IMG/VR virus record: IMGVR_UViG_3300001598_000050
Location: 6,461-70,460 of that record
Reading direction: 5' to 3' (one strand)
DNA length: 64,000 bases
Source: a virus
Taxonomy: Duplodnaviria > Caudoviricetes
Of the stretch, positions 1 to 64,000 are shown one piece after another. Below the pieces are notes generated by a model. It did no database searches and was not told the origin of the DNA. It worked only from the letters and a program-made list of their open reading frames with translations. The position numbers and the translations under genes are program-made. Numbering within the stretch: position 1 is the first letter of the stretch; each line of letters begins with the position of its first letter.

Positions 1-97
1 AAGAAAAGTTTTTAAACACCTGGTCTCCATTATCTTTTGTTACCACAAATCCAAGAATTTTCTGGTCAAATCCTCTGATAGTTTCCTGTCTTTCCAT
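1..97 (-). CDS. hypothetical phage protein, 5' part only (runs off the window)
   Basis: ATG at 97-95 overlaps the TAA of the upstream gene; reads MERQETIRGFDQKILGFVVTKDNGDQVFKNFS with no stop before position 1. Confidence 0.6.
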   Translation of the reverse strand, partial: MERQETIRGFDQKILGFVVTKDNGDQVFKNFS

Positions 98-879
98 TAG
101 GTTGTCTCCTTTTTACTGTTAATTTTATTATTATGTTTTCTTGTCTGGGCTTCAATTTTTCTGCTCATTTTTTCTGCAGCTCTACGCTGGGCCCTATTTG
201 TCGGCGCCGGAACTTCTGAGTCAATTACCTGTGTACGTCCATTTATAACACTTTCTGTAAAAGCAAGCTGCTGATAAAGCTTTGCGTCTGTTTCGTTAGA
301 AGTTACTTCTGCTGTCAGGTCTTCTGCTCGCTTTGCTACCAGTTTCTTATAAAGTTCGTACGTGGCAGACATAAATTCTTCGTCCGCAAGGTCTTCATCC
401 GTGATAATTCCGTCTTCATTTACGTCAGACACAAGCCCAAGATCAAGTGGTGTCAAGCCATCAAGAAACTGGTACTGCTGGTCGAAGAGTCCGGCGGCCG
501 CTCCCATTAACTTGTTATCTTCGTACTTAAACTCGTCTGTGTAATACTTAACTTCTATTTCAGTCGGTCTGAGCAGCATAATCTGCTTGGTAGGAAAACT
601 TACACTGGTTTCACAAATAAATTTAGGTGCAGCTTTCTTAGTAATAATCGGGTTCATAAAAGTCTTAATACCATCGCTGAACCTGATACAAAATACTCTG
701 TCTTTGTAACCAATCTGGGGTGCAGACAGTGCTGTAAGCTCAGGCTTGGCTTCCATTACGTCCTTTAGTGCATTAACTACTTCAATGCCATGATTTTTGT
801 CAACTCCGTTTTCAGTTATAAACTTAATCGGGGCACAAGCTTCTCTCAGCTTGTCTGCATTTTTAACAATTCTTTTCAT
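97..879 (-). CDS. peptide deformylase-fold protein with degenerate catalytic motifs
   Basis: PDF-like layout (LREAC..., ALSAPQIG, FMNPII, LRPTEIEVKY), but EGCLS reads ETSVS and QHEIDHLDG reads DQQYQFLDG; basic C-terminal tail. Confidence 0.75.
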   Translation of the reverse strand: MKRIVKNADKLREACAPIKFITENGVDKNHGIEVVNALKDVMEAKPELTALSAPQIGYKDRVFCIRFSDGIKTFMNPIITKKAAPKFICETSVSFPTKQIMLLRPTEIEVKYYTDEFKYEDNKLMGAAAGLFDQQYQFLDGLTPLDLGLVSDVNEDGIITDEDLADEEFMSATYELYKKLVAKRAEDLTAEVTSNETDAKLYQQLAFTESVINGRTQVIDSEVPAPTNRAQRRAAEKMSRKIEAQTRKHNNKINSKKETT

Positions 880-995
880 TGTTGCTCCTTATATTATATA
901 ATAATGTAGCATATCGCCACACTATATAATACGATAATTTTTAATAAATTATTAAATTATTAAACTAATAAATTAATAAATTCAAATTTTTTATG

Positions 996-1023
996 AAAAA
1001 AGAGCAGATTTTTGTCTGCTCTC
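996..1023 (-). terminator. rho-independent terminator
   Basis: minus strand AGAGCAGA-CAAAAA-TCTGCTCT followed by a T tract, just after the stop at 1030. Confidence 0.7.
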
Positions 1024-1029
1024 TTGTTT

Positions 1030-1395
1030 TTATTCAGTTTTTTCTGTTAAATCCTTAAGTTGGGTTGTGATCAGCTTCATAAGGTTATCATCTTCAAGTA
1101 TGACTGACCCTTTATCACAACCAGCTTTATGAAACTTTGCCAGAATTTCTTTATTATTGGCAAGATATCTTTTTTCTTTTTGCGTGCGGTTTGGCAGACC
1201 GAACAAGAATATAACATATCCAAGTCTGTCTACATTTTCTCTTATCTTGTCGAGTTCTTCTTTTACCTCTTCAAGACGGTCTTCCGTGATATTACCGGCT
1301 CTGACTGCTTCTTCAAAGTCAGCTAAATCAGCTTTTGCTTCAATATATTGCTGTAGCGTATCTATATAGTACTGCTTTACGTGTTTTAATGCCAT
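1030..1395 (-). CDS. hypothetical protein
   Basis: 121-aa ORF, tightly packed with neighbours. Confidence 0.7.
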   Translation of the reverse strand: MALKHVKQYYIDTLQQYIEAKADLADFEEAVRAGNITEDRLEEVKEELDKIRENVDRLGYVIFLFGLPNRTQKEKRYLANNKEILAKFHKAGCDKGSVILEDDNLMKLITTQLKDLTEKTE

Positions 1396-1398
1396 TTT

Positions 1399-1761
1399 TT
1401 ACTCCAAATTCTTAAATGATTGTGCAATATCCGGAAAGATTCCATAAGCTTCTTCCGGCTGAATTTCTTCTACAGTATCGATTTTTTTCTGGGAATCGTT
1501 CAGGTAAATAGTAACTTCCTTGCTGATTGTTTTTTCTTTATAGTCAAACTTTTTGTAGCTGACTTCAAAGCCAGGCAGCAGTTCAGTTAAGCCGTCGACT
1601 ACTGGCCCAATTTTCAGCATATGTACTTTGCCACAGACTGTTTTATCCATAACGTAGTACTCAAGTCCTTCTGTCGTAGTGCAACGCAGGCACATATTGC
1701 CTGCGTCAACTACGTCAATAGCATTCATAAATGTTTTTTGTTGCTGGTATTCAAATATCAT
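1399..1761 (-). CDS. hypothetical protein
   Basis: 120-aa ORF, ATGA overlap with the upstream gene. Confidence 0.7.
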   Translation of the reverse strand: MIFEYQQQKTFMNAIDVVDAGNMCLRCTTTEGLEYYVMDKTVCGKVHMLKIGPVVDGLTELLPGFEVSYKKFDYKEKTISKEVTIYLNDSQKKIDTVEEIQPEEAYGIFPDIAQSFKNLE

Positions 1762-2054
1762 AGTTTCTCTGTAATCTTCAAATAATAGCTGTCTTCTTCA
1801 AAATTGCCAAATAAAAAGATATTATAAGTAGTTTCTTCAATATCTAGCTCAAAGTAGTTAATTACTTTTGTAGTAGTACCGTTTGTATTATGCTCAAAGT
1901 TAGGATACTCGGTATTGATTGCATTTTCATCCAGCTTGGTGTACATTTTTGCATACTCATTACTGTCTGCGATAGGCAGAATGTAAAAATGGTTTTCATA
2001 ACTACCAGTATCTGCAATTTCCAGCTTTTTTAGCACATCTCTGATATCAGTCAT
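1758..2054 (-). CDS. hypothetical protein
   Basis: 98-aa ORF overlapping both neighbours. Confidence 0.7.
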   Translation of the reverse strand: MTDIRDVLKKLEIADTGSYENHFYILPIADSNEYAKMYTKLDENAINTEYPNFEHNTNGTTTKVINYFELDIEETTYNIFLFGNFEEDSYYLKITEKL

Positions 2055-2577
2055 CAGTCTTCTCCTCTTCTGGTTCTTCAGGCATCTTTATCGGATTAGC
2101 CGCGTTATCTGCAACATTAAGTCCGTTCAGCAAATTAAGTACTGCCTTTTTAACCTTATCTCGTGATTCTTTTGTGGTTCCGTCTAAGTTTACATTAACA
2201 TCATTGCTCTGCTGGTTAATCTGAATAAGCGGGGCTTCTTGTACGCCATTAACCTGCTTCTGGCTACGTTCAATAATATCCTGAACAGTTTTTAAGCCTT
2301 GGAACAGATCTTGTGTGCTGATTTCTTCTGGGTGGGTTGTAAATCTTGTCAGTGACTGTTCAACCAATGTGTCCAGCAGGTCATTCAGCTTATTCTGTCT
2401 GACCATTGTCTTTTTATTTTGGTTAACTGTAAATAACGTTGCAAGGTCTTTGGTTTTTTCAATATCAGTCTCTGCAATAATCTGATTAATCAGTGCAAGC
2501 GATTCAGACTGTAAATCAGCTATTGCCGGTAGCTCTGGCTGCTCACTTTGCACTAAATTCTTTTCTTCTTCCATCAC
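2047..2577 (-). CDS. hypothetical helical protein
   Basis: 176-aa ORF, coupled to neighbours. Confidence 0.7.
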   Translation of the reverse strand: MMEEEKNLVQSEQPELPAIADLQSESLALINQIIAETDIEKTKDLATLFTVNQNKKTMVRQNKLNDLLDTLVEQSLTRFTTHPEEISTQDLFQGLKTVQDIIERSQKQVNGVQEAPLIQINQQSNDVNVNLDGTTKESRDKVKKAVLNLLNGLNVADNAANPIKMPEEPEEEKTDD

Positions 2578-2903
2578 AGTGCACCATTACAGATATTCAG
2601 CAACTTATCAACAATTTCCTGCTCAAGCTCAAGTTCCACAGGGTCTATTTTGTCAGTAAGACTCCTCTTGATAGCAGTCTTAAGCTCTTTACCTGGTATA
2701 AATTTACACTGCATTGTAGACAGCTCTACTGCCAGAGTGCCTAGGCCGATGTTAAGCAGTACTGCTTCCTCCTGCTTTATTTGTGCGTCGTGAATAGCGC
2801 TTCCAATACAGAGTGCTTCCTTATTTGTCAGTTCATCCAGAGCTTTAATAGGTACTCTCGTAAGAGTACTCAGGTCATTAATAATATTTACTTGGTTAGT
2901 CAT
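2574..2903 (-). CDS. possible HU/IHF-like histone-like protein with shortened arm
   Basis: AVLLNIGLGTLAV...KFIPGKELKTAI resembles HU VQLVGFGTF...FKPGKALKDAV. Confidence 0.4.
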   Translation of the reverse strand: MTNQVNIINDLSTLTRVPIKALDELTNKEALCIGSAIHDAQIKQEEAVLLNIGLGTLAVELSTMQCKFIPGKELKTAIKRSLTDKIDPVELELEQEIVDKLLNICNGAL

Positions 2904-3175
2904 AGTTTTTTCTCCTTATTGTTGATTCTTCTTAACGTTTTTAATGGGTCTTTCCTTAACAGCTGCAGTTCGCTCTGCCAAACGTCGAATTTGTATTGCT
3001 CAAGTGATACGTCCAGCTTATGCTGAATGCTGCTTGCCAGGATTTTTTCTTGCTCGTACTTGTGTGAAAAAATATCCTGTATAAATAGCAAGCGTGTTTC
3101 AAATGTTCTTTTGTTTTTGTCAAACTTTTCAGTTGCCATGTTGAATTTGTCCTCTGTCAATATTGTATTCACCAA
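2900..3175 (-). CDS. hypothetical protein
   Basis: 91-aa ORF; true start uncertain. Confidence 0.55.
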   Translation of the reverse strand: MVNTILTEDKFNMATEKFDKNKRTFETRLLFIQDIFSHKYEQEKILASSIQHKLDVSLEQYKFDVWQSELQLLRKDPLKTLRRINNKEKKL

Positions 3176-3524
3176 GAATAGGCAGCAGCTTCAGGTAGGC
3201 CTGTGTAGCGGCTTCTTTTTGGCTGGCTGTTCCGCTTAGTTTAAGCTGTGCATCTGTCAGCGACTGTCCTTCAATATTGATATACTGATAAAGCAGCAGC
3301 GCATTGGCCAGTTCAACAAATTCACTTTCTGTCGGGAATGTAACAGTTTTACCCGCGAAATAGGTAAGCAATCTGGTTAAGTTATTTCCGTCAAGCAGAT
3401 AGCATAATTCACTTAGCACTGCATATTCTGGAATATCTTGCATCTTATACAATGCGAATAACATCAGCGAATATATGTCAGATAGATGTAAGTTATTGAT
3501 ATTTTCTTTAATCCTGTTCTTCAT
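3129..3524 (-). CDS. putative Mor-like transcriptional regulator
   Basis: ELCYLLDGNNLTRLLTYFAGKTVTFP resembles the Mor-family pattern; start moved to MKNRIK at 3524. Confidence 0.4.
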   Translation of the reverse strand: MKNRIKENINNLHLSDIYSLMLFALYKMQDIPEYAVLSELCYLLDGNNLTRLLTYFAGKTVTFPTESEFVELANALLLYQYINIEGQSLTDAQLKLSGTASQKEAATQAYLKLLPILGEYNIDRGQIQHGN

Positions 3525-4332
3525 ACTCTGGTTCCTCTCCTGTAGGATTTGTAATAAGTCTTTCCAGAATTTCATCACTCACCTGGCAAGCACGATAACT
3601 GTCTATAATTTCCAGTTTAAGTTCCGCATAGAACTCCTTCAGTAATACACGTACATAGCCCGCCATAGTTTTCGGCAGCTTCCATAAGAAAATTGTAGTC
3701 GGATTTGCCGTAAGCTGCTTTTTACTTCTGAGCATTGCTGCACAATTAAGCAGAATAGAAATCTTCAGCTTTTTATAGTCCACTGAGCCCGGTTTAAAAG
3801 GTGACTTTTTTAACACCTTGTCGATAAGTGCCGGTGCCATGCGCATTGAGTCCTGCATAAATGGTGCAAGCTGTTCACTTTCCATTTGTGCGCTGTAAGC
3901 CAGCTGTTTAAGATGTTCCTTATAAGTAAACGCATCAAACTTTTTTGACACAAAATCTTCTGCAATTACTTCATTAAACGTTTCCTTCTGGTATTCCAGC
4001 TTCATCGGGTTCAGAAGCGCTTTTGTGTAGTTCAAGCAGGACTTAATCGGTCGTATTTCTTTTCCTTTAATTCGTTTGCCTTGGTTGTGATAATTTTTAA
4101 TCAAAGCAAAATACAGTCTGTTTGCCGCATAAAAAGCATAACCATCATAGTCTTCAAACTTTTGAAACATACGTTTCTTAATTGCAAGAGCCTTTGTCAG
4201 CAGCCACAAATAGTTATACACTGTGTCTGCAACACCGGGTTCTGCAGTCTCTGTTGCAATCTTGGGTACATTCTGATCTATGAAAATACATAAATCAGTG
4301 TAATGCATCCCTGCAGGTTTTCTCCATAACAT
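3508..4332 (-). CDS. hypothetical protein
   Basis: 274-aa ORF with a GAGGAG RBS 8 nt upstream, first gene after a promoter-like site. Confidence 0.75.
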   Translation of the reverse strand: MLWRKPAGMHYTDLCIFIDQNVPKIATETAEPGVADTVYNYLWLLTKALAIKKRMFQKFEDYDGYAFYAANRLYFALIKNYHNQGKRIKGKEIRPIKSCLNYTKALLNPMKLEYQKETFNEVIAEDFVSKKFDAFTYKEHLKQLAYSAQMESEQLAPFMQDSMRMAPALIDKVLKKSPFKPGSVDYKKLKISILLNCAAMLRSKKQLTANPTTIFLWKLPKTMAGYVRVLLKEFYAELKLEIIDSYRACQVSDEILERLITNPTGEEPEYEEQD

Positions 4333-4435
4333 TTTTAATACTCCTCAAAGTTATTAACAATTTACAGCCATATTACTGCCGGCTGTATATATCTCATATA
4401 TTATAATACAATATTTTGTTAATATTTTTAAAAGA

Positions 4436-4465
4436 GAAAAAACACGGTTTTTACGCCGTGCTTTT
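4436..4465 (-). terminator. rho-independent terminator with CGTAAAAA loop
   Basis: AAGCACGG-CGTAAAAA-CCGTGTTTTTT after the sbcC-like stop. Confidence 0.7.
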
Positions 4466-4471
4466 AAGTAG

Positions 4472-6343
4472 TTAAGTAGCTATCTCACTTATGCCTGCAT
4501 CATTTTTTCGTACAAGAAGCTCAGTATCATATCCTATATTAAGTGTTTCCGCGTGATGAGAAATAATGAACAAGCTTTCAATGTCCTTAAGCTTAGCAGT
4601 AATCAGTGTCAGAATTTTGTCAGTCGACACTTTATCCAGAGCATCAAAAATTTCATCAAGTACAATAATATTTGCTGAGTAACCTAAATAGGTACTAAGC
4701 ATGTCTCTGATTGCAAACTGCAGTATCAGGTCTACTCGCTGCTTTTCACCACCGCTGAGACTGTCAAAATATTTATCGCAGTATGAAATTTCAAGAGCAT
4801 TTCCATCAAGATAAACATTAAGAGCGTCTGTACCAAATACTATCTGAGAATACTCTTTTGCTTTTTTATTGATAAACTCAATAATATTTATGAGCAGATA
4901 ACCACGGAAGTCTCTGCGAATAAGTGTTTCAATTTTTTTGACTGCTTCGTAATGTGCCATGGTGCTTGACTTGGATTTTTCAAGCTCAGTCAGATGCTGT
5001 ATAGTTGCTTCAATTTCTGCAGTAACTGCTGCTTGTTTTGTCTTCTGCTCTTCAAGCTGTTTCTGGGCTGTTTCACTGTCGTGCTTAAGTGTTTCAATCT
5101 GCAGATTCAACTTTCCGATTACGGCCTGCTTTGCAGCTATTTCACTGGCCAACTGAATCTGCTTTTGACGAATGGTTGTAATTGCATTCTGTCCGTTTGT
5201 TATCTGAACCGCATATTTTGCTTCAATTTCAGACAGATACTTAGTGTGCGCTGCTTTTACCCGGGCTAAGTCATTCTGTGTCAGTTCTTCTTGTTTTTTC
5301 TGAAGTTCTGCTAGCTGTGTCTTCTGGGCAGTAGTATCTGGCTTGCTGACGCCTTGCAGCTTTTGTCCGCAAGTAGGACAAATATCTGTGATAGAGTCAA
5401 GACGTTTGATTTCCTGCTTTAGCACCGTTGCATTTGCTGTCAGTTGGTTAATCTGGCCATTAATATTATTATATGCATTGGTGTAGCTCTCAAGCTCTTC
5501 AGTGTTCTCTTTTGCTTTGGCATTTGTAAATACCATTAAATCAGCAGTTGCTTGGTCTATTGCTGTATTAAGGCCAACCTGTTCTACACACAGTTGTTCG
5601 AGCATAGTGGTTTCAGATGCTTTATTTTGTTCCAGCTTACCAATTTCAGCGGCATAATCAACTGGTTTATAAGCGTTAATTGCTGCAATAAGTTCAGCCA
5701 GCTGTTTTTCCTGTGCAGTTCTTGTAGTATTAGCCACAAGAATGCTATCTTCTTCCTGTCTCAGCTCTGCCGTCAGTGCTCCTAGACGTGCACTGACTCT
5801 GTTTTTAATATCTTCCAGCATATAGTCGGACTTGGTAAGCTTTTCAAGCATTTCTTTGCGTCCAGAGGGTGAGAATGACGAAAACTTACTGGGCATTCCC
5901 TGACCGATAAGAATTGTAGAGGCTATCAGGTCTTTTGTCAAGTCAGGTAAAAGTTCTGCAAGGCGCTGTTCTGACTCTCTGATGCCTTTTCCGGAAACGT
6001 CAGTATCATTTTTAATGAGCTTCAGGTCAGACCTGGGTCTGTGAGTTCTTGTGATAACATAGTGGTCTCTGTCAACAGTCAAATCCAGCACTGTATAACA
6101 GCTGTCTTCTTCAATATTTATATTCTTCAGATTGTTTTTAAGTCCACTGATAGTCTCTCCGGTAAGAGTATAACAAATAGCAGACCATAAAAAGCTTTTA
6201 CCACTGCCATTCGAAACTGCATTATCTTTTGGACAATTGTTCTGCCCGGAAACCAGACAAAAACCTTTATTAGTCAGGTCTAATTCAGCATGACCATAGC
6301 TGCCAAAATTATGCAGAGTAATTTTATTAAAAATTAAATTCAT
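4472..6343 (-). CDS. sbcC: SbcC/Rad50-like SMC ATPase (T4 gp46-like)
   Basis: Walker A NGSGKS, coiled coil with CPTCG zinc hook, LSGGE signature, Walker B IIVLDE, IISH. Confidence 0.93.
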   Translation of the reverse strand: MNLIFNKITLHNFGSYGHAELDLTNKGFCLVSGQNNCPKDNAVSNGSGKSFLWSAICYTLTGETISGLKNNLKNINIEEDSCYTVLDLTVDRDHYVITRTHRPRSDLKLIKNDTDVSGKGIRESEQRLAELLPDLTKDLIASTILIGQGMPSKFSSFSPSGRKEMLEKLTKSDYMLEDIKNRVSARLGALTAELRQEEDSILVANTTRTAQEKQLAELIAAINAYKPVDYAAEIGKLEQNKASETTMLEQLCVEQVGLNTAIDQATADLMVFTNAKAKENTEELESYTNAYNNINGQINQLTANATVLKQEIKRLDSITDICPTCGQKLQGVSKPDTTAQKTQLAELQKKQEELTQNDLARVKAAHTKYLSEIEAKYAVQITNGQNAITTIRQKQIQLASEIAAKQAVIGKLNLQIETLKHDSETAQKQLEEQKTKQAAVTAEIEATIQHLTELEKSKSSTMAHYEAVKKIETLIRRDFRGYLLINIIEFINKKAKEYSQIVFGTDALNVYLDGNALEISYCDKYFDSLSGGEKQRVDLILQFAIRDMLSTYLGYSANIIVLDEIFDALDKVSTDKILTLITAKLKDIESLFIISHHAETLNIGYDTELLVRKNDAGISEIAT

Positions 6344-6699
6344 TCAAACCAACTTTCTAAGCTGTGTGTAACTATTTCCCAGAAATTACGATAATTCGCA
6401 TCTTTTACTTTTATAAGCTCTGCTCGAGCTTCAGTCGTTAAGTCAGCTGCTGCCGCAAGCTTTCTGTTAGCTTTCAGCCAGTTATTAAAAAATATCATAG
6501 CAGCCTGCAGTGTCTTCAGCTTTAAGTCATTGTCAGGATCCTCAGACTCTATAAACGTAATATCTCTTACATACTGCAAAAGTACCATCAACGAGTGTAA
6601 GTTATTTGGCAGGCTTTCATTCTCAAAATAGCTAAGTAAACCATTAGTTGCTTTATTATAAGCTGCACTGAGCTGCTTTTTAGTCTCTTCAGTAGTCAT
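6340..6699 (-). CDS. hypothetical protein
   Basis: 119-aa ORF with 4-nt overlaps between the sbcD-like and sbcC-like genes. Confidence 0.7.
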   Translation of the reverse strand: MTTEETKKQLSAAYNKATNGLLSYFENESLPNNLHSLMVLLQYVRDITFIESEDPDNDLKLKTLQAAMIFFNNWLKANRKLAAAADLTTEARAELIKVKDANYRNFWEIVTHSLESWFE

Positions 6700-7733
6700 T
6701 TACAAATCTCCGCAAGCTCATAAAGTATAATATCATTATCGCCAAGCTTATTCACACAAAACTCGTGCAGTTTTACAAGATGATCGAGTGTCAGCTCTTC
6801 ATAGCTCGTTTCAACTTCTTCTGAATTTTCTCTTACCAGCATAATTTTTGTTTCAAGTACTTTACCCGCCAAAACAGACTCAAAGCAGTCAGTCAGTCTT
6901 TCTCTGTACTTGTCCAGACACTTGATAGAAAATACATTATTAGCTGTAAAATACTGAGCTGTTTTTTCAAAGTTTGACATAGCCTGCGCAGACAGAAGAT
7001 CAAACTTATAAAACTTTATTGCGTGCGGATTTTCAATAAGTTCATAAGTAAGTGTGTCTGTATCAAGAATCATTATATTATGCTTATACTTCAGTGCATC
7101 TTCTGAGAAGTTCTGCCCGGTCAAATTTCCAAGATTTATAACCTTCTTGGTCAGGTCTGTGCCGTTATGCAGATGCCCGTTTATAAACAAATCACAGTTT
7201 GCTTCAATCTCATCAAGCGTAAAGCCGCTCTGGGAGACGACAGGACCCATCTGGATGCCTTTAATATCATTGTGAGATATTATTATACGTCTTCCGGTCC
7301 GAGGCTTACAGTAGCTTTCCAGGGGCTTACGGTCGCTCTCTACAATGTAGGGTAAAAACATGAGTTCTGTGCCGGCAATCTGCATAGATTGCACTGTAGA
7401 AACAATTGTGTTCTGCGTGCTTTCGAGCACCTTAGTTGAATTGTATTGCAGGTCGCTGACGCCACTCTCGTGATTACCTACTAAGAAGCAGTGTGGCAGA
7501 CCATTCCATTGAATATCTCTTACCGCAGTAATTTCATTTTCATTCAGATTGGGTGTATTAAAAAAATCTCCTGCACAAATTACTGCTTCACAGCCTTTTT
7601 CAACTGCAAGTTTTTCAAGCCAGTTTAAAGACTCAAGTCCATTCTCAAGTCTTACTGAGTATTTAGTGCCAAACTTTCTGACAATTGAAGATACCTCGCA
7701 GAAATGGTTATCGGTAAAAATCAGTACTTTCAT
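6696..7733 (-). CDS. sbcD: SbcD/Mre11-like metallophosphoesterase nuclease (T4 gp47-like)
   Basis: FTDNH, AGDFF, LVGNHE, SHNDI and NGHLH metallophosphoesterase motifs; upstream of the Rad50-like gene. Confidence 0.9.
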   Translation of the reverse strand: MKVLIFTDNHFCEVSSIVRKFGTKYSVRLENGLESLNWLEKLAVEKGCEAVICAGDFFNTPNLNENEITAVRDIQWNGLPHCFLVGNHESGVSDLQYNSTKVLESTQNTIVSTVQSMQIAGTELMFLPYIVESDRKPLESYCKPRTGRRIIISHNDIKGIQMGPVVSQSGFTLDEIEANCDLFINGHLHNGTDLTKKVINLGNLTGQNFSEDALKYKHNIMILDTDTLTYELIENPHAIKFYKFDLLSAQAMSNFEKTAQYFTANNVFSIKCLDKYRERLTDCFESVLAGKVLETKIMLVRENSEEVETSYEELTLDHLVKLHEFCVNKLGDNDIILYELAEICK

Positions 7734-8305
7734 GATACTTCAAAATAGTTTGTAGCCATTTCTGCCATTCTTGTAAGTGCAACCAGCGGGTATTGTTTAA
7801 GAATGTCATGAATATCTACAGTATAAGGTGCAACACTGCTTCCGTACATAATAGCTTCAATCTGTTCATCTGTAAGCGGAATTAGGTTCTTGACTGACAT
7901 ATAAGAGCTGAACCCGAGCTCACCATAAAACGGACGTATTTCTCGAGTACGATAAGCACAGGTAGCTTCCCACTGGCCAGTAATATCATTCTTTACATTT
8001 TTCTGGTATACCTCATACATTTCTGCACGATAAATACCGGAAAGCAGTGCAACAGTAATAATATCAGCATCAGTATACCTGCCAGGGAAATAAGCATTGC
8101 ACAGCTGACCAAGCTCATAGCACATTTTCAGTGCCTGCTCACAAAGCCCGCCGGCATAAGCTCTCTGATACTGGGCTGTCGCCGGTGCCTCAAAGTAATT
8201 GATACTGTTAAGATACTGTGTGAGACTTGTCAGATCAACATTAAGTCTCGACAGAAGCTCGATATACTTCATTTGATTTTCATAACGCTGTTCGTCTGTT
8301 AACAT
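7730..8305 (-). CDS. HD-domain-fold protein lacking metal ligands
   Basis: YFEAPATAQYQRAYAGGLCEQALKM...ALLSGIYRA...KNVKNDITGQWE follows the phage HD family layout, but the His/Asp ligands are replaced. Confidence 0.65.
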   Translation of the reverse strand: MLTDEQRYENQMKYIELLSRLNVDLTSLTQYLNSINYFEAPATAQYQRAYAGGLCEQALKMCYELGQLCNAYFPGRYTDADIITVALLSGIYRAEMYEVYQKNVKNDITGQWEATCAYRTREIRPFYGELGFSSYMSVKNLIPLTDEQIEAIMYGSSVAPYTVDIHDILKQYPLVALTRMAEMATNYFEVS

Positions 8306-8317
8306 TTTTTGCTCCTT

Positions 8318-9220
8318 TTAATGCATATTCAGGTACTTAATGGCACCGACAGCTGCAGTAGCACCATCAGCCACAGCAGTAGCTACCTGTCTTACTGCTT
8401 TTGTACGGCAATCGCCTGCTACAAAAATGCCAGGTACCTTATTATTTATACAGTCTTCTCCGGCAATAATGTAGTTCTTTTCATCACGTTCTGTGAAATC
8501 TTTTGCAAATTCTGTCTTAGGAATCATTCCGATAGCAGCAAAAACTGCATTGCACTTTACTGTCTCGCCAGTAGAAAATGTGACAGTGCTCAGCGTGCCC
8601 TTTGTAGTGTTCTTAACTTCTTTGATCGTACAATTCGGCAACCAGTGAATATTTGCTACCGACTCAATTTGTTTCTGCAGAGCAGGTTCACAGCACATAT
8701 CCATTGTAATGTCAGTCAAAAATACTTCTTTACAATATGTGGCAAGCTCAAGCGCATAAGTGGCGCCTGTATTACCAGAACCACAAACAGTTACAGGCTT
8801 TCCCTTAAACAGCGGTCCATCACAGACAGCACAGTAGTATACGTCTTTTGTATCAAGCTTAAGCTCTTTATGCTCTGCACCGGTCGCAATAATAAGTGTT
8901 TTGCAGAAATAAGTTACTTCGTTTTCACAACAGACATAAATAAGTCCGTGATTATATGTAAGTAGTTTTACGTTATCAATAATATGCTCGATATTCGGAT
9001 ATGTCGAGAACTGCTCAAACATGTTCATTGCAAAATCAGCTCCGGAAACTTCTGAAAATCCCGGAATATTCTTCACCCTAGGCGACTTGGCAATTTGTCC
9101 GCCAAAACCCTCTTTATCAATCAGCACAACGGACTTATCTGCTCTTGCTGTATAAATTGCCGCAGTCATACCTGCAACACCAGCGCCAATAATTCCGACA
9201 TCGTAAATTTTGTCTTTCAT
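8318..9220 (-). CDS. trxB: thioredoxin-disulfide reductase
   Basis: GAGVAG FAD motif, YYCAVCDGP redox CxxC, GSGNTG NADPH motif, GIFVAGD, QVATAVADG. Confidence 0.92.
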   Translation of the reverse strand: MKDKIYDVGIIGAGVAGMTAAIYTARADKSVVLIDKEGFGGQIAKSPRVKNIPGFSEVSGADFAMNMFEQFSTYPNIEHIIDNVKLLTYNHGLIYVCCENEVTYFCKTLIIATGAEHKELKLDTKDVYYCAVCDGPLFKGKPVTVCGSGNTGATYALELATYCKEVFLTDITMDMCCEPALQKQIESVANIHWLPNCTIKEVKNTTKGTLSTVTFSTGETVKCNAVFAAIGMIPKTEFAKDFTERDEKNYIIAGEDCINNKVPGIFVAGDCRTKAVRQVATAVADGATAAVGAIKYLNMH

Positions 9221-9251
9221 ATTAAACTCCTTTGAAAAAATCTTATAATAT

Positions 9252-9293
9252 ATAATACAATAAAAGCAGCAGAAGTATTAACAACTGCTGCTT
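9252..9293 (-). promoter_or_regulatory. fused terminator hairpin and extended -10 promoter
   Basis: AAGCAGCAG-loop-CTGCTGCTTTTATTG-TATTAT immediately upstream of trxB. Confidence 0.6.
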
Positions 9294-9299
9294 ATTTAT

Positions 9300-10211
9300 T
9301 CAGCTTTTCTGCACTTTCTTCAAGTAGCTTTCCATTATCCGCCCATGGGCTTCTTTCCCCTGCCACTCGTTTTCTTTTGAAAAGTCTTTCTTTTCACGGG
9401 TCCAGTGACAAAAGTACGGGCATAAATACTTGCCTTCTTCAGGTGCGTTCGGGTTACTGCAGGAGTACTCGCACCACGCGCAAAGCGGTGTCGGATTCGG
9501 TGTGCAGTCTTTGGCATCAATGCCTACAAACAGTTCATCCAGCTTTTTACAGCCACGGGCAATAAATCCTTTAGTCCCGGCATCCTGTGTCAAGTCACAA
9601 AACGGCAAATAATACTGACACTTAATATTTGCTTCGGTGCAATTCCACAATGCTTTTGCAGCCATCGTGTAAACTACAAACTGTAATGGTGTTGTCAGCT
9701 TGTCATGTTCAAGTGGAACCGCATAAGTCTTAATATCCTGAATAACATAGAGGTCTGTAGCTGTATCATAAAAAACTCTGTCAATAAAACCTTTAAACTT
9801 TTTTTCAGGCGCATAATCTATTTCAAACGGCTGTTCAATGCCTACTATTTCATAAGTAGGATGAGCTTTCATAAACTGCTCCAGCTTATAAATACCGGCG
9901 TTCAGATAACCATAAATTTTATCATCATAAGTTCTGTCAGATTTATCTTTTGTATTAAAATCAGCGGCATACTTATGTTTTAGCTCATAAGCCTTTTTTA
10001 TAAAGTTATTTTTCAGTGTTATATAGTCTATTGCAGTACCGTCTTTTAAGCAGTTTGCAATAGCTTCTTCTGTCTCATGTACCAGTGTTCCAAGTTCAGT
10101 TGCAACTGAATTACAAAACAGGTAATGTTTCTCTTCGTATTTTAGTCTGTACTTAAACTGACACTGCTCAAATGTGTCTAGTCGGGAATATGAATATGTT
10201 ACTTCTCCCAT
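9300..10211 (-). CDS. PD-(D/E)XK exonuclease, RecB/Cas4-like with probable Fe-S staple
   Basis: YSYSRLDTFEQCQFKY, GFIDRV...IQDIKT, QFVVY, C-terminal LCAWCEYSC. Confidence 0.85.
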   Translation of the reverse strand: MGEVTYSYSRLDTFEQCQFKYRLKYEEKHYLFCNSVATELGTLVHETEEAIANCLKDGTAIDYITLKNNFIKKAYELKHKYAADFNTKDKSDRTYDDKIYGYLNAGIYKLEQFMKAHPTYEIVGIEQPFEIDYAPEKKFKGFIDRVFYDTATDLYVIQDIKTYAVPLEHDKLTTPLQFVVYTMAAKALWNCTEANIKCQYYLPFCDLTQDAGTKGFIARGCKKLDELFVGIDAKDCTPNPTPLCAWCEYSCSNPNAPEEGKYLCPYFCHWTREKKDFSKENEWQGKEAHGRIMESYLKKVQKS

Positions 10212-10325
10212 TGATGCTAATTCTCCTTATATGGCGTGTTGGGGGCTCCAGGTTGCACTTAATTATCAAATGTGAGTATTTATACTCTACGCGTTCTCGG
10301 GCTTCCTGGGGCTCCGTAGGGCTGC

Positions 10326-11237
10326 TCAGGCATATAAATGACAAATCAAATAATTGATAAAAGTGGGACCCGACATTGTAAGCTTGTTTTCTTTCAGCTT
10401 TACATCTATGCCACTCAGAAAATCAATTGTTTTTATAAGCCAAGGTAGTGAAGTTACCCGGTAGTCTTGTCGCAGATGCCAGGCAGCACCTTTGCTTATA
10501 CCAAGCGCTTCCGGAGTCTTGCCCGACTCAAAATTCAAATATGTAATGTTTTTATAAGTTCTCAGCAGCAGAGTAGTCAGCGCAATAGGATCAAAATCAA
10601 AATTGTTTTTATGCCGCTGCCATACTTCAATTCGTGCGGTGTCTCTTTTAGCAATAGCATCTGCCAGCTCAAAGATTTCCATTGTACACAAGTCTGACAC
10701 ATCTTCAAGCATCAGCTCCATCAAGACCTCATGCTGCTTGGACTCATCAAAAGCTGCAAGTTTGTCCAGCTCATTCACAATACGGTAAATATTGCCTTTT
10801 GTTACTGTATATAAACTGTCTATGTCTGTGTCCAGTAATCCGGGACATTGCATTCTCATAAAATCTTTTACAGCCCAGTCTGTATACTTAGGAATTTTAA
10901 TAACATAATCTTTTACCTGCTGCTCAATCTTTTTATTGATCTTATCACAGATAACTATTATATTTTCGAATTCGTTGTAATCTTCTGCAAATTCGCTGAA
11001 CTCTTCTACTTCGAGAATATTCAGCTTGGCTTCTGACTGAAAGAAAAACTCTGTAGCTGAAGCGCTCGGCTCTAAAAGACTGCTTATATAGTTTTTTACT
11101 TTTCCTGTCTGACTGCAAATCTCACTGATATATTGCTGTGCCAAAAAACGGTTATCCTTTTCTGAGCACTGCCAAATCATAAACTCAGTTGGGCAGTCAT
11201 TTTCTGTGATTCTCTGTTTGAGTTCTGCCAGTTTCAT
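10326..11237 (-). CDS. holA: DNA polymerase III delta-like clamp loader subunit
   Basis: TKGNIYRIVNELDKL and IFELADAIAKRD patterns; last gene of a dnaX-holB-like trio. Confidence 0.6.
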   Translation of the reverse strand: MKLAELKQRITENDCPTEFMIWQCSEKDNRFLAQQYISEICSQTGKVKNYISSLLEPSASATEFFFQSEAKLNILEVEEFSEFAEDYNEFENIIVICDKINKKIEQQVKDYVIKIPKYTDWAVKDFMRMQCPGLLDTDIDSLYTVTKGNIYRIVNELDKLAAFDESKQHEVLMELMLEDVSDLCTMEIFELADAIAKRDTARIEVWQRHKNNFDFDPIALTTLLLRTYKNITYLNFESGKTPEALGISKGAAWHLRQDYRVTSLPWLIKTIDFLSGIDVKLKENKLTMSGPTFINYLICHLYA

Positions 11238-11238
11238 A

Positions 11239-12018
11239 TTACCTCGCCTGTTGCCAGATCTCTGACAACATATTCAGAATCAAATTCTCTTTAACTAGTT
11301 TTTTATCGACCATCTGCTGGCAATGTCTGTTTACAATTTGATAAATCTTCAAAGCTCTTACAGAATTTGTATCACGGTACTGCTCAAAAGCTGCATACTG
11401 AAAAGTCCGCAGAAACAAATCAAAATCAAACTTATCATACTCTTCTTTATAATTTATCAAAGTTGCAACAGACAGTGTATTAGCATAATTAGCTGTTGAA
11501 ATAGTTACAATAGCCTGAGTCTTTTTGTACAGGTCTGTGAAAGTTCTGTAGTCTACTGTCATCAGCTGACCAGGTGTTCTGCATACTTCATAGATCTTTT
11601 CATCAGGATAAATTCTGATATATTTAAGCTCTGCCTTAGTATACGGTTCCATATGCAGTTTCAGGCAGCGATTAAGTACTGTTGAAAGTACTGTAAACTC
11701 TGTTTCTGCCTGTAGAGCAATAAAGTTATTTTTAGCAGGATCTTCAATAAACTTCAGGAATATATTCTGCTGTTTACTGTCTATCTGTGTCAAATCAATA
11801 GAATACATCTTTTTAACTGGGCAAAGTCTGTACTCGTCCAGGTCTTCTGCTGTGGTATCTGCAGTAATCAGCACAACAGGCAGGTCAAATCTGTCCGCCA
11901 GCCATTTTGTAATAGTCTTTTTACCAGAGCCTGCTTCACCTAAAAATAAGATAGTCTTAGGCAAAGTCTCAATAGTATACGCAGACAGTTTATTTATAAG
12001 ATTCGTCTGTCCAATCAT
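11239..12018 (-). CDS. holB: DNA polymerase III delta-prime-like clamp loader subunit
   Basis: MIGQ start, degenerate Walker A LFLGEAGSGKKT, FLKFIEDP, TVLNRC (SRC-equivalent). Confidence 0.7.
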   Translation of the reverse strand: MIGQTNLINKLSAYTIETLPKTILFLGEAGSGKKTITKWLADRFDLPVVLITADTTAEDLDEYRLCPVKKMYSIDLTQIDSKQQNIFLKFIEDPAKNNFIALQAETEFTVLSTVLNRCLKLHMEPYTKAELKYIRIYPDEKIYEVCRTPGQLMTVDYRTFTDLYKKTQAIVTISTANYANTLSVATLINYKEEYDKFDFDLFLRTFQYAAFEQYRDTNSVRALKIYQIVNRHCQQMVDKKLVKENLILNMLSEIWQQAR

Positions 12019-13049
12019 TTTATTTCTCTCATCGCCTGCAACAGCATAATTTCAATAGTAGACTTATAAGCTACGTCATTTTTGATTGCAGCTTTAATTT
12101 CAAGCACCTTGTCCGCAAGACTGTTAAAGACCTGCAGAGCATTATCAATTTTTACTGTAAATTGTACTGCAGGATTGTCTTCTGTTGCAAGATAGCTCGG
12201 GATTGATGTAAACTTAATATCATTGAACAGAATAAACTTTGCAAGGTCAATCACAAACTCTAAATACAAGTTTATGAAAGCACGTAAATCCTGGCCGGTT
12301 GCATCAAGGTCTTCAATGATACTGAATAGCTCTTTTTCATTCTTCTGTGTAATTGCCCACGTCAGCTTAAACATAGTCTCATATGAAAGTCCTCCGAGAA
12401 TCTTTTTGGCCACTTCAAGATTTATGTCAGTAGAATAGTCAGCAATCTGATCAAGATAAGACAGTGCATCACGCATGCCGCCCTGAGATACTTTGGAGAC
12501 ATACTCGCAGGTCTCTGTATAATTCGTAAAGCCTTCCTGTTGACAAACATATAAAAGTCTGTTCTTAATGTCTTCCTGCGAAAGCTTAGACAAATTAAAA
12601 CGCTGAAGTCTATTCAAAATAGTTTCAGGAATCTTCTGCGGGTCAGTTGTGCAAAATATAAAAATTGTATACTTTGGAGGTTCTTCCAATGTCTTCAGAA
12701 ATGCGTTCCAGGCAGCTGTAGTCAGCATATGACATTCATCAAGCAGATAGACCTTGTATTCACCCACAACAGCTCTTCTGCTGGCGTCTTCAATAATAGC
12801 TCTGATGTTATCTACTGAGTTATTTGAAGCCGCATCTATTTCTATTGGGTCGCCAATTCCATGATTTACTTCATTGGCTATAATTCTACCCGTAGTAGTT
12901 TTACCGACACCAGAACTTCCTGTGAGCAGAATACAGTTCTTCAGCTTACCTTCTGCTAAAACTTTCTTTAGAATTGTAGTAGTAATAGTCTGTCCTACAA
13001 CTTCATCAAAAGTCTTAGGACGATACTTTACAGCAAGAGTTGTTCTCAT
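12015..13049 (-). CDS. dnaX: DNA polymerase III gamma/tau-like clamp loader ATPase
   Basis: LAVKYRPKTFDEVVGQ, GSSGVGKTT, EIDAASNNSVDNIR, VYLLDECHML, FLKTLEEPP, GGMRDALS. Confidence 0.95.
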   Translation of the reverse strand: MRTTLAVKYRPKTFDEVVGQTITTTILKKVLAEGKLKNCILLTGSSGVGKTTTGRIIANEVNHGIGDPIEIDAASNNSVDNIRAIIEDASRRAVVGEYKVYLLDECHMLTTAAWNAFLKTLEEPPKYTIFIFCTTDPQKIPETILNRLQRFNLSKLSQEDIKNRLLYVCQQEGFTNYTETCEYVSKVSQGGMRDALSYLDQIADYSTDINLEVAKKILGGLSYETMFKLTWAITQKNEKELFSIIEDLDATGQDLRAFINLYLEFVIDLAKFILFNDIKFTSIPSYLATEDNPAVQFTVKIDNALQVFNSLADKVLEIKAAIKNDVAYKSTIEIMLLQAMREIK

Positions 13050-13063
13050 TTTTCTTTCCTTTC

Positions 13064-13426
13064 TTATAGTGCAGCAACTTGTGTCAGCTTTTTAGTGTCA
13101 AGCCAGCCTGACCACATGGTCTGTCCGTCAGTTTTTGTTTCCCAGTTAAATTCAAGCGCATCTACAAATATCAGCTGTCCTAAGACCTTGCTCACATATG
13201 CTTTATAATATTCTGTAGTAGGGCAGGTTCCGTGATTGTAATTAACAGCAAGTAGTGAATCAGGCCGATTAATTATTTCGGCAGGCAATTTTAAAAGATA
13301 ACAATGATTAAGCTGATAAGTAGCCTTCTGATAACACGGAATAATACATTCACCCGTCTTAGAGTCAAACTGAGCTAAATTAGCCCAGACACACGCTTTA
13401 AGCCGATCTTCTATAATTTTTCGCAT
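13064..13426 (-). CDS. hypothetical protein
   Basis: 120-aa ORF between a promoter cassette and dnaX. Confidence 0.7.
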   Translation of the reverse strand: MRKIIEDRLKACVWANLAQFDSKTGECIIPCYQKATYQLNHCYLLKLPAEIINRPDSLLAVNYNHGTCPTTEYYKAYVSKVLGQLIFVDALEFNWETKTDGQTMWSGWLDTKKLTQVAAL

Positions 13427-13458
13427 AATAACTCCTGTAAAAAAATACTTCTCTATAT

Positions 13459-13496
13459 ATAATACAATAAAGAGGACCTGAATTACTCAAGTCCTC
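13459..13496 (-). promoter_or_regulatory. fused terminator hairpin and extended -10 promoter
   Basis: GAGGAC-loop-GTCCTC-TTTATTG-TATTAT. Confidence 0.6.
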
Positions 13497-13512
13497 AATG
13501 TTTTTATTGGTT

Positions 13513-14109
13513 TTAGACTCTTCTGAAAATTGAGTCATCCGCGGGTTTAAACTCTTTCTGCCATTCTCGTTTAACAACTGTAAAACCTGGAATTTTCAAA
13601 TCAGTTATCAGCTTGTCAATATCAATGCCCTCATATTTTGCGACAGCAGCCGGAAATACATAAATACGATTATTATTAAGATTTGCCAATTCTTTATGAT
13701 ATTTACCTTGGGTAATTTCTAGCAGAGCAAGTCTATCCTGCTTATTTTTAATTGAAATATTCAGTCCTGAAATGACCCCACACAAAACCTTAACTGCATT
13801 TTCAGAAGCATTTTTCAGAAACTGAACAAGTTCGATCGCATTTGTATATACATAAATATTCCGAATATTAGGATAATGCATTCTTAAATATTTAGCAACT
13901 GCTACCGGATTACCATAAGCAAATGGTTCACCGCCAGTAAGGAAGATATTTTCTGCATTACCGAGCTCTTCTTTTGTTACTGTGGTTACTTCATCCCAGC
14001 TGTAGCAGTTGTTGCAGCAATATGGACAGTTTCTGTCACAAAGTGTTGTTATAGCCAAGTGAATATTTTTTTCTGTTTTTTCGGTTTTTTCATTAAGGCA
14101 CTTATTCAT
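13513..14109 (-). CDS. radical SAM protein, function unknown
   Basis: CDRNCPYC CxxxCxxC motif, FLTGGEPF, VYTNA. Confidence 0.85.
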   Translation of the reverse strand: MNKCLNEKTEKTEKNIHLAITTLCDRNCPYCCNNCYSWDEVTTVTKEELGNAENIFLTGGEPFAYGNPVAVAKYLRMHYPNIRNIYVYTNAIELVQFLKNASENAVKVLCGVISGLNISIKNKQDRLALLEITQGKYHKELANLNNNRIYVFPAAVAKYEGIDIDKLITDLKIPGFTVVKREWQKEFKPADDSIFRRV

Positions 14110-14399
14110 TACTTGTCCAAATCCTTATCATCTTCTCTTATAAATTTTACAATCTTTCCGGAAAACGGCTCAGGTGTGATGCAATATAAATGTCTGAAAT
14201 TAGTATGTGCATAAACCATGCCAAGAACTGATTTAGCATCAAGTCTCATTCCATGACCATCACGACTATCCGCAATTTCTACCTTAAATGGAACTGTCGC
14301 TACAATCTTAGCAAATTCAAGCCAGTCCTCTCCAGTATTAAGCGCAATAGGCACTCTGTATTCCTGTTTTTTTACTTTATCTGATTTTACCCAATTCAT
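14109..14399 (-). CDS. HPr-like protein
   Basis: LDAKSVLGM matches the HPr Ser46 motif (VDAKSILG); no His15 motif visible. Confidence 0.6.
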   Translation of the reverse strand: MNWVKSDKVKKQEYRVPIALNTGEDWLEFAKIVATVPFKVEIADSRDGHGMRLDAKSVLGMVYAHTNFRHLYCITPEPFSGKIVKFIREDDKDLDK

Positions 14400-14434
14400 T
14401 TTGTTTTGTTCCTTTCAATTATTTTCATCAACAT

Positions 14435-14472
14435 ATTATACAATAAAAGAGGCCTATATTTCAAGGCCTCTT
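14435..14472 (-). promoter_or_regulatory. fused terminator hairpin and sigmaA-like promoter
   Basis: AAGAGGCC-TTGAAATATA-GGCCTCTT; TTGAAA in the loop lies 18 nt before TATAAT, with an extended TG. Confidence 0.65.
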
Positions 14473-14509
14473 GATGATTATTTGTAATTTTTATCCTTTC
14501 AAAAATAAA

Positions 14510-15061
14510 TTATCTAATTACTGCAATCTGGCAGCTTTCCATTACACTAAGGGCTGCTTCATGTTTCTCAGGGGTAAGTCCTGCACAAAGATTTGCATAT
14601 ACATGCACATTAGCATCAGGTACAGCAGTCTTAATTCCAAGAGCATTTGAAATTACACAGATGTCTGTTACGGTACCACAGATATATACATCAAGTATAT
14701 CATCATCAGTAACATTATAACCATCACCAAGATTGCAGAAATAATCACGCCAGCCTTCATACCCGAACGTTTCTTTATTAATATGATCAAAGTCTGTTTT
14801 ACTTCTGATAAGCTCTGACATAATATCCTTCTGAGTATTCCAGCCGTCACTGCCGAAAATAGCATGCTCGACAGGAAGGTGTTTGCCTTCATTTGTTTTA
14901 AGATAGTCACCATGATGTGTATCACGTGTGGCTACAATGTGATCAAACTTTTCTGTTTTTAGCAGATTCACAATTCCAGGTACAATAGCTTCAGCTGCAG
15001 GATTTGCAAGCGAGCCATTAATAAAATCATTCTGCATGTCTACAATTACCAATACTTTCAT
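14510..15061 (-). CDS. pncA: nicotinamidase (cysteine hydrolase)
   Basis: VIVDMQNDF, TRDTH, KETFG, GTVTDICVISNA giving the Asp-Lys-Cys triad; NAD gene neighbourhood. Confidence 0.88.
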   Translation of the reverse strand: MKVLVIVDMQNDFINGSLANPAAEAIVPGIVNLLKTEKFDHIVATRDTHHGDYLKTNEGKHLPVEHAIFGSDGWNTQKDIMSELIRSKTDFDHINKETFGYEGWRDYFCNLGDGYNVTDDDILDVYICGTVTDICVISNALGIKTAVPDANVHVYANLCAGLTPEKHEAALSVMESCQIAVIR

Positions 15062-15862
15062 TTATTCGTTTCCTTTCAGGTTAATTCCGAGTAAGTTAGT
15101 TTCTACAACCGGAAGATTCGGTTCAAAAAATTCTATTGGATTACGCTTAAATGCACTTCGCTTATGCATTTCATAAATCTTAAGTTCATCTTCAATATTA
15201 TCAGCTTGTCCAAGTCTAATATAGCGATCAAGAGAAGCATAAGTAAAACCAAACTTATCTTCGTCGGTTTTGCCGCAAAGACCATCAGAAGGTGTCTTTT
15301 TTGTCCAGCAATCCGAAATACCGAGTGCATCACCAATAGCCACAACTTCGCTGGCAGTCAGTTTTGCAAGAGGCGAGAAATCACCAACTGAATCACCCCA
15401 GCGAGTTTCCCAGCCAATAAATGTTTCAGACAGATTGCAGGTATTAGCAACTCTGCCGTTAAAGCACTGAGCTACTGCATAAAGCAAAGACATTCTGATT
15501 CTGGGCGGAAGGTTCTGTGTCATCTGCTTTGTAAACTGAATATTAGCACCAACCAAAAGGCTCCCGAAAGCCGTCGTAATGTCCTTGATATTAAGCTCAT
15601 ATGATTTTATACCAAGTTCCTTTACAATGGCTCTGGAGTCATCTATATCGTCCTGACGGCCGTCTGGAATAAGTACTCCGATAACTCTGTCAGGACCAAT
15701 AGCTTCTGCACAAAGTTTTGCAACAACAGTAGAATCCTTGCCGCCTGAAATTCCAAGAACAACCGGTGAATCAGGACCGTTATCTGCAAACCAATCACGA
15801 ATCCAGGCAATCAGGTTTTTAGTAACAATTTTTGCATCAAAAGTATCTTGTGTGAAATACAT
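15062..15862 (-). CDS. nadE: NH3-dependent NAD+ synthetase
   Basis: VLGISGGKDS, NLPPRIRMSLLY, TCNLSE, KTPSDGL, AFKR; no glutaminase domain. Confidence 0.93.
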   Translation of the reverse strand: MYFTQDTFDAKIVTKNLIAWIRDWFADNGPDSPVVLGISGGKDSTVVAKLCAEAIGPDRVIGVLIPDGRQDDIDDSRAIVKELGIKSYELNIKDITTAFGSLLVGANIQFTKQMTQNLPPRIRMSLLYAVAQCFNGRVANTCNLSETFIGWETRWGDSVGDFSPLAKLTASEVVAIGDALGISDCWTKKTPSDGLCGKTDEDKFGFTYASLDRYIRLGQADNIEDELKIYEMHKRSAFKRNPIEFFEPNLPVVETNLLGINLKGNE

Positions 15863-15889
15863 TAGATTAATGTCTCCTTATACCTATGA

Positions 15890-17122
15890 TTAGAAGTTGT
15901 GTGCCGCCATCTTAGAACAGACTCGCTGCGAAGGTCTAAGAACTGTATTAGAATCCAGCTGACCGGCGTATTGGGCTATACTATTAAAATTAAAAGGCAG
16001 AGTGTAGTCAAAATTATTTTGACGAACAATACTTATTTTTTTAATATTAGCTTCTGTGTAATACGGAGAATCTGTATCATAGCTTTTTTCATTACTAAAT
16101 GTGCATTTATTTAGCTTACTTGGATCAAGTTCAAACTCGATTTGATTATTACCTCTGACTAAGTGTAAATCTGCTGGATTAAATGTTATATGACAGACCA
16201 TAGCGCCATCAGCAGTAACTACATGACGTGTCAGTGAGTTTTCATTAAAAGGCATATAAAAATCATCCGTGAAAACTGTACCATCATCTAAAATTAATGA
16301 GCAATCAAATAGAATTCTGTTTGAGCCATATTTTATATTTAAATCATTTAAAGTTTCCTGAGCAGAATAGCCTAAATTAAGCTCAAACACTATCGCACGC
16401 AAAATATCATATGTCATCTCCTGCTGTGCAGAATATGCCAAAATCGCTGATATTTCTGAATAATAGCTTTCATTTAAATTATCTTTAAGGTAGTCTTCTA
16501 TAGCATCCAAACTTAAAAAACCTAGCTCAAAATGATAATGAAAACGTCCGGGACGTCCAAGCAGACAATTATGTAGCTTATCAATATCATTACAAGTAAT
16601 TACAAAAAGTTTTTTGCCACCGTCCGTTCCATCGAACATAGACAGTAATTCTCCCTGCAAGTCAGTATTTTCCTCACCGCTGTTATCGCGAGTGCTAAAA
16701 GTCTTTTCAAACTCATCAAATATGACAAGAACTTCTTGCTGAATAGAACTAAGGAAGTCAGCAATGCCGGGCGTGTACTCATTTACTATAATTGTAGGAA
16801 GACCTGTAGCAGCAGCTTTCATAGACAGCTGACGAGCAAACAGAGATTTTCTGGCGCCTTTTTCGCCAGATAAGATTATACCAAAATTTCGAGTTGCTAT
16901 TGAAAAACCTCTCAAAACTTTTTCAATCTTCTCATTAGTAGCACCATAAATCTTTTTTTCTGTAATAACAAAATCTGGCTGCTTAAAAAGCTGAAAGCCT
17001 GCAAGTTGATTAAAAGCTACCTTATAAGTTCCAATAGGAAGCTTTTGATGCATCGTAATAGAATCTCCATAAACTCTGTAGCAATCATTTGCCTGAACAA
17101 TATTCATTTTCTTTTCCTCCAA
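15890..17122 (-). CDS. AAA+ ATPase with altered P-loop
   Basis: GIILSGEKGARKS (expected GxxGxGKS), Walker B LVIFDEFEK, RPGRFHY. Confidence 0.8.
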   Translation of the reverse strand: MEEKKMNIVQANDCYRVYGDSITMHQKLPIGTYKVAFNQLAGFQLFKQPDFVITEKKIYGATNEKIEKVLRGFSIATRNFGIILSGEKGARKSLFARQLSMKAAATGLPTIIVNEYTPGIADFLSSIQQEVLVIFDEFEKTFSTRDNSGEENTDLQGELLSMFDGTDGGKKLFVITCNDIDKLHNCLLGRPGRFHYHFELGFLSLDAIEDYLKDNLNESYYSEISAILAYSAQQEMTYDILRAIVFELNLGYSAQETLNDLNIKYGSNRILFDCSLILDDGTVFTDDFYMPFNENSLTRHVVTADGAMVCHITFNPADLHLVRGNNQIEFELDPSKLNKCTFSNEKSYDTDSPYYTEANIKKISIVRQNNFDYTLPFNFNSIAQYAGQLDSNTVLRPSQRVCSKMAAHNF

Positions 17123-17124
17123 TT

Positions 17125-17679
17125 TTAGGTCAAAAGACCATAGACATCTTTAAGTATACTATATAATACAATGTATTTGTCGTGAATTTCATACGGTACA
17201 AGATTTTTCCAAGCTTCTTCTTGATTATCTAACATAAGTCTTCTGCAATCTGATGCTGAAATCTTAATATTATTTCTTGCAATTCTCAGTTCATCCATTT
17301 TAGGTGCAAGTTCATCAGTAAACCAAGAAGCTCTCTCTTTTTCACAGCCGGTAATATACAAATCTGGCTGCTTATGAAATTCGCCTTCAAATGTATTTAA
17401 TACATATTTACCCCAAATATCATTATTGCCAGCACCAATATCAGGCAAAGGTCTTATTAAAAGCTGCTTTGAAGCTACTTGTACTGAAAATACCGCTTCA
17501 AGCATTTCTTTTCTGAGCGTAAACGGAAATGGATTTGTTCGTGTATCACTTTCCTGTGAAGAACCTACATAAACAACCACTCTGTTACATATTTCAAGAG
17601 CATGTTCAATAATTGCTTTATGCCCTAAATGTAAGGTCTGAAAACGACCTACCACTAATCCTAAATCGTATAATTTCAT
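17125..17679 (-). CDS. nicotinamide/nicotinate mononucleotide adenylyltransferase (NadM/NadR-N-like)
   Basis: VVGRFQTLHLGH (HxGH), VGSSQ, NPFPF, ISASDCR. Confidence 0.88.
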   Translation of the reverse strand: MKLYDLGLVVGRFQTLHLGHKAIIEHALEICNRVVVYVGSSQESDTRTNPFPFTLRKEMLEAVFSVQVASKQLLIRPLPDIGAGNNDIWGKYVLNTFEGEFHKQPDLYITGCEKERASWFTDELAPKMDELRIARNNIKISASDCRRLMLDNQEEAWKNLVPYEIHDKYIVLYSILKDVYGLLT

Positions 17680-17734
17680 TTAGTTATCCTCTTTGCCAAT
17701 CGATATCTTCAATCCAACGTACAGTAATGCATGA

Positions 17735-18118
17735 CTATTCAATATAGCGGGCGCGTTCATATTCCACAACGTAATGCCTGTCCGCAGATTCAAATTTTTC
17801 TTTTATTCTTGTGTAAAGATAATAAAATGCATCTTCATATGCGAGAAACTCCGCATAACATTCGTCGTTTTTAATTGTAGGATGAAAAGTATTGTATAAG
17901 TGGTGTACATATCCTTCAATACTTAAAGTTGCAGTTGGAACTGGTTCATCACTAACAGCTATTTGGTCTTGAAGAAAATTACAACAACTTGAAAGCTCTA
18001 TATTAAACAGGAAAGATAGCCACTTTACACGTCTCTTATGACTTTTTTCTTTTTTCAGTTTAAGTTTAGACTCGTTATCCAATGCTTCTTCTTTTAGCTT
18101 AGTATAAGTTTTAATCAT
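17735..18118 (-). CDS. hypothetical protein; frame continues past the TAG to a TAA at 17684
   Basis: 127-aa ORF; after the TAG the same frame reads SCITVRWIEDIDWQRG-TAA, ending 4 nt before the next start. Confidence 0.6.
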   Translation of the reverse strand: MIKTYTKLKEEALDNESKLKLKKEKSHKRRVKWLSFLFNIELSSCCNFLQDQIAVSDEPVPTATLSIEGYVHHLYNTFHPTIKNDECYAEFLAYEDAFYYLYTRIKEKFESADRHYVVEYERARYIE

Positions 18119-18496
18119 TTAGTTATCCTCTGTGTGAACAACCGCATACAAAGTATAATACTTTGCTACGTCAGTATTTCCAAGCAGGAATTCTCTATAA
18201 TTTAATGGGGTACATAAAACCAGTATGTCATGTTTTTCATCTTTTATAGAACTTGCCCAAGTATCTTCGAGGAAATTAGGGTCATTCACAGAGGCATATT
18301 TACACTCATAAAAGACATTTTTTCCGCTAGGAAGTAATATTTCACCTTGAATTTTGTCTACATAACAAATATTATAACCCCTTCTCTCCATATGTTTAAT
18401 TGCAAAGTCTGCCCACCCGAGTAAATTTTCACACATATCATCAAAAAATCTATGTAAACACTTTCTATAATATGTGCTCGTTACATTATTATTCAT
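18119..18496 (-). CDS. hypothetical protein
   Basis: start moved to MNNNVT at 18496, overlapping the pncB stop. Confidence 0.65.
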   Translation of the reverse strand: MNNNVTSTYYRKCLHRFFDDMCENLLGWADFAIKHMERRGYNICYVDKIQGEILLPSGKNVFYECKYASVNDPNFLEDTWASSIKDEKHDILVLCTPLNYREFLLGNTDVAKYYTLYAVVHTEDN

Positions 18497-19706
18497 TTTC
18501 CATTCTCCACTTGATAGTTCTTTCAAGATAGTCAACATATTCAGGATTCTTACACATACCCTTGCCAGGAGTATCAGAAACCTTCGCAACATCCATTCCA
18601 TTACATTTTGTTACTTTCATAACAATATTCAGCGGGTTAACATCAGTGTCATTTGAAATATAAGTTCCAATACCAAATGCAACCTTTGCTCTGCCTTCAA
18701 AATACTTAAACAGCTTGGTAGCTTTTTCGAAGTTCAGGCTGTCAGAGAAAAGCAGTGTCTTTGTTCTGGGGTCAATGCCAAGTTTCTTATAGTGGGCAAT
18801 AATCTTTTCACCCCATTCATAAGGGTCGCCAGAATCATGTCTTACACCTGAGAAAAGTGTTGCAAGAGTCAGATCAAAATCCTTAAGGAAACAATCAGTA
18901 GTAATAGTATCAGTAAGTGCAATACCATTAAGTACGCCATATTCCTTTACCCAAGCATTGAGGGCAAAATAATTAGAATAAGCTGCATTATGCTTGTGGT
19001 CACCCTGACCTGTACACATAATCCATTCATGCGCCATAGTTCCTACAGGTGTAATGCCATACTTCTTTGCAAGATATACGTTAGAGGTACCTACAAAGAA
19101 ACTGTTTGCAAGGTCATCGTTTCTTTCAGCTTCTGCAAGCTTACTTACTGCATATTCCTGAGCTTCTGCGGAAAGTCTTCTTCTGAGACCAAATTCTGAA
19201 AATGTTCCAAGTTCATATTCGCCAGTAGTCAGCGAGAGAAGTTTCTTATCAAACTTGTGCTTAAACTGCTTAATCAGCTCGTCATAGTTATAAGCCATTC
19301 TGAAATAAACTTCGTTTACAATAGCAAGTGTCGGAATTTCATACATTGAAGTATTAAGCCAAGTGCCCTTTGCTTCAAGTGTCATTCCGCAACCTTCATC
19401 GCCGGTATAGTTGATTTCGAAATCTTCATAGCGCGGCTTCCAAATTCTCAGATGATTGATGTATGAACCACGAATCCACTTAATCTTGTCAAGATATTCG
19501 AGCTCGTCTTCTGTAAATCTCAAATCACAATAAAGCTTAATCTGACGCTTAATTTCTTCGACCATCGCAAAAGTAAATTTTACGTCTTTATTTCTGCATT
19601 TAAATGTCCAAGTAGTCATATATTCGGGAAATTGATGATATATGCTCTGGCCCATCGAGAATTTATAGCTGTCTGTTTCGCAAAGAGACTTGATAATCTG
19701 TTCCAT
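18489..19706 (-). CDS. pncB: nicotinate phosphoribosyltransferase
   Basis: ETDSYKFSM, FSEFGLRRR, GTMAHEW, GVRHDSGDP, LFSDSL, FGIGT, VAKVSDTPGKGMC; start MEQIIK at 19706 after RBS GAGG. Confidence 0.93.
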   Translation of the reverse strand: MEQIIKSLCETDSYKFSMGQSIYHQFPEYMTTWTFKCRNKDVKFTFAMVEEIKRQIKLYCDLRFTEDELEYLDKIKWIRGSYINHLRIWKPRYEDFEINYTGDEGCGMTLEAKGTWLNTSMYEIPTLAIVNEVYFRMAYNYDELIKQFKHKFDKKLLSLTTGEYELGTFSEFGLRRRLSAEAQEYAVSKLAEAERNDDLANSFFVGTSNVYLAKKYGITPVGTMAHEWIMCTGQGDHKHNAAYSNYFALNAWVKEYGVLNGIALTDTITTDCFLKDFDLTLATLFSGVRHDSGDPYEWGEKIIAHYKKLGIDPRTKTLLFSDSLNFEKATKLFKYFEGRAKVAFGIGTYISNDTDVNPLNIVMKVTKCNGMDVAKVSDTPGKGMCKNPEYVDYLERTIKWRMENE

Positions 19707-19758
19707 AGTATTACCTCTATTTTTGATTTTTTCTATAATATTATACAATATTTTAGAA

Positions 19759-20406
19759 TTAATTAATGAATAAAAATGTCTTTTCAAAGATATTTTCCGG
19801 GCTGTGGAAATCAACATCTTGATATCCGTCTTTGTTTACGAGATAACTGATGTGCTTACCCTGTCTTAGGTCGTGGAGATCATTTGCAATAATGTAGTTC
19901 ATGTCATTCTTGGTGCAGAGTCGCTGCGCAACCTCGATAATATGTTCCTTAGAAACATTTTCGAGAAGCTTGAAACCAACAAGTGTTGCATCAGGGAACC
20001 ACTCTTTGAGGTGAGAAATAAGCTTGGTTGTAAGCCCAAGCTTAACTGTCAGATGGGGTTCATAAGACGAGATCTTGGTGTTATCATTGACTTTGCATTC
20101 GGGATTGGTAAGAACTTCGAGCACAGCTTCAGCTGTTAATTCCTTCCCCTTAAGCTTTTCAACAATTTCATTAGCCATATCTTCCATTCTGAATGAGAAG
20201 GCTGGCTTATAATCACCGACAGCTGCGGCATGGATAACGAGATCATAGTGAGTTGTTTTTTCAGCTTCCAGCGCATTGTACATCTGTTCAGTTGTTTCAA
20301 TCTGAACCGTCTTAACATGAGGGTTTGAAGCAAGGTTGTATCTTTCATACAGTCCGCCTCTTGCAACGGAACGCGTGCAAATAAGAGTTACGTCACAATC
20401 GGCAGA
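19759..20406 (-). pseudogene. 5'-truncated CoaB-like phosphopantothenate-cysteine ligase
   Basis: frame open from 20406 (DCDVTLICTR...VQIETTEQMYNALE...LVIHAAAVGDY...LVGFKL...IIANDL); the N-terminal GGT/SSG region is absent and there is an in-frame TAA at 20409-20407. Confidence 0.7.
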
Positions 20407-20552
20407 TTAAAGTCAGAAGTTATTTGATTATACTTAAACATAATATAGCCGCTATCTCTGGACACCTTTATATTATGAGGATCTTTGGAAATAAGTTCTT
20501 CCCAATTAGAATTTTCACGAATAAATTTAGTTAAGTTTAATTCATTAGACAT
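20388..20552 (-). pseudogene. N-terminal fragment (54 aa) of a probable T4 Rnl1-like RNA ligase
   Basis: RBS GAAAGGTGG, then MSNELNLTKFIRENSNWEELISKDPHNIKVSRDSGYIMFKYNQITSDFNLPIVT*, resembling phage RNA ligase N-termini; below the 60-aa ORF cutoff. Confidence 0.55.
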
Positions 20553-20576
20553 GTTAATTACCACCTTTCATAATAT

Positions 20577-20615
20577 ATCATACAATAAAAAGCAGGCTTA
20601 ATTTACAGCCTGCTT
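20577..20615 (-). promoter_or_regulatory. fused terminator hairpin and extended -10 promoter
   Basis: AAGCAGGCT-GTAAATTA-AGCCTGCTT-TTTATTG-TATGAT. Confidence 0.55.
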
Positions 20616-20630
20616 AATATTTTCTGTCTT

Positions 20631-20990
20631 TTATTCTTCGGAAAGTTCAATTAGCTTTTCTACAAGGAACTGCATAAGGCTCTCATTGATAATATAATGA
20701 TTTGGCTGATTCGGTCCGAAATTAAAAGCTATTGCACAGTTATCAAGTCGCAGTGAAAAAGCTTCTTCTTTGTTCTTTGCTAGCCAGTCTTTCTTAATTG
20801 AAAAGCTGTTTTGGTCTGTCATACAGGTTTTGCACTCAATAAGCATTGAGGCATCTTTCTGTACAACATCACCTGCGGAAAACAGTGTAGCTCCGGAATT
20901 AGGCTGCTGCCGGGCATTTAAAGCACGGCAGACAGACTTTTCCTGTGCATCACTATAGTATCTGGTACTGCTGGTATTCTTATTTGCCAT
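20631..20990 (-). CDS. Hjc-like PD-(D/E)XK nuclease, putative Holliday junction resolvase
   Basis: YSDAQEKSV...NSGA...GDV...MLIECKT; directly downstream of recA. Confidence 0.7.
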   Translation of the reverse strand: MANKNTSSTRYYSDAQEKSVCRALNARQQPNSGATLFSAGDVVQKDASMLIECKTCMTDQNSFSIKKDWLAKNKEEAFSLRLDNCAIAFNFGPNQPNHYIINESLMQFLVEKLIELSEE

Positions 20991-22312
20991 TATTCAGCAC
21001 CTGCAAAACCTTTAGTGACCTCATCAGAAACTTTTTCCTTCTGATCAGCTATTTCATCCAGTAGTAGCTGGCCGAATTCTTCATTGGCACTTATGCCAAG
21101 CATCTGCTCAAACGACACAGTATTGGGTGCATCTTTTACCGCCATCTTTTCGTAACAGATATCATAAATACGGCGCCAGAGGTCTTTATGTTCCTCAAGA
21201 TAGACTTTAACTGCGCCTTTACCGTGAATATTTGCAGCAAGAACTTCGCCGCTGTCTGGGTCTATTATATTGTAATAGCCTTGTTTTGCATCCTGAATAA
21301 TTTCAAAATACTTTGCAACGTCAATTGTATCCTGAAGAATATCAATACCTTTAAAGTACTTCAGACTGCACTGTGCAAGCTTTCTATCCCAAGGACAGAA
21401 TTTAGTCTTCAGAAGTGCTACATTGATAATATTTCCTACAGCGCCTTCAGCAGAGTCTTTTAGCTCTACACCGTTTTTATCAAAAGGATGTCCTCGCTTA
21501 ATCAGAAGTCTGAGTGAGCATGCACGCTTCCAGGTATGACCACCACCAACCTTTTCAGGATTACCGTAACCGGAAGGATCCATATAAGTACCGTTAATAC
21601 CAATAAAGGTCGTTCTGAACCTGTTCATAAGGCCGGTGCTTCTCTTACAGAAATTGCCCAGTGGAACTGAAATACCACCCATCTGAACTTTTTCAAGACT
21701 TTCACTGTTAACCTGCTTACCTGCAATAGCCACAAGAGAGTCGAAGATAATCAGACCGATTGTTCCGGACTTCATAGCTTCAATACAGATATCAAACAAT
21801 TGCTCAGCAGGAAGACCCATGTTAGGTACATACAAAGTAGGAACCTCAGGATCATTCATATCGTAACCTGTCGCAGTCAGAGCCCATACCGGATCTGCGG
21901 TACCTTCAGCATCTACAAACATAATCTTCTTGGGCTCATATTCAATTACTTCAGGCTTTGCAAGCTCTTTTTTTCCTTTTGCCTTCGCTGCCGCGCATTT
22001 TTCTTCCCAGTCTGCAATAAGCTTTGCATTCATCTGTGCTCGTTTAGCTTTGGCCTTCTTCTCTTTCTTAATGAAGTCAGCAGCAAGAAGGAAGGCCAGT
22101 GTTGTTTTACCAGAAGATTCAGGGCCAGCAAGCTCTACAAAAATTCCCTTTGGAATTGAGTTATAGGTCAGAAAGTCCAATGCAGGTGAACCCAATGAGA
22201 GTGTTTCTTTAAACCGCTCCGTCTGAACTCCGATATTAAACATACCCAGTCCTTCAGTGTCAAACTGCTTTTTAAGGCTTTTTACCAAATTTTCAAATGC
22301 AAGATCTGCCAT
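20990..22312 (-). CDS. recA: RecA-like recombinase
   Basis: ELAGPESSGKTT, FVDAE, LIIFDSLVAI, GGGHTWKRACSLRL; Lys-rich insertion after Walker A. Confidence 0.92.
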   Translation of the reverse strand: MADLAFENLVKSLKKQFDTEGLGMFNIGVQTERFKETLSLGSPALDFLTYNSIPKGIFVELAGPESSGKTTLAFLLAADFIKKEKKAKAKRAQMNAKLIADWEEKCAAAKAKGKKELAKPEVIEYEPKKIMFVDAEGTADPVWALTATGYDMNDPEVPTLYVPNMGLPAEQLFDICIEAMKSGTIGLIIFDSLVAIAGKQVNSESLEKVQMGGISVPLGNFCKRSTGLMNRFRTTFIGINGTYMDPSGYGNPEKVGGGHTWKRACSLRLLIKRGHPFDKNGVELKDSAEGAVGNIINVALLKTKFCPWDRKLAQCSLKYFKGIDILQDTIDVAKYFEIIQDAKQGYYNIIDPDSGEVLAANIHGKGAVKVYLEEHKDLWRRIYDICYEKMAVKDAPNTVSFEQMLGISANEEFGQLLLDEIADQKEKVSDEVTKGFAGAE

Positions 22313-22332
22313 TTAATTTTTTCCTTTCGTTT

Positions 22333-22866
22333 TTATCCTAATAATACTCTGTTTTGTTTATCAAAAAATGCTTCCTGCTCGTGGTGCTTCAAAATTCGCT
22401 TCAATACATCAAGCAGTTCATAAGCACCGTCAATCTTATCTTTAAGCATACGTACACTTTTGCTGTAAATAAGATTAAGTATTTTTTCATCGACTGTATT
22501 GTTTTCTGCATACTGCTGATGATTATCTCGTGTTGTTTTTGCACCGGTTGAAGTAGCTACTAACTGGCTTTCAGAATACTTTGCATTAAAAGCAAGAGTT
22601 GCCTTCATATCTGACATAGCCTCATAAAAACTGAAATTATCTACTTTTGCATTCAGTGCATATAAAGTATTTACCAGCTTCAACATATACTGTTCTATGG
22701 CTCTGTCGTCTGTATTAGGAGCATCTACAACATTTGCATTAATTTCTGTTATAAGTGCATCAAGAACACCTATCTGTGCTGTTACTATCTGATTACAGAT
22801 ATCCTGCGCAAATTTTACGTCTTCACCCACTGTGCCGCTCAAAGCAATTACGTTATCTTTATTCAT
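22333..22866 (-). CDS. hypothetical helical protein
   Basis: 177-aa ORF between recU and recA. Confidence 0.7.
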   Translation of the reverse strand: MNKDNVIALSGTVGEDVKFAQDICNQIVTAQIGVLDALITEINANVVDAPNTDDRAIEQYMLKLVNTLYALNAKVDNFSFYEAMSDMKATLAFNAKYSESQLVATSTGAKTTRDNHQQYAENNTVDEKILNLIYSKSVRMLKDKIDGAYELLDVLKRILKHHEQEAFFDKQNRVLLG

Positions 22867-23336
22867 TCGCCTTCTCCTAACTGTAAAAGTACTGAGTAGT
22901 CAGAGTCAAGAAAAACTCTGCGCTTTACTGAAGGCAGTTCAATCATTCTGTAAGTGCCTTCAGCAAGCATTTTTATATTAACTGACTTTTTACCATCGTT
23001 CTTCATAGCTGTAATTGAGCTTATTGGTACATAAATAACTTTATCATGGTCAATAAACCATATTACAACGCCAGCCCGAACGCCAGGCACACCGACCTTA
23101 GTACAAAGTTTATCATACTGGGTCAGATTTACCAGCGGAAATGTATTGCCTAAATGAGACTTTGCTTCCAGATAAAAAATATTCGGATAGTTGTAGCCTA
23201 TAAAATCACTTATATTGGCAATTCCGCGATAACCATTAGTAGTATCATAAATACGGTCTATTGTACCTTCCGGAAATGATTTTTTAAAATCATTCAGCAA
23301 CTTAGCTTCAAACTGTTTGCCTTTATTATTTGGCAT
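22863..23336 (-). CDS. recU: RecU-like Holliday junction resolvase
   Basis: NKGKQFEAK, ISDFIGY, YLEAKS, TQYDKL. Confidence 0.8.
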   Translation of the reverse strand: MPNNKGKQFEAKLLNDFKKSFPEGTIDRIYDTTNGYRGIANISDFIGYNYPNIFYLEAKSHLGNTFPLVNLTQYDKLCTKVGVPGVRAGVVIWFIDHDKVIYVPISSITAMKNDGKKSVNIKMLAEGTYRMIELPSVKRRVFLDSDYSVLLQLGEGE

Positions 23337-23341
23337 AGCTA

Positions 23342-24475
23342 TCAGCCAGCTTTCTTGATAATTACAGGAATGAGATTGCTGATGTCGCCGTGTGTAAATG
23401 TCACTGTCTGATAATTGCCACAGTTAAGTGTAATAAACTCGCCAGGCTGACAAGCATTAACAACAAGCTTTACATCCTGAAGATTAAGCAGAGTAGAATA
23501 ACAGCCGCTTACAACACTGTCAGCTTCAACAGGCACAACTTCTGTATTTTCGTTAACTGCTGTAAAAGTAACGTCAGTGCCGGTCACATCGACCTGAGCA
23601 ATAAATATACCGTTATCGGTTCCTGCTGTGCTGTTCTTAGTAAACTGCATAAGTCTATTAAGCGCAGCTCCAAGAGTATTAGCAGAAAGTACCACTCTAT
23701 CCGGATAATTGTCTTCAAACATACCCTTTGCAGCAGCAATTCCTCTGAGCATTGTATTAATAAGCTCATCATCATTAGTAATAAGTGCAGCAAGATAAAC
23801 ATCAGCAGTTTCAAATACTGCAATAGTATGAGCCTCGCCTCTGTAAGTTCCCTGTCCAAGTGTAAACTGTACGTCGCTCTTAAACAGCTTTGTAAGCTTA
23901 ATAATTCTGTCATTAAGCAGCATTTTTACGGGCTTTTCAAGTGTAAACTTATTTACACAGGCGCCTACTGCAAAAGTATAACAGCCGGTTTCATCAATAA
24001 AGTATTGCTTTTTAAGCTCACTTATCTTAGCATCTTTCTTCACGCCGTCGATAATTCTGCCATTAATCTTCAGAATACCATTAAGGATCTCTTTGCTGAT
24101 AGGCATTTCAACAGTCTTTTCTATGACAAAAATAGGTGTAAGTGTTGCAAGCTGGTCATTTTCAAAAATCATAGGCAGCTTATACAGACTCTTTCCATGT
24201 TTTACAACAACTGTATTGTCCTTTACGGACAGGTCAAAAGTTTCTGTAGTAATGCCCGCAATCAAGTCAAGAAACTGAGTGGCTTCTACCACCGCTCTGA
24301 AATCTTCAAAAGTGTCAAGCGGAAATCTTACTGCCACATAGTACTCACTGCCATTAGTCACATTAAGATACAGCGCTGAATCACGTGCTGCAAGTTCAAG
24401 ATTAGAATTGCTGCCTCGTGCAGCCAGCAAAATGTTTTTACATGCGTCCTGAAATTCCTTTGTCTTAAGAATCAT
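23342..24475 (-). CDS. dnaN: DNA polymerase III beta-like sliding clamp
   Basis: 377 aa, the size of a three-domain beta clamp; N-terminal LELAAR..LYLNVTNG, alternating beta/alpha pattern, C-terminal LIPV; clamp-loader genes in the same window. Confidence 0.7.
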   Translation of the reverse strand: MILKTKEFQDACKNILLAARGSNSNLELAARDSALYLNVTNGSEYYVAVRFPLDTFEDFRAVVEATQFLDLIAGITTETFDLSVKDNTVVVKHGKSLYKLPMIFENDQLATLTPIFVIEKTVEMPISKEILNGILKINGRIIDGVKKDAKISELKKQYFIDETGCYTFAVGACVNKFTLEKPVKMLLNDRIIKLTKLFKSDVQFTLGQGTYRGEAHTIAVFETADVYLAALITNDDELINTMLRGIAAAKGMFEDNYPDRVVLSANTLGAALNRLMQFTKNSTAGTDNGIFIAQVDVTGTDVTFTAVNENTEVVPVEADSVVSGCYSTLLNLQDVKLVVNACQPGEFITLNCGNYQTVTFTHGDISNLIPVIIKKAG

Positions 24476-24528
24476 TTTTTTAAGTCCTTTCGAATAATTT
24501 ACTACTAATATAATACAATATTTTTACG

Positions 24529-25841
24529 TCAAAATTCAAGCTGGTCTGTCTCACCCGATAATACAGCTTCAATAGCTTCCTGTGGTATTTCAGCATGTGC
24601 TTTAAAGACCTGCTGACGGGCTGCGTCTTTATCCATACCTGATTTCTCTAACTTCTGATATTCTTCAAGAATTGCTGCCGCGTATTCATCTGCATACCAG
24701 CGGCCTACTACATACGCATCACAGCTTTGAGGCACGTCATCTCCGACTTCTGCTGCTGCAGCTATCATAACTTCAGGTAAACGCTTAGCAACTCTGTCTG
24801 CATAATAAGCAGGACATTCCATAAGCAGTTCATCGTGTACAGGAATAATCAGCTTTGCCTGACAGTCCTTCAGCTCCTGGTCTCTCGAAATATCTACCAT
24901 AGCTATCTTAGTCAACGAGGCCGCGGATCCTTGTACACGAGCATTAAAGCACTGTCTCGCTGCCTGAGAAATACGTCCTGTCCATGCAAAAAGGTCTACA
25001 CGATCATTCGGAATAAATGTAGGCAGTTTATCAGCACAATCAGCCCTGAAACGGTCCAGGATTGCGTCGAACTCTGCATGGGCAGGTAAAATAACGTCTG
25101 TACTCTGTCGGCCTTTCTGGAGCTTGTAGGACCGTGTGGACAAGAGCTCTTTTATCGCTGTAATATCCTTCATAAGCCTTTCGCGGCAAGAAGCACTGTA
25201 TTTATCTGCTTTTTTGTCAAGATCGTAAAAACTCTTAGCATCAAGATACCATTCAGGATTTGCTGCAATTTTTTTAAGCTTGCTGAAAGTAGCATTTGCC
25301 ATAGAGTACTCTGCTTTATAAACAGGCTTATAGTCAGGGTCTTCTTTGGCAGACTGTACATCTGTTGCAAGCTTTCTTGCATTAGCTAAAACAGCTTCTG
25401 CCAGCATTATTACTGTCCAAATCTCTTCCGGATCATTCTGAGTACGCTTATTTGAACAACCTAAGAACGGATTAAATGTTGCACCCTCATCCTTAAGATC
25501 CTTCAGCTTGGCTTCATAAGGCTGCATATTGATATCTTGCAGTCTTCTTCTGCGACCGACAAAATCTTCTACATAGCCATTTTTACGTAAAAATTCTTTT
25601 GAGCCCTCAATAGCTTCGTGCACTTTCGGAAAACCTGCAAAGAAATTATCCAAAAGTTCCTGTCCTTTTACTCGGGCCTCATCACCGGTAAGACCCATTT
25701 TAGCGCCTGCAGTTGCGGCTGACATCCCGTAGGACGTGGCTAGCGCTAAAGGTTCAACACCTTGCCAACGGAACGTCTTTCTTTGCCCGCTTTATTAAGT
25801 ACCTTTGCTGGGGACTTAACGACAATTGTTGCTGAACTCAT
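24529..25841 (-). CDS. polA: family-A DNA polymerase, C-terminal piece (motifs B and C); needs an 8-nt skip at 25741-25748
   Basis: RBS GAAAGGAAGGTGA, ATG at 25841, MSSATIVVKSPAKVLNKAGKERRSVGKVLNL-[TAGCGCTA]-ATSYGM...GRRRRL...NARVQGSAA...PVHDEL. Confidence 0.85.
25741..25748 (-). other. 8-nt coding gap in polA motif B (putative translational bypass, CUU-UAG-CG-CUA)
   Basis: removing TAGCGCTA restores R-x3-K-x7-YG spacing (RSVGKVLNLATSYG). Confidence 0.8.
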
Positions 25842-25843
25842 TT

Positions 25844-25905
25844 ACATCACCTTCCTTTCATAATTAACATCTAAATATATTATACATTAATATTCTTTAC
25901 ATTTT
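25844..25905 (-). promoter_or_regulatory. promoter and strong RBS for the polA C-terminal piece
   Basis: TTGAAA-18 nt-TATAAT with extended TG; RBS block GAAAGGAAGGTGATGT at 25844-25859. Confidence 0.7.
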
Positions 25906-25911
25906 CAAACA

Positions 25912-26390
25912 TTAATTTTCAATAAAATTAATCTTTATCTGAGCTACTTTTCCGCCTTCAAGTTGTACTGTATCTGCAGTTTCCGTGTTCTGCACAGTCA
26001 ATTCTCCAATGCTTGAAATAACTTTCATGCCTGGCTTGAGCTCAGAGGCAGCAAGTTCACCAGTACTCGTCGGAACTAAATAAAAACATGGAACTGTTAT
26101 TGAGCTATCTTCAGTTGTAACTTTTTTTTCTTTTCCAGAGCCGGCATATACTTTCTTGCCGTCTACTTCAAGTTCACGACCTTCAGGATGAAACTCTTTG
26201 TTGTCCACATACTCATTATGAAAAGCAGACTGTGCAATAATAGCATATAAGTCTTTACCATTATTGTAAGCATCATACATTTTCGGCTCTTGGGAAATAT
26301 AGGTAGTAAGTCGAGGATCAGCTATTCCTGAGCGGAATAATCGGATCCAACGATCCTATACTGCGTTCTAGTATTAATTGTTCTACTCAT
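25912..26390 (-). CDS. polA: family-A DNA polymerase, middle piece (motif A); needs an 8-nt skip at 26317-26324
   Basis: RBS GAAAGGAAGGTGA, ATG at 26390, MSRTINTRTQYRIVGSDYSAQE-[TAGCTGAT]-PRLTTYISQEPKMYDAYNNGKDLYAIIA. Confidence 0.85.
26317..26324 (-). other. 8-nt coding gap in polA motif A (putative translational bypass, GAA-UAG-CU-GAU)
   Basis: removing TAGCTGAT restores DYSAQEPR (compare E. coli DYSQIELR). Confidence 0.8.
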
Positions 26391-26395
26391 AGAGG

Positions 26396-26453
26396 ACATC
26401 ACCTTCCTTTCTTGCTTAAATAAGCATTAAATATTTTACATACTATTATACAA
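26396..26453 (-). promoter_or_regulatory. extended -10 promoter and strong RBS for the polA middle piece
   Basis: TG-TATAAT at about 26452-26445; GAAAGGAAGGTGATGT at 26396-26411 is identical to the block before the C piece. Confidence 0.65.
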
Positions 26454-26489
26454 CATAATACCGCTTGATATTAGTAATTCACATAGTAA

Positions 26490-28322
26490 TTAAATACTTT
26501 TTGTCCAAATATATTTTTTACTTCCTGCACCAAAAAGCTGCGCAATAGAAGCGTCCTTCAGTTCAGCATGACGACGAGGCTTTCGGTTAACAACCTGTCC
26601 GTTCTTTAACAGCCACTTCATGTCAGGGCCTGTGTAGCCGGCAAATTGCATTCCGGCGGCTTCATAGCTTCGGCCGTCAAATTTATTAAAGTCGCAATAA
26701 CTGAAAATTTTACTTGGCCGATAATCGGTAATAAAATGTTTTAAAAGCTTAGACACTCCGCCAACTACTATATTATTGCTGCCCGGACAGCCACGAATAA
26801 TTTCCCACTCGGTGTCTGTACTAATATTTCTATTGTACCGGGTATGACTGAAACTCATCAACTGCACAAGCTGTCCTTCATAAAATAATCCATAAGTAAC
26901 CTGTGCTGCACGATGTCCCTGTAAATGTACCTGTTCATTTAAAACAGCAGCCTCCGCATTTGTAATTTGGCGAATCTCACAATTACGAGCATAAACACGA
27001 GACTTGACTCTACCTAAAGCAATATCTAGCATCAATTTAATTTTTTCACGCATAGTCGGATCTTCCCATTCATACTCCCAAATATGGATGAGCCTAATAC
27101 CAGCGGCTTCAGCAGATTTAGACTTATTAAAATGATAATTTTTATCCGGCTGTACTTCAGTAGAGTGCCAGTAAGTGCCATTAAATTCGATTCCAATTTT
27201 TTTACTTGGAATATAAATATCAATTTCTTTACCACTGAGGACTGTCCTGCTATTCATTTCGCATAAGTCAGCTCCGATATAATCTGCAATTTCCTGTTCA
27301 TAATGACTTATTCCAGTGTACTGCTTCTTAATCATACCAAGTAAATTATTCTTACTTAATAAATAATAAGCATTATCACGAGAAATCTGAAGCTGTTGAG
27401 CAATATCATAGATAGATTTATCTTTGCAAAAGTCAGCAAGGGCCACAGGGTCTTCAAATAAACTTAAATATAAATCCGAATAATTCTCAGCAGAATACTT
27501 ATTCTTGCGCGCAGTCTGACAGCGCTTCTGCCTTATTTCTGGATTATTCTGCCACTCTGTTGATAAAAAGGCATAGTCTGTGCCATAAGTAGCCTGGTTA
27601 TACTGCTTAATGGCTTCTTTTCCTTTTTCGGAGCCTAAAAAAGTATTTGCGCCATAACGTTCTTGGCAGGTTTTCTTTGCTTGCACCCGATTGGTAAAAT
27701 GTGTATCACCATAGCGTTCTTGCTTAGTAGTACTGCTCTTTTGTTTTAGTTCTTCTACCTGAAAAGTGTTATCACAACCATACCTAGCCTGACAAGTTTC
27801 TATACATTTTGCACGGTTATTAAAATTAGGATCTCCATAACGTTCCAGCTTAGTTTGTCTGGCTTTTTCCTTAATTTCTTCAGGAGTCACATTCGAGGGC
27901 TGTAGATGCAGTTTATCTCCCCAGGTAGGGCTATATAGTGCCTTATTGGTTGCAATTTGCTCCTCCCGCTTGGTATGGGGCGTAATATTATATAAGTGAA
28001 GCAGATAATTTACAAAATATTCTTTAACTGCAAAATGCTCTGCAGTTAAATATGCAGAGCTGGTTTTGTAGTAATCAACTATTTCTTGCCGCTGTTCTTC
28101 TGGGACTTCATCGTAACCGTCAGCGTGCAAATGTATATATAGATTTGCTTCCGCAAAAGAATGTGGTGGCAAATTATGCAGTTTACAAAAAATATTCATT
28201 GCACTGCGAGATAAATTAAATTTTCGAGCGGTTTCTGCTACATTGTGCTCTTTGTAGTAGTCACAAATTGCCTGGATGGTTTGTGCATCCAGCGATTCAG
28301 CCGCGCTTTTTCGGTTACCCAT
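26490..28322 (-). mobile_element. free-standing putative homing endonuclease (Hef/Vsr-like PD-(D/E)XK) inserted in polA
   Basis: N-terminal HTH-like repeats, (E/A)RYG repeats, EIDIYIPSKKIGIEFNGTYWHS nuclease motif, C-terminal VYARNCEIRQ domain; sits between two polA pieces. Confidence 0.8.
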
Positions 28323-28324
28323 AG

Positions 28325-30229
28325 TTATACCTCGATTTGATATGTTTTTGCGACAGAATTATATGAGATATTTTTTATCATTTCCTGTGTACCGTCTACT
28401 AAAATTGCACTGCCTGCTGTAAGACTGTCACAATATTTAAAACCGTCAGGAGTCTCAACTTCAGTTATTTCGGGCACAGTAAATGTATTTTCAGCGTCTG
28501 CCTCGATTAATTTAGCAGATGATGCAGCCTTGAATAGCATACGGCATATTTTTCCGTCGCCTCTGCTTGGTATATTTTGAATGTTAATTCCACTCACAGT
28601 AACCTGTTCGTCTTTATCATTCAGCCAATGCCATTTGCCACCCGATGAATATCTGCCTGTATTTGTGCCTGTAGCATTGAGATGAAAGCGAATTCTACCA
28701 TCTGGCCAGTGCTTTGCAAGCTCAGGAATAACGTCAATATAAGTTGTAATCAACTTCATAAAAGCCCTGCGCTTCAGCAGCATACTTGCAAGATTAGCCG
28801 CATAAGCCCATTTTTTGTCTTTTGAAATATCATCAGGGCGGTCAAGGGCTTCTTCAGCCTCTTCCATATCACCGTCTTCATTCGTCTCAGCTTCTTCGGG
28901 ATCTTCAAGCATAGGCAGATATCCTGCAAGCTTTTCTTTAATTTCTATCAGCTGATCTTTACCTGTTTTCCTGTTAGTTGTGTCGCCAGCTGTTACTTCA
29001 AGCACATCGTAAAACAGAATTGCAAGCTGAGTAGGTGAAGCAAAGTTTACAGGATTGTCCAGCTGTGCTGCTTTTGATTTACCTATCTTATAGCGGTTTC
29101 CGTCGTCATCGATGTTAGGATATTCCTTTTCAATCTTTGCCTGTGCCATTGTAGTCTTTTTAGGTACATACGTTCTTGTCTGCTCATTGTTCTCAGGCTT
29201 CAGACGCCACTCATTAATTACGCCAGCAATAGCTGACATGGTTTCATCTACTTTTCTGTCAAGCTGATCAAGTAACTCGTTATACTTCTCTTTCAGTTTT
29301 GCACCTAGTTTCTCGTCTACACCAACTCCTGTGAGCTCCATCTCAGCTGTAACTACTGTTATAGGCATTTCTACTTCATGAAATAACCAGCGAATACCCG
29401 GAAGCATTCTGGTACCTGTCATATCGAGATGCGGGCCATACTCGTCTTTTGTAAGTTCTTTTTCCTGCCGCTCATAGAGTTTATCAGTCATAAATGCGTC
29501 GGTTGCGCTATAAAGTGCAAAGACTTCCGGATCTACATCAGCATATGCAACGTGCTCAAACAGTTTTTCAATATCATATTTTTCCTGCTTAGGGTCTATC
29601 TTAGTTACATACTGAGACTTTAAACCTGCAAGCTCATTTTCATTCAGAAGTCTTGCACAGGTCATTGTGTCCCAGTAGGGCTTCATTTCAACTCCGCAAG
29701 TGCATTTCAGAACTTCGTAATCGAATTTAGCGTTATGAAAAATTTGCTTTATTCCTGAATCATTGATTTTTATGAGTGCTTCTGTAATATCCTTTTCAGT
29801 CAGCTGCCAGGAAAGACGTTCTTTCGTCTCAGAATTTCGATGATTAATCGGAACATAAGCCTGTTTACCGCCCGGATAATAAAAACACGGGCCCATAAGC
29901 TGACAGTAGCTGCAGTCTGTGGTATTATTTGTTTCAGTATCTATTGCAATTCGGCCAGAAGCAATAGCATTTGCAATATAGGTGTCAAGCTGTTCTTTCG
30001 TCTTAATAACCAGAACATTTTGTTTTTGTTTTCCGAGTACTCTGTGAACAGTTGAATTAATAATAGCAAGTCTCTCCACAAGAGTAATTTTTCTGGACTT
30101 TAAAGCTTTTCCAGCATCAATATCCTCTGCGGGTTTCTCAAGCTTTTTCTTAATCTTCTTGGTGCTCACTTTGGGCAACTGAATGTCTAAGTCATCACCA
30201 AAAATAGACACATAACTGTAGTTTTCCAT
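28325..30229 (-). CDS. polA: family-A DNA polymerase, N-terminal piece (3'-5' exonuclease and thumb) with a C-terminal appendage
   Basis: IAIDTET (Exo I), IFHNAKFD (Exo II), YSATDA (Exo III), TGTNTGRYSS, INIQNIPSR, RMLFKA. Confidence 0.92.
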   Translation of the reverse strand: MENYSYVSIFGDDLDIQLPKVSTKKIKKKLEKPAEDIDAGKALKSRKITLVERLAIINSTVHRVLGKQKQNVLVIKTKEQLDTYIANAIASGRIAIDTETNNTTDCSYCQLMGPCFYYPGGKQAYVPINHRNSETKERLSWQLTEKDITEALIKINDSGIKQIFHNAKFDYEVLKCTCGVEMKPYWDTMTCARLLNENELAGLKSQYVTKIDPKQEKYDIEKLFEHVAYADVDPEVFALYSATDAFMTDKLYERQEKELTKDEYGPHLDMTGTRMLPGIRWLFHEVEMPITVVTAEMELTGVGVDEKLGAKLKEKYNELLDQLDRKVDETMSAIAGVINEWRLKPENNEQTRTYVPKKTTMAQAKIEKEYPNIDDDGNRYKIGKSKAAQLDNPVNFASPTQLAILFYDVLEVTAGDTTNRKTGKDQLIEIKEKLAGYLPMLEDPEEAETNEDGDMEEAEEALDRPDDISKDKKWAYAANLASMLLKRRAFMKLITTYIDVIPELAKHWPDGRIRFHLNATGTNTGRYSSGGKWHWLNDKDEQVTVSGINIQNIPSRGDGKICRMLFKAASSAKLIEADAENTFTVPEITEVETPDGFKYCDSLTAGSAILVDGTQEMIKNISYNSVAKTYQIEV

Positions 30230-30257
30230 TTACTGCTCCTTCTGTTTCATATACTAT

Positions 30258-30295
30258 ATAATACAATAAAGACAGCCCTGAATTGAGCTGTCTTT
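30258..30295 (-). promoter_or_regulatory. fused terminator hairpin and extended -10 promoter
   Basis: AAAGACAGCTC-loop-GGGCTGTCTTT-ATTG-TATTAT upstream of the polA N piece. Confidence 0.6.
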
Positions 30296-30314
30296 AAAGT
30301 TTTTGTACTTTTTA

Positions 30315-31190
30315 TCAGAAATGGAAACCGCCAAACTGTCTTGCAGGTGCTGCAGCAGGTTCAGAGGCTTCTACGGGGCTCTGTGGGGCCTGCGGAGCTA
30401 CAGGGGCTGCAACTGTCTGGGCAGGAGTTGCAGGAGCTACAGGGGCCGCGGCAGGAGCTGCAGGAACGTAGGGTGCACCATACTGAGAGGAAGCTGCAGG
30501 AGCTGCCGGAGTCGAAGCCTGAGTATTTGAAGCAAACTTACCTTCTGCAAGATACTGCATCATATCAGCCGCTGACTTTACCCAGTAGTCATGCTTTGCA
30601 GGGTCATAGCCTTCAAATGCACTGAAGTCTTCAGGAATCATGCTTGCAGGACAAGAGGTACTGTCTTTATCAATGGGAAGAGGTGTATATCTGGTTTCAG
30701 TCTTCTGACCAGTACGAGTAATCTTGAAAAGTCTCTTTGAAAGATCACCATACTCAGTAATCATGCCAGTAAGTTCCTTTGCAAAACCATACGGTCTTTC
30801 CCAGATTACAGGTGTGGGTGCTGTCCAGGCGTTTGTCTTAGGATCCTTATAACAAACCAGCATAGGCACAAAAATCTTCTGCTTTGCTTTACCGATTACA
30901 GCGTGACCTGCATCAGCAGCATTACAGAACGGGCAATTGCCGTAAGAGCCGTAAGGATTCAAACAGCTAATGCCACTGAAACCGGGAATACCTTCAAATC
31001 TGGTGCCAAAGTTAGCTGTGTGGGTTGTTGCACCACGGAAGTCATCAGCTGAATGGATAGCAAAACGGACTACAGCAGATTCACCATCGCCAAGAGTCTT
31101 GAACCAGCCAATCTTGGGTCCGTTGCTGTTGTTGTCATTTGAGGTCTTAGGTGCGTTGTTCTGATAATCATTGTAAGAAAAAGTACTCAT
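30315..31190 (-). CDS. ssb: single-stranded DNA-binding protein (gp32-like)
   Basis: replisome context, CLNP...CPFC cysteines, VIWER, YGDLSKRLFKITRTG, Pro/Ala-rich linker, aromatic tail FGGFHF. Confidence 0.7.
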   Translation of the reverse strand: MSTFSYNDYQNNAPKTSNDNNSNGPKIGWFKTLGDGESAVVRFAIHSADDFRGATTHTANFGTRFEGIPGFSGISCLNPYGSYGNCPFCNAADAGHAVIGKAKQKIFVPMLVCYKDPKTNAWTAPTPVIWERPYGFAKELTGMITEYGDLSKRLFKITRTGQKTETRYTPLPIDKDSTSCPASMIPEDFSAFEGYDPAKHDYWVKSAADMMQYLAEGKFASNTQASTPAAPAASSQYGAPYVPAAPAAAPVAPATPAQTVAAPVAPQAPQSPVEASEPAAAPARQFGGFHF

Positions 31191-31248
31191 TTTAATTTCT
31201 CCTTGTTACTCTTTTTATTTTTGCTTACAGTATATAATACAATAACTT

Positions 31249-32238
31249 TTACTGGAATTTGACATCTTTAAAATATTTTTCAACTAAATTATTCCATTCA
31301 TCATCCGACAAATCATTCGGGTCCTTTTTTCCTGCAGGAAACTGTACGTCTGTTGTCAGAATATTCGGTGATAAACTTTTTTTAATAAGTGCATTGAACT
31401 TTTTTCCTGCCCAGTCGTTATCAAAAGCTAGATATAAGCTTCTTAACTCTGACTTATTCAACGACTCAATCTGCTGTGGCGACATTTCACCAAGCATTGC
31501 AACAGCAGGTACTCCATGTGTCCAGCAGGTAAGCATATCTATCAAGCCTTCAACAACCATACAGGTCTTTATGTTGTACTTCTTAATCATATTAAGCCCG
31601 TAGACTGGTTTATCAGCATTTTCAGTCATATAGAATATTTTAGAGTCTATAGAACGCTTAGCGTACATAACTAAGTTGTCTGTTGCGTCTTTAATCGGAA
31701 AGATTACCTGTCTGCGTGTCGGATCGTATTTTACCTGAAACTGATAACAAACATCTCTGCTCAGATTTCTTTTTGCAAGATATGAACACCAAGACTGATA
31801 AGTATCAAACTCTGACTGTGTACGCAGAAAGTCGGAATCAAATGCCTGAGCGGCTTTTGATTTATTAAGCTGAATAAAGCCTTCCATAGGCTTGGTGGTT
31901 TCACAAAGAACACCATAATTCTTTATCAACCATTCCTGAGCATAATCAAGTGAAGAGCTAAAACACAACGCAACAAACCGGTCAAAGCTACCATGCTCGC
32001 CACAGGCAAAACAGTGAAATGCCGCAAAACGGGCTTTGGACTCATCTAAGTTTATATGACAGTCTGGATGTGCTTCAAGACCACCCGCATGCTCATCGTT
32101 AGGGCAAGTAACTACCAGTTCGTCCTGTTTAATAACTATATCTCGCAGCTTACCGTTCGTCATAATACGCTGAAGATGAAATACTATCTCCTGAACAGGT
32201 GTGTCAATTATATAGTTTTTTACTCTTATACTACTCAT
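31249..32238 (-). CDS. dnaG: DNA primase (zinc finger and TOPRIM)
   Basis: CPNDEH...HCFACG zinc finger, VIFPI, VVEGLIDML, LAFDNDWAG, KDPND. Confidence 0.92.
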   Translation of the reverse strand: MSSIRVKNYIIDTPVQEIVFHLQRIMTNGKLRDIVIKQDELVVTCPNDEHAGGLEAHPDCHINLDESKARFAAFHCFACGEHGSFDRFVALCFSSSLDYAQEWLIKNYGVLCETTKPMEGFIQLNKSKAAQAFDSDFLRTQSEFDTYQSWCSYLAKRNLSRDVCYQFQVKYDPTRRQVIFPIKDATDNLVMYAKRSIDSKIFYMTENADKPVYGLNMIKKYNIKTCMVVEGLIDMLTCWTHGVPAVAMLGEMSPQQIESLNKSELRSLYLAFDNDWAGKKFNALIKKSLSPNILTTDVQFPAGKKDPNDLSDDEWNNLVEKYFKDVKFQ

Positions 32239-33260
32239 TTTTCAGAACTTATTACCTTCTCATTAATAGCCTGTAGTAAATCATACACTTTTTCTTTATC
32301 TGGATGAAGCGGCAGATCAGTGTTACTTTTTGCGTACTTGAATCTGGCTTCCAGTTCATTATAAAAATCGTAGAATTCAGGAATAATCATGTCTTTATCA
32401 TCGACGAATTTTCCATTACGAATATCCATAAGAATGTCATGCTCTTTTTCACGATATGTAACTATCTGCTTATTTTCAAGCATATCAATTACCATATACA
32501 TAAGTCTTACTGTGTGCATAAGATGCTTACTCATTCTGTCATGAGTCATTGCGTACTTATTGCGTTTTCCAAGCTTACTATACTCACGGGTGATATTAGT
32601 CATCTCATTGAAAAATGTAGTAAACTCACGCAGTGAGACATGTCTGTAGTCTGCATCCATGAATATTTCAGACTGATAGCCTTCACTGACAGCATCATCA
32701 ATATACAGCTTAAGCGGACAGGCAGAATCAGGATAACTGTGGTTAAAATGAACCATTGCGCCTTCGATACTGTTCAGCACATGCTCTTCCAGGCGCTTCT
32801 GTTCTACATCTGCTATCTGCTTGCATTCGGCACGTCTTATCTGGTCATTTGCATATCCGGCAAAGGCTTTAATTGCAAGCTGACTCAGGAACAAATCTTT
32901 ATTATCTAGCAGCAGTTTACCAGCTTCAGTAAGCACCAGATAATGCTCAGGCTTCAGACCGAGAATTTCTATAATATTAGGATTAGAGTAATAAAGCAAA
33001 TTGAACATTTTTTCTACGGAATAGATAATAGTATCCGTTTTAGTTTCAACTATCTGCTCAAAATCCTGTCCTGTCAGAATATTTCTCTTGCTGTTAGTAG
33101 CAATTCCACGGATGTCCAAGTCTGATGTTTCTACATTTGTCCCGTAAGCATGACTGCCGCCAAGACCCAGCAGAATTATACTACTGCTGAGCTTTTTATC
33201 TTCAGCAAGAAAATTATACTCAGGCTGTGTTATAGTATTTTTAATTTGTTCGAGTGTCAT
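32235..33260 (-). CDS. Pol-beta superfamily nucleotidyltransferase
   Basis: GGSHAYGTNVETSDLDIRG (GS...DxD), SNPNIIEIL, KHLMHTVRL. Confidence 0.85.
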   Translation of the reverse strand: MTLEQIKNTITQPEYNFLAEDKKLSSSIILLGLGGSHAYGTNVETSDLDIRGIATNSKRNILTGQDFEQIVETKTDTIIYSVEKMFNLLYYSNPNIIEILGLKPEHYLVLTEAGKLLLDNKDLFLSQLAIKAFAGYANDQIRRAECKQIADVEQKRLEEHVLNSIEGAMVHFNHSYPDSACPLKLYIDDAVSEGYQSEIFMDADYRHVSLREFTTFFNEMTNITREYSKLGKRNKYAMTHDRMSKHLMHTVRLMYMVIDMLENKQIVTYREKEHDILMDIRNGKFVDDKDMIIPEFYDFYNELEARFKYAKSNTDLPLHPDKEKVYDLLQAINEKVISSEK

Positions 33261-33274
33261 CTTAAGTCCTTTCG

Positions 33275-34579
33275 TTAAAACGGTACGTCATCATCAGCAG
33301 GGTATGAAGCATAACGTGCTTCAGTTTCCTGAAAGCCTGCTTCGGTAGAAATACCATCGCCTTCAACAGGTATATATGTAAAACGGCCTGTATTAAAGTC
33401 TGCTACATATGTCAGTTTCTTGTGGTCGCCGCCGTCTCTCGCTTTTGCAATATCAATAGTAAGTTGTACTTGTCTCAGATTTTCATCGTACTTTTGATCA
33501 AGCATAAGCAAAGTTGTGGCATACTGCGGAATTTTATCTGAGCCTGCTATCTGAGTTGTATCTTTCTCACCGTTTTCGTTTTTAGTTCTGTTCATCTGTG
33601 ACAGCGAATAAATAGGCATACGCTTTTTAACCTGCAAGGCTTTAATCTTCTTAGCGATATTACCGACACGTTCTGATTCAGTCCTGCAGGGACTGTGGTC
33701 TTCAAGCAGTGAATACTGGTCAATATAAAGCACGTCAAGTTTATACTGATCTATAAATGCTTCAAGTGTATCAGTAGTTACTTCGCCTTCTGGAACGTCA
33801 TTAGGAGTCAGAACGTGAATGTTGCCTTTAATTCTGTGGTTAATGTTTTCAATATAATCAGCATACTCATGCAGCACAAATGAATCACCACGCATAAGTC
33901 CTTTGTTGCTGATATGGCTCACAAGTGTATCAATTCTGTATGCAAGCTTATCTGTTGTAATTTCGCCTTCATAAATACCGACATTACAGCCTTCAACAGC
34001 ATTCTGTACAGCACTTACAAGCATCATCCAGGTTTTACCGAGTCCGGGACGAGCTGCACACACAAAGTCTTCATTTTCAATGTCAAGTCCGCCGAGAATT
34101 TCATCAAGCTCTTTGAGTCCTGTGGACAAATAGTACTTATTCGGATTCTGCATCTTTTCCTGATAGTGCTGAAATCTCGAAGTGTCTTCTACAATATTTG
34201 TAGCTGACATAACTTTTCCGCTTTGCAGGCCCTGAGACGCTGACGCAAATACTTCAAGAGCTTTATCTTCCTGACCACTTTCGATAAGCTTCTTTATATT
34301 ATTATATGAGTTTACTACATGGTTCAGATTGTACTCACGCAGAAGCTGGCTGAGAACATATCCTGCAGGCTCACTTACCGAATGAATTGAAAAATCAGGA
34401 AAAGCACTGCAGAAAGTAAACTTATCAGGTACCTTACCATACTGGTCATAATGAGCCTTAATGAAGTTATACTCAGTTTTACAGTCAGGAAAGAACTTAT
34501 CAGACAGATTATTTTTTATAATTACAGAATAATCCTGATCATCAAGCAGTTTATTTATAAATACTTCCTGTGCTATCAT
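33275..34579 (-). CDS. dnaB: DnaB-like replicative helicase
   Basis: ARPGLGKT, LYIDQYSL, YSLSQMNR, IAGSDKIPQYA, KARDG. Confidence 0.92.
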   Translation of the reverse strand: MIAQEVFINKLLDDQDYSVIIKNNLSDKFFPDCKTEYNFIKAHYDQYGKVPDKFTFCSAFPDFSIHSVSEPAGYVLSQLLREYNLNHVVNSYNNIKKLIESGQEDKALEVFASASQGLQSGKVMSATNIVEDTSRFQHYQEKMQNPNKYYLSTGLKELDEILGGLDIENEDFVCAARPGLGKTWMMLVSAVQNAVEGCNVGIYEGEITTDKLAYRIDTLVSHISNKGLMRGDSFVLHEYADYIENINHRIKGNIHVLTPNDVPEGEVTTDTLEAFIDQYKLDVLYIDQYSLLEDHSPCRTESERVGNIAKKIKALQVKKRMPIYSLSQMNRTKNENGEKDTTQIAGSDKIPQYATTLLMLDQKYDENLRQVQLTIDIAKARDGGDHKKLTYVADFNTGRFTYIPVEGDGISTEAGFQETEARYASYPADDDVPF

Positions 34580-35265
34580 TAATACTCATCATCCTTTCCT
34601 GTCATTGAGGCGCGTTTATCTTTTCCAAAAAGCTGAACATTTACAGACTCATTGGCTATACGGCTTGCAAGTCGCTCACCAAGAATTGCGGACAGTTCGG
34701 CGGGCAATCTGTTTGCTGTATAAATATTGGTTTTTCCTGCGTTAATACGCTGATTTATCAGGCTGAGCAGCAAATTAAGCTCAAATTCTGTACCAGGTTT
34801 TTCTGCTATTTCATCCCAAACGACAATTTCAGCCTTCAGAATGTTTTCTTTAATGTAATCTACTTCTTCGCTTGGCACTGAAATACTTGCTTTTACCTGA
34901 TTCAGAAAACTCGGGACATGAATAAACAGTCCATGACAGCTTAAGTCAGCCCTTACCCAGATCTTATCAAAATAGCTCTGAAGCATACGTGCTGCCCATG
35001 AGCTTTTGCCATTACCACACTGCGCGGAATAAATAAACAAATGCTTATTCTTAGCAATAAAGTTTATGATATCCTGTTCAATATGATGCAGACGTTTAAA
35101 CGACTCAATATCCTGTGCGTTATTATCAGGCACCAGTTTTATGTGCTGACGCTGCTTCCATGACATTTTTGCATAATCATACAGGCGCTCTGTTCGGAAT
35201 TTCTTTTCACAGAAATCTTTTTCACAGTCTATATGATTACACTTATCATACAAAATGCAATTCAT
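34579..35265 (-). CDS. DnaC/IstB-like ATPase, putative helicase loader
   Basis: CGNGKS Walker A, VVWDEI, YTAN, ERLASRI; adjacent to the helicase. Confidence 0.82.
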   Translation of the reverse strand: MNCILYDKCNHIDCEKDFCEKKFRTERLYDYAKMSWKQRQHIKLVPDNNAQDIESFKRLHHIEQDIINFIAKNKHLFIYSAQCGNGKSSWAARMLQSYFDKIWVRADLSCHGLFIHVPSFLNQVKASISVPSEEVDYIKENILKAEIVVWDEIAEKPGTEFELNLLLSLINQRINAGKTNIYTANRLPAELSAILGERLASRIANESVNVQLFGKDKRASMTGKDDEY

Positions 35266-35297
35266 TTTTCTCTCTCCTAATCCTAGATTTATACTAT

Positions 35298-35338
35298 ATT
35301 ATACGATAAAAAAGGGCCTACAATAACTGCAGGCCCTT
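35298..35338 (-). promoter_or_regulatory. fused terminator hairpin and -10 promoter
   Basis: AAGGGCCT-loop-AGGCCCTTTTTTATCG-TATAAT. Confidence 0.6.
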
Positions 35339-35348
35339 ATTTTTTTTC

Positions 35349-35759
35349 TTACTTTCCGGAGCTTCCGGCCCAGGCAGTACCGCGATTTGATTCGCTCAGT
35401 TCGTCCACAACTTCAAGAGCTTCATGGAATACAGGAAATACGTACAGCGAATACAGACGTTCGCCTGCCTTGAATGTGATATCTTCATCAGCATCTGAAT
35501 AAATCATGCCGTGAATCTCACCTCTGTAGTTTTCGTCGATCAGTGGCGCTTGTATAATAAGATTCTGCTTACAAATAGAGCTTCTCATAGCAAGAAGTCC
35601 TGCATGTCCGGCAGGTAGCTCAACACAAACACCTGTGTCAATCACAGTAACTTCGTGGGGCTTAAGTGTAACATCTTCCTTCAGATAGAAATCATAACCA
35701 GCGTCACCATCACGGCCCTGCTTAGGACACTGAGTTCCAGGTAACAGTTTAATTTTCAT
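35349..35759 (-). CDS. dut: trimeric dUTPase
   Basis: GDAGYDF, AMRSS, LIDENYRGEI, GERLYS, RGTAWAGSSG. Confidence 0.9.
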   Translation of the reverse strand: MKIKLLPGTQCPKQGRDGDAGYDFYLKEDVTLKPHEVTVIDTGVCVELPAGHAGLLAMRSSICKQNLIIQAPLIDENYRGEIHGMIYSDADEDITFKAGERLYSLYVFPVFHEALEVVDELSESNRGTAWAGSSGK

Positions 35760-35962
35760 CAGGCTTCCTCCGTAGTAGCAGTAGTTGAAATAACTTCTTG
35801 TGATACCTGCTGAACAGCCTTAATAAGGCTTACAGTATCCGGAGCGAGCTCGTCAATTGAACCATCCTTAAGTCCGTTGTCAATGTCTCTGAGCAGCTTT
35901 CCGCAAGCCATAATAGCATTGATTTCTGTTTCATTAAGCATAAGTACTTTCTTAGTTGTCAT
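35759..35962 (-). CDS. hypothetical protein
   Basis: 67-aa ORF, stop/start overlaps on both sides. Confidence 0.65.
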   Translation of the reverse strand: MTTKKVLMLNETEINAIMACGKLLRDIDNGLKDGSIDELAPDTVSLIKAVQQVSQEVISTTATTEEA

Positions 35963-36615
35963 TACTTTTTATCCTTTCGCTTTTTATATTTTATATTATA
36001 CGTATTATTTACAAAATATGTCTTAAATCTGTAAGTTACAGTTTTTGGAATACTTCTGTCGAGACAGTGCGTAGCCGGATAATCAAACTTAATCATAGTT
36101 ATTTCATCTGGTAAATCCAGACAACTTACTTTGCGCTTTACTTCATCAGTAAGTTCAGACAGCTTTGCAGGTGCTGAATAAGCTCCGTCGTCATTACGCC
36201 ATCTGACATAATAATTAGGTTCACTAAATACAAAAGCAATTACTAAGTCTGCATCATTCAGCTGATCCGGCGTGCACTTTGCAAAAGTTTCTACAGCTGC
36301 AAAAGTCTTTGTATCAAATGTAAACACATCCGGCCAGTTATTATACATAAAATCAGGCTTAAAGCTTCCTCTGCCACCCTTTATACTTTCATGGCCAGCT
36401 TCAACAAAATGAACCATGGGATTTAACTGACGGACTGCTTTTTCAAAAGCGTATGCATTCAGAAAAAGCTGTGCCTGGTATAACGCATTGCCTCTACGGT
36501 ATTTTTCAGGAATCGCAGCTTGAATAAACGCACAGACTTCGGAGGTATTAAAGACAGGCTCCTCAGCGGTAGACAGTAGCTTCCAGTTTTCTTGTAGATT
36601 AAACTCTGATAACAT
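35962..36615 (-). CDS. hypothetical protein
   Basis: 217-aa ORF after a promoter cassette. Confidence 0.7.
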   Translation of the reverse strand: MLSEFNLQENWKLLSTAEEPVFNTSEVCAFIQAAIPEKYRRGNALYQAQLFLNAYAFEKAVRQLNPMVHFVEAGHESIKGGRGSFKPDFMYNNWPDVFTFDTKTFAAVETFAKCTPDQLNDADLVIAFVFSEPNYYVRWRNDDGAYSAPAKLSELTDEVKRKVSCLDLPDEITMIKFDYPATHCLDRSIPKTVTYRFKTYFVNNTYNIKYKKRKDKK

Positions 36616-36644
36616 ATTCAGTTTCCTTTCATAGCTAATACTAT

Positions 36645-36685
36645 ATAATACAATAAAACAGGACCTGTTTTTACGCAGATCCTGC
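36645..36685 (-). promoter_or_regulatory. fused terminator hairpin (CGTAAAAA loop) and extended -10 promoter
   Basis: GCAGGATCTG-CGTAAAAA-CAGGTCCTGT-TTTATTG-TATTAT. Confidence 0.6.
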
Positions 36686-36693
36686 TAATAATG

Positions 36694-37488
36694 TTATTTT
36701 ACAAGCTTCAGCAAATTAGAAATTAAGGCCAATCGTGTAGTGAGTCCGCATCCGCCGGGTACTGGAGTCTTTTCACGGATCGTAACGGCTTCACAGTCAC
36801 CGCAAAGCTTACCTTCATCGTTTCTGTTAAGTCCGACATCAACTATAAAGCAATTTTTGCAAGTAGTCTTAATATCGTCATCTGTTAAAGTATTTCTGTG
36901 GCCAGTTGCAACAACAATAAGGTCAGCTCCGTCAAGTGCAGCCATTTTATTATAAGCAGATGTTTTACTGTGAATTACAGTTACATTGCAGTCTCGGTCA
37001 AGAAGCATTCTGGCAATAGGACGCCCGACAATATTACTTCTGCCAATTACTACAGCTTTCTTATCTCTGAATGTAAAATTCTGAGCTTCAAGATAATCAA
37101 TTATACCCGTCGGAGTTGCAGGGTCCACTAAGTGCTTTTTTGAAAAACCATCAACGTCTTTCTCGGGCTTTATAGCTTCAATTACTTTTGTCTCACTTAT
37201 GTGTTCAGGAAGTGGCAGTTGAACAATAAATCCGGATACGGTATCATCTGTATTAAGCTCTTCAATCAGCTGCAAGAGCTCATCTTCTGTTGTCTGATAA
37301 CTAAGCTTATGGTGAGTACAGGGAATACCTACTTCATCACAGTCTTTCAGCTTTCCACGCACATAACTGTTTGAAGCAGGATTATCACCCAACTGAATAA
37401 TAACTAAGGTAGGCTTTTTTTCTATGGCAGCAATTTCTGCCTTAAGTGCTTCTTTTCTCTGTTCTGCATATTCTTTAATTGTCTGCAT
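36694..37488 (-). CDS. folD: methylenetetrahydrofolate dehydrogenase/cyclohydrolase
   Basis: SNSYVRGK, FIVQLPLP, KDVDG, VIGRSNIVGRP, VDVG, TPVPGGCG. Confidence 0.95.
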   Translation of the reverse strand: MQTIKEYAEQRKEALKAEIAAIEKKPTLVIIQLGDNPASNSYVRGKLKDCDEVGIPCTHHKLSYQTTEDELLQLIEELNTDDTVSGFIVQLPLPEHISETKVIEAIKPEKDVDGFSKKHLVDPATPTGIIDYLEAQNFTFRDKKAVVIGRSNIVGRPIARMLLDRDCNVTVIHSKTSAYNKMAALDGADLIVVATGHRNTLTDDDIKTTCKNCFIVDVGLNRNDEGKLCGDCEAVTIREKTPVPGGCGLTTRLALISNLLKLVK

Positions 37489-37503
37489 TTCTATACCTCA
37501 TTT

Positions 37504-39135
37504 TTACATTTTACAAGCGAGCGGTTCTTTTGGTAAACCAGGCATTGTCATTACAGCGCCAGTAAGCGGTACAATAAATCCAGCTCCGGCGCTCAATCGA
37601 ACTTCACGTACATGAATAGTAAAGCCAGACGGTGCACCAAGAACTTTTGCGTCGTCTGTAAGTGAATTCGGTGTTTTTGCCATACAAACAGCTAAGTCTC
37701 CATATCCCATAGCTGTATACTGCTTAATCTGCTCTTCAGCTAATTCTGAATATTCAACCTTGTCAGCACCGTAGATTTGTCTGCAAATTGTGCCTATTTT
37801 TAATTTAATGCTGTCAGTAGCCGCAAGATCATATAGAGGTTTAAAATGTAATCCGAGTTTAGCTTTGTGATATTCTGGCAAATTAACACAGTACATAACT
37901 TGCTTGGCTAAATCCTCTGAGCCCGTGCTACCTTCAATTGCTGCGTTATTAATGGAATATGTCCAATGATAATAATCGTCCTTAAAAATATCTGTTAATG
38001 CTTCTAACTCTGCATCAGTATCACTTGGAAATCTGTTAATTGCGACAACTACTGGAACTCTATACTTGCGCATATTATAATAATGTTTTTCAAGATTGCA
38101 AATACCAGCTTTCATCGCTTCAATATTTTCCTTATCAAGGTCTTCAAAAGCGACACCACCATGCAGCTTTAATGCACGCACAGTTGCGACTAAAACTATA
38201 CAGTCTGGCTTTAATCCAGCTCTTTGACATTTAATATCAAGGAACTTCTCGGCGCCTAAATCAGCCCCAAAGCCTGCTTCGGTAACTACAACGTCAGCAA
38301 GCTTTAAGCCAAGCTTTGTTGCAATAACTGAGTTGCAGCCGTGCGCAATATTAGCGAAGGGACCACCGTGCACTAACACAGGGTTCTCTTCAAGAGTCTG
38401 AACAAGATTAGGACTCATTGCTGTGTGCATAAGCTTCTGGATAGCGCCTCTGATATGTAAATCTGCTACTCTTACAGGTAGCTCATCATAATCATAAGCA
38501 ACAATAATATTTTCAACGCGATCTAAAAATTCTTTTTCGTCATTTGCAATACAAAAAACCGCCATAAGTTCTGATGCAACTGTAATTACAAATTCCGACT
38601 TATGCTGGCCAGAGTATTTTTTGTCGCTATAATTAACAGTAATATCCCTGAGTGATCGATCATTCATGTCAAGGGCTCTTGTCCAAACAATTCTGTCTGG
38701 ATTAATGTTAAGCTCATTTCCTTGATAAATATGATTCTCTATCATTGCAGCAATTAAATTAATTGTAGAGGTCAGCGCATGAAAATCACCTGTAAAATGA
38801 AGGTTGATGTCATCACTTGGCACGATAGTTGACTTTAAGGCTCCGACTGCGCCGCCTTTAATACCAAACACAGGCCCCAAAGAAGGCTCTCTGAGACACG
38901 CAATTGAATTTACGCCAATATGCCTTAAACCATCATGAAGCCCAATTGTAGTAGTTGTCTTGCCTTCTCCAGCCTTTGTGGGTGTGATGGCAGTAACCAA
39001 CACAAGCTTACCGTCAGGCTTGTCTTTCAACTCCTTCATGTATTCCAAGTCAATCTTAGCCTTATCCCAGCCATATGGAATAACTTTTTCCTTAGGTATT
39101 CCAAGACTTTCCGCTAAATCAATAATGTTCTTCAA
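37504..39135 (-). CDS. fhs: formate-tetrahydrofolate ligase
   Basis: TPTKAGEGKTTT, LREPSLGP, HFTGDFHA, HGGPFANIAHG, TEAGFGADLG, MTMPGLP; likely TTG start at 39135 after AAGGAGG. Confidence 0.95.
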   Translation of the reverse strand: MKNIIDLAESLGIPKEKVIPYGWDKAKIDLEYMKELKDKPDGKLVLVTAITPTKAGEGKTTTTIGLHDGLRHIGVNSIACLREPSLGPVFGIKGGAVGALKSTIVPSDDINLHFTGDFHALTSTINLIAAMIENHIYQGNELNINPDRIVWTRALDMNDRSLRDITVNYSDKKYSGQHKSEFVITVASELMAVFCIANDEKEFLDRVENIIVAYDYDELPVRVADLHIRGAIQKLMHTAMSPNLVQTLEENPVLVHGGPFANIAHGCNSVIATKLGLKLADVVVTEAGFGADLGAEKFLDIKCQRAGLKPDCIVLVATVRALKLHGGVAFEDLDKENIEAMKAGICNLEKHYYNMRKYRVPVVVAINRFPSDTDAELEALTDIFKDDYYHWTYSINNAAIEGSTGSEDLAKQVMYCVNLPEYHKAKLGLHFKPLYDLAATDSIKLKIGTICRQIYGADKVEYSELAEEQIKQYTAMGYGDLAVCMAKTPNSLTDDAKVLGAPSGFTIHVREVRLSAGAGFIVPLTGAVMTMPGLPKEPLACKM

Positions 39136-39139
39136 ACAA

Positions 39140-39412
39140 TCAATCCTCCTTGGTAAATGTAAAGGCAGCAATATTTATAAAATTAGCCAGACTGCCTAAA
39201 TCATCTATACAATATGTTTTATGAAAATCGGGAGCATGAGTAAGATAGTCAGCAAATGAAATGACCTCTATTCCTGTATAACCATAGGCATGAATCTTTT
39301 CAAGCATTCTGTCTACATTCTGACAGACTATTACTGAATGTTCTTCAGCTGCAATTTCAATGAGTTCTTTTGTTTTTCCGCATCCGGGTCCTTTGATAAT
39401 TCCTTTTACCAT
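39140..39412 (-). CDS. small P-loop-containing hypothetical protein
   Basis: IIKGPGCGKTKELI Walker A-like motif in a 90-aa ORF. Confidence 0.6.
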   Translation of the reverse strand: MVKGIIKGPGCGKTKELIEIAAEEHSVIVCQNVDRMLEKIHAYGYTGIEVISFADYLTHAPDFHKTYCIDDLGSLANFINIAAFTFTKED

Positions 39413-39458
39413 TTTTAACTCCTGTTAAACTTATTCTGTGGCATATTTACCACAATAT

Positions 39459-39499
39459 ATTATACAATAAAAGGACTTGCATTTTTGTAGCAAGTCCTT
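39459..39499 (-). promoter_or_regulatory. fused terminator hairpin and extended -10 promoter
   Basis: AAGGACTTGC-TACAAAAAT-GCAAGTCCTT-TTATTG-TATAAT. Confidence 0.6.
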
Positions 39500-39516
39500 A
39501 ATATTTTTGTCAAAAA

Positions 39517-39738
39517 TTATTTTGCTTCTGTTGCCCAAATAGGTCCTTCAACAAAACGCAGCGATTCGTCAAGCTTATGAAAATCTTCTATGGTTTTTAC
39601 ACCAGCCAGTACCTGTAAAGCTTCATCAAATGTTAAAGCATTAGCCAAGGCAAAGTCTGTGACCTGGTCTTCATCATATTTATCTGCAATAATGGAAAGT
39701 AGCTCAGCTCGCTCTGAAGTTACCATAATATACCTCAC
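39517..39738 (-). CDS. hypothetical protein
   Basis: 73-aa ORF with its own TG-TATTAT upstream. Confidence 0.6.
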   Translation of the reverse strand: MRYIMVTSERAELLSIIADKYDEDQVTDFALANALTFDEALQVLAGVKTIEDFHKLDESLRFVEGPIWATEAK

Positions 39739-39773
39739 TTATAAGTTTTTACAATATATAATACAATAAAACT

Positions 39774-40304
39774 TCAGCGTAAAAATCGTTCAAAAGCACG
39801 ATCTGCTGAATTTTTTTCAGAATCGAGCCAAACTTTTTTTCTATGTATAAATGCACTGCCAATAACCATATACCGTTTACCTTCATTAGTCCGTAATAAA
39901 AATACTAATAAACGAATAGGCAAACTGGTTTCACCCTTGCACAAACGTAGAGCAAAAATAGGATAATCTGGCGCCTTATTTAATAAAGACTCAGACTCAG
40001 CTGCGCAACTACCATTTATTGCAACCGACGGAAGTATTGCATTCAAACGAGCAGCTGCTTTTTTAGCATCTTCATGTGGCATATCTGCAAAGCCTTTGAG
40101 AGCCTCTTTTGAAACTAAAAATGTCCAATACTGATTAGCTGCTACGCTAACTCCTGGAATTGCAGTGGTATCAAATAGTTCCTTATTTTTTTTCTGAGCA
40201 TCAACTTTTGCCTGAACAATCGAAGGGTCTATTCTAGGTCTGCTTGTTTGTTTACCCTCAGCTAAATTGGATAAATCTTCATAAACTTCAAAAAAAGTAG
40301 CCAT
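39774..40304 (-). CDS. hypothetical protein with a RelE/HigB-like C-terminal half
   Basis: IFALRL...IRLLVF...MVIGSAFIHRKKVW...EKNSADRAFERF resembles the RelE/ParE-family pattern. Confidence 0.4.
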   Translation of the reverse strand: MATFFEVYEDLSNLAEGKQTSRPRIDPSIVQAKVDAQKKNKELFDTTAIPGVSVAANQYWTFLVSKEALKGFADMPHEDAKKAAARLNAILPSVAINGSCAAESESLLNKAPDYPIFALRLCKGETSLPIRLLVFLLRTNEGKRYMVIGSAFIHRKKVWLDSEKNSADRAFERFLR

Positions 40305-40356
40305 TCAAGGAAGTCTCCAAATAAATTATTTTTTAATACAAATAATTTAGCGAATC

Positions 40357-40722
40357 TCAGGAAAGAACTTCTTGCGGAACTAAAAATGACCGTGAAAACT
40401 CTTCAGCACTGTATGTAGCCAACATAAGTGACTCTTTGTCCGTTGAGCTCACTACCCAGACACTAGGCTTAATTCTGATCGGTTTTTCAGAATAGTTATC
40501 AACTTCTACATATGCAGGAGTATCTCCGAATGGGTCAAAACTTCCATGGCCGTATACCCAGTCTTTAAGCAACATTTTATCGGGTTCTAAGCCTGGCTTA
40601 ACAAAAACTACATTTGCCTGAGTAAACTTATAGAGTAAGTTATCATATAGTTCTTTATAGTTAGTTCCGTCAAAATAAACAGCAGTGCAACTACTTTCTT
40701 TTAAGCAACACTTAATCATCAT
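40357..40722 (-). CDS. hypothetical protein
   Basis: 121-aa ORF overlapping the folA end. Confidence 0.65.
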   Translation of the reverse strand: MMIKCCLKESSCTAVYFDGTNYKELYDNLLYKFTQANVVFVKPGLEPDKMLLKDWVYGHGSFDPFGDTPAYVEVDNYSEKPIRIKPSVWVVSSTDKESLMLATYSAEEFSRSFLVPQEVLS

Positions 40723-41248
40723 GTATCACCATTTCACGCTCTGGCTGTAAACGGCTGTAAGTTACAAAGCTGAACTTGGTTCCATTTTCTTCCAGGATAT
40801 CGTCTTTTTCTGTCATGCTTGTAATAATAAAGTCAGGGCTCTCGTCAAGATTAGGAAAAAATACAGTAGCATCTTTATCTGCTGCCTCTACCTTTGTTAC
40901 AAACACTTCATCACAGTAAGGTAACATAGACTTATACATCATTCCGCCACCAATAACCCAGACCGTATTAGTTATGCTCAGTACCTTTACCATTTTTACA
41001 AGCTGCTCAAAGTCGTGTACACAAATACAATCTGCATATTCATGACCTTCAGGACAAAGCACAATAGTTGAACGGCCTTTCAGCGGCTTCTGCTTTGGAA
41101 AACTCCGCAGAGTATTTTCGCCGCAGACAACAATCTTATTCATTGTCTTAGTCCTAAACTGCTGCATATCTGCCTGCAGGTTAAATAGCAAACCGTTATT
41201 CTTACCTATACCCCAGTTCTTGTCAACTGCTACAATAGCTTTAATCAT
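40712..41248 (-). CDS. folA: dihydrofolate reductase
   Basis: AIVAVDKNWGIGKNNGL, DMQQFRTKT, PLKGR, WVIGGGMMY, FFP. Confidence 0.93.
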   Translation of the reverse strand: MIKAIVAVDKNWGIGKNNGLLFNLQADMQQFRTKTMNKIVVCGENTLRSFPKQKPLKGRSTIVLCPEGHEYADCICVHDFEQLVKMVKVLSITNTVWVIGGGMMYKSMLPYCDEVFVTKVEAADKDATVFFPNLDESPDFIITSMTEKDDILEENGTKFSFVTYSRLQPEREMVIHDD

Positions 41249-41684
41249 TTTTAGTCACCTTCTTCAAAATTCCTTTTTCATCTCGTTTATACAATAAACC
41301 TGCTCTGTTGTATACTTCGTTTATTCCAGCATTCTTGATAAGTCGCAGACAGATCTCACACGGCTCTGCGTTGACTTCTTCTTCCTTTGCCACGTCCCAG
41401 CCGGCTAAATAAAGCGTTCCGCCAAACATATCACGACGTGCCACACTTATTATAGCATTCATTTCTGCATGAACTGCCGGGCAAGTGCAGTAAGTTGCCA
41501 TATCTTTGCCAGAATCAATCTTTGAGCAGACTTCGCAGTGCGGTTCTCCTCGGGGCGGACCATTATAACCGGTCCCGCAAATTTCGCTGTTATTTACAAT
41601 TACTGCTCCGTAATGCTTTTTCAGGCAGGTAGACTTCCAGGCTGCAGACTGGGCAATCCCAATATAATATTCATCAATGTTCAT
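41241..41684 (-). CDS. dCMP deaminase
   Basis: STCLKKHYGAVIV, GYNGPPRG, HAEMNAI, PCEIC zinc motif. Confidence 0.88.
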   Translation of the reverse strand: MNIDEYYIGIAQSAAWKSTCLKKHYGAVIVNNSEICGTGYNGPPRGEPHCEVCSKIDSGKDMATYCTCPAVHAEMNAIISVARRDMFGGTLYLAGWDVAKEEEVNAEPCEICLRLIKNAGINEVYNRAGLLYKRDEKGILKKVTKND

Positions 41685-41687
41685 AAA

Positions 41688-42152
41688 TTAATCAATATAA
41701 GTAAGCTGATAGTCAATATCAGTGGGCACGTTATCTTCCCAAATATACTCGTTTTTACGAATAAATTCATTATAAGTTGCAGCAGTATTATTTACTCGAA
41801 TTTTATACTGACTGGCAAATGTTTCATACTCATTTGCTTTTTCTAAATATTGCTTCTTAAGGGCTTCATCATCTGTTGAATTATACTTTTCAATAAAAGC
41901 ATCATACTGCGCTTTATTTGAATCATAATTCTGTTTATCAGCTTTGTACTGAGCCATCATTGATCTACAATTAACTTCGACTTTTTTCTGATTTTCATAC
42001 TTAGTATTATCATCAGTACCCTTCAAAGCTGCTTTATATGAATTCCAAAAAGCAATTCCTGAAGGTGTGCAAGAAGTAAAAATACCAAAAAGCATTGCAC
42101 ATACAAGAAGTACCCCAAGAATAAAAAGTATAACTTTTGAGTGTGTATTCAT
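41688..42152 (-). CDS. putative lipoprotein
   Basis: basic N-terminus, hydrophobic stretch, lipobox-like FTSC. Confidence 0.6.
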   Translation of the reverse strand: MNTHSKVILFILGVLLVCAMLFGIFTSCTPSGIAFWNSYKAALKGTDDNTKYENQKKVEVNCRSMMAQYKADKQNYDSNKAQYDAFIEKYNSTDDEALKKQYLEKANEYETFASQYKIRVNNTAATYNEFIRKNEYIWEDNVPTDIDYQLTYID

Positions 42153-42157
42153 TTTGT

Positions 42158-42712
42158 TTATTCTCCTATTTCATATTTTACAACTGGGCTATCGATGCTC
42201 ATAGGAATATCTGAATATAAATAATCTCCAGACCATTCAATATATTTTCCATCTACTGTGAAGAAAAAGATACCAGAATCATTTTCTCCATATGAGCCAT
42301 CCACATCAGCAAGCCAACAATTAACTGATGATCCATATGTATAATACTCACTATCAGGTGTCAAAAATGAATTAAGTGAACTTACTTTACCATCAACAGT
42401 AAAACTACCAACTGTGGTATTCCCTATGAATAGTACGATGTAACCCATAGGTTTTTCTATTTCACATGCAAGTGATACTGCCTCTTCTCGCTTGCCATTA
42501 ACCCAATAAGTCCTTCTAATTAGATTATAACGTTCTAGCGAATAATCTAGATCAGTTGGTGTTGGCTGGTTTGCCTGCAAAATGTTTGCTACCTGCTTTG
42601 TCTTAGAAACATCAGAGTAGGAACCAGATGAAGTCGTATCAAAACAACTTGTAAGCAATACAACTAGAAGCAACATAAGTGCAAACACAATAAATACATT
42701 TTTCTTTTTCAT
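42158..42712 (-). CDS. putative lipoprotein
   Basis: MKKK, hydrophobic stretch, lipobox LTSC. Confidence 0.7.
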   Translation of the reverse strand: MKKKNVFIVFALMLLLVVLLTSCFDTTSSGSYSDVSKTKQVANILQANQPTPTDLDYSLERYNLIRRTYWVNGKREEAVSLACEIEKPMGYIVLFIGNTTVGSFTVDGKVSSLNSFLTPDSEYYTYGSSVNCWLADVDGSYGENDSGIFFFTVDGKYIEWSGDYLYSDIPMSIDSPVVKYEIGE

Positions 42713-42851
42713 TTTTTAAGTTTCCTTTGCCTTTACTTTATTTTTATATATTATTTCTTTTTTTCAGATTTAAGCTCAAACCCAGCTCATTGTTTATTTT
42801 AATGTTCATAATTTCTTACAAAATAGCTTATAACGTGCATAATTATATACA

Positions 42852-43313
42852 TTATTTCTTTTTTTCAGACTCGAGCTTAAAGCCAACCCACTGCTTAATA
42901 GCTACATCAAACATATATAGTTTATCTATTGTATAATTTGAACCAAGCTTTGAGAAATACTCAATCGCTTCATCGGTACTTGTAAACATATAACTGTTGC
43001 AATAAGTATAAGTAACACCTGAAACTTTATGTTTCAAAATAGCTGTAACGATAAGCCAGCCGGCATTTGAATAACCTGTGAGTACTTCAGTAAGATGGCT
43101 GTTATTAGTAATATAATCGAATGTCAGATCAGCTGTCTGAACTACTCCAAACTCATAACCGACTGCTTTATTTTCATACGTCTTTGCTCTCTTTGCCAGA
43201 GCTTTTGCAAATACTTTTGCAAACTGTTTTCTCAGCTTATCATCTGCTTTTTTCTGCTTCTGATCATACTTAGCTTTTGCAGTATTAAACTGCGCAGTAG
43301 TGATAAATTTCAT
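42852..43313 (-). CDS. hypothetical protein
   Basis: 153-aa ORF, basic N-terminus. Confidence 0.65.
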   Translation of the reverse strand: MKFITTAQFNTAKAKYDQKQKKADDKLRKQFAKVFAKALAKRAKTYENKAVGYEFGVVQTADLTFDYITNNSHLTEVLTGYSNAGWLIVTAILKHKVSGVTYTYCNSYMFTSTDEAIEYFSKLGSNYTIDKLYMFDVAIKQWVGFKLESEKKK

Positions 43314-43323
43314 ATCTAACTCC

Positions 43324-43932
43324 TTAATTTAGTGAGCAAGCGCTGAGGTCTAAAATTGCCTGCAATTCGCCTGCGCTTTTTTCTGTATAAATTCTCTCAA
43401 GCCATTTCTTATTAGCTTTATACCAGACAAAAAATACTTCTTCACACATCTGGTAAAGATTCCAGAGCATAAACTCAGTAAAAAATGCTGAATCTTCGTG
43501 CATAATTCTTTTGCCTTTGCATTTAGTTTCCCAGTAATTCCAGAGCATCTCAGGCTGCCAGTTATCTTTATTATAAGCTTTAGAAGCGCCAAGCATATCA
43601 CAGACACTTTCTACTACATATTTATAGGGCATCTTAATTGGAATAATTTCGCCGATTTCCGATTCATCCCAGAAAAATTGAAAATGATGTTTGTTGATAT
43701 GGTAGTGGTGCGTCCAAGACGGTGAATAGCCGAGCTGCTCTCTGCACACCTGATGAGGTGACTTTTTGCCTGTATAGTACTTAGCTATAGACAGCTCTGT
43801 TAATGAATACTTACTAAGATCATGTGTAAGTCCTTGCCAGTATAATCCGGCTTTAAAACAAGCTTTTCTTACATACTTTCTGTGTATATGTACTGTTTGT
43901 AAATGTTTTACAAGATTTTTAAAATTACTCAT
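43324..43932 (-). CDS. His-rich HD-like phage protein
   Basis: HLQTVHIHRKYV, HDLSKYS, HHYHINKHH, CDMLGA; start at 43932 after GAGGA. Confidence 0.65.
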   Translation of the reverse strand: MSNFKNLVKHLQTVHIHRKYVRKACFKAGLYWQGLTHDLSKYSLTELSIAKYYTGKKSPHQVCREQLGYSPSWTHHYHINKHHFQFFWDESEIGEIIPIKMPYKYVVESVCDMLGASKAYNKDNWQPEMLWNYWETKCKGKRIMHEDSAFFTEFMLWNLYQMCEEVFFVWYKANKKWLERIYTEKSAGELQAILDLSACSLN

Positions 43933-43963
43933 TACTGTCCTCATTCAAAATTTTTCTTAATAT

Positions 43964-44001
43964 ATTATACAATAAAAAGAGCTGATATTTCACAGCTCTT
44001 T
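43964..44001 (-). promoter_or_regulatory. fused terminator hairpin and extended -10 promoter
   Basis: AAAGAGCTG-TGAAATAT-CAGCTCTTT-TTATTG-TATAAT. Confidence 0.6.
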
Positions 44002-44008
44002 ATAAATT

Positions 44009-44287
44009 TTAGTATTTAGCTAAAAACGTCTGATAATTGGCACTAGATGTCTGAGGTATGACTTTATCAAAGTCACACATATAATCGTACAGTTTAGGTA
44101 CAATATAGTGCATAGCTCTCTGATATATAATAATATTTGCCAAATCCAATCCTAAACTATGTTTTTTACTTTTATCGAGGTCTGAGGTTGAAAAATATTC
44201 ATAGACTACAGGTTGATTGACTTTCTTAATATGTTCAGTAGCTATAAGCTTTCTAGCTTTTTTGAAATTCTTATGTGTTATTTTCAT
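44009..44287 (-). CDS. hypothetical protein
   Basis: 92-aa ORF. Confidence 0.55.
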   Translation of the reverse strand: MKITHKNFKKARKLIATEHIKKVNQPVVYEYFSTSDLDKSKKHSLGLDLANIIIYQRAMHYIVPKLYDYMCDFDKVIPQTSSANYQTFLAKY

Positions 44288-44600
44288 TGTTTTTCATATT
44301 CCTTCTACACTTAGTGGTGCACTCAACAGCAGTAGTGAAAACTCTTTCAAGTTCTTCTAATCTTACATAATTTAGTTTATCACCAGGCACTACGTCCAAT
44401 GCTTGCCTACAAGTTGGATTTGGACAAATAATCTGTCGTACTTGTAAATGCTGCCAAGTAGGTTTTTTAAGGTCCGCTATTGACATAGCTACAAAGTTAG
44501 TTTTAATCTCCCACTCGGCAAATTTGAATTCACAGCTACAGATAGGACATACTTTGTGATAAATATTTTCTACATCACGTCCAGGTTTAATTATTTTCAT
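44271..44600 (-). CDS. zinc-ribbon hypothetical protein
   Basis: CPICSC...CPNPTC; start moved to MKIIKPG at 44600. Confidence 0.6.
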   Translation of the reverse strand: MKIIKPGRDVENIYHKVCPICSCEFKFAEWEIKTNFVAMSIADLKKPTWQHLQVRQIICPNPTCRQALDVVPGDKLNYVRLEELERVFTTAVECTTKCRRNMKNNENNT

Positions 44601-44601
44601 C

Positions 44602-45525
44602 TTAATTTTCAAACTCATCTGCAAGTCTTGCTGTCGCACTACGCTCAGACTTAGGTAAATCAACATAGCCGAAGAGCGGGTTTCCGGCAAGGACTTCAAT
44701 CATACGTTTAAGTCCAGGCGACTTTTCAAACAGAGGTCTGTCAACCTGATGCTTAAAGTCACCGTCAAAAATCAGATAAGAACCTTCACCGGCTTTTGCA
44801 ATAATCAGCTTTACAAGCTCTTCTGTAAGATTCTGGGCTTCTGAGCAGATAATAACACATCTGTCAAGATTTCTGCCACGGATAAACCCGAGTGCAGGCA
44901 CTTCCAGCTGTCCTTTTTCAAGCAGCTTTTCTACACGTGCTTCACCCTGTAAATGGTCAATAAAGGGTCCTAAAAACGGCTTAAGCTTTTCAAGCTGATC
45001 CCCAGGCAGATAGCCAATGCTTTCAGCTCCTGCAGCAGTAACATTATTTCTGAGCCAGATAATCTTGTCTATTTTGCCTTCATTAAGCATCTGCATAGCT
45101 GCATAAACAGCAAGCATAGTCTTTCCGGAACCATAAGAGCCTGTAAGCAGCTTACAAGTAATCTTGTCGTTGTTCAACAGATCAAATGCACAAATCTGCT
45201 CTTCGTTTTTCGGCGTAATGGTATTGACTTTTGCGGATTTATAAGGTGATTTACTGCGCTTCTTGGACTTTTCTGCCGCAGTAGCTTCGTCAGACTGTTC
45301 ACCTGCTTTATCTTTTTTTAACTCAAAAGACAGTGAACCGCCGTGCAGCTGTACAAGCTTGTGCGCTTCGCAGCGGTAAAAACCTTTCTGGCCGTCAGCA
45401 AACTTAATAATCAAGTACTCGTTTTCCTGAAGCTCAAAAGGCACATTGCCGGTTGTATAAAACTCAGCACATTCTAAATCGGTAGGTTCCCACTTTCGGT
45501 AACCTGTATAATCAAATCTGTTCAT
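44602..45525 (-). CDS. phoH: PhoH-like ATPase
   Basis: TGSYGSGKT, IGYLPGDQLEK, FIRGRNL, SEAQN, FDGD..Q.D, SERS. Confidence 0.92.
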   Translation of the reverse strand: MNRFDYTGYRKWEPTDLECAEFYTTGNVPFELQENEYLIIKFADGQKGFYRCEAHKLVQLHGGSLSFELKKDKAGEQSDEATAAEKSKKRSKSPYKSAKVNTITPKNEEQICAFDLLNNDKITCKLLTGSYGSGKTMLAVYAAMQMLNEGKIDKIIWLRNNVTAAGAESIGYLPGDQLEKLKPFLGPFIDHLQGEARVEKLLEKGQLEVPALGFIRGRNLDRCVIICSEAQNLTEELVKLIIAKAGEGSYLIFDGDFKHQVDRPLFEKSPGLKRMIEVLAGNPLFGYVDLPKSERSATARLADEFEN

Positions 45526-45530
45526 TTTAG

Positions 45531-46376
45531 TTATTCTGCCACTTCAAACTTTTTTTCAAGCTTTGTAGCTTCATAGTTGTCAATATGAAAGTCATTTTCA
45601 GTAAAAGCATAAAAGTCTTTTACTTCCGGATTAAGCCAGAACTTTGGTGCAGGATATTCAGGATTCTGCATGACTTCTTTAATCAGCTCTTCATGTCTGT
45701 CATAAATATGCAAGTTCATAATTACATGCACAAACTCGCCGGGCTCATAGCCGCATGCCTGTGCCATCATACATTGCAACATAGCATACTGAATTTCATC
45801 CCAGCCACCAGGTGCACCTGCGGCAAGGGCATCTGCCGACCGCTGCAGTAAAGTCATATTAAGCTTATTACCTTGAACATCCCAGTACGTTTCATAGACA
45901 CACGGCGCAAGTGCCATATCTTTAAGGTCGTCAGGACGCCACATAGTTACAATCATTCTACGGTTCATCGGATTATTCTTAAGATTGTAGATAAGCGCAT
46001 CTACCTGGTCCATAAAGCCTTCAGGAAGCTCATATTTCTGTGCAAGCTGATATGAATAAGACTTTCCGATTGTACCATCAGGCTGTTCCCAAGCACGCCA
46101 GATGCCAGCAGCAGGACCAAGCTCATCAACTACATTAGACTTTTTCTGCCACATCCATAAAAGCTCTCTGATACAATTCTTAAACATCTGTTTTCTGATT
46201 GTCAGTGCAGGAAATTCTTTTGAAAGGTCATAACGCGTAACATAGCTGAAAATCTTCTTAGTGTGAGCAGGAGTTCCGTCAGGCCACTTAGGTCTTACAG
46301 TATAATCGATGTCATTAAAGCCTTCTTCAAGAATTTTTGTACAGGCATCTTTAAAGTATTTGTCTGCAAGACTCAT
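45531..46376 (-). CDS. thyA: thymidylate synthase-family enzyme with Asp at the Asn177 position
   Basis: ELLWMW, GKSYSYQ, RRMIVTMW, LAPCVY, QRSAD, GGWDEIQY, NLHIYDRH. Confidence 0.9.
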   Translation of the reverse strand: MSLADKYFKDACTKILEEGFNDIDYTVRPKWPDGTPAHTKKIFSYVTRYDLSKEFPALTIRKQMFKNCIRELLWMWQKKSNVVDELGPAAGIWRAWEQPDGTIGKSYSYQLAQKYELPEGFMDQVDALIYNLKNNPMNRRMIVTMWRPDDLKDMALAPCVYETYWDVQGNKLNMTLLQRSADALAAGAPGGWDEIQYAMLQCMMAQACGYEPGEFVHVIMNLHIYDRHEELIKEVMQNPEYPAPKFWLNPEVKDFYAFTENDFHIDNYEATKLEKKFEVAE

Positions 46377-46645
46377 TCTTCAATTTCCTTCTTTACTGCA
46401 GACTCAGTAGCTTCTGCTGCAACAGCAGCTGACTCAGATTTTGTTTCTGTTTCAATAGACTCCTTCGCCTGCGGACGAAGTTTCTGCCCCCAGTTACACA
46501 CAAATCCGCCATCACCGGCAGGTTCGATATTGATTGAGTTGTAAAAAGGATTTTCGGGCGAGTATGACATATTCATAAGAACTGTCAGAAGTGCGATAAG
46601 TTCACCGTCATTAATCATTTTGGGAGTGAAATACATTGAATTCAT
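46373..46645 (-). CDS. hypothetical protein
   Basis: 90-aa ORF overlapping the thyA start. Confidence 0.6.
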   Translation of the reverse strand: MNSMYFTPKMINDGELIALLTVLMNMSYSPENPFYNSINIEPAGDGGFVCNWGQKLRPQAKESIETETKSESAAVAAEATESAVKKEIEE

Positions 46646-46659
46646 TTTTTATACCTCGT

Positions 46660-47019
46660 TTATTTATTATCTCCGTCAAAAATATTGACATTTTCTTTAT
46701 CTGATTTTATTGCTCTGCCAGTATCCTGTACAAGACCTAACAGAAGAATATCATAATTTACTGCATCGGTCAGCTTTTCCGTCCAACGCTCAAGTGTAAA
46801 CTGCTCTTTACTGTTAATCATAGCAATAATGCTTTCAAGATGCTTTAACTGATAGCCGAGCAGTACCTGCTCAGGTGTCCAGTTAGAAATAGCTGCTCCG
46901 CGTTTAAATGAGTCAAATCTGTCTTCAGTCAGATTATACTCGCCTTGCTTTTTAATAAGCAAACTTCGAATATATTCCAATTCTTTGTCTGCAATACTGT
47001 TAAAGTCTTCTCTTGTCAT
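46660..47019 (-). CDS. all-alpha protein resembling nucleotide-modification-associated / NTP pyrophosphohydrolase-like domains
   Basis: KKQGEY...DRFDSF...KHLESI...WTEKLTDAVNYDILL pattern. Confidence 0.45.
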   Translation of the reverse strand: MTREDFNSIADKELEYIRSLLIKKQGEYNLTEDRFDSFKRGAAISNWTPEQVLLGYQLKHLESIIAMINSKEQFTLERWTEKLTDAVNYDILLLGLVQDTGRAIKSDKENVNIFDGDNK

Positions 47020-47129
47020 TTTTTTATCCTTTCTGTGCTAAAAAAATTCATCACTTTATTATACAATGGCCGGAAGTCGTTTTTTTCAAAAGCTGCTAAA
47101 ATTTTTTAACATGTCTGAAAAATCACTCC

Positions 47130-47275
47130 CGGCGCTAATATAATATATTTTAAAACTATTTAAAAGCTATATAAAGTTTTATATAATACTTATTAAAAGC
47201 TTTTTATAAAACTTATTAAAGCTTAATAAAGCTATATAAAAGCTTATTATAGCTCTTAATATATTATACAATATT
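47130..47275. repeat. extremely AT-rich non-coding tract with iterated AAAGCT; candidate replication origin
   Basis: AAAGCT near 47163, 47196, 47218, 47228 and 47239; almost no G/C otherwise; no ORF. Confidence 0.45.
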
Positions 47276-47296
47276 TTTTTTAAATTTTGCGCGAAC

Positions 47297-47332
47297 GAAA
47301 AAAGAGCCTGAGTTTTTACGTCAAGCTCTTTT
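47297..47332 (-). terminator. rho-independent terminator closing the tail cluster (CGTAAAAA loop)
   Basis: AAAAGAGCTTGA-CGTAAAAAC-TCAGGCTCTTTTTT. Confidence 0.7.
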
Positions 47333-47456
47333 ATTTATTGTTATACAGCCCTAGGAAGCTCCAGAACGCTCCATAGCTTTACCCATATAAATACTAGTAA
47401 AAACTGTTATCGAGCTTCTGGGAGCCCCGTAGGAGCCTCTTGGGTTGTATTACAGC

Positions 47457-47597
47457 TTAATCCAAGCTTTCTGCTGTGTTTTCAAGCTGATGAATTCGGT
47501 CTCTGACACGTTCAGCCTCTTCATACAGCTCCATTAACATTAAGCTGGAATAGACTATACATCTGACCGGATCATATACAGTCTCTGTAATTCCCAT
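47457..47597 (-). CDS. possible small protein (46 aa)
   Basis: MGITETVYDPVRCIVYSSLMLMELYEEAERVRDRIHQLENTAESLD*; weak RBS. Confidence 0.3.
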   Translation of the reverse strand: MGITETVYDPVRCIVYSSLMLMELYEEAERVRDRIHQLENTAESLD

Positions 47598-47622
47598 AGC
47601 TTCAAACTTCTTCTTATTTCAC

Positions 47623-48870
47623 TCATTTATTTTCCTTATAGTGACTAAACCATTCTTCAAGCACAGGCATATCTGCAATTCCGGCTGTAACTGAGTTTAA
47701 AAATACCTGGCCTGGTGTTATACAGTCCGGGAAGATTTTACGTCTTGTTGCGTTCAGCTGATGTCTAAGAGTCTCGTTTTCTTCTCTTAGCTCCGAAATT
47801 CTAGCCCTCAGGCTGTCTCTGTTATAGAATATGTATGACTTAAACTCATTAATCAGTGCGACAATGCCAGCCAGTACAGACTGGTCAGACTCTGTATCAA
47901 TTGAATTGAATTTTGTGATAAAAGCTTCAATAGCTTTATTATCTTTGTAGTCTTCTGCTTCAAGTTGCGCAATAGCTTCATCATGCTCACGGGTATTTAT
48001 ATTAATTTGCTGAATAATATCACTGCACTCCCTGAGTACTTCAGGAGTCAATTTCGGGTTCATGGACCTTTGTTGCAGCTGTGCACATGCTTTCCAACGG
48101 ACTATCAGTTTTTCAGGCAGACCTAAAAAGTTTCGTCTACTCAGTGCTTGATATTTATCTGCATCATTGTGCCCGACAAGTATGCCATTTGCATAGTATA
48201 AGTTATTAGAAGATACTAAGTTATAGTGTCTTTCTGGAATCGGATGATATAATTCACTGAAACTTATAATTTTTGACATTTCCGTGTCAGAAATTCTCAC
48301 ATTGTCTCCAGCTTCAAACGCTTTACTTGAATGAATTCGATTATCCTCTTCACACCAGAGCGAATGCTCTTTATAAATTTCAAGAGTCGATCCGCTGGCA
48401 GTTACTAACATTGAATAAATCTGATCAATACCTGTGCATTCTGAAATAAGTGCCATTGCTGTAACTGCTATTTTTGCAGAGGGATCATAAGATAAAATTA
48501 AATCACCTGTTTTAACGTCTTCAATGTTTTTTGTAGTTCCGTCAGCCATAGTAATCTGGGTTCCTTCTATAAAACAGGTTTTCTGGAAACCATCTTCTAC
48601 CAGCTTAGCTTCAAGTTCAGTAAGCTTTAGGCTTATTACATCATCTATGACATCTATATACTCACTACCAGCTAAAGTATTTTGTTTTGCATCCCATACA
48701 GCTGTTTTTACCTCAGGAATATTTGTTTCGTGGGACATCGTAGTTCCATTGTATTTCGGTCTGTTTGACAGCTCGTCAAAGTCAGAAGTGCCACCACTGA
48801 CATTTTGCTTATATTTTTTTCCGTTTATTTCAAATGAGTCCACTAGTATTACTTCATCATTGTTTGGCAT
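47623..48870 (-). CDS. tail-associated protein with a Hint (BIL-type) domain
   Basis: CFIEGTQITMADG...YNLVSSNNLYYANGILVGHN-D at aa 99-235; N-terminal RPKY...IPEVKTAVWD module shared with the 50208 gene. Confidence 0.75.
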   Translation of the reverse strand: MPNNDEVILVDSFEINGKKYKQNVSGGTSDFDELSNRPKYNGTTMSHETNIPEVKTAVWDAKQNTLAGSEYIDVIDDVISLKLTELEAKLVEDGFQKTCFIEGTQITMADGTTKNIEDVKTGDLILSYDPSAKIAVTAMALISECTGIDQIYSMLVTASGSTLEIYKEHSLWCEEDNRIHSSKAFEAGDNVRISDTEMSKIISFSELYHPIPERHYNLVSSNNLYYANGILVGHNDADKYQALSRRNFLGLPEKLIVRWKACAQLQQRSMNPKLTPEVLRECSDIIQQININTREHDEAIAQLEAEDYKDNKAIEAFITKFNSIDTESDQSVLAGIVALINEFKSYIFYNRDSLRARISELREENETLRHQLNATRRKIFPDCITPGQVFLNSVTAGIADMPVLEEWFSHYKENK

Positions 48871-48939
48871 AATCTACTCCTTTTCTATAGCTAAACTGTG
48901 TAGTTCTTAGTTAATTTAGCAAATAAAACAGTAAATAAA

Positions 48940-48968
48940 TAAAGGGGTGCTATTAAGACACCCCTTAT
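48940..48968 (-). terminator. rho-independent terminator
   Basis: AAGGGGTGTC-loop-GCACCCCTTTATTTA after the oxidoreductase gene. Confidence 0.6.
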
Positions 48969-48976
48969 TAGTCTTT

Positions 48977-50149
48977 TTATATTCCAACTGTGCAAGGTAA
49001 TGTAGGCTCTTTATCATCCACATAAAATGGGGTCAAATCATCGTCTCGAATCTTGTCACGCTCAGTTTTGTTTGTAAAATCAGGTAACTCGATATTATTC
49101 GAACCACCTAATATACTTCTCCAGCCGTATATCTGAACAGCTGACATATTTACTGCTTTGTAAACATCAAAGATAGGTTTTTCTTCGCCTCGAATAGCTT
49201 TGAAAAAGTTATCAAGTAATAACACGTCAGAACCTTGATGCTGCAGACCGTTGAAGTCATACTTCTTTCTAAGTTCTTCTGAATACTCTACGTCATTAAT
49301 CAGATTAGAAATATCAAGCCCTTCAGGTTTAGACCACGTATTATACCAGTATCTTAAAGAATAAGCGTGACCTCTAACTGTTTCAATACCGCCAAGATCA
49401 CCTACAGCACGATAATATCTGCCGTGTCCAGCATAATGCGTGCATCCGCTTATTCGAAGCAAAGGTCCTTCTTTCGTGCTTACGAGCATTACTCCTGCCA
49501 TTTCGGTATAATGATAGCCATGTTCATCTGCAAAGTCTTTTGGACCTTGTGCAGGCTTAGCTACAACGCTGGTTGGAGTTATATTTAATACATGCATCAA
49601 TGGTGCTAAAGCGTGATCAGCATAAAATGTACAAGGTCTATATGCACGCCAATGTTCTTCTGCTGTCATTTGAAGCCTTTTAGCTTTTGCAGCAAGCATT
49701 GGATGGCAATATTCACCTTCTGCATATACGATTTGTCCGAATTCGCCGTTGTCAACTCGCTGTTTCATTTGTAAAACAGTAGGAATACAGGCATAATTTT
49801 CAAGAAGAGAATAAACTTTTCCGCTTTCTTCTACGGCCTCTACAAGGTCCACACATTCCTTTGGTGTTACCGCTGCAGTGATTTCAGACAATACATGCTT
49901 ACCAGACTTCAATGCTTGAATAGCCATTCTTGCATGAGAACAATAAAAATTGGATATAATTATAGCGTTGATTTCATCATCTGCGAGCATATCTTCATAT
50001 GTTTCATAATACTGATATTGCTTACAACGACTATCCTCTTTGCCATAATTGAAATATCCTTTAAGTCGAACCTCTGGCTCGAACTGGTGAATACATTTAC
50101 GTATCGTACCAGCTCGACCACCCGATCCTACTATACCTAAAACAATCAT
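48977..50149 (-). CDS. Gfo/Idh/MocA-family NAD(P)-dependent oxidoreductase
   Basis: GIVGSGGRA, YEDMLADDEINAIIISNFYCSHARMAIQALKSGKHVLSE, LENY, YAEGEYCH. Confidence 0.85.
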   Translation of the reverse strand: MIVLGIVGSGGRAGTIRKCIHQFEPEVRLKGYFNYGKEDSRCKQYQYYETYEDMLADDEINAIIISNFYCSHARMAIQALKSGKHVLSEITAAVTPKECVDLVEAVEESGKVYSLLENYACIPTVLQMKQRVDNGEFGQIVYAEGEYCHPMLAAKAKRLQMTAEEHWRAYRPCTFYADHALAPLMHVLNITPTSVVAKPAQGPKDFADEHGYHYTEMAGVMLVSTKEGPLLRISGCTHYAGHGRYYRAVGDLGGIETVRGHAYSLRYWYNTWSKPEGLDISNLINDVEYSEELRKKYDFNGLQHQGSDVLLLDNFFKAIRGEEKPIFDVYKAVNMSAVQIYGWRSILGGSNNIELPDFTNKTERDKIRDDDLTPFYVDDKEPTLPCTVGI

Positions 50150-50207
50150 AACTTAACCTCACTTCGCAAGAAATCCGTTGACTTTAGTCATAGGTAGTTC
50201 ACTATTT

Positions 50208-51287
50208 TTACATTACCGTATCAGATACAGTCCAGTCTGATATGGACCACGTCCACTCAACGGAATGCCCACAGCCATCATCACTTGCATCTGAAGTATA
50301 TGCGTGGATACTAAGATTGCTACCATCTTTAAGTAAATACACAGGAATCAAATTAAATTCATATGTTGTACAATCAATCTCAATTGACGTTCCGTGCGTG
50401 TATCCCGTGCAAGCATATTTTTTGGAAGCCGTTAAAGCTCCTGCAATACCTGCAATTGTAGTATATGATGTGCTTGTTGTATTTAGGATATTAAATGATA
50501 TACATTCGGTTCCATTACTATGGGCATTTGTCAATACAATACTATGTAAATATTTTGTTGTACCGCCACTACCGCCAGCAGGTATGCTCTTTGTTGTGCC
50601 ATTGATTGTGATTGATGTCCAATTTCCACCAGATGCAACGCCAGATACTACAGATTTGCCATCCCAAGTTGCTGTTTTTACTTCCGGAATAGCTGTTGAG
50701 CCAGTCATTGCAGATCCTGCATAAGAAGGTCTGCTTGTCAGATCACCAAAAGCATGACTGTGTGAGCTTGCAGCTGCTCCTATACTATTGTATGAAATTG
50801 TTCTTGCAGTTGAGCCGTCAAATGTAGTGCCAGAGGCTGCACCAGAGCCACCATTGCTGAATGTAAGAGCTGCATTAACCTTATTTGCACTTGTTGCAGC
50901 ACCTCCTGCAGAGGAAGATCCGGCGTAATTGTGAGTATGATTACCGGCAGCAGCAGTTGATGCCGTAGTTCCGATTGTGAGATTAGAAGTCCCAGCACCA
51001 ATATTGCTTCTTGCCTGAGCTTTTTCTTCAGTTGTTTTAGTTTCAGCAGTGTAATGAACAGCATTAGGATCTGAAGTTCCACCGCTCTGAATAGCATCAT
51101 AAACGGCCTTAGCGCCTGCTACCTGAGCATTTGTAGAAGCTGCTGTAATGCTTGTTGCAATATCAGATGGTTCAAGATAATCCTCGTCAGTTACCATATA
51201 TAACTGATTTGGTTCTGGCGTTAACCCCTCATATTGTGCTTTTGTTAGTTCATTTATTACTAATTGTTGTAATTGTGTATCAGCCAT
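50208..51287 (-). CDS. tail fibre-related protein
   Basis: Gly/Ser/Thr-rich; NAVHYTAETKT..QARSNIGA and AAAGNHTH fibre modules. Confidence 0.65.
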   Translation of the reverse strand: MADTQLQQLVINELTKAQYEGLTPEPNQLYMVTDEDYLEPSDIATSITAASTNAQVAGAKAVYDAIQSGGTSDPNAVHYTAETKTTEEKAQARSNIGAGTSNLTIGTTASTAAAGNHTHNYAGSSSAGGAATSANKVNAALTFSNGGSGAASGTTFDGSTARTISYNSIGAAASSHSHAFGDLTSRPSYAGSAMTGSTAIPEVKTATWDGKSVVSGVASGGNWTSITINGTTKSIPAGGSGGTTKYLHSIVLTNAHSNGTECISFNILNTTSTSYTTIAGIAGALTASKKYACTGYTHGTSIEIDCTTYEFNLIPVYLLKDGSNLSIHAYTSDASDDGCGHSVEWTWSISDWTVSDTVM

Positions 51288-51306
51288 TTTTTTAACTCTC
51301 CTTTGC

Positions 51307-53163
51307 TTAGCTTACAGCTGAAATTGTTCCTGCTGCCGTATATGTTGAGTCATAGACTGTATCACCTACTGCAGGAGCTATTGCGTTTGTAGTATAGACT
51401 ACATCAGTATCGTTTATCCAGCTGTAATAGCTGTTGTCATAATCATAATGCTCGCCGTCTCTGTCATAAACTACACCATCTACTGTTATGTGATTTACCA
51501 TATCAAAGTATAAAGTAGCGTTAGTTGCACCGAACTTGCTTGAATATCCAGCCAATGCTTCGACAGTCGCCTGATTTTCAATGCCAAAGTGGATCTCAGT
51601 TAAGTATGAGCAGTTATTGAAGATGTTCTTACCGGTTGTTCCATCTTCTGTGAACTTGGGCAGATATATCTTATCAAGTGCATCGCAATAACTGAAGTGG
51701 CCATTGGTTGCAGTTGTACTGCGGTTGTAGATGGCTGTCAGCTCAGGGAATATCACATCGCACTTACCACAGTAAGTGGCCAAATCGCTGGTGAACGCAT
51801 ACTTGAATATAGAATAACATGAGGTACCGGAGTTAAGACCCACTTGCCGAAGTACAGGGAATCTGAAGTGGTTGATGTTGTTATCGAATGATGCGCGGCA
51901 GTTGCCGAACGCGTAGTTGAACGTCAGTGTACCGCCGTTGATTATTTTGAGATCTTGGAATGTGGCTTTGTTCAGAGCAAAGCAGTTGCGGAATGTGTTG
52001 TTAAATGGATTCGTCACACTAAGATTCGCTGCCGGGTTGAAAGAGATGATAGCGTCTTCAAGTGCAGAACATCCGTAGAACATGTAAGCGAAGCTACCGG
52101 TTCCTGATGAATTAAGTCCGTCAATTGATGCGTGTTTGAGACTTGTGCAGTTCTGACATAAGTAGGACCAACTGTTGGCAGGAGCATAGGACCAAGTTAT
52201 GCCCTTATTAATGGTTACACTTTCAAGATACGGATTATCTGCAAGGGTATAATAGTAAGGTGCATAAGTGTTATTGGTAAAAGGACCGGTTGCTGTAAAA
52301 GATTTGATCGTGCTGTAGCGGAATGCGTTCTGAAGCGAAGTATTTGCTTCTCTTGCTGGAATTATAACGTCATGCAGAGTAGGCGTTGCGGGTAATGATG
52401 TGTTATAGAAATCATCTACTGTAGCACCCCATTTTGTTTTAGAAGGAATGTTAACGACTAACGGGCTTGCGAATCCGCCGTACAATGTTTCGCTTGTTGC
52501 GGTGCCGGCAGTTACTCCTGTACCTGTAATATCATAGATTATACATGTTGACTTATCTAAAATATGAAGCACATTATTTTCATCCTTAACAGGCACAAAC
52601 CAGTGTGTAGTAGTCCCGTTTTCAATGAACTTAAGGTAGTTGAATTCACCTATAAATTTTTGAGAATGCGTTCCATTACCTTCGTTATATGCAAATAAAT
52701 CTAAAGATGGAGCGCCTTTAACAGCATTATCATTGTTTTTAGCTATAGAGCGTCCGTTTATAGTGGCCGCATTACCAGATTTAATAAAAGTATATTCGAC
52801 ACCAACGTCGGCATAAATAGTGCCTGACGTGTACTCGCCATGCATATACAAGTAGAATCCAGAAGCTGTTTGGTTAAGCAGTACCTGATATGAAGACCCC
52901 AGAGCTCCGAATAATGCTGATTTGTCGTAGCCACTCATTAACTGAGTAACTTTGAACTTGGCTTCGATATCCCAGTTACAAGCATCTGGAACTGGGATAT
53001 CTGTAGCAACATAAGCTTCTCCGGTGAACGTCATACTGTTTAACACAGTCAGATTGGCGCCGGAATTATATGTGCCATTCTTAGTTATCGGGGAAATGTC
53101 TTTAAGTTCTGCTGTTTTTCTGATTATCGGACATACTTTATGTCCATTTGCATATAATGCCAT
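51307..53163 (-). CDS. putative receptor-binding protein with a beta-sandwich domain and BspA-like LRRs
   Basis: repeats such as YLCQNCTSLKHA, YMFYGCSALEDA, NTFRNCFALNKA, NIFNNCSYLTEI. Confidence 0.65.
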   Translation of the reverse strand: MALYANGHKVCPIIRKTAELKDISPITKNGTYNSGANLTVLNSMTFTGEAYVATDIPVPDACNWDIEAKFKVTQLMSGYDKSALFGALGSSYQVLLNQTASGFYLYMHGEYTSGTIYADVGVEYTFIKSGNAATINGRSIAKNNDNAVKGAPSLDLFAYNEGNGTHSQKFIGEFNYLKFIENGTTTHWFVPVKDENNVLHILDKSTCIIYDITGTGVTAGTATSETLYGGFASPLVVNIPSKTKWGATVDDFYNTSLPATPTLHDVIIPAREANTSLQNAFRYSTIKSFTATGPFTNNTYAPYYYTLADNPYLESVTINKGITWSYAPANSWSYLCQNCTSLKHASIDGLNSSGTGSFAYMFYGCSALEDAIISFNPAANLSVTNPFNNTFRNCFALNKATFQDLKIINGGTLTFNYAFGNCRASFDNNINHFRFPVLRQVGLNSGTSCYSIFKYAFTSDLATYCGKCDVIFPELTAIYNRSTTATNGHFSYCDALDKIYLPKFTEDGTTGKNIFNNCSYLTEIHFGIENQATVEALAGYSSKFGATNATLYFDMVNHITVDGVVYDRDGEHYDYDNSYYSWINDTDVVYTTNAIAPAVGDTVYDSTYTAAGTISAVS

Positions 53164-53164
53164 A

Positions 53165-55189
53165 TTAATATGTCCTCCAAATTACTTGAGTTCCACCAGC
53201 TAAAGAGTAGTTAGTACCATTAATCCCGATACTGGTTAAGCTGGCAGATGTTGTAGCGGGATTTACTGTTAAAGTACTCTGCTTTAATGCTAATTGATCA
53301 TAAACAAGTTTGGCTGATGGATATTGCGTATCGGTACTTGATGATGATATTGAAGTAACTTTATTGGAAGTATCTTCTTTTCCAGCAAGCTGAGTACTTG
53401 TCCAAGTTTGTGTTGCGAGTATTTGTCGTTGACTTGTATAATGGTTGTAGAATAGCGGTTCATTATTTTTTGAAACACCCAGCTTACCACGGCTTGTGCT
53501 TTTTGTGGCAAAATCAATGTAAGCATCGTCAGCATTTGTACCAATACCTAAAGCGGTATCACGAGCTGTTCCACCTGTTGTGCCGACCGTTATGCTCTGT
53601 ACATATTCATCATGTTGCTGAATTGACGTATCTGCTTTTCCTAATGACGTCTGTACTGCAGTCGTCATATCAGAGCTTGGAATACCATCTTCAGGTTTGC
53701 TATAGGTACCTTTAGAATCTAACTGTGTCTGTACATTAGAAGTTGTTCCAGATAAATAATTAATTTCAGTTGCAGTTGCAGATACATCTGTAATATTAGC
53801 AAGAGTATGTATATGACTTGGTAAATTACCACTTGTAATATTTGCAATACCACCGCTTAAAATTGAAGTGCCGTTGACCTGAACATCCTGAACAGTTCCG
53901 CCACCGGATGATTGTTGTTTTACCCAAGTTGATGTTGTTTCGGTAAGGTTAGAGCAGTAAATAAGGTCTCCGATACCGTATGATACTGAACCCTGTTCAA
54001 AGTTAGATGAACCAGAAGTTTCGTCAATTATGTAGGTCGCAGTGCTCTTAGGGACATATGTACCAGCAGTACCGACACGATAGTAGTCACCAACTTTATA
54101 GCTGTATGAATCGCCAACGCTTCCGAAAGGCTGGCTTGATACAGTACCGTTTGAGGCATCAAGTATTGCAAGGAAACGACCAATGCTCTTCAGATTGTTA
54201 ATTTCAGTCTGGAGTGTCTGTGTAGCATCGTAAACAAGTTTGGCTGATGGATATTGAGTATCGGTGCTTGATGATGATATTGAAGTAACTTTATTGGAAG
54301 TATCTTCTTTTGTGGCGAGGTATGTAGCGAGATCCTGACGGGTGCCATTCAGAGTCATTGTTATATTATCAGTAAATGTTCTTGTCCAATATTTATTTCC
54401 AACACTAGAATCAACAGAAGACGAACAACCTAAATAAGCAGTATTTGATGTTCCATTTCTAGGATACATAATATTGTTACGTGAACTATTTCCAACAGCA
54501 ACATTTGTACCTTCTAACTTTATATAACTTCTGGCGCTGGCAAATTCAGATTTAGCTTCGAGTGTTAGGTTGGTTGCCGACTGGAGATAAACATCACTAA
54601 AATACGCGGTGTCCCCTAAATACAAACTGTTACTGGTCGAATTCTCATACAAAACTGCTCTCCAAATAATTCTATCCGTAACCGCCACCCCACCAGTGTT
54701 AACTCTTGCGGAATAAGTTACGTGTGATGCATCCGAAGAAGTCGCTGCAAGTTGCAAATTATAGGCATAAGTACCAGTACCGACATTCCATTGGAAAGCA
54801 GGCATAGGTTCTGATGTTGCCGCCAATCCACTCCACAATGTGCCAGTAAGTTTTTTTGTGTCACCTGCTGTTAATGGCAAATATGCTTCTGCCAAATCGG
54901 CACTTGGAATACCCCCATCAGGCTTACTATACGTGCCAGCTCCAATATTTGTTCTTGCCTGTGTTTTTTGCTCTTCTGTTTTACCAGTATCGGCAGTATA
55001 ATGAACAGCGTTTAAGTCCGTAGCACCGCCTGACCCGGCCTGAATAGCATCATACGTTGCTTTCGCAGATGCATATTCAGTGTCGGTTGATGAGGAGGAC
55101 AAAGTTGTTGTTTTATTAAGAATGGTTTCAGCATTTTGTACTTCAGTTACGTTATACGCAGAACCACTCGATACTATTTTTTTACTCAT
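53165..55189 (-). CDS. tail fibre-related protein with internal repeats
   Basis: two KEDTSNKVTSISSSSTDTQYPSAKLVYD modules; GTYSKPxxGIPSxD modules. Confidence 0.65.
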   Translation of the reverse strand: MSKKIVSSGSAYNVTEVQNAETILNKTTTLSSSSTDTEYASAKATYDAIQAGSGGATDLNAVHYTADTGKTEEQKTQARTNIGAGTYSKPDGGIPSADLAEAYLPLTAGDTKKLTGTLWSGLAATSEPMPAFQWNVGTGTYAYNLQLAATSSDASHVTYSARVNTGGVAVTDRIIWRAVLYENSTSNSLYLGDTAYFSDVYLQSATNLTLEAKSEFASARSYIKLEGTNVAVGNSSRNNIMYPRNGTSNTAYLGCSSSVDSSVGNKYWTRTFTDNITMTLNGTRQDLATYLATKEDTSNKVTSISSSSTDTQYPSAKLVYDATQTLQTEINNLKSIGRFLAILDASNGTVSSQPFGSVGDSYSYKVGDYYRVGTAGTYVPKSTATYIIDETSGSSNFEQGSVSYGIGDLIYCSNLTETTSTWVKQQSSGGGTVQDVQVNGTSILSGGIANITSGNLPSHIHTLANITDVSATATEINYLSGTTSNVQTQLDSKGTYSKPEDGIPSSDMTTAVQTSLGKADTSIQQHDEYVQSITVGTTGGTARDTALGIGTNADDAYIDFATKSTSRGKLGVSKNNEPLFYNHYTSQRQILATQTWTSTQLAGKEDTSNKVTSISSSSTDTQYPSAKLVYDQLALKQSTLTVNPATTSASLTSIGINGTNYSLAGGTQVIWRTY
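53301..54311. repeat. 81-bp near-perfect direct repeat (53301-53381 and 54231-54311)
   Basis: taaacaagtttggctgatggatattg...gtatcttctttt; 2 mismatches by eye. Confidence 0.85.
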
Positions 55190-55203
55190 ATTTTATCCTC
55201 CTC

Positions 55204-58200
55204 TTAGACGCTTAAAGCGCCCCAATCTTCTGTTTCCATAATGATTTGATTGCTTGATACGACTTTAAATTTAACTATATATAAATGACCTGTTTCCAGA
55301 TTATTTAATGTAATTGTATTGCCTGTTGTTGACATGCCTGTAAATGTTGTATCGGTCATTATATAATTTGCAGGCGCAGTAAAGCTTGCTGTTGTTGTTG
55401 CCGCTGTGAAAATATACGACATGGTTTCGACATATGAAGCGCTGGTTTTAGGACTAGGTAATGTGATTGCAGGTGTTGTTGATCCTGCTCGAATTTCTTT
55501 ATCCCAAGCAAGTGAGGTGCTTATTTTAATCGGAAACGTAGGAATTGTAGAATATGTTAATGGTATACTGCTACTATTACAATAAACTGTATTGAGTAAT
55601 CCCGAGCCATCTCTCCATTCTGCAGTAAATCTTTTAGAGGCCGTCGTTGTTAGTTCTACAAATGTCTGACCTGATATATCAAATCCAACATCCGTTGAGT
55701 TGCTTACACAATATAAAGGTTCACCTATATAACCTTTTATTCTTTTATTGGCAAAAATAACGGTAGGTGCCTCATTAGCGGCTCTCATGTTCGGACTAGC
55801 AGCTGTAAAACGAATATCTGCCGTTCCGGATATCTGAGAATATTGAATGTTGCAATTTGAATTACTGAGATTTACTTGATCAAGGTTAACCCAACTCATT
55901 GATAACACAGAATTATAAATACGTTCGGCTGTACCTGTAACGTTTATAAATGTAGAAGCAAAAAATTCGAAGGCGCTATCAAAGTTTATATCTACATCTT
56001 GAATAGATCCCGTGCAATTTAAAGTATAATGCGGCCAATTATTAGGACTCCAAACATTTCCTGTTGAACGCAGATTTACACTACGGGCATTGGTAGTGTC
56101 TAGCAAAATAACAAATGGCCAAGCAGCGTCAGGATCATAAAAATGTAAATTACACATATTAAAATTTGATAAAGAACTTTTGCCATACTGTACTGATAAG
56201 TCAGTCTCTCCGCCCATAGTATATAAAACTGTGGTGTATGATCGGGAATTATTCTTTGAGCTATTCACGTAATTACTTTTGATATTACCAGCCCAAAAAG
56301 CTAGATTTTTGAAATCCCAAGAACAAAAATTATTTCTTTCGTCTTTCAATCCGTAGATACATCCTTTACCATTTGCAGAAGTATCGCACCATCTATGTAT
56401 AGCATTATTATTTTCAAACTGATAATCAACTACCCATTGAGACAAATCGCAATTTGCATAATATGTATCACCAGCATGTCTTGCAGCTGCACATCTTTCG
56501 TTAAATGACGTGGAGGTATCAGCAGTTAGAATAAGATCAAACGGATGATTTCCATTGACATAGCTTGTGAGCATAGAGTTGGCTGTAAGCTCATAATCCG
56601 TCAATCTATACTTTGCACCCGGTATCAGCAAACTATTATCTTTCAATAATTTTAATTCAGCATACGTTCCTACAAAATAAGAACTCAAATCACCAGCTGT
56701 ATTCAAGAATGTTGACAATAAAGTCGTTGATAAGTCAGCTGTTGTATATCCTTTATATGCTTCAGTGCCATTTACAAGCCCAATTGCTTTACAAGCAGTT
56801 ACACTTGCGCCGGTTTTATATGAAAATGTAATTAAATAGTCCTTTGTATTAAGAGCTGAGACATCAATTAAAACGTGTTGGCCAAGAGCGTTTACTTGAT
56901 CAATCAATGTAATCATAGTTGCAAGTGTTGTATTGATATCTGTTATTCTTAACACATAAGGTAAATCGTTATTGTTTCCTGAAGCAGCAATATAATCGCT
57001 GATAAGTGTTGTTCCAGAATATCCAACAAGGCTACCGTAAACATGTCTATTGAGCAAGTCAAATATAAACATAAAATCTACGGTCGATTCGGTATATTTC
57101 TGAACTAAGCAGACATATGCCCCGGTTATTTGATTGTGCATATCGAAGAATGCATGTCTTCCGGCGGTATTAATTTCATCAACTTTAGCTGCTAATTGAG
57201 CCATTGTTGTAATTGATGTATCAATTGTTACTGACTCATATCCTGCCGGTATTGATTGAATTGCATCGTAAACCGCCTTTGCAGAAGGATATTGGGTGTC
57301 CGTTGATGATGCAGACATTGAAGTAACTTTATTTGTTTTATCTTCTTTGCCTGAGATGTCTTGGTGTTGTGTTAAGAAACCACTATCATTAACAATATCG
57401 CTTGTCTTTGTAGGAACAGCGATATTTGCAACTGTGTTTGTAACTACCGATACCCCGTTTTTCTGCACATCGGTTACAGGAACTTTTGCGGTTTCAAGCT
57501 TGCACAATGTAGCAGTTGAGCCTGTAATACTACACCATCTATCAGGAACATCAATTTCCTGAATGTATATATTGTCTCCAAGTTTTAATTCGCTTGCTTG
57601 ATGAACCACGCTATCAATCGTAGTAAATGTTGTAATTGTAATTGTCGCATCCTGAGTATCGAAACTCGGGTTTGTTGCTTTACTAATTACATAGGTTTTT
57701 GTCTTGCCTTCGGCGATTTCCTTAATATCCTGCTCGGTATCAAAGACAGCCTTAGCCGAAGGATATTGAGTATCCGTCGAAGCAGAAGTAATTGTTGTAA
57801 CTTTATTTGCAGAGCTTTCTGCGCCGATATTCGTCCTTGCAATCGCCTGCTGCTCTGCCGTCTTCGTTTCTGCAAGATAGTGAACAGCATTTGTATCAGT
57901 AGATGAACCGCTGTCTGCAAGCTTCCATTCTACACCATCAATTGTAAGGAACTTTGCCTCTGTTGCTGTTGTACCAGTTGTAGAAGCAGTTACAGTTGAC
58001 TTTGTTGATACATTATCGTAAACAACTTTCGCTGTTGGATATTGTGTATCGGTACTTTCTGATGATAAAATGGCTGTTTTATTTGCAGTCGTTTCTTTTG
58101 TATTGTCTATGACATCCTGAGCAGATGCTGTTCTATATGCTGCAAGACTTTGGTGAGTTTGTAGGGCTGTATCGGCTTTTCCTAAGGATGTTTGGACATC

Positions 58201-58437
58201 TGAAGCCAGGTCGGTTTTGGGTATGCCGCTATCTGGCTTTGTGTATGTTCCCTTACCATCGAGGGCGGTTTTTACACCGCCCGATGTGATAAGGTTGCTA
58301 CTATCTGTTGTTGGCACTGTGTCAATGTCGATTGTAGTAGCTTGTTCAACTTCAGCCCTTTTAAGGAAAACTGCATTTCCCCAGGCTTTTATTTTCGTTA
58401 TAAGCTCTGTTAAGCCTGTTTGAGTTAATACTTTCAT
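55204..58437 (-). CDS. large tail fibre-related protein
   Basis: three NKxTxxSxxSTDTQYPxAKxVxD modules plus fibre-like and globular domains. Confidence 0.65.
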   Translation of the reverse strand: MKVLTQTGLTELITKIKAWGNAVFLKRAEVEQATTIDIDTVPTTDSSNLITSGGVKTALDGKGTYTKPDSGIPKTDLASDVQTSLGKADTALQTHQSLAAYRTASAQDVIDNTKETTANKTAILSSESTDTQYPTAKVVYDNVSTKSTVTASTTGTTATEAKFLTIDGVEWKLADSGSSTDTNAVHYLAETKTAEQQAIARTNIGAESSANKVTTITSASTDTQYPSAKAVFDTEQDIKEIAEGKTKTYVISKATNPSFDTQDATITITTFTTIDSVVHQASELKLGDNIYIQEIDVPDRWCSITGSTATLCKLETAKVPVTDVQKNGVSVVTNTVANIAVPTKTSDIVNDSGFLTQHQDISGKEDKTNKVTSMSASSTDTQYPSAKAVYDAIQSIPAGYESVTIDTSITTMAQLAAKVDEINTAGRHAFFDMHNQITGAYVCLVQKYTESTVDFMFIFDLLNRHVYGSLVGYSGTTLISDYIAASGNNNDLPYVLRITDINTTLATMITLIDQVNALGQHVLIDVSALNTKDYLITFSYKTGASVTACKAIGLVNGTEAYKGYTTADLSTTLLSTFLNTAGDLSSYFVGTYAELKLLKDNSLLIPGAKYRLTDYELTANSMLTSYVNGNHPFDLILTADTSTSFNERCAAARHAGDTYYANCDLSQWVVDYQFENNNAIHRWCDTSANGKGCIYGLKDERNNFCSWDFKNLAFWAGNIKSNYVNSSKNNSRSYTTVLYTMGGETDLSVQYGKSSLSNFNMCNLHFYDPDAAWPFVILLDTTNARSVNLRSTGNVWSPNNWPHYTLNCTGSIQDVDINFDSAFEFFASTFINVTGTAERIYNSVLSMSWVNLDQVNLSNSNCNIQYSQISGTADIRFTAASPNMRAANEAPTVIFANKRIKGYIGEPLYCVSNSTDVGFDISGQTFVELTTTASKRFTAEWRDGSGLLNTVYCNSSSIPLTYSTIPTFPIKISTSLAWDKEIRAGSTTPAITLPSPKTSASYVETMSYIFTAATTTASFTAPANYIMTDTTFTGMSTTGNTITLNNLETGHLYIVKFKVVSSNQIIMETEDWGALSV

Positions 58438-58453
58438 TCTTTATACTCCTTAA

Positions 58454-61400
58454 TTAGACTATTAATTTTATATTTGCATAACGTGTTTGTGACGTAGTGT
58501 TACCCGATGCGTCCCAATAACCGCCTATAAATTGTAATTTATATGTTCCAGATAATTCTGTAACATCTATTTCGTAATCATACCAAGTATTGGCGACAAG
58601 AGAGCCATATGCTACACTAACCGTTTTAACGGCTGTAGAAGTAGAAGTATCAATTACTTGAACATATACAATGCCATGATTTACTACCTTGCAGCCTGAA
58701 AATGTAATTTTACTATATCCAGTTAAGTCCACAGAAGTGTACCATTTGGCCATAACCCCACCAGTGCCGCCCGGAGGCTTGCTTGATGTTCCGATCAATG
58801 AAAAACCATCTGTGCCAGCATAAAGACTTGTAATCACAGAATGTGATCCTGAACGATCGGCATTTTCAAATGTACCAGCGTTAAAATCTGTTGCAGTAAA
58901 TAACTTGTCTGTTACCGTATATCCGCCCGTGAAAGCAGTCGATGTTGCACTTGAGAAGAATCTCGATCTTATTCTATCGTAAAAACCATATACACCATCA
59001 GATATACGCTTTACAGGAGCAAGATCGATAACAGGTTTACCTTCATTATAAAGCTTGAATTTATAAATTTTACCTTTAAAGTTTGAGCCATCAGCATCAT
59101 ATCCATTTTTAATAGTAAATAACTTCATCGAGTTTGTGTTTGTAAACGATGATTTGGTCTTTGCAGTCGTTTTAAAAGTATCATCAATGATACCATTAAC
59201 TCCAAAAGCATTCGCTTCAATAAAACCTTCACGCAATGCTGTATCTCCAACTGGTACATTACTAAAGTATAATTGGAAGTCTGTATACATACTAAAACCA
59301 CGGAGCGTGCGTGTTCCTGCAACCTGATTTGATGCATAACCTAATCCCATAAGATGATAATCGTCTAGAGTGGGTTTTGAACAAAAGATTAAATGCCATT
59401 TATCCGTTGGTGTCAAATCTGTTTGTTGGAATTTACAATCAGCCATAAACTTAATTTCATCGAAGTTTTTATAATCTAAATCAGCATAAGCATCATTAGT
59501 ATTTTGTATCCAATCTACAAGTTGATATCCCGTTATTGCTTTTTCGAGATTTCCGCCAGAAACCGTTCCATTTCCAACATCGTAATAACAAACTTTATTT
59601 ATCTTATCATATAGACACCATTTATTATTTGTAGTATTTTTAGCAGGTACAAGATCTCTAACAACTATGTTGTTTTCAATAATTTTACAGCTGAAAACAC
59701 GAATTGTATTAAATGGACTTGTTGAAGATCGATAATCGGAACCGATTGTATAAGGCTTGTTCGTTGTTGTAATAGCCCTATTATTTGTTGTCTGCCAATT
59801 ATCGATTCTATATGTATTTCCTGTACAATATAGATGAAATTTATGACGAAGTCCATCTATAGCCGTCGAAGTATTATCAATAGCAGAAGTATCTGTAGAT
59901 AATCTTGTTACCACCCGTTTTTGTGAATTTACATTCAATTCAAAACAGTTATAATGAGAACTTTCGTTTTCGTATGTTGTTAACAAGCAGTATCTATGCG
60001 TTAAATCAGGCACCTCAACATCCATATAACAATTCATAGTATTGGATGAATTTGGATAAATACCTGTCGGTATTTTGCCTCCGCCTGTTATATCAATGTA
60101 ATCGTAAAACGTTACTTTATCTTCAGTAGGATGAATCTCAGGACCAGGTGTAAAGGTTCCGCTTCCAGCATTGGTCAAAAACACTTGATTAATTTGATCA
60201 TATAATCCAATAGCTCCGTCTGAATCGCGTTTCATTGGAATATATTTATGAATTGTTGATCCATCTCTCACAACTTCAAAACTATATAATTTTATTTCAG
60301 AAGGCGAAATATCAACCTGCGCGCCTCCAGCGCCAGCAGTATTCAAATTAAATAAGAAGAGCGCATTTGTACAATCTTCAACGGTACCAGTTGTACTACC
60401 ACTATAAGTTGTAGAACCATCCGTCCAACTAGCAGTCTTGTTTTGTGTAGTTAATGTAACTCGCTTATTATACATACCATTATTAAGAAGCGTTTCCGCA
60501 CCTGATCGGCTAAATCTATAATAATTAGATCCAGCGAATCTTACAAAGAAACAATATGCTTTGTATAAATATGATCCCTGACGAGCACCAAAAATAGCCT
60601 CAAAAGCATTAGTTGTGCTTACAGTCTGGAAATCCATTATGAATTTATCAGCAGCTAATGGGATGTAATTTGTATTTATATACTGCGTTCCGGTACTTTC
60701 AATGTATTCTAATTGAGTGTAGCCTGTTATGACCGGTTCAATCTTCGGCCCAGCAACAAATGTACTTCCAGTTGTTTTCGAAATATTTCCATAAAATATT
60801 CCGCCAATCTTCTCATACATACCAACTTCGCTATCGCTCTTACGTTTAACGGGAATAAATTCCTTAACAACTTGCCCATTTTCAGAAATCTTAACGCTAT
60901 AAATCTTAGCATTTACATTCATGCTAGATTCGTTTCCGTTATTATTATATCCAAAAATATACGCAACGGCCTTATTTTGAGCGTCTAAAGATGATGAAAT
61001 CGTTGCAACTTGCGTGTCATTTACACTCATTTTTCTATCGTTCAAATAATTTAGCTTGATAGTTATCTTTGAGTTGGCTGTGTAAGACGGGCCTGTAAGG
61101 TCGGTATTCCAACCGAAATTAACTGTCTGTACAATATTTGTAAGCCATCTTGAATTATTATATTCTTTACTACCTAACAACACAGAAGTTGTTGTGTCGC
61201 TTGTTGACTTAGATGCAACAACTTCAAAGCCACTTGTGTTAGTTGGGACATATTTTGTGTTAATAAAAGCATTGTTTTGCTCAGTTATGTATTCAAGTTG
61301 ATCAAAATTTGTGAGCGGTTCAGCACCAGGATGAGCTGATTTTGCTGTCCAAGTGCCAGCCATATTCATTGCCTTTGACCATCTTGAATGGCTTGTAAAA

Positions 61401-62701
61401 TCAGCGAGGTGTCCGCTACGCTGTACGGCGTCTCTAAATACCGAGTTGTTTACACAAGCCCACATTAAACTACCTGAACATTGTTTCAAGAGGTAATTTC
61501 GAGCTGTATTATTGGCCATAATTGCTTCCATTTTGCCAAGGATTCGAGTGTCATTATCGCCATAAGCTGATAAGCCGCTCAGGTCATCTCCGAAAGCATA
61601 TCCCATGGCTTTAATATAAGTCGTTCCGCCAAAGTTTGTTTGGGCAAGTCGAATATCGTAGTTCCAGTTTGTTGAGGTATGTGTTGGGTCAATAATGCTT
61701 CCGACTCCCAATACATAATCAGCTGTAGCGCCATTACCTATTGTACCAGATTGCCACTCATGGTAATCTCCATCATAATAAGATTGATGTAAATCTCTTA
61801 TAGCAGAACGTCCAGAGAGCACATGATACCAAGATTGAGGATAAGTTCCTCCAACCTTCGCATAACAGAATAATCTTACATCTTTACCGTAACCGTCAAT
61901 AGGTTTCTTTGTTGCTAATCCGACTCGATAGTCATAAGATGCACCTGTGCAAGTAGAACCGATAGCAATATTATCGGTGTTTTTGGTGACCGTAATCCAA
62001 GATTCCTGAGCTGTAGAACCCCAAACTTTTTGCCATCCGCCCGTTACTTCTTCACATTCATCACCATAATAATAGCAATAATATGTTTGATCGGGTGGAA
62101 TTATATCGCCACCAGAAAGTGGAACGGTACCGCCATTTCCGTAGAATTTATTTGTAATTAGATCCCAGAAACCATATTCGTTATTTGCTTTCTTTTTAAC
62201 AGGAATCATATCTCTTATAAGAGTGGTTCCATTGTATATTTTACAATAATACATACGCATAACGCTGCCGTCAACTTTATTGCCGAGCAGATAGATATGA
62301 TTAGTGGTTGTAAAAGTTGTTTGCTTTAAGGTAACCGTACCTCCGTTTATTATGGCTCTGCCTTGACCTATATTAATAATGAACTCAGTATCGGTACCAA
62401 CAGATCCACTACTATAGGTCCAAACTGAGCCTCCATAATATCCACCGAGTTTATTAGTCATTTGGAATTCACAATCTCCGCCAGCGGCTGCTGCGTGGAA
62501 CACCTTATCCCAATAAGTATAATGTCCATACACTTTCGTATCGACAATTATGTTCCATGTCATTTCAACGTTTGTATCAATCCAAGTGTTATTATTTCCT
62601 GTTCCGTTTGATTTTACATATTCAACATCATAATAGTCAGTATGATAATCGTAATCAGTATCACTTAAAATGACACTTCGTCTTCTCGGTGCCGAACTCA
62701 T
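58454..62701 (-). CDS. 1415-aa tail/adhesin protein with about five tandem lectin/ConA-like repeats
   Basis: recurrent Y..(L/V)EYI...G..YI.T ... IPVKR..D...G.YD.I...FY.N...G.F..G modules. Confidence 0.7.
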   Translation of the reverse strand: MSSAPRRRSVILSDTDYDYHTDYYDVEYVKSNGTGNNNTWIDTNVEMTWNIIVDTKVYGHYTYWDKVFHAAAAGGDCEFQMTNKLGGYYGGSVWTYSSGSVGTDTEFIINIGQGRAIINGGTVTLKQTTFTTTNHIYLLGNKVDGSVMRMYYCKIYNGTTLIRDMIPVKKKANNEYGFWDLITNKFYGNGGTVPLSGGDIIPPDQTYYCYYYGDECEEVTGGWQKVWGSTAQESWITVTKNTDNIAIGSTCTGASYDYRVGLATKKPIDGYGKDVRLFCYAKVGGTYPQSWYHVLSGRSAIRDLHQSYYDGDYHEWQSGTIGNGATADYVLGVGSIIDPTHTSTNWNYDIRLAQTNFGGTTYIKAMGYAFGDDLSGLSAYGDNDTRILGKMEAIMANNTARNYLLKQCSGSLMWACVNNSVFRDAVQRSGHLADFTSHSRWSKAMNMAGTWTAKSAHPGAEPLTNFDQLEYITEQNNAFINTKYVPTNTSGFEVVASKSTSDTTTSVLLGSKEYNNSRWLTNIVQTVNFGWNTDLTGPSYTANSKITIKLNYLNDRKMSVNDTQVATISSSLDAQNKAVAYIFGYNNNGNESSMNVNAKIYSVKISENGQVVKEFIPVKRKSDSEVGMYEKIGGIFYGNISKTTGSTFVAGPKIEPVITGYTQLEYIESTGTQYINTNYIPLAADKFIMDFQTVSTTNAFEAIFGARQGSYLYKAYCFFVRFAGSNYYRFSRSGAETLLNNGMYNKRVTLTTQNKTASWTDGSTTYSGSTTGTVEDCTNALFLFNLNTAGAGGAQVDISPSEIKLYSFEVVRDGSTIHKYIPMKRDSDGAIGLYDQINQVFLTNAGSGTFTPGPEIHPTEDKVTFYDYIDITGGGKIPTGIYPNSSNTMNCYMDVEVPDLTHRYCLLTTYENESSHYNCFELNVNSQKRVVTRLSTDTSAIDNTSTAIDGLRHKFHLYCTGNTYRIDNWQTTNNRAITTTNKPYTIGSDYRSSTSPFNTIRVFSCKIIENNIVVRDLVPAKNTTNNKWCLYDKINKVCYYDVGNGTVSGGNLEKAITGYQLVDWIQNTNDAYADLDYKNFDEIKFMADCKFQQTDLTPTDKWHLIFCSKPTLDDYHLMGLGYASNQVAGTRTLRGFSMYTDFQLYFSNVPVGDTALREGFIEANAFGVNGIIDDTFKTTAKTKSSFTNTNSMKLFTIKNGYDADGSNFKGKIYKFKLYNEGKPVIDLAPVKRISDGVYGFYDRIRSRFFSSATSTAFTGGYTVTDKLFTATDFNAGTFENADRSGSHSVITSLYAGTDGFSLIGTSSKPPGGTGGVMAKWYTSVDLTGYSKITFSGCKVVNHGIVYVQVIDTSTSTAVKTVSVAYGSLVANTWYDYEIDVTELSGTYKLQFIGGYWDASGNTTSQTRYANIKLIV

Positions 62702-62714
62702 ATCATTACCTCCT

Positions 62715-63119
62715 TTATACTGTTAACCATTCTTTCCTTACTAACGCAATATGTGTCGAATCAAGCACAATGAAAGAAACTTCGTAAATACTTCCTACTG
62801 TAAGGTCTGAATAAGCTATTGAATTTCCGCCACTTACTCCGCCAAATCCACTGCTATCAGCAAGTTTAAAGGCGGGCGGTGCTGTAAATGTTGCACCTGT
62901 GGTAGCGGCTGTAAAAATATATCTAATTTCCTCTGTAGTTTCAAGGCCGGGGACGGGCAGAACTACCGATGGCGTAACTGTGCCAGGTCTGAATTCTTGA
63001 TTCCAACCCGAGAGTTGTGTTACGATCGGATAATTTCCGCCCCCTGAGCCATTTACACCCAGAGCTTTTCCAGTAGAGCCTAAATAGACTTGACCAGAAC
63101 TATTTCCAACAATTGTCAT
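62715..63119 (-). CDS. small tail-associated protein, paralog of the C-terminus of the 55204 gene
   Basis: TPSVVLPVP...YIFTAATTGATFTAP versus TPAITLPSP...YIFTAATTTASFTAP. Confidence 0.65.
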   Translation of the reverse strand: MTIVGNSSGQVYLGSTGKALGVNGSGGGNYPIVTQLSGWNQEFRPGTVTPSVVLPVPGLETTEEIRYIFTAATTGATFTAPPAFKLADSSGFGGVSGGNSIAYSDLTVGSIYEVSFIVLDSTHIALVRKEWLTV

Positions 63120-63131
63120 TTTAGGCCCTCC

Positions 63132-63539
63132 TTATTGTGTAGAATCCCATAAAGTGTCAACTTCAGCCGCAGTAAACTCATCTGGTTTAATCTTATATTG
63201 TGTGCCGTTTACTGTAATATAATTACCTTCAGTTGTCGAAGTACCAGTTGTAGCAACCGATACAGTTGACTTTGTTGCAAGCTGATCATATACCACTTTT
63301 GCACCAGGATATTGCGTATTTGTTGAAGATGAGCTGAGAGTGCTTACTTTATTCGATAAATTTTCTTTTTGATCAAGCGCTGTTTTTGTGCCGCCTGACG
63401 TGATTAGATTTTGACTTCCAGAAGTCGGAGTGGTATCAATGTTGATAACGGTGAGTTCTTGTGCTTCTGATTTCTGAAAGAAATTTGTTTTTATTAGATT
63501 TAATAACTTCTTAAGAGAAGTTGTTGATAATGTTTTCAT
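63132..63539 (-). CDS. small tail-associated protein, paralog of the N-terminus of the 55204 gene
   Basis: IDTTPTSGSQNLITSGGTKTALD versus IDTVPTTDSSNLITSGGVKTALD; contains the STNTQYPGAKVVYD module. Confidence 0.7.
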   Translation of the reverse strand: MKTLSTTSLKKLLNLIKTNFFQKSEAQELTVINIDTTPTSGSQNLITSGGTKTALDQKENLSNKVSTLSSSSTNTQYPGAKVVYDQLATKSTVSVATTGTSTTEGNYITVNGTQYKIKPDEFTAAEVDTLWDSTQ

Positions 63540-63562
63540 GTTATTTTAACTTCTCCTTTTTA

Positions 63563-63967
63563 TTATGCGGTGCGGGTTGCGTTTGTGTATAACCATCGTA
63601 TGAGATTTAAATTGTTTATATCAGTTCCGTCAATAAAATTCCACGTAACTATTCTGCCACTAGATGTGCTTCCTATATCTCCCGATATTACATAAAGATT
63701 TAATAACTCTTCGGAGGTTCTTAAAAATGCCGCTTGAGAAGGAACTCTAAACCAATTTTCAGAAGCTGGAAACCATGCATTATTTTCAGATGACGGTACA
63801 TATTGTGCTGTGGTGCCACTTGTATATCCTAAATATAATTTACAATAAATATTATCGGATGGAGTAAGAGCCAAATTACTTATGTTACATGTATAATTGA
63901 TAGTGAATTTTCCAGTGGCACCCGCTATAGTTTTAGGGCAGCTAAGTACCCAGGTTTGGCCTGCCAA
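63563..63967 (-). CDS. hypothetical tail-region protein, probably starting outside the window
   Basis: ORF track 134 aa near the window edge. Confidence 0.5.
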   Translation of the reverse strand: MAGQTWVLSCPKTIAGATGKFTINYTCNISNLALTPSDNIYCKLYLGYTSGTTAQYVPSSENNAWFPASENWFRVPSQAAFLRTSEELLNLYVISGDIGSTSSGRIVTWNFIDGTDINNLNLIRWLYTNATRTA

Positions 63968-64000
63968 TGTGGTCGCAAATATGCCGTATATTGTGACATC

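Follow-up and report, generated by a model that had tools for sequence, protein, structure and literature searches.

Very few systems are known to make use of translational bypassing: T4 gene 60 with its homologues, a single lineage of yeast mitochondria and, as a candidate, a Streptomyces phage. In the gene 39/mobA/gene 60 element of T4, translating ribosomes bypass 50 nt, and immunity of the invaded allele has been shown for that gap together with MobA (Huang 1988; Bonocora 2011; Manning and Atkins, bioRxiv 10.1101/2022.08.31.505936). The mitochondrial ‘byps’ of Magnusiomyces capitatus comprise 81 bypassed inserts (PMC5009743), and in Streptomyces phage Hau3 the gene encoding terminase carries two 10-nt inserts for which bypass at rare UUA codons has been proposed (PMC10732093). 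Synthetic stop-hops in E. coli, such as CUU UAG CUA, are established (Weiss 1987, via 10.1101/2022.08.31.505936, PMC5009743); natural in-frame stop-hopping is described as not known, and short-distance counterparts with matched codons as long expected (PMC5009743). A related arrangement is that of ‘fractured genes’, in which a homing endonuclease gene lies between the split-intein halves of split enzymes (Dassa et al. 2009, PMC2677866). We found no published description of short, stop-initiated gaps of the kind reported here in a phage polymerase.

We examined a 64,000-nt stretch of DNA from an uncultured phage (the ‘window’). The sole DNA polymerase gene visible in it is a polA gene on the minus strand, which is broken into three pieces (N, middle and C) and carries two 8-nt, stop-bearing inserts in its catalytic motifs. 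The locus comprises the following features.

28325-30229, minus strand: polA N piece, 634 aa; an open reading frame with Pfam matches to DNA_pol_A_exo1 and DNA_pol_A and a PHROG match to DNA polymerase
26490-28322, minus strand: free-standing homing endonuclease gene, 610 aa (PHROG 3339 ‘homing endonuclease’, E 5.5e-89)
26325-26399, minus strand: leader of the middle piece, 25 codons (MSSMSRTINTRTQYRIVGSDYSAQE), with its own Shine-Dalgarno (SD) sequence and ATG; contains the catalytic Asp of motif A
26317-26324, minus strand: site A gap, 8 nt (TAGCTGAT); TAG at 26324-26322, then CT, then the putative landing triplet GAT at 26319-26317
25912-26316, minus strand: middle piece past the putative hop, 134 aa, with a weak Pfam DNA_pol_A match over residues 2-36
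25749-25841, minus strand: leader of the C piece, 31 codons (MSSATIVVKSPAKVLNKAGKERRSVGKVLNL), with its own SD and an ATG at 25841; contains the Arg and Lys of motif B
25741-25748, minus strand: site B gap, 8 nt, a perfect palindrome (TAGCGCTA); TAG at 25748-25746, then CG, then the putative landing triplet CTA at 25743-25741
24529-25740, minus strand: C piece past the putative hop, 403 aa (Pfam DNA_pol_A, E 2.3e-29; 163 homologues)

The N piece contains the 3'-5' exonuclease and the beginning of the polymerase domain, and closes with an appendage of ~66 aa followed by a stop. The endonuclease gene, located between the N and middle pieces, also matches PHROG 559 and Pfam DUF7487 and gives a sub-threshold restriction-endonuclease-like match. 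The middle piece starts at ATG 26399 or 26390 behind a strong SD of its own; past the site A gap it holds the remainder of motif A (PR...), the start of the fingers, a ~57-aa appendage and a stop, and is collinear with intact relatives. The C piece past the site B gap holds the ATSYG of motif B, the fingers and palm motif C (VHDE). A megablast of cultured phage genomes with the locus gave no match and a protein search returned only distant Firmicutes phage polymerases, none with this architecture, so that no cultured model is at hand. A single-protein scan of viral contigs returned nothing.

Site A reads GGA TCC GAT TAT TCC GCT CAG GAA TAG CT GAT CCT and site B reads GGC AAG GTG TTG AAC CTT TAG CG CTA GCC, with both 8-mers and both in-frame TAGs present on the minus strand as the first-pass annotation had described them. 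Its observation that deletion of 8 nt per site restores motifs A and B was likewise confirmed. Omitting the 8-mer from GAA-[TAGCTGAT]-CCT gives back DYSAQEPR, and omitting that in CTT-[TAGCGCTA]-GCC gives back GKVLNLATSYG; the motifs joined in this way equal those of intact relatives, and the predicted product is collinear with uninterrupted homologues. The codon preceding the stop (the take-off codon) is GAA at 26327-26325 for site A and CTT at 25751-25749 for site B, and the frame resumes with CCT at 26316 and GCC at 25740, respectively. The frame opening at the site A CCT yields PRLTTYISQEPKMYDAYNNGKDLYAIIAQSAF, which is collinear with family A polymerases, and the C-piece frame from the site B GCC continues ATSYGMSAATAGAK.

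We believe, with a probability of roughly 0.78, that both 8-mers are non-coding and are skipped by translating ribosomes in a short hop. On this model, the take-off codon (Glu GAA for site A and Leu CUU for site B) would be occupied by peptidyl-tRNA when UAG enters the A site of the ribosome; in place of termination the peptidyl-tRNA would unpair, the mRNA would slip forward by 8 nt, and the anticodon would re-pair with the first downstream triplet having the same first two bases as the take-off codon, which is GAU for site A and CUA for site B. Decoding would then restart at the following codon, CCU or GCC, to generate an uninterrupted DYSAQEPR at site A and RRSVGKVLNLATSYG at site B, and the junction peptides predicted on this basis are ...DYSAQEPR... 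and ...VLNLATSYGMSAATAGAK. The landing triplet shares its first two bases with the take-off codon at both sites, as had been proposed; at site A, GAU provides only a two-of-three match for the Glu tRNA of GAA. Site B corresponds to the synthetic stop-hop CUU UAG CUA plus two bases, and shares with it matched Leu codons around UAG and the expected re-pairing of peptidyl-tRNA a few nucleotides downstream. Unlike those low-efficiency laboratory constructs, the gaps described here are natural and conserved, and an essential enzyme apparently depends on them. In E. coli, stop-hops that lack stimulation have a low efficiency (~1%), and two serial hops would therefore give very little enzyme unless stimulators exist. 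Readthrough or reassignment of TAG was considered and rejected, in that the zero frame past each TAG is non-homologous, site B meets a second stop, and 8-nt gaps change the frame; the window encodes no suppressor tRNA.

The behavior of the two sites in related phages was evaluated with a comparison set of ~80 related contigs drawn from independent assemblies (IMG/VR, ENA, Logan and GenBank WGS); the homologue alignment was made without the 31-aa leader. Motifs A and B in this set display 21 gap types of 5-15 nt (19 besides the two in the window), and the pattern recurs in more than 30 distinct contigs. An in-frame stop (TAG in 10 types, TAA in 8, TGA in 3) lies directly 3' of the last conserved codon in every type, including GAA TAG and CTT TAG. 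The triplet preceding the resume codon is the take-off codon itself, or differs from it at the wobble base only, in 17 of the 21 (binomial P for at least 17 of 21 at 1/16, 1.6e-17) and, as at the two window sites, no triplet nearer to the take-off codon agrees with that codon at bases 1 and 2. Differences between the two triplets were seen 10 times at the wobble base, twice at the first base, and never at the second base alone. Four types have no match at bases 1 and 2: two of these (CCG/TCG and CTG/GTG) match at positions 2-3, and two (GCT/GTA and ACG/TCA) match poorly. Gap lengths of 5, 6, 7, 8, 9, 10, 11, 12 and 15 nt were observed, corresponding to length modulo 3 values of 0, 1 and 2 in 10, 4 and 7 types, respectively. 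Alignment of related polA genes returned the outcome that the first-pass annotation had proposed to look for, with lengths that vary and a stop-first, matched-codon pattern that is kept. These counts lend strong support to its proposal that ribosomes hop 8 nt at both sites, as would be expected of bypassing: a stop directly after the take-off codon, a landing triplet able to re-pair, and a gap that is left undecoded and is free to vary in length. The stop and the matched landing triplet stood as the shared grammar of the gaps; ‘two nucleotides starting with C’ fell outside the general rule.

The site A 8-mer, TAGCTGAT, is found at the same codon in two contigs (L028 and L062) whose polymerase is only ~50% identical at the protein level, and a 9-nt form, TAGCCTGAG, occupies site A in the closely related L015 and L013. 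L028 and L015 are 90-97% identical downstream and yet carry an 8-nt and a 9-nt gap, a difference that can be tolerated only where the gap is left undecoded. The exact 8-mer of site B is confined to the window; an analogous 8-nt gap is present in L048 (CTT[TGATGCTA]GCT), and relatives display nine further gap types at those two codons of motif B. TAAGGTTCG was found in five contigs, and TAAGTGCTG in both L006 (ENA) and L007 (Logan). Since the same or analogous gaps appear across independent assemblies, and an assembly or sequencing artefact would not yield an in-frame stop and a matched codon every time, an artefactual origin of the inserts is exceedingly improbable. A tree of the C piece (15 rows) is poorly resolved and too small for counting gains and losses of gaps, and a scan of the whole window for further junctions of a stop with a matched codon was uninterpretable through noise, most of its hits being ordinary overlaps between genes.

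Variation in gap length also bears on ribosomal frameshifting. A −1 (or +2) shift at each stop would add three residues (DYSAQE-IAD-PR and KVLNL-LAL-ATSYG), and the −1 frame is indeed open across both gaps in the window. We nonetheless consider frameshifting highly unlikely: the sequences CAG GAA TAG and AAC CTT TAG contain no slippery X XXY YYZ heptamer, re-pairing in the −1 register (C AGG AAT and A ACC TTT) is limited to one base, and the added residues would be inserted into each catalytic motif. The gaps of relatives, moreover, fall into every frame class, the in-frame ones carry one or two stops (TAG TGA at site B of L038), and in some the shift frame is closed (at site B of L005 and L036, the sole frame usable by a shift contains a stop), so that no one type of shift explains the family and both frameshifting and readthrough fail as general explanations.

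The 8-mers might instead be removed or skipped at the nucleic-acid level, for example by micro-splicing (cleavage and ligation) or by template-switching of a polymerase between short repeats, with a continuous mRNA as the result. The take-off and landing triplets do form short direct repeats that flank the gaps, often within predicted hairpins, and RNA-repair-type enzymes (a CCA-adding enzyme and kinase-like proteins) are encoded near polA in some relatives. Splicing would, however, need no in-frame stop as the first triplet of each gap, nor would it favor the wobble differences seen between the flanking triplets. To our knowledge no system excises 5-15 nt from bacterial or phage mRNA, and we regard this explanation as quite unlikely.

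Were the stops real, the polymerase would be dead or decaying, or would be assembled non-covalently from at least five fragments restarted at the next ATGs. Gene callers output exactly these fragments, with reading frames that start at the first post-gap ATGs (26280, 122 aa; 25725, 398 aa), and the record is only ~31% complete, such that another polymerase may lie elsewhere in this genome. Several observations make this very unlikely. Every piece is otherwise an intact reading frame, and conservation in the hop frame extends over the residues from each gap to the next ATG (QEPRMT.FLS and AATYGM). Restart at the ATGs would forfeit 12 (site A) and 5 (site B) conserved motif residues and, as had been pointed out from the window alone, would deprive the restarted proteins of the catalytic Asp and of the Arg and Lys of motif B; these would stay behind on peptides of 25 and 31 aa. 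The pattern is also widespread and takes many forms among the gapped contigs, and a complete 223-kb relative with a motif A gap (G001) encodes no PolB, no Pol III alpha and no second polA.

Inspection of the RNA surrounding the gaps revealed a predicted hairpin at each site.

26315-26348, minus strand: predicted hairpin at site A (MFE −14.8 kcal/mol, z −3.55, 0 of 200 shuffles as stable)
25738-25766, minus strand: predicted G-U-rich hairpin at site B (53-nt region, MFE −19.5 kcal/mol, z −2.5, 2 of 200 shuffles as stable)

At site A, the upstream Gly-Ser-Asp-Tyr-Ser codons are predicted to pair with the take-off codon, the stop and the gap. The first-pass annotation had suggested an AGGA/UCCU hairpin here; a hairpin is indeed predicted, with a larger pairing (GGAUC...GAUCC plus UUAUUCC/GGAAUAG), and the same architecture is predicted for L013 and L028. 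This hairpin, between codons already translated and the take-off codon, stop and gap, would probably help to pull the mRNA forward. The predicted site B hairpin, in which the Gly-Lys-Val-Leu codons pair with the take-off codon, stop, gap and resume codon, is less well supported than that at site A (17% of random inserts fold equally well). Structure added by the gap is clear for GAA, CCG and a few other types and is not clear for about half of all types; we therefore do not claim the hairpin as a universal feature. An SD-like AAGGUG upstream of site B was considered and dropped, as it is not conserved in relatives.

The leaders that precede the gaps are unusually conserved (85-91%). That of the middle piece is 86% identical to the leader of L008, versus 48% for the remainder of the piece, and that of the C piece shares 88% identity with its uninterrupted counterpart in L008/P0019, versus 44% for the remainder of the C piece. 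This conservation could stem from mobility of a cassette instead of from a nascent peptide that stimulates hopping.

Gaps are restricted to split genes. At site A, 17 split genes carry a gap and 3 are intact, and 10 continuous genes are intact; at site B, the corresponding numbers are 11, 1 and 19, and no continuous gene has a gap at either site. Gaps are located 14-38 codons past the new start of a split piece (22-31 codons in the window, within the most conserved DNA of polA), often beside a homing endonuclease gene. Homologues of the endonuclease gene upstream of site A occupy the same position in L028, L048 and L060; a GIY-YIG endonuclease gene is found upstream of site B in L006, L039, L042 and L053 and is absent from that position in the window. 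From these associations we infer that the gaps are part of homing-endonuclease cassettes, by which polA has been divided into pieces that are each initiated on their own. Given their placement in the most conserved DNA of the gene and their association with split genes, the gaps most likely destroy the target site of the endonuclease and so would make the invaded allele immune.

The connection to T4 gene 60 that had been drawn from the window alone holds in its gene architecture, with gaps only in split pieces and a homing endonuclease gene upstream of site A. As in the gene 39-mobA-gene 60 layout, a free-standing homing endonuclease gene interrupts an essential replication gene, translation of the downstream piece starts separately, and a few dozen codons later comes a non-coding gap. 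In both, a stop follows the take-off codon, the landing codon is matched fully or except at the wobble base, RNA pairing (here predicted) involves the take-off region, and relatives bear signs of later loss of the endonuclease gene. The gaps differ from that of gene 60 in length (5-15 nt, and 8 nt in the window, versus 50 nt) and show no sequence similarity to it; a gap of only 8 nt cannot be homologous to the 50-nt element. The interrupted gene is polA and not a topoisomerase, two gaps lie in one enzyme, each within a catalytic motif, and the endonuclease differs from MobA by annotation (PHROG 3339/DUF7487, GIY-YIG in relatives). Bypass and immunity, both established for gene 60, are in our case proposed from sequence.

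Hau3 likewise carries two short inserts (~10 nt) in one essential phage gene, with a stem-loop and a landing codon close by, and its bypass was also proposed from sequence comparison. Unlike the Hau3 inserts, for which a rare sense codon tied to host development and a regulatory role have been invoked, those described here involve a stop codon and a homing-endonuclease cassette. The byps resemble them as numerous short, frame-disrupting inserts tolerated through bypass, and differ in being read by mitochondrial ribosomes, in their length (27-55 nt), in having an unassigned codon in the A site, and in being spread across many genes. With fractured genes, and with the split gp43 and NrdA of T4-like phages, the locus shares a replication enzyme made as separately translated pieces with an endonuclease gene between them; unlike in fractured genes, no intact intein motifs were detected here, and gaps in the coding sequence are present here only. 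A split intein at the breakpoints was considered and set aside, no intein domain being found by Pfam. The breakpoint appendages of the polA pieces faintly resemble the start of a Hint domain.

The polA gaps are thus most likely to represent short programmed ribosome hops, a natural short form of the gene 60 bypass. We lean, less firmly, toward the broader proposal that short, stop-initiated gaps of 5-15 nt are widespread, modular natural hop elements, installed by homing-endonuclease cassettes in DNA encoding polymerase catalytic motifs, where they would immunize the invaded allele. If so, two serial hops in one essential enzyme would imply efficient natural stop-hopping, with efficiency perhaps provided by mRNA pairing, a short nascent leader or a phage factor. 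The gene 60/mobA idea would also be generalized, such that selfish endonucleases protect their insertion by breaking an essential frame that the ribosome repairs. More than 20 variants at two defined sites constitute a natural mutagenesis series, spanning take-off codon, landing codon, stop identity, gap length and flanking structure, through which the requirements for hopping are directly testable. Gene callers fragment these gapped polymerases, and the annotation of metagenomic phages consequently miscalls them systematically.

Many of the gaps are inverted or direct copies of adjoining codons. Repair of the cut site, by snap-back or from a template, may have given rise to them, which would explain that copying.

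ORF and domain searches resolved the family A DNA polymerase gene (polA) of the window (G+C 38%) into three separately started pieces on the minus strand, which carries all genes:

30229-28325, minus: polA N piece, 634 aa, 3'-5' exonuclease and start of the polymerase domain
28322-26490, minus: homing endonuclease gene after the N piece, 610 aa (PHROG 3339, E 5.5e-89)
from ATG 26399 or 26390, minus: polA middle piece
26327-26314, minus: site A, GAA-TAG-CT-GAT-CCT
from ATG 25841, minus: polA C piece
25751-25738, minus: site B, CTT-TAG-CG-CTA-GCC

The same strong Shine-Dalgarno block, GGAAGGTGATG, precedes the middle-piece and C-piece starts, and each of these pieces contains an in-frame TAG (codons 26 and 32, respectively). 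The 8-nt gaps that the first-pass annotation placed in motifs A and B are exact, since their deletion rebuilds both motifs of family A polymerases: DYSAQE followed by PRLTTYISQEPK... (motif A, site A) and RRSVGKVLNL followed by ATSYGMSAATAG... (motif B, site B).

The closest polymerase homologues are ~50% identical and come from uncultured phages. The called proteins of many homologues start exactly at the Met after motif B, which led us to suspect the same interruption in them. We gathered ~80 related contigs from sources including IMG/VR and JGI metagenomes, and determined for each site the shortest deletion that rebuilds the motif. This yielded 21 gap types at motifs A and B (take-off codon, then the gap in brackets), while both motifs are uninterrupted in many other relatives.

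Gap types among polA relatives
Motif A: TCT[TAGTCT]
Motif A: TCT[TAAGTCT]
Motif A: TCG[TAGGTTCA]
Motif A: TCG[TAAGAAAGTCG]
Motif A: TCT[TAGGTAAGGTCT]
Motif A: TCT[TAGCAAAAGAAGTCT]
Motif A: GCC[TAGCT]
Motif A: GCT[TAAAAAAGTA]
Motif A: GAA[TAGCTGAT] (window and contigs L028, L062)
Motif A: GAA[TAGCCTGAG]
Motif A: CCG[TAAGGTTCG]
Motif B: CTT[TAGCGCTA] (window)
Motif B: CTT[TGATGCTA]
Motif B: CTT[TGAATCTC]
Motif B: CTT[TAAGTGCTG]
Motif B: CTT[TGAGTGCTG]
Motif B: CTT[TAAGGGCTT]
Motif B: CTG[TAGGTG]
Motif B: ACC[TAAGTAAACT]
Motif B: ACG[TAAGTAGTCA]
Motif B: ACT[TAGTGAACT]

In outline, the pattern anticipated for aligned relatives held across these types: lengths differ, a stop is always present and a codon match is common. 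The in-frame stop opens the gap right behind the last conserved codon in 21 of 21 types (chance 3/64 each), and in 17 of 21 the landing triplet (the last 3 nt of the gap) is either the take-off codon or differs from it only at the wobble position. The probability of at least 17 matches of 21 at 1/16 is 1.6e-17, a value for which the types are partly non-independent but the margin very large. Each of the 17 matching landing triplets is the first one downstream with the same first two bases. Over all 21 types, the landing triplet differs from the take-off codon at the third base only in 10, matches at bases 2-3 in two, and matches poorly in two; single-base mismatches thus fall at the wobble base in 10, the first base in two and the second base in none, a bias that codon-anticodon re-pairing predicts. 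A matching landing triplet is absent from ACG...TCA (L005:6985-6994, also L083) and GCT...GTA (L080:2573-2582). A decaying target-site duplication was considered as the source of the triplet match and rejected, as wobble bias is not expected from it.

Gap lengths range from 5 to 15 nt, with all three frame classes represented. Contigs L028 and L015 are 90-97% identical in the downstream gene, with an 8-nt gap in one (5342-5349, TAGCTGAT) versus a 9-nt gap in the other (5752-5760, TAGCCTGAG); because a 1-nt change in length would be lethal if translated, these gaps are not decoded. The two contigs also diverge over ~30 nt following the gap, which suggests that a short patch around it was replaced. 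The clearest case against readthrough is the double gap of contig L038, with 6 nt at motif A (4070-4090, TCT TAG TCT) and 9 nt with two consecutive in-frame stops at motif B (3520-3532, ACT TAG TGA ACT). At site B of L005 and L036 a stop lies in the one frame available to a +1 shift, and codons from the gap to the next ATG are kept in the hop frame among relatives.

One mechanism would cover all cases, namely the short stop-hop, a kind of translational bypassing: a ribosome with the stop in its A site would quit the take-off codon, and the peptidyl-tRNA would re-pair at the landing triplet. The first-pass annotation had claimed such hops at both gaps of the window; comparative evidence from the relatives backs that reading, to which we assign a probability of roughly 0.78. 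A -1 shift at each stop is permitted by frame in the window only, a slippery site is absent, and the explanation breaks down across the gap family, making it highly improbable. Removal of the gaps at the RNA level would leave both the obligatory stop and the wobble pattern unexplained and seems quite unlikely. An assembly artefact is close to negligible, as the gaps recur in independent assemblies.

That the stops are real, in a dead gene or in fragments reassembled from downstream ATGs, we consider very unlikely. Reassembly would lose the conserved motif residues before those ATGs. A dead gene is unlikely because G001, the 223-kb genome record of contig L011 (terminal repeats, rated 100% complete), bears a 5-nt motif A gap and lacks PolB, Pol III alpha and a second polA. 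The window's own record, a 70-kb fragment estimated to be 31% complete, contains no second polymerase. Of the window's 64 long ORFs, a single one is terminated by TAG, and no tRNA genes were found in the window. That ORF (17735-18118, minus) reads ...ATT GAA TAG and is followed by 17 further open codons and a TAA that precedes the next ATG by 4 nt (17679-17760); its ATTGAA hexamer repeats in frame 33 nt downstream, so that either readthrough or a hop of 36 nt from GAA to GAA is conceivable there.

For the window's site A, folding predicts that the Gly-Ser-Asp-Tyr-Ser codons upstream pair with GGAAUAG and CUGAUCC, which span the take-off codon, stop and gap (minimum free energy -14.8 kcal/mol, z -3.55, 0 of 200 shuffles as stable). 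This pairing is of the same kind as the forward driver proposed for gene 60 by Wills et al., in which exited mRNA pairs with the take-off region (10.1101/2024.12.09.627546). The two-stem design is also predicted for L028 and L013, the latter retaining the outer stem despite a different gap sequence. Folds and inspection by eye gave GUAA-capped stems in L014, L040 and site B of L005, with the take-off codon's last base plus UAA as the loop; the L005 gap lies in a CUAC-GUAA-GUAG hairpin, and that of L080 within a 7-bp CUCGGCU/AGCCGAG stem. Since only about half of the types have a native gap that folds more favourably than random inserts do, structure is likely a helper and not the defining feature. 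Inverted and direct copies of flanking codons might, speculatively, be traces of insert origin by templated repair at a cut.

The gaps are confined to polA genes split just upstream, 14-38 codons past the new start:

Site A: split with gap 17, split intact 3, continuous intact 10, continuous with gap 0
Site B: split with gap 11, split intact 1, continuous intact 19, continuous with gap 0

At many loci, homing endonuclease genes or remnants lie between the pieces. Upstream of site A these are relatives of the window's 610-aa endonuclease (L028, L048, L060), GIY-YIG genes (L038, L080) or fragments (L014, L040, L041); upstream of site B they are GIY-YIG genes (L006, L039, L042, L053). The window's middle/C split retains a 70-nt spacer only, with no endonuclease gene, and resembles the 'hit and run' cases of gene 60 relatives (10.1101/2022.08.31.505936). 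The gap is not an invariable companion of the split: L008 (4186-7100) has the same endonuclease family and three-piece polA, yet motifs A and B are uninterrupted. Its endonuclease gene lies further upstream, with part of the N-piece end encoded behind it. Leaders upstream of gaps are 85-91% identical between phages (rest of the polymerase, 44-58%), and genes that share a gap type but have otherwise diverged agree at 90-100% over the 30 nt surrounding it, which points to a cassette end that has spread horizontally or is under strong constraint.

This arrangement, with polA split, endonuclease genes between the pieces and a gap soon after the new start, is like that of T4 gene 39-mobA-gene 60. 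There Bonocora et al. (2011) are reported to have shown that the gap shields the invaded allele from MobA (summarised in 10.1101/2022.08.31.505936). As the gaps here occupy the most conserved DNA of polA, a natural inference is that they would protect the invaded allele likewise.

Literature searches returned no account of phage polymerases with short bypass gaps. Short matched-codon counterparts of gene 60 have long been presumed, and natural in-frame stop-hopping was not known (PMC5009743); among short gaps already published, the nearest parallel is in the phage Hau3 terminase, with two 10-nt inserts as candidate bypass sites (PMC10732093). The gaps of the window probably represent translational bypassing within homing-endonuclease cassettes, a known phenomenon in a new version. 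The window stands out for a polA in three pieces that has a gap in each catalytic motif and, at site A, a near-cognate landing; site B differs from the classic synthetic stop-hop CUU UAG CUA by two extra bases.

The N piece and middle piece end in similar C-terminal appendages of ~60 aa each (28325-28530, ..TVPEITEVETPDGF.., and 25912-26090, ..TVPCFYLVPTSTGEL.., respectively, both minus). Pfam detected no intein domain in them; both look similar to the opening strands of a Hint or intein domain, with later intein motifs absent, and may be docking modules or split-intein remnants as in 'fractured genes'.

Follow-up and report, generated by a model that had tools for sequence, protein, structure and literature searches.

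A phage DNA polymerase gene in three separately started pieces, a putative short-range counterpart of the T4 gene 39-mobA-gene 60 arrangement

The sole DNA polymerase gene of a large uncultured rumen-type phage is encoded as three separately started pieces, divided by two related selfish-DNA cassettes. The locus occupies positions 24,529 to 30,229 of the viral DNA analysed here (64,000 nt as a whole, hereafter the window). After each of the two restarts, ribosomes most likely hop over 8 untranslatable bases, an inference drawn from the exact spacing of ungapped relatives and the conservation directly after the gap, with no RNA or protein data. By analogy, the arrangement reads as a short-range, double counterpart of the rare T4 gene 39-mobA-gene 60. 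The anatomy of the locus and the comparative pattern around it were observed directly; a Hint fold at the breaks and the docking of pieces through it are available as predictions only.

Anatomy of the three-piece gene

The elements of the locus, in reading order, are the following.

28325..30229 (-), polA N piece, 634 aa, from the ORF list
28328..28525 (-), C-terminal extension 1 (CTE1), 66 aa, a beta-rich, Hint-like tail that unsplit relatives (L004, for example) lack
26490..28322 (-), 610-aa homing endonuclease encoded by a free-standing gene; its ATG is 2 nt past the N-piece stop and its Shine-Dalgarno (GAGGT) falls within the final codons of polA
26445..26450 (-), TATAAT ahead of the middle piece, accompanied by a weak -35 and missed by the promoter scan
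26396..26411 (-), first copy of the 16-nt Shine-Dalgarno block GAAAGGAAGGTGATGT; its duplex with the 16S tail is predicted at -20.0 kcal/mol, rank 1 of 71 starts
26325..26390 (-), middle piece before the gap: N-terminal extension MSRTINTRTQ and motif A strand YRIVGSDYSAQE; putative take-off codon GAA
26317..26324 (-), gap A, TAGCTGAT (read 26324-26317): TAG directly after GAA, putative landing codon GAT, resume codon CCT
25912..26316 (-), middle piece after the gap, PRLTTYISQEPKMYDAY...IEN and stop: rest of the motif A helix, fingers, then CTE2
25915..26139 (-), C-terminal extension 2 (CTE2), 75 aa, homologous to CTE1
25879..25908 (-), predicted sigma-70-like promoter TTGAAA-18-TATAAT upstream of the C piece; promoter scan, 11/12 matches
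25844..25859 (-), 16-nt block GAAAGGAAGGTGATGT, copy 2; predicted duplex -19.2 kcal/mol, rank 2 of 71 starts
25749..25841 (-), C piece before the gap, 31 aa: N-terminal extension MSSATIVVKSPAKV and start of motif B LNKAGKERRSVGKVLNL; putative take-off codon CTT
25741..25748 (-), gap B, TAGCGCTA (read 25748-25741): TAG after CTT, putative landing codon CTA, resume codon GCC
24529..25740 (-), C piece after the gap, ATSYGMS...: rest of the O-helix, fingers, motif C (VHDE), C-terminus; Pfam DNA_pol_A, E 1.8e-27

Taken together, the three pieces satisfy the criteria for a family A DNA polymerase (3'-5' exonuclease domain and motifs A, B and C). The N piece (Pfam DNA_pol_A_exo1, E 1.2e-15; DNA_pol_A, E 6.3e-10) comprises the exonuclease, the thumb and the start of the palm up to "...IQNIPSRGDGKICRMLFKA", followed by its C-terminal extension and a TAA stop. 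The middle restart opens at ATG 26390 and runs for 22 codons (MSRTINTRTQYRIVGSDYSAQE) before a TAG, and the C restart opens at ATG 25841 and runs for 31 codons (...RRSVGKVLNL) before a TAG. When the gaps are skipped, motif A reads GSDYSAQE/PR and motif B reads RRSVGKVLNL/ATSYG, with motif C (VHDE) in the C piece. That polA is divided into three independently started pieces around an endonuclease, with gaps beginning 66 and 93 nt past the new ATGs, had been proposed in an earlier note; all of its coordinates hold, and both distances were obtained again on recomputation.

The 610-aa ORF between the N and middle pieces was confirmed, and it matches PHROG 3339 'homing endonuclease' (E 5.5e-89). 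In Pfam it corresponds to DUF7487, with MTES_1575 (REase-like) below the cut-off (E 2.3e-5), and a profile of 4 homologues aligned over ~60 residues with 3r3p, the Vsr-like homing endonuclease I-Bth0305I (E 0.0024). A Vsr-like catalytic core is suggested at the level of profile matches alone.

Both restarts carry the identical 16-nt block followed by ATG AGT that the earlier note described, and a search of the window allowing up to 3 mismatches returned exactly these two copies. Among the 71 starts of the window, the next best predicted duplex after the two restarts is -13.4 kcal/mol and the median is -8.1. The same separation was found in relatives, where restarts followed by a gap have a median of -21.1 (n 29) versus -7.6 (n 21) for ungapped splits, the two ranges showing no overlap. 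The claim that each restart has its own TG-TATAAT stands in part: TATAAT is present at both, but the sequence at both is TGTATAAT, which is not a canonical extended -10 (TGnTATAAT). Only the C-piece promoter, and not the middle-piece one, passed the sigma-70 scan; these are predicted promoters, without transcription-start data.

Coding gaps and breaks in related loci

Gaps were called in 127 related loci and in the window; locus counts are not phylogenetically independent. At motif A, 33 loci are gapped (4-12 nt) and 70 are not; at motif B, 13 are gapped (6-12 nt) and 97 are not. The gaps at the two motifs fall into about 21 allele families with lengths of 4-12 nt, 20 of which open with TAG, TGA or TAA immediately following the final in-frame codon. 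For 17 families, the closing three bases of the gap repeat the first two bases of the take-off codon and so form a matched landing codon (GAA..GAT/GAG/GAA, TCN..TCN, GCC..GCT, CTT..CTA/CTC, TTG..TTG, ACT..ACT), a match expected by chance in ~1 in 16 cases per allele. Take-off and landing codons also covary, as in TCG/TAAG/TCG (L042) versus TCT/TAAG/TCT (L054). Three families match at codon positions 2-3 only (CCG..TCG, TCC..GCT, CTG..GTG), and the 4-nt gap of L085 has neither a stop nor a clear take-off/landing match. Written in this format, the window gaps are GAA/TAGCT/GAT and CTT/TAGCG/CTA; both come soon after a new start, with the take-off codon followed by a stop and matched by the landing codon.

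In ungapped relatives, GSDYSAQEPR(L/I/M)T and K.L.LA.TYGM are continuous with zero extra residues, the motif A region running ...GSDYSAQEPRLT... uninterrupted. The 11 codons that follow gap A, from the conserved Arg onwards and ahead of the first ATG, keep a conserved protein sequence (R[LI]T[AT]F.S..) and show 1470 synonymous versus 1723 non-synonymous codon differences among 28 distinct alleles; protein conservation combined with many synonymous changes indicates that they are translated in the resume frame. No significant RNA structure was found around gap A or gap B (z -0.30 and -0.99), and no take-off stem-loop was detectable there.

Gaps were found only just downstream of a split (33/33 at motif A and 13/13 at motif B), 60-100 nt past the break. 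The earlier note had called for a comparison with relatives carrying an unsplit polA: none of about 44 contiguous loci at motif A and none of 93 at motif B has a gap. Breaks that contain an endonuclease gene are gapped in 13 of 14 cases, and four kinds of endonuclease occur in them (Vsr-like PHROG 3339, GIY-YIG/NUMOD, HNH-like PHROG 655 and PHROG 4645). These counts bear out the suggestion that the gaps are tied to cassettes. The exception, L040, has an HNH-like endonuclease in the break and no gap; L127 has a non-nuclease ORF in the same break and no gap. Numerous splits have neither nuclease nor gap, so that an immunity role cannot be obligatory.

L003 and L004 are 85-90% identical, and L003 corresponds to L004 with a 235-nt insert (tail, stop, Shine-Dalgarno and start) and a 5-nt gap 30 nt further, a difference which argues that the cassette parts travel together. 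What sets L010 apart from L011 is the cassette at break 2 together with a gap of 12 nt. Identical gap alleles recur across independent assemblies (L010/L012/L013/L089; L007/L070/L081/L108), and the gap A allele of the window is found again in L045 and L094, from other samples.

It had also been suggested that the second break is the relic of a cassette that lost its nuclease, and several observations agree with this. A GIY-YIG endonuclease gene lies at precisely break 2 in relatives (L010/12/13, L017/20, L049, L060-62, L074), L089 has the gap allele of L010 without the nuclease, and the tails at the two breaks are homologous. One and the same gap allele therefore occurs with and without a nuclease (L081 versus L007/L070; L010 versus L089), from which break 2 of the window was interpreted as a cassette that lost its nuclease. 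The MobA-like reading of the earlier note is supported by the 127-locus comparison; cutting of gap-less DNA by the endonuclease, immunity conferred by the gap and firing of the putative promoters have not been shown, the evidence being that of sequences. Instead of co-mobility, the association of splits with gaps could in part stem from a functional requirement that hops occur close to a strong start.

Hint-like tails, proposed cassettes and competing explanations

Profiles of CTE1 and CTE2 aligned over 49 columns with a probability of 97.5% (hhalign, E 7.8e-12). A fused (contiguous) form of tail and strand was predicted as an all-beta domain (pLDDT 81.6), and when this model was compared with the PDB, 14/14 of the best representative chains were Hint-superfamily domains, mostly inteins (Z 7.1-4.2, rmsd 1.9-2.8 A, 61-66 residues aligned). 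The Z values are middling, so that the argument for a Hint fold is carried by the consistency of the match list. In the model, the fold is shared between the upstream C-terminal tail and the downstream N-terminal strand. No splicing residue (Cys/Ser at position 1, TxxH, terminal (H)N, +1 Cys/Ser/Thr) is conserved in 43 CTE1 tails, 8 CTE2 tails or the N-terminal strands, and the tails at both breaks are accordingly predicted to have an intein-like but non-splicing Hint fold. When the middle piece was modelled in complex with the 31 residues that open the C piece, residues 2-16 of the peptide docked on CTE2 (ipSAE 0.78 versus 0.55 for the best control); the runs share at least 75% of contacts, and the pLDDT of the partner is at least 63. 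The calibration mark for this score was reached by 58/80 solved complexes and by 2/110 mismatched pairs. Docking of the middle and C pieces through a Hint fold remains a prediction from modelling.

The reading we regard as probable is that two paralogous 'split-and-hop' mobile cassettes reside in the family-A polymerase gene, including the hop and a self-protection of the cassettes; that ribosomes hop, that the endonuclease cuts gap-less alleles, that the gaps confer immunity and that the enzyme is active in three pieces are inferences. One cassette would have inserted just before motif A and the other just before motif B. Each would give the upstream piece an intein-derived, non-splicing C-terminal tail of Hint fold and then a stop codon, and would offer room for a free-standing homing endonuclease gene, still present at break 1 (610 aa, apparently Vsr-like) and presumably lost from break 2. 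It would further bring a -10 element, an exceptionally strong Shine-Dalgarno and ATG AGT, a short N-terminal strand which may complete the Hint-like domain and allow non-covalent reassembly of the pieces, and, 66 or 93 nt past the new start, a short insertion within the conserved motif that begins with a stop codon. A ribosome with GAA or CTT as take-off codon and UAG in the A site would not terminate; its peptidyl-tRNA would re-pair 8 nt downstream on the near-cognate GAT or CTA, and decoding would resume at the next codon. DYSAQE/PRL and KVLNL/ATSYG would thereby be restored with the spacing of ungapped polymerases. The insert most likely would destroy the recognition or cleavage site of the endonuclease in the carrier genome, like the 50-nt gene 60 gap for MobA, while the hop would preserve polymerase function.

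Genes for PolB and Pol III alpha are absent from four complete or nearly complete relatives (221-237 kb, CheckV 95-100%), so the polA gene is considered to be needed. As a separate observation that runs against hopping, known short hops are inefficient, yet the polymerase here is essential; Weiss et al. reportedly found in 1987 an efficiency of about 1% for short hops in E. coli, whether natural or synthetic. A more far-reaching proposal, which we hold only tentatively and rather doubt as a whole, is a self-contained cassette consisting of a degenerate split-intein clamp (non-covalent), a promoter belonging to the cassette, a sequence almost perfectly complementary to the anti-Shine-Dalgarno and a stop-hop of 4-12 nt, installable at different polymerase motifs, in which the hop may depend on the very strong initiation site nearby. 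Closely spaced ribosomes might collide with one paused at the stop and drive it forward. If true, a hop driven by a strong start would be a new way to programme efficient short-range bypassing, without the stem-loops or nascent-peptide signals of gene 60.

Conventional recoding, with +2/-1 frameshifting at 5/8-nt gaps and readthrough or suppression of the stop at in-frame gaps, would leave 1-4 extra residues in motifs A and B. In the window, the resume frame is already open some codons ahead of the landing codon, and TAG, which terminates just 1 of the 69 window ORFs, could be a weak stop. We nevertheless find recoding unlikely: several gaps (6, 9 and 12 nt) are in frame and are not explained by frameshifting, so that two unrelated mechanisms would be demanded at a single site, and the in-frame gaps use TAG, TGA and TAA, which no one suppressor fits; no tRNA gene was found in the window. 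The extra residues would also disturb the O-helix register K-F-Y (i, i+4, i+8), known from the Klenow fragment and exact if the gap is skipped. Termination at each stop with a downstream restart would produce five polypeptides, including 22-aa and 31-aa micro-subunits held by the Hint-like clamp. Gene callers do place downstream ORF starts at the first ATG past each gap (P0002-P0014), and in the complex model the N-terminal strand could anchor a short peptide, but there is no start codon at or near the resume points (CCT, GCC, GCA, CAA, AGA, GGA, TAT) and the 11 codons between gap A and the first ATG are conserved as protein, which leaves this reading highly improbable. Similarly little weight is given to a removal or absence of the 8 nt at the nucleic-acid level (RNA editing, micro-intron, population heterogeneity or assembly error). 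It is not directly excluded, but the window, L045 and L094 are an example of the same allele in independent assemblies of different samples, 4-12 nt is below the size of any known self-splicing intron, an Rfam scan for an intron gave no match, and it would not predict that, in codon register, the stop occupies the A site and the landing codon is matched.

A working split intein, with Hint-like tails ligating the three pieces by protein trans-splicing as in 'fractured genes', is a further reading. The best Hint matches of the fused form include the split inteins gp41-1 and NrdJ-1, and Dassa et al. 2009 (PMC2677866) described halves separated by a free-standing Vsr-like endonuclease. The alignments have no conserved N-junction Cys/Ser, TxxH block, terminal His-Asn or +1 nucleophile, and the Hint core is preceded by about 15 extra residues. 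The domain has about 78 residues, and we know of no active mini-intein that small; trans-splicing is thus hardly credible here. Barely conceivable in our view is a decaying polA in which the gaps are inactivating scars of endonuclease cuts and error-prone repair, with replication by another polymerase. In its favour, staggered cuts that are repaired sloppily can leave behind small insertions with short repeats on either side. However, the four relatives with complete or nearly complete genomes have no other replicative polymerase gene, every catalytic motif is intact with purifying selection on both flanks of every gap, the repeats keep the codon register and tolerate third-position differences, and about 21 allele families persist in diverged phages.

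Comparison with known systems

The T4 gene 39-mobA-gene 60 locus, with its 50-nt translational bypass, was reportedly described by Huang et al. in 1988 and Bonocora et al. in 2011. As in the polA locus, a homing endonuclease gene that stands free interrupts a gene essential for replication, with C- and N-terminal extensions at the break and a new start for the downstream piece. The T4 gap follows codon 46 and the polA gaps follow codons 22 and 31, in both cases with a stop after the take-off codon and a matched landing codon, and in relatives of both the nuclease has been replaced by Vsr-like or GIY-YIG genes. Unlike in T4, the target is polA and not a topoisomerase gene, two cassettes lie in one gene, the gaps are 4-12 nt instead of 50 nt and lack a detectable take-off stem-loop, the endonuclease appears to be Vsr-like whereas MobA is HNH-type, and the extensions form a predicted split Hint fold. 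No sequence homology of the polA cassettes to the gene 60 cassette was found; the polA cassette is a functional analogue and not a member of MobA-type elements. Cleavage and immunity were demonstrated for MobA, whereas the polA endonuclease is linked by comparative association only. The states of the polA relatives (nuclease lost with gap kept, gap lost with split kept, fused, nuclease replaced) match the life cycle described for the MobA element, in which the nuclease can be lost while the bypass stays, the bypass can be lost while the split stays, the pieces can fuse and the nuclease can be replaced (Manning and Atkins, bioRxiv 10.1101/2022.08.31.505936). The gene 60 cassette was termed 'unique' by its authors in 2022 (bioRxiv 10.1101/2022.08.31.505936).

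Programmed ribosomal bypassing in phages has so far rested on this single family, and no published description of a split polA with hop gaps was found in the literature. If the gaps are hopped, the window locus and roughly 45 gapped relatives would constitute a second, independent and much simpler bypass system, whose dozens of natural variants in gap length, take-off codon and stop codon are directly usable in reporter assays. Bypassing would again be tied to the self-immunity of homing endonucleases, suggesting a general route (cut, scar, hop), and an intein fold would have been reused as a non-splicing clamp for split enzymes. For annotation, the warning is that many 'fragmented' phage polymerase genes in metagenomes may actually be intact.

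The 'fractured genes' (Dassa et al. 2009, PMC2677866) are also phage replication genes with the order N half-endonuclease-C half on one strand, Hint-fold flanks, a Vsr-like endonuclease (for polA, an assignment suggested by profile matches) and control elements carried in by the insert. They have no coding gaps, unlike polA, and the polA Hint-like module is much shorter and without splicing residues, so that assembly must be non-covalent. In nrdA/mobE of the Aeromonas phage Aeh1 and in T4-like gp43 with a GIY-YIG gene, an essential enzyme is likewise split by a free-standing endonuclease, the break carries extensions, and an active complex forms again from the pieces (PMC2677866; bioRxiv 10.1101/2022.08.31.505936); these splits differ from polA in having neither a bypass gap nor a Hint-like module.

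Regarding the hop, the byps of Magnusiomyces capitatus mitochondria differ from the polA gaps in their length (27-55 nt), their lack of an endonuclease link and their use of an unassigned sense codon, and the 'stop-hops' of E. coli are artificial and inefficient; no natural in-frame stop-hop was known to a 2016 review (PMC5009743). In both the synthetic stop-hops and the byps (PMC5009743), as in the model proposed for polA, the peptidyl-tRNA leaves the codon before a slow A-site codon and re-pairs a few nt downstream on a matched or two-of-three matched codon.

Organisation of the split polA locus

Comparison of related loci supports the reading proposed in the earlier note, namely that the polA gene of the window is a split-and-gap counterpart of phage T4 gene 39-mobA-gene 60 (the MobA element). 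The locus is a functional counterpart and not a member of the MobA element family; the hop, its efficiency, cleavage, immunity, promoter activity and enzyme activity of the three pieces are unproven. A literature search found no published description of such a locus. The features of the locus are as follows.

24529-30229, minus strand: family-A DNA polymerase (polA), encoded in pieces
28325-30229, minus strand: N piece, with 3'-5' exonuclease and polymerase sequence up to "...IQNIPSRGDGKICRMLFKA", then a 66-residue extension absent from ordinary PolA, then a stop
26490-28322, minus strand: endonuclease ORF of 610 aa, starting 2 bases past the N-piece stop
26390, minus strand: ATG of the middle piece, preceded by TGTATAAT and the block GAAAGGAAGGTGATGT
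26317-26324, minus strand: gap A, in motif A of the middle piece
25841, minus strand: ATG of the C piece, preceded by TGTATAAT and the block GAAAGGAAGGTGATGT
25741-25748, minus strand: gap B, in motif B of the C piece

The 610-aa ORF matched PHROG 3339 "homing endonuclease" (E 5.5e-89), and a profile of four homologues matched the Vsr-like homing endonuclease I-Bth0305I (E 0.0024); an NCBIfam search with the endonuclease gave no useful name. The block GAAAGGAAGGTGATGT is present in only two copies in the window, even when up to 3 mismatches are allowed. A promoter scan found a near-consensus promoter for the C piece (TTGAAA-18-TATAAT) and did not call that of the middle piece, the -35 box of which is weak.

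An in-frame TAG is met after 22 codons of the middle piece and after 31 codons of the C piece. Omitting exactly 8 nt (TAGCTGAT) from the former restores DYSAQE/PRLTTY, and omitting exactly 8 nt (TAGCGCTA) from the latter restores KVLNL/ATSYGM; in uninterrupted relatives the sequences are GSDYSAQEPR(L/I/M)T and K.L.LA.TYGM, spaced as in the window when the gaps are skipped. The split locus had thus been described accurately from the sequence alone, including the start-to-gap distances of 66 and 93 nt. Gap B is also a perfect 8-nt palindrome, a feature that may be without meaning or may mark a repair scar or a protein site. RNA structure near the two gaps was not significant (z -0.30 and -0.99).

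The window derives from a 70-kb fragment of an uncultured virus, with a completeness of 31% as estimated by CheckV (complete relatives measure 221-237 kb), and its 69 ORFs of at least 80 codons are all on the minus strand. Megablast against deposited phages returned no close DNA relative, and matches at the protein level were limited to distant PolA genes, e.g. that of Clostridium phage phiCTP1. Judged from ORF translations only, a sliding-clamp-like gene lies downstream of polA (23342-24475, minus strand), and an ssDNA-binding-like gene and a DnaG-type primase gene lie upstream (30315-32238, minus strand); together with polA these look like one replication module. In the 233,329-bp relative IMGVR_UViG_3300031555_003626, polA is present at both ends (loci L010 and L013), pointing to either a long terminal repeat or an assembly that is circularly permuted.

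Gap alleles and the case for hopping

Related loci (127, designated by L numbers) were taken from IMG/VR and metagenomes; an IMG/VR search with a single protein returned nothing, and the loci were retrieved by an alignment-based search. Gaps were called from the distance between anchor peptides flanking each motif, and the locus counts carry no correction for common ancestry. Motif A was ungapped in 70 loci and had 4-12 extra bases in 33; at motif B, the corresponding figures were 97 and 13 (6-12 extra bases). The gapped loci form about 21 allele families, in 20 of which a stop directly follows the last in-frame codon (TAG 14, TGA 4, TAA 2), and in 17 of which the first two bases of that codon recur in the final three bases of the gap.

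Gap alleles (last in-frame codon/intervening bases/final three bases of the gap)
GAA/TAGCT/GAT (window, L045, L094)
GAA/TAGCCT/GAG
GAA/TAGCCCT/GAA
TCT/TAG/TCT
TCG/TAGT/TCG
TCY/TAGCGRAAR/TCW
GCC/TA/GCT
CTT/TAGCG/CTA (window)
CTT/TGATG/CTA
CTT/TGAAT/CTC
TTG/TGACGAAAC/TTG
ACT/TAGCGT/ACT

A compensatory pair was also found (TCG/TAAG/TCG in L042 versus TCT/TAAG/TCT in L054). Three families match between take-off and landing at codon positions 2-3 only, and one, L085, fits no rule. The latter (JAEIGA010000531.1, L085:4700-4760) has an odd 4-nt insert at motif A, GAG CGGG CCT, with no stop after the take-off codon and the rare codon CGG coming next, and its break 1 contains three ORFs, none of them from a known nuclease family; this insert could represent either a defect or a variant that hops at a hungry codon. 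As a naive window-wide scan for a stop plus matched codon gave 319 chance matches within ordinary genes, the pattern is informative only where homology fixes the gap.

The gap pattern is inferred, without RNA or protein data, to reflect take-off and re-pairing of the peptidyl-tRNA, as known from T4 gene 60 and from synthetic stop-hops (PMC5009743; bioRxiv 10.1101/2022.08.31.505936). The peptidyl-tRNA would take off while a slow stop codon occupies the A site and would re-pair on the matched landing codon, and a hop over the window gaps would yield the junction peptides IVGSDYSAQEPR and VLNLATSYGMSAATAGAK.

Other ways of reading through or around the gaps were considered. Frameshifting is excluded as the common mechanism by the many in-frame gaps (6, 9 or 12 nt), and a single suppressor by the use of all three stop codons. 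Recoding of TAG was rejected on this last ground too, and also since the 69 window ORFs are intact under code 11 and the 8-nt gaps shift the frame as well. Restart at the first ATG after gap A is ruled out by the 11 codons that precede this ATG, starting from the conserved Arg just past the gap, which are conserved as protein and vary synonymously. A group I or other intron at polA was rejected, an Rfam search of 23000-32000 (E up to 1) having returned nothing. The polA gene is needed, because neither a PolB nor a Pol III alpha gene is present in four relatives with complete or nearly complete genomes.

Stop usage in the window is TAA 48, TGA 20 and TAG 1 (69 ORFs), the sole TAG ending ORF 17735-18118 (minus strand), whereas of the gap families, about 21 in number, 14 have TAG as the lead codon. 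In this phage and its host, TAG may act as a slow stop. Separately, relative L043 (IMGVR_UViG_3300021255_001010, L043:3990-4010) has an in-frame TGA at a conserved Trp of a Hint-like insert (DG*KY versus DGWKY) and probably decodes TGA as Trp, as in code 4.

Association of gaps with splits, endonucleases and ribosome-binding sites

All gapped loci have a split a short way upstream of the gap, and no gap was found in continuous genes (0 of about 44 loci at motif A, 0 of 93 at motif B). Endonuclease genes in the breaks are of four kinds.

Vsr-like PHROG 3339: window, L045/L094, L054, L081
GIY-YIG with NUMOD motifs: break 1 in L006, L029, L076; break 2 in L010/12/13, L017/20, L049, L060-62, L074
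HNH-like PHROG 655: L042, L040
PHROG 4645: L123

A gap lies 60-100 nt downstream in 13 of the 14 nuclease-bearing breaks (the exception being L040), and the sole break with a non-nuclease ORF (L127) is ungapped. L054, the closest relative found with the three-piece layout (56% identity over the best-matching C-piece segment), has two gaps, a nuclease at break 1 only and, as in the window, a gapped break 2 without nuclease. Identical gap alleles occur with and without nuclease (L081 versus L007/L070; L010 versus L089), which supports the earlier suggestion that the second break is a cassette that lost its nuclease. L003 equals L004 (flanks 85-90% identical) plus a 235-nt insert, comprising a 63-aa tail, TAA, a Shine-Dalgarno sequence and ATG with 10 codons, and, 30 nt beyond it, a 5-nt gap; the break-2 cassette and a 12-nt gap set L010 apart from L011. 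These "before and after" pairs show which parts move together.

No other start in the window comes near the two restarts in the predicted strength of the Shine-Dalgarno duplex (-20.0 and -19.2 kcal/mol; next best -13.4, median -8.1 for 71 starts). In relatives, the median is -21.1 for gapped break-1 restarts (n=29) and -7.6 for ungapped split restarts (n=21); as the two sets do not overlap, the very strong site goes with the gap and not with the split. Such a site may make up for a low hopping efficiency or be involved in the hop itself. It also gives a further explanation for the confinement of gaps to the neighbourhood of new starts, where a failed hop would cost just 22-31 residues. Both restarts of L054 (NFZD01013590.1, 4300-4420 and 4780-4885) share an identical block of about 26 nt, TAAAATTAAATTTTGAAAGGAGGTGATG, unlike that of the window, and the two cassettes of this genome seem to evolve in concert.

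The relatives show the states that have been reported for the MobA element: loss of the nuclease alone while the bypass persists, loss of the bypass from genes that stay split, fusion, and replacement of the nuclease by a Vsr-like or GIY-YIG gene. The window differs in its nuclease, in a gap of 8 nt instead of 50 nt, in the absence of a stem-loop and in tails with a Hint fold, and it unites MobA-element features with those of "fractured genes" (PMC2677866).

Tails and assembly of the pieces

The break-1 and break-2 tails are homologous (hhalign probability 97.5%, E 7.8e-12); this comparison was restricted to the tails, as hhalign of whole pieces picked up just the motif A residues that they share. 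Some relatives have the break-1 tail fused with the N-terminal strand of the next piece as one insert of about 78 residues, the AlphaFold model of which is all-beta (pLDDT 81.6). Compared with 48,161 representative PDB chains, every one of its top 14 matches was a Hint-superfamily domain, in most cases from an intein (Z 7.1-4.2, rmsd about 2 Å, 61-66 residues aligned); as the Z values alone are middling, the assignment rests on the uniformity of this list. Foldseek against the PDB gave weak intein rows only (E about 0.1), the consistent Hint list being that of an exhaustive aligner. No splicing residues are conserved in the tail and N-terminal-strand module, which is best read as an intein relic now serving as a non-covalent clamp. 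In L044 (3420-6365), the polA N piece contains a true intein that bears a LAGLIDADG endonuclease (Pfam Intein_splicing, LAGLIDADG_3); the gene is also split at break 1 and has a 7-nt gap, giving three kinds of selfish insert in one gene.

A model of the complex between the middle piece and the 31-aa start of the C piece passed its controls (score 0.78, best control 0.55) and supports, without showing it, the predicted binding of the two. The mark used was attained by 58 of the 80 solved complexes, compared with 2 of the 110 mismatched pairs. Contact agreement between runs was at least 75% and partner pLDDT at least 63, and in the model the N-terminal strand (residues 2-16) rests on the tail.

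Follow-up and report, generated by a model that had tools for sequence, protein, structure and literature searches.

Thymidylate synthase (TS) turns from dUMP to dCMP, yielding 5-methyl-dCMP (5mdCMP), when Asn177 of the canonical enzyme is changed to Asp, according to studies cited in PMC8670742, where this specificity change is given as known from mutants of two model TSs, those of E. coli and L. casei. On metavirome contigs with modified cytosine, most of the TS homologues are Asp177 forms (PMC8670742), and 5mdC was made in vivo by the homologue of phage Xp12 and by five of seven natural Asp177 homologues, the other two giving none (bioRxiv 10.1101/2024.12.05.627091). The authors of the latter preprint also screened IMG/VR for an Asp177 ThyA homologue together with a deaminase. 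Two further positions bear on the product: Asp or Glu at position 143 goes with hydroxymethyl products and Leu143 with methyl products, and Asn169 marks 5-hydroxy-dCMP synthases (PMC13326640).

The ThyA homologue and its specificity residue

The window, a 64,000-nucleotide stretch of an IMG/VR virus record, comes from a large phage of the gut or rumen whose relatives are ~220 kb in length, and it encodes a ThyA-family protein (Table 1; residues not given with a phage number follow E. coli ThyA). PF00303 matches residues 7-272 of the product with 247.5 bits (cut-off 24.3; E = 1.7e-73). Its best solved relatives are the B. subtilis ThyA structures 1B02 and 1BKO (E ~1e-72, about half of the residues identical), and B. 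subtilis ThyA and ThyP3 of phi3T (1B02, 1BKO) are the closest characterised enzymes, at ~47-50% identity over the full length. These two TSs share with the phage protein an N-terminal insert, Val147 and a C-terminal ...FEVA- tail, but they have Asn177, Asn168, Leu172-Gly173 and a hydrophobic C-terminal residue and lack a 3-residue insertion that the phage protein carries. Enzymes of the B. subtilis type are working, dUMP-specific TSs in cells.

Table 1. Features of the window, with the basis for each assignment
Feature	Positions	Strand	Basis
ThyA-family protein, 281 aa; predicted 5-methyl-dCMP synthase, 'GGWD' clade	45531..46376	-	PF00303, alignments, tree
C-terminal Glu281, followed by TAA	45534..45536	-	Glu in 112/120 clade members
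Codon GAT, Asp193 (E. coli Asn177), base-specificity residue	45798..45800	-	HMMER and MAFFT
Clade-specific loop APGG (residues 188-191) in the folate/base-binding loop, containing the 3-residue insertion between D169 and W176	45804..45815	-	Alignment gaps against B. subtilis, Brucella and E. coli TS
Asp182 (E. coli Asp169)	45831..45833	-	Asp in 120/120
Leu156-Ala-Pro-Cys159 (E. coli Leu143 to Cys146), including the catalytic cysteine	45900..45911	-	Invariant in 120/120
90-aa ORF between the 119-aa protein and ThyA	46373..46645	-	No Pfam or PHROG match
119-aa all-alpha protein, phrog_6802	46660..47019	-	phrog_6802, E = 9.6e-26
DUF5662 protein, 206 aa	43324..43944	-	PF18907, E = 8.6e-30
dCMP/cytidine deaminase-family protein, 147 aa	41241..41684	-	PF00383, E = 1.6e-17
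Dihydrofolate reductase (DHFR)	40712..41248	-	PF00186, E = 4.7e-36
Formate-tetrahydrofolate ligase	37504..39171	-	PF01268, E = 4.2e-226
FolD, methylene-THF dehydrogenase/cyclohydrolase	36694..37488	-	PF00763, PF02882
Trimeric dUTPase-family protein, 136 aa	35349..35759	-	PF00692, E = 2e-25

In HMMER alignments, the segment GAPGGWDEIQY of the phage protein pairs with GNP--FNVFQY of B. subtilis ThyA and with GVP--FNIASY of the Brucella TS 3IX6, and MAFFT alignment with E. coli ThyA places Asp193 in the same column, that of Asn177. The claim of the sequence-only reading that Asp occupies the Asn position of TSs therefore holds in every alignment, and the residue expected of a canonical dUMP-specific ThyA (EC 2.1.1.45) is replaced here by Asp193. 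Because no gap separates Asp193 from the conserved Tyr181, and because its distance to His207 and Tyr209 is unchanged, the insertion is placed upstream of Asp193. This APGG-loop insertion is shared by every member of our homologue set, the 120 sequences closest to the phage protein (65-77% identity).

The phage protein and all 120 homologues have Cys146, the general base Glu58, the phosphate-binding residues Arg126/Arg127/Arg166/Ser167, and Asp169, His207 and Tyr209. The enzymes of Xp12, PaMx74, Donnerlittchen, ZQG1 and Mallos (Bradleyvirinae, Pamexvirus) have the same fold and Asp177, and share Cys146, Arg166/Ser167, Asp169, His207, Tyr209 and a C-terminal Glu with the phage protein. The combination that characterises these Xp12-type enzymes, Asp177 with Asp169 and a non-acidic residue at 143, is found here as D177, D169 and L143. 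The two groups differ in the GGW insertion of the clade studied here, in Tyr181 (His in Xp12-type enzymes), in Val147 (Pro) and, by alignment, in Leu143 (Asn). The dCMP hydroxymethylase gp42 of T4 and the 5-hydroxy-dCMP synthase gp48 of RB69 likewise have the fold of a TS and an Asp at the position that sets specificity; however, both have Asp or Glu at 143, where Leu stands in 120/120 homologues, and the 5-hydroxy type has Asn169, where Asp stands in 120/120. The C-terminal residue, for its part, is Glu or Gln in 6/6 Xp12-type enzymes and Ile or Val in all Asn-type TSs compared. Stop codons within the clade are TAA or TGA, never TAG.

Distribution and descent of the GGWD clade

Position 177 is Asp in 119/120 homologues, and in 23 distinct DNA copies it was encoded by GAT 15 times and by GAC 8 times. 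Since both Asp codons are used and nearly the whole set agrees, Asp193 cannot be put down to chance or to a sequencing error, and judging by these sequences it is under purifying selection. The sole clade member with Asn at the site, P0051, is nested among Asp forms in the tree; this singleton comes from a contig of 1.2 kb and is possibly erroneous.

A clade-specific pattern matched 11 times in 185,579 species genomes, and the three matches that are TS genes all lie on contigs of metagenome-assembled genomes with phage synteny. From this search it seems that no cell uses the GGWD clade as its own TS and that the distribution is confined to phages. A megablast search with 12 kb of the window as query found no match among 50,697 phage records, which indicates that the phage has no cultured close relative. 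The clade motif GGWD is absent from those eLife 2021 supplements (PMC8670742) that exist as text, and all sources that name clade proteins label them 'thymidylate synthase'.

In our tree the GGWD clade is monophyletic (support 100/99) and falls within a B. subtilis-ThyA-like branch, with E. coli ThyA separating it from the Xp12 clade at 100% support each. The tree thus speaks against common descent with the Xp12/PaMx74 enzymes: as E. coli ThyA branches between the two clades, the likeness between them is convergent, and on this topology the Asp of the GGWD clade arose independently of that in the Xp12 clade. The Asn-to-Asp switch appears in three independent lineages in the tree.

Gene neighbourhood and accessory proteins

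This locus has its genes in the order ThyA(Asp), deaminase, DHFR, as do Xp12, PaMx74, Donnerlittchen, ZQG1 and Mallos. In four relatives that are 95-100% complete (220-233 kb), the Asp-type gene is the only PF00303 gene, just as the Asp-type ThyA is the sole TS-family gene of Xp12-type phages. A separate, 'real' TS elsewhere in the genome was considered and rejected, as neither ThyX (PF02511) nor a second PF00303 gene is present in the four near-complete relatives. The phage differs from the Xp12 type in genome size (~220 kb versus ~60 kb) and in carrying formate-THF ligase and FolD, which are predicted from sequence to make 5,10-CH2-THF from formate. A phage-borne supply of CH2-THF had been proposed from the sequence alone, as had a dCMP deaminase and a dUTPase, and Pfam matches confirm all of these genes. 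By tblastn, DHFR and DUF5662 gave 29 matches each, in most related loci, and the deaminase gave 22 among related loci; the 90-aa ORF was not found in related loci. The nearest Asn-type relatives are gut phages (46-52% identity) that have DHFR but no deaminase, DUF5662 or 119-aa protein within 8 kb. A+T makes up 62% of the genome. The annotated ORFs of the window include neither a glycosyltransferase nor any other gene for hypermodification; about one-third of the ORFs have no family assignment.

With a dCMP-deaminase-family gene and DHFR near ThyA, the window has the module known from dCMP-methylating systems. The earlier caveat that the deaminase fits plain dTMP synthesis is reversed by this arrangement, since a deaminase beside ThyA is a published hallmark of cytosine-modified contigs (for deaminases <3 kb from a TS gene, 70% on modified contigs versus 6.1% on unmodified ones; bioRxiv 10.1101/2024.12.05.627091) and is the layout of Xp12 and PaMx74. 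The mSCD-B5 system, with its in-cis 5mC-selective deaminases (bioRxiv 10.1101/2024.12.05.627091), and the MetaGPA TSs (PMC8670742) likewise come from contigs of uncultured phages on which an Asp177 ThyA has a PF00383 deaminase nearby. Compared with mSCD-B5-type loci, however, the deaminase here lies 3.8 kb from ThyA rather than <3 kb, and it is missing from one complete relative. This relative, G001, is 223 kb long with direct repeats at its termini; it encodes ThyA(Asp), DHFR, formate-THF ligase and FolD and no deaminase-family gene, so that phage genes would not convert 5-methyl-dCMP to dTMP there. In L030, an independent Asp-type relative, a deaminase follows directly downstream. The nearest solved relatives of the deaminase are the dCMP deaminases of S. 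mutans (42 bits) and cyanophage S-TIM5. It is barely alike to the Xp12-type deaminases, with scores of 5-17 bits, a likeness too weak to lend support to a 5mC-selective enzyme; its sequence is compatible with an ordinary dCMP deaminase as well as with one that acts on 5-methyl-dC nucleotides. A deaminase, a dUTPase, DHFR and a TS homologue together also have the look of a conventional dTMP pathway, which counts against a dCMP-methylating enzyme.

Xp12-type loci have a PRA-PH pyrophosphohydrolase upstream (we found PRA-PH in the upstream genes of Xp12 and PaMx74), whereas this locus has the 119-aa helical protein and one or more HD-like DUF5662 proteins instead. The 119-aa protein, whose phrog_6802-type family has 2526 representatives, lies within ~2 kb upstream of ThyA in 15/34 related loci searched and in P0150 is fused to a dCMP deaminase domain; in 9/10 long forms the fusion partner has no Pfam domain. 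Its AF2 model is a helical bundle (pLDDT 91), and its best PDB matches, to chains of MazG/HisE type (2P06, Z 7.7; 2YXH, Z 6.2; 3C90, Z 5.9), are within helical-bundle noise. Foldseek returned nothing significant with this model (E >= 1.2), and neither it nor the DUF5662 model gave a Foldseek match at E <= 0.001. Sixty family members gave no Pfam hits at E <= 1, a PDB sequence search likewise gave no hit, and assignment to DUF1599/Nmad1 or MazG by sequence was rejected on these grounds. The family conserves E27, E81 and D85, a partial fit to the ExxE/ExxD pattern; its profile was not significant against the Xp12 and PaMx74 pyrophosphohydrolases in HMMER, and hhalign against the C-terminal domain of the Xp12-type protein gave a weak P = 0.006. 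Of the sequence-only description of an all-alpha, pyrophosphohydrolase-like protein upstream, the all-alpha fold stands and the pyrophosphohydrolase likeness is weak (best Z 7.7, no Pfam match). A MazG/HisE-like nucleotide-binding domain is possible on the modelled structure.

The DUF5662 protein has the invariant residues H21, H41-D42, H80, H86-H87 and D116. In its AF2 model (pLDDT 91), four of the five top structural matches are of HD type (HD-GYP, PgpH; Z 5.4-6.8 over 125-146 residues), and in Pfam it matches PF18907 alone, with no HD-family match. We infer from the model that it may be a divergent metal-dependent phosphohydrolase of the HD superfamily and a candidate nucleotide hydrolase. 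Several loci have a second DUF5662 paralogue as the immediate upstream neighbour of ThyA. Searches of the window's record and of the four near-complete relatives detected no MazG, PRA-PH, Thymidylate_kin-family or gp1-like kinase, the gp1-like query being that of RcRudolph and a single-sequence or profile miss being no proof of absence; no small P-loop kinase was found in the window, and no C5 DNA methyltransferase was detected in the record or relatives. The lack of detectable accessory enzymes of full-replacement systems in the record and four relatives counts against a complete replacement of C by 5mC, and so also against the dCMP-methylating reading in its full form.

Predicted reaction and competing explanations

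We lean towards reading the phage ThyA homologue as a TS-fold enzyme that takes dCMP, an Xp12-like yet independently evolved 5-methyl-dCMP synthase. By its residues, the substrate would be dCMP and the product the 5-methyl nucleotide, with Leu143, Asp169 and the linked DHFR favouring 5-methyl over 5-hydroxymethyl. The enzyme would put the methylene group of 5,10-CH2-THF on C5 of dCMP and reduce it via the cofactor hydride, giving 5-methyl-dCMP and dihydrofolate; DHFR would recycle the dihydrofolate, which is released by reductive methylation but not by hydroxymethylation. The DUF5662 HD-like protein or the 119-aa protein may supply dCMP by hydrolysis of dCTP or dCDP. The product could then be phosphorylated and built into phage DNA as 5-methylcytosine (5mC), and that 5mC so enters virion DNA we regard as possible while falling short of probable. 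Alternatively or additionally, the neighbouring deaminase may turn the product into thymidine nucleotides, a 'cytosine-first' route as proposed for Xp12; that this thymidylate route is the only one served strikes us as somewhat unlikely.

The protein could instead be an ordinary, dUMP-dependent thymidylate synthase in which the Asp is tolerated, its position shifted or its protonated form maintained by the enlarged GGW loop; deaminase and dUTPase would then give dUMP, and formate, FolD and DHFR would boost dTMP for an A+T-rich 220-kb genome. We consider this explanation unlikely and still give it serious weight. As the 3-residue insertion beside the Asp reshapes the loop, what was learned from mutants of the E. 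coli and L. casei enzymes may not hold here, which weakens the dCMP reading. The protein keeps every catalytic residue of a TS as well as Leu143 and the C-terminal tail. Its nearest relatives are established TSs (B. subtilis ThyA, phi3T), not the T4 or Xp12 enzymes, it is accompanied by a dUTPase and by a deaminase resembling conventional dCMP deaminases, and our searches detected neither a dCTPase nor a dNMP kinase. Furthermore, it is the sole TS-family gene, without ThyX, in near-complete relatives, so that a phage equipped with folate enzymes would otherwise need the host or the deaminase for dTMP. Against ordinary TS activity stand the retention of Asn177 in the Asn-type TSs compared, the shift of two model TSs to dCMP by Asp (as given in PMC8670742), and the purifying selection on Asp in a clade without cellular users. 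The nearest Asn-type phage relatives, moreover, are without the deaminase, DUF5662 and 119-aa protein, and the C-terminal Glu is common to proven dCMP methylases.

Two further explanations keep dCMP as a substrate. The sequence-only reading had allowed for 5-methyl- or 5-hydroxymethyl-dCMP; dCMP specificity draws support from the residue signature, the phage-only distribution, the context and published assays, while the hydroxymethyl option lost ground. An enzyme making 5-hydroxymethyl-dCMP, like T4 gp42, or 5-hydroxy-dCMP, like RB69 gp48, as the start of a hypermodified cytosine would share Asp177 with both of those types, but it is very improbable given the invariant Leu143 and Asp169, the conserved C-terminal tail, the tight linkage to DHFR, for which a THF-releasing hydroxymethylase has no need, and the lack of hypermodification or glycosyltransferase genes among the annotated window ORFs (with the one-third lacking a family). 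We also think it improbable, if less remote, that a relaxed enzyme methylates both dUMP and dCMP, making dTMP directly and 5mC in part. Partial replacement would fit the undetected dCTP-clearing enzyme and dedicated kinase, and the Asn of P0051, nested among Asp forms, suggests a scaffold that tolerates both residues, although this member is the possibly erroneous singleton noted above.

Returning to the 5-methyl-dCMP synthase, we put forward with considerable doubt a more extended proposal, in which a widespread ~220-kb gut/rumen lineage would replace C by 5mC by means of a dCMP methylase that evolved from a B. subtilis-type ThyA independently of the Xp12 enzyme, with dCMP coming from the HD-like DUF5662 protein(s) and/or the 119-aa protein, not from MazG/PRA-PH, and with CH2-THF fed by formate through phage enzymes. 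The C-terminal Glu would then serve, by convergence, as a second mark of TS homologues that methylate dCMP.

Taken on its sequence, the ThyA homologue is probably a further, independently evolved case of a known class of dCMP-methylating enzymes. If so, a common group of large phages from gut and rumen would have fully or partly 5-methylated cytosine, which would bear on restriction escape, on attack by modification-dependent nucleases, and on metagenome recovery and base-calling. The linkage of DUF5662 and phrog_6802 to the ThyA homologue offers a concrete functional hypothesis for both families. The Asn-to-Asp change would also have been made repeatedly in nature (three lineages in our tree), with a deaminase neighbour recruited each time, and such repeated recruitment would strengthen the residue code for annotating TS homologues.

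Position and conservation of the Asp residue

The window comprises bases 6461-70460 of a 70,460-bp IMG/VR virus record (CheckV completeness 31%), and its minus strand carries nearly all of its genes. Among solved structures, 1B02 and 1BKO, both of B. subtilis ThyA, are the closest to the window's ThyA homologue (E about 1e-72). In HMMER alignments, GAPGGWDEIQY of the window protein is paired with GNP--FNVFQY in B. subtilis ThyA and, in an E. coli-like enzyme from Brucella, with GVP--FNIASY; MAFFT alignments including E. coli ThyA (the MG1655 copy) gave the same column, confirming the sequence-only reading that Asp replaces the Asn found at E. coli position 177 of thymidylate synthases (TSs). 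As no gap separates Asp193 from Tyr181, or Tyr181 from His207/Tyr209, in the window protein relative to the aligned TSs, the three-residue insertion lies upstream of Asp193 and its assignment to position 177 is unambiguous.

Among the 120 closest proteins in a collection of 5.8 billion (65-77% identical to the window ThyA homologue), GG(W/F)D and Asp177 (E. coli numbering from here on) were each present in 119, and Glu58, Trp80, Tyr94, Arg126/127, Leu143, Cys146, Arg166, Ser167, Asp169, His207 and Tyr209 were invariant in all 120. Asp177 is written with both GAT (15) and GAC (8) among 23 distinct DNA copies, which shows that selection keeps the residue. The one Asn form, P0051, is encoded on a 1.2-kb contig and is nested among Asp forms in our tree.

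Contigs carrying homologues of this group, which we call the GGWD clade, reach 238 kb and resemble large phages in encoding gyrase/topoisomerase, DnaB, primase and DHFR. At ≥65% identity, 28 related loci were present in IMG/VR; four lie in 220-233 kb records with completeness of 95-100%, one of them bearing direct terminal repeats. In each of these four near-complete relatives the Asp-type ThyA homologue is the sole PF00303 gene and ThyX is absent. A clade-specific DNA pattern, RS(G/A)D-x7-GG(W/F)D-xx-(E/Q)Y, matched 11 places in 185,579 prokaryote species (one genome each); only three were TS genes, all on MAG contigs repeating the phage gene order, and the search found no cell with a GGWD enzyme as its thymidylate synthase.

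Phylogeny and the C-terminal residue

In a maximum likelihood tree (two support values per node), the GGWD clade is monophyletic (100/99) and sister to a gut Asn-type clade within the B. subtilis-ThyA-like group (97/91). The gut Asn-type clade also contains L030, an independent Asp-type relative (98/88). E. coli ThyA stands between the B. subtilis-ThyA-like group and the dCMP-methylating homologues of phage Xp12 and its relatives PaMx74, Donnerlittchen, ZQG1 and Mallos (Xp12-type; 100/100). By this topology, at least three independent Asn-to-Asp changes and one apparent reversal are needed; the GGWD enzyme, predicted to work as the Xp12 enzyme does, is not of its lineage.

The C-terminal residue of TS closes the active site. 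It is Glu in 112 of 120 GGWD homologues and Glu or Gln in all six Xp12-type enzymes, whereas all Asn-type TSs in the comparison end in Ile or Val, and the Asp-type L030 in Val. Besides the Asp, a C-terminal Glu may convergently mark dCMP-methylating TS homologues. Among 64 long stop-to-stop frames on the window's minus strand, TAA ends 48, TGA 15 and TAG one. This rarity of TAG as a terminator could reflect either composition or a recoding of TAG like that known from other large gut phages. As ThyA ends in TAA or TGA, the C-terminal Glu does not depend on TAG status.

Gene neighbourhood and accessory proteins

Xp12-type phages have the order pyrophosphohydrolase (PRA-PH domain), ThyA(Asp), deaminase, DHFR. 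In RcRudolph (L064:1295-2419) and RDJL Phi 2 (L065:1450-2496), the PRA-PH pyrophosphohydrolase upstream of the Asp-type ThyA carries a fused P-loop domain whose motif, ...HGKDT, is gp1-like; at that place Xp12-type phages have a helical domain marked by the motifs K-G-x-D-Y-N and D-L-V-N-Y. Because known Asp-type systems carry a deaminase beside ThyA, the earlier caveat that the window's deaminase speaks for ordinary dTMP synthesis is reversed. Four scaffolds of human-gut phages carry the nearest Asn-type relatives (46-52% identity, motif NNWNVxQY, C-terminal Ile/Val); there, DHFR follows directly downstream, and within 8 kb of the TS gene neither a deaminase nor DUF5662 nor the 119-aa protein is encoded, whereas L030 (NNWDVCHH), nested among them, has a deaminase-family gene immediately downstream, which points in the same direction.

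Features of the window
Feature	Position	Strand	Remark
Peptide-deformylase-family protein	97-879		260 aa against a 156-position Pfam domain; assigned by family match
Second metal-dependent phosphohydrolase-like protein	7730-8305		phrog_28876
Thioredoxin-reductase-like flavoprotein	8318-9220		adjoins the preceding gene
Isochorismatase/nicotinamidase-like	14510-15061		NAD+ salvage
NAD synthase	15062-15862		NAD+ salvage
Cytidylyltransferase-like NMNAT candidate	17125-17679		NAD+ salvage
Nicotinate phosphoribosyltransferase	18489-19817		NAD+ salvage
Family-A DNA polymerase, C-terminal polymerase part	24529-25725
610-aa protein	26490-28322		between polymerase parts; HTH and REase_MTES_1575-like matches
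Family-A DNA polymerase, exonuclease and N-terminal polymerase part	28325-30229
Replication genes		-	beyond dUTPase, downstream of ThyA
dUTPase	35349-35759	-
FolD	36694-37488	-
Formate-THF ligase	37504-39171	-
DHFR	40712-41248	-
dCMP-deaminase-family protein	41241-41684	-
Three ORFs, no known family		-	between deaminase and DUF5662
DUF5662	43324-43944	-	downstream of ThyA
Two small ORFs, no known family		-	between DUF5662 and PhoH
PhoH		-	first gene downstream of ThyA
ThyA homologue	45531-46376	-	281 residues; Pfam Thymidylat_synt, E = 1.7e-73
C-terminal Glu	45534-45536	-
Asp193	45798-45800	-	GAT; E. coli 177
90-aa ORF		-	upstream of ThyA
119-aa helical protein	46660-47019	-	upstream of ThyA
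415-aa protein	47623-48870		Hint/intein-like module (residues about 97-193); between tail-fibre-like genes
GFO/IDH/MocA oxidoreductase	48977-50149		after the 415-aa protein

Elsewhere, the window encodes a four-gene NAD+ salvage set (14510-19817) and a family-A DNA polymerase in separate ORFs (24529-30229).

The all-alpha 119-aa protein had been likened to pyrophosphohydrolases. Its AlphaFold2 model is a confident helical bundle (pLDDT 91); the scores of its likeness to them stay within helical-bundle noise, the only near-full-length structural matches being AF_0060 2P06 (Z 7.7, 84 residues), MazG-related 2YXH (Z 6.2) and HisE 3C90 (Z 5.9). The family (phrog_6802; 2526 representatives at E ≤ 0.001) has no Pfam model; one of its members carries a fused dCMP-deaminase domain. 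In hhalign the 119-aa protein matched the C-terminal domain of Xp12-type pyrophosphohydrolases at P = 0.006, with shared motifs K-x-x-(D/E)-Y-N and D-x-(V/I)-N-Y. In 15 of 34 related loci searched, its gene sits no more than about 2 kb upstream of ThyA; three near-complete relatives lack it, so it is linked to ThyA without being obligatory.

DUF5662 occurs in most related loci (29 tblastn hits); in some phages another paralogue lies immediately upstream of ThyA. Its invariant residues (H21, H41-D42, H80, H86-H87, D116) and a confident model whose best matches are HD-type domains (DvhD, Z 6.8; Bd1817, Z 6.4; PgpH, Z 5.4) let it be read as a putative divergent HD phosphohydrolase for a pyrimidine nucleotide; it might make dCMP from dCTP or dCDP. 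In Actinomycetota (a 77-member cluster, ESM Atlas) DUF5662 occurs fused to PF04463, a 2-thiouracil desulfurase domain, which again points to pyrimidine chemistry.

Predicted product and alternatives

In model TSs, Asn177-to-Asp changes specificity from dUMP to dCMP, yielding 5mdCMP, and most TS homologues on cytosine-modified metavirome contigs have Asp177 (PMC8670742). Leu143 accompanies methyl and Asp/Glu143 hydroxymethyl products, and Asn169 marks 5-hydroxy-dCMP synthases (PMC13326640, 2026). The window enzyme has Asp177/Leu143/Asp169, the predicted signature for 5-methyl-dCMP. A 2024 preprint (10.1101/2024.12.05.627091) reports that the Xp12 enzyme and five of seven natural Asp177 homologues make 5mdC in vivo, that 70% of the dCMP-deaminase-family genes on modified contigs, versus 6.1% of those on unmodified ones, have a TS gene within 3 kb, and that TS-linked deaminases can be 5mC-selective, converting 5mdCTP to dTTP.

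We consider the window enzyme to be probably a dCMP C5-methyltransferase convergent with that of Xp12, whose 5-methyl-dCMP would supply 5mC to phage DNA, thymidine nucleotides via the neighbouring deaminase, or both. A purely "cytosine-first" route, making thymidylate by deamination of a methylated cytosine nucleotide with no modified DNA, may apply here too; against it, the complete 223 kb relative G001 lacks a deaminase-family gene and encodes an Asp-type ThyA, DHFR, FolD and formate-THF ligase. That the enzyme is an ordinary dUMP-specific TS seems unlikely. Relaxed specificity for both dUMP and dCMP is improbable, and another C5 product more improbable still. Several observations argue against full replacement of C by 5mC. 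Searches of the window's record and of four near-complete relatives detected neither MazG nor PRA-PH, nor a kinase of the thymidylate-kinase family or of gp1-like type, and the window has no small P-loop kinase. The window deaminase is nearer ordinary dCMP deaminases than Xp12-type ones; dUTPase, deaminase, DHFR and TS homologue together also make up a conventional pathway; and the insertion adjoining Asp193 could change the role of the Asp.

Phages and metaviromes have already yielded enzymes of this kind, and others have screened IMG/VR contigs for the ThyA-deaminase pair. Distinctive to the dCMP methyltransferase predicted here are its independent origin, its C-terminal Glu, a one-carbon supply fed from formate, and a pair of uncharacterised partner families.
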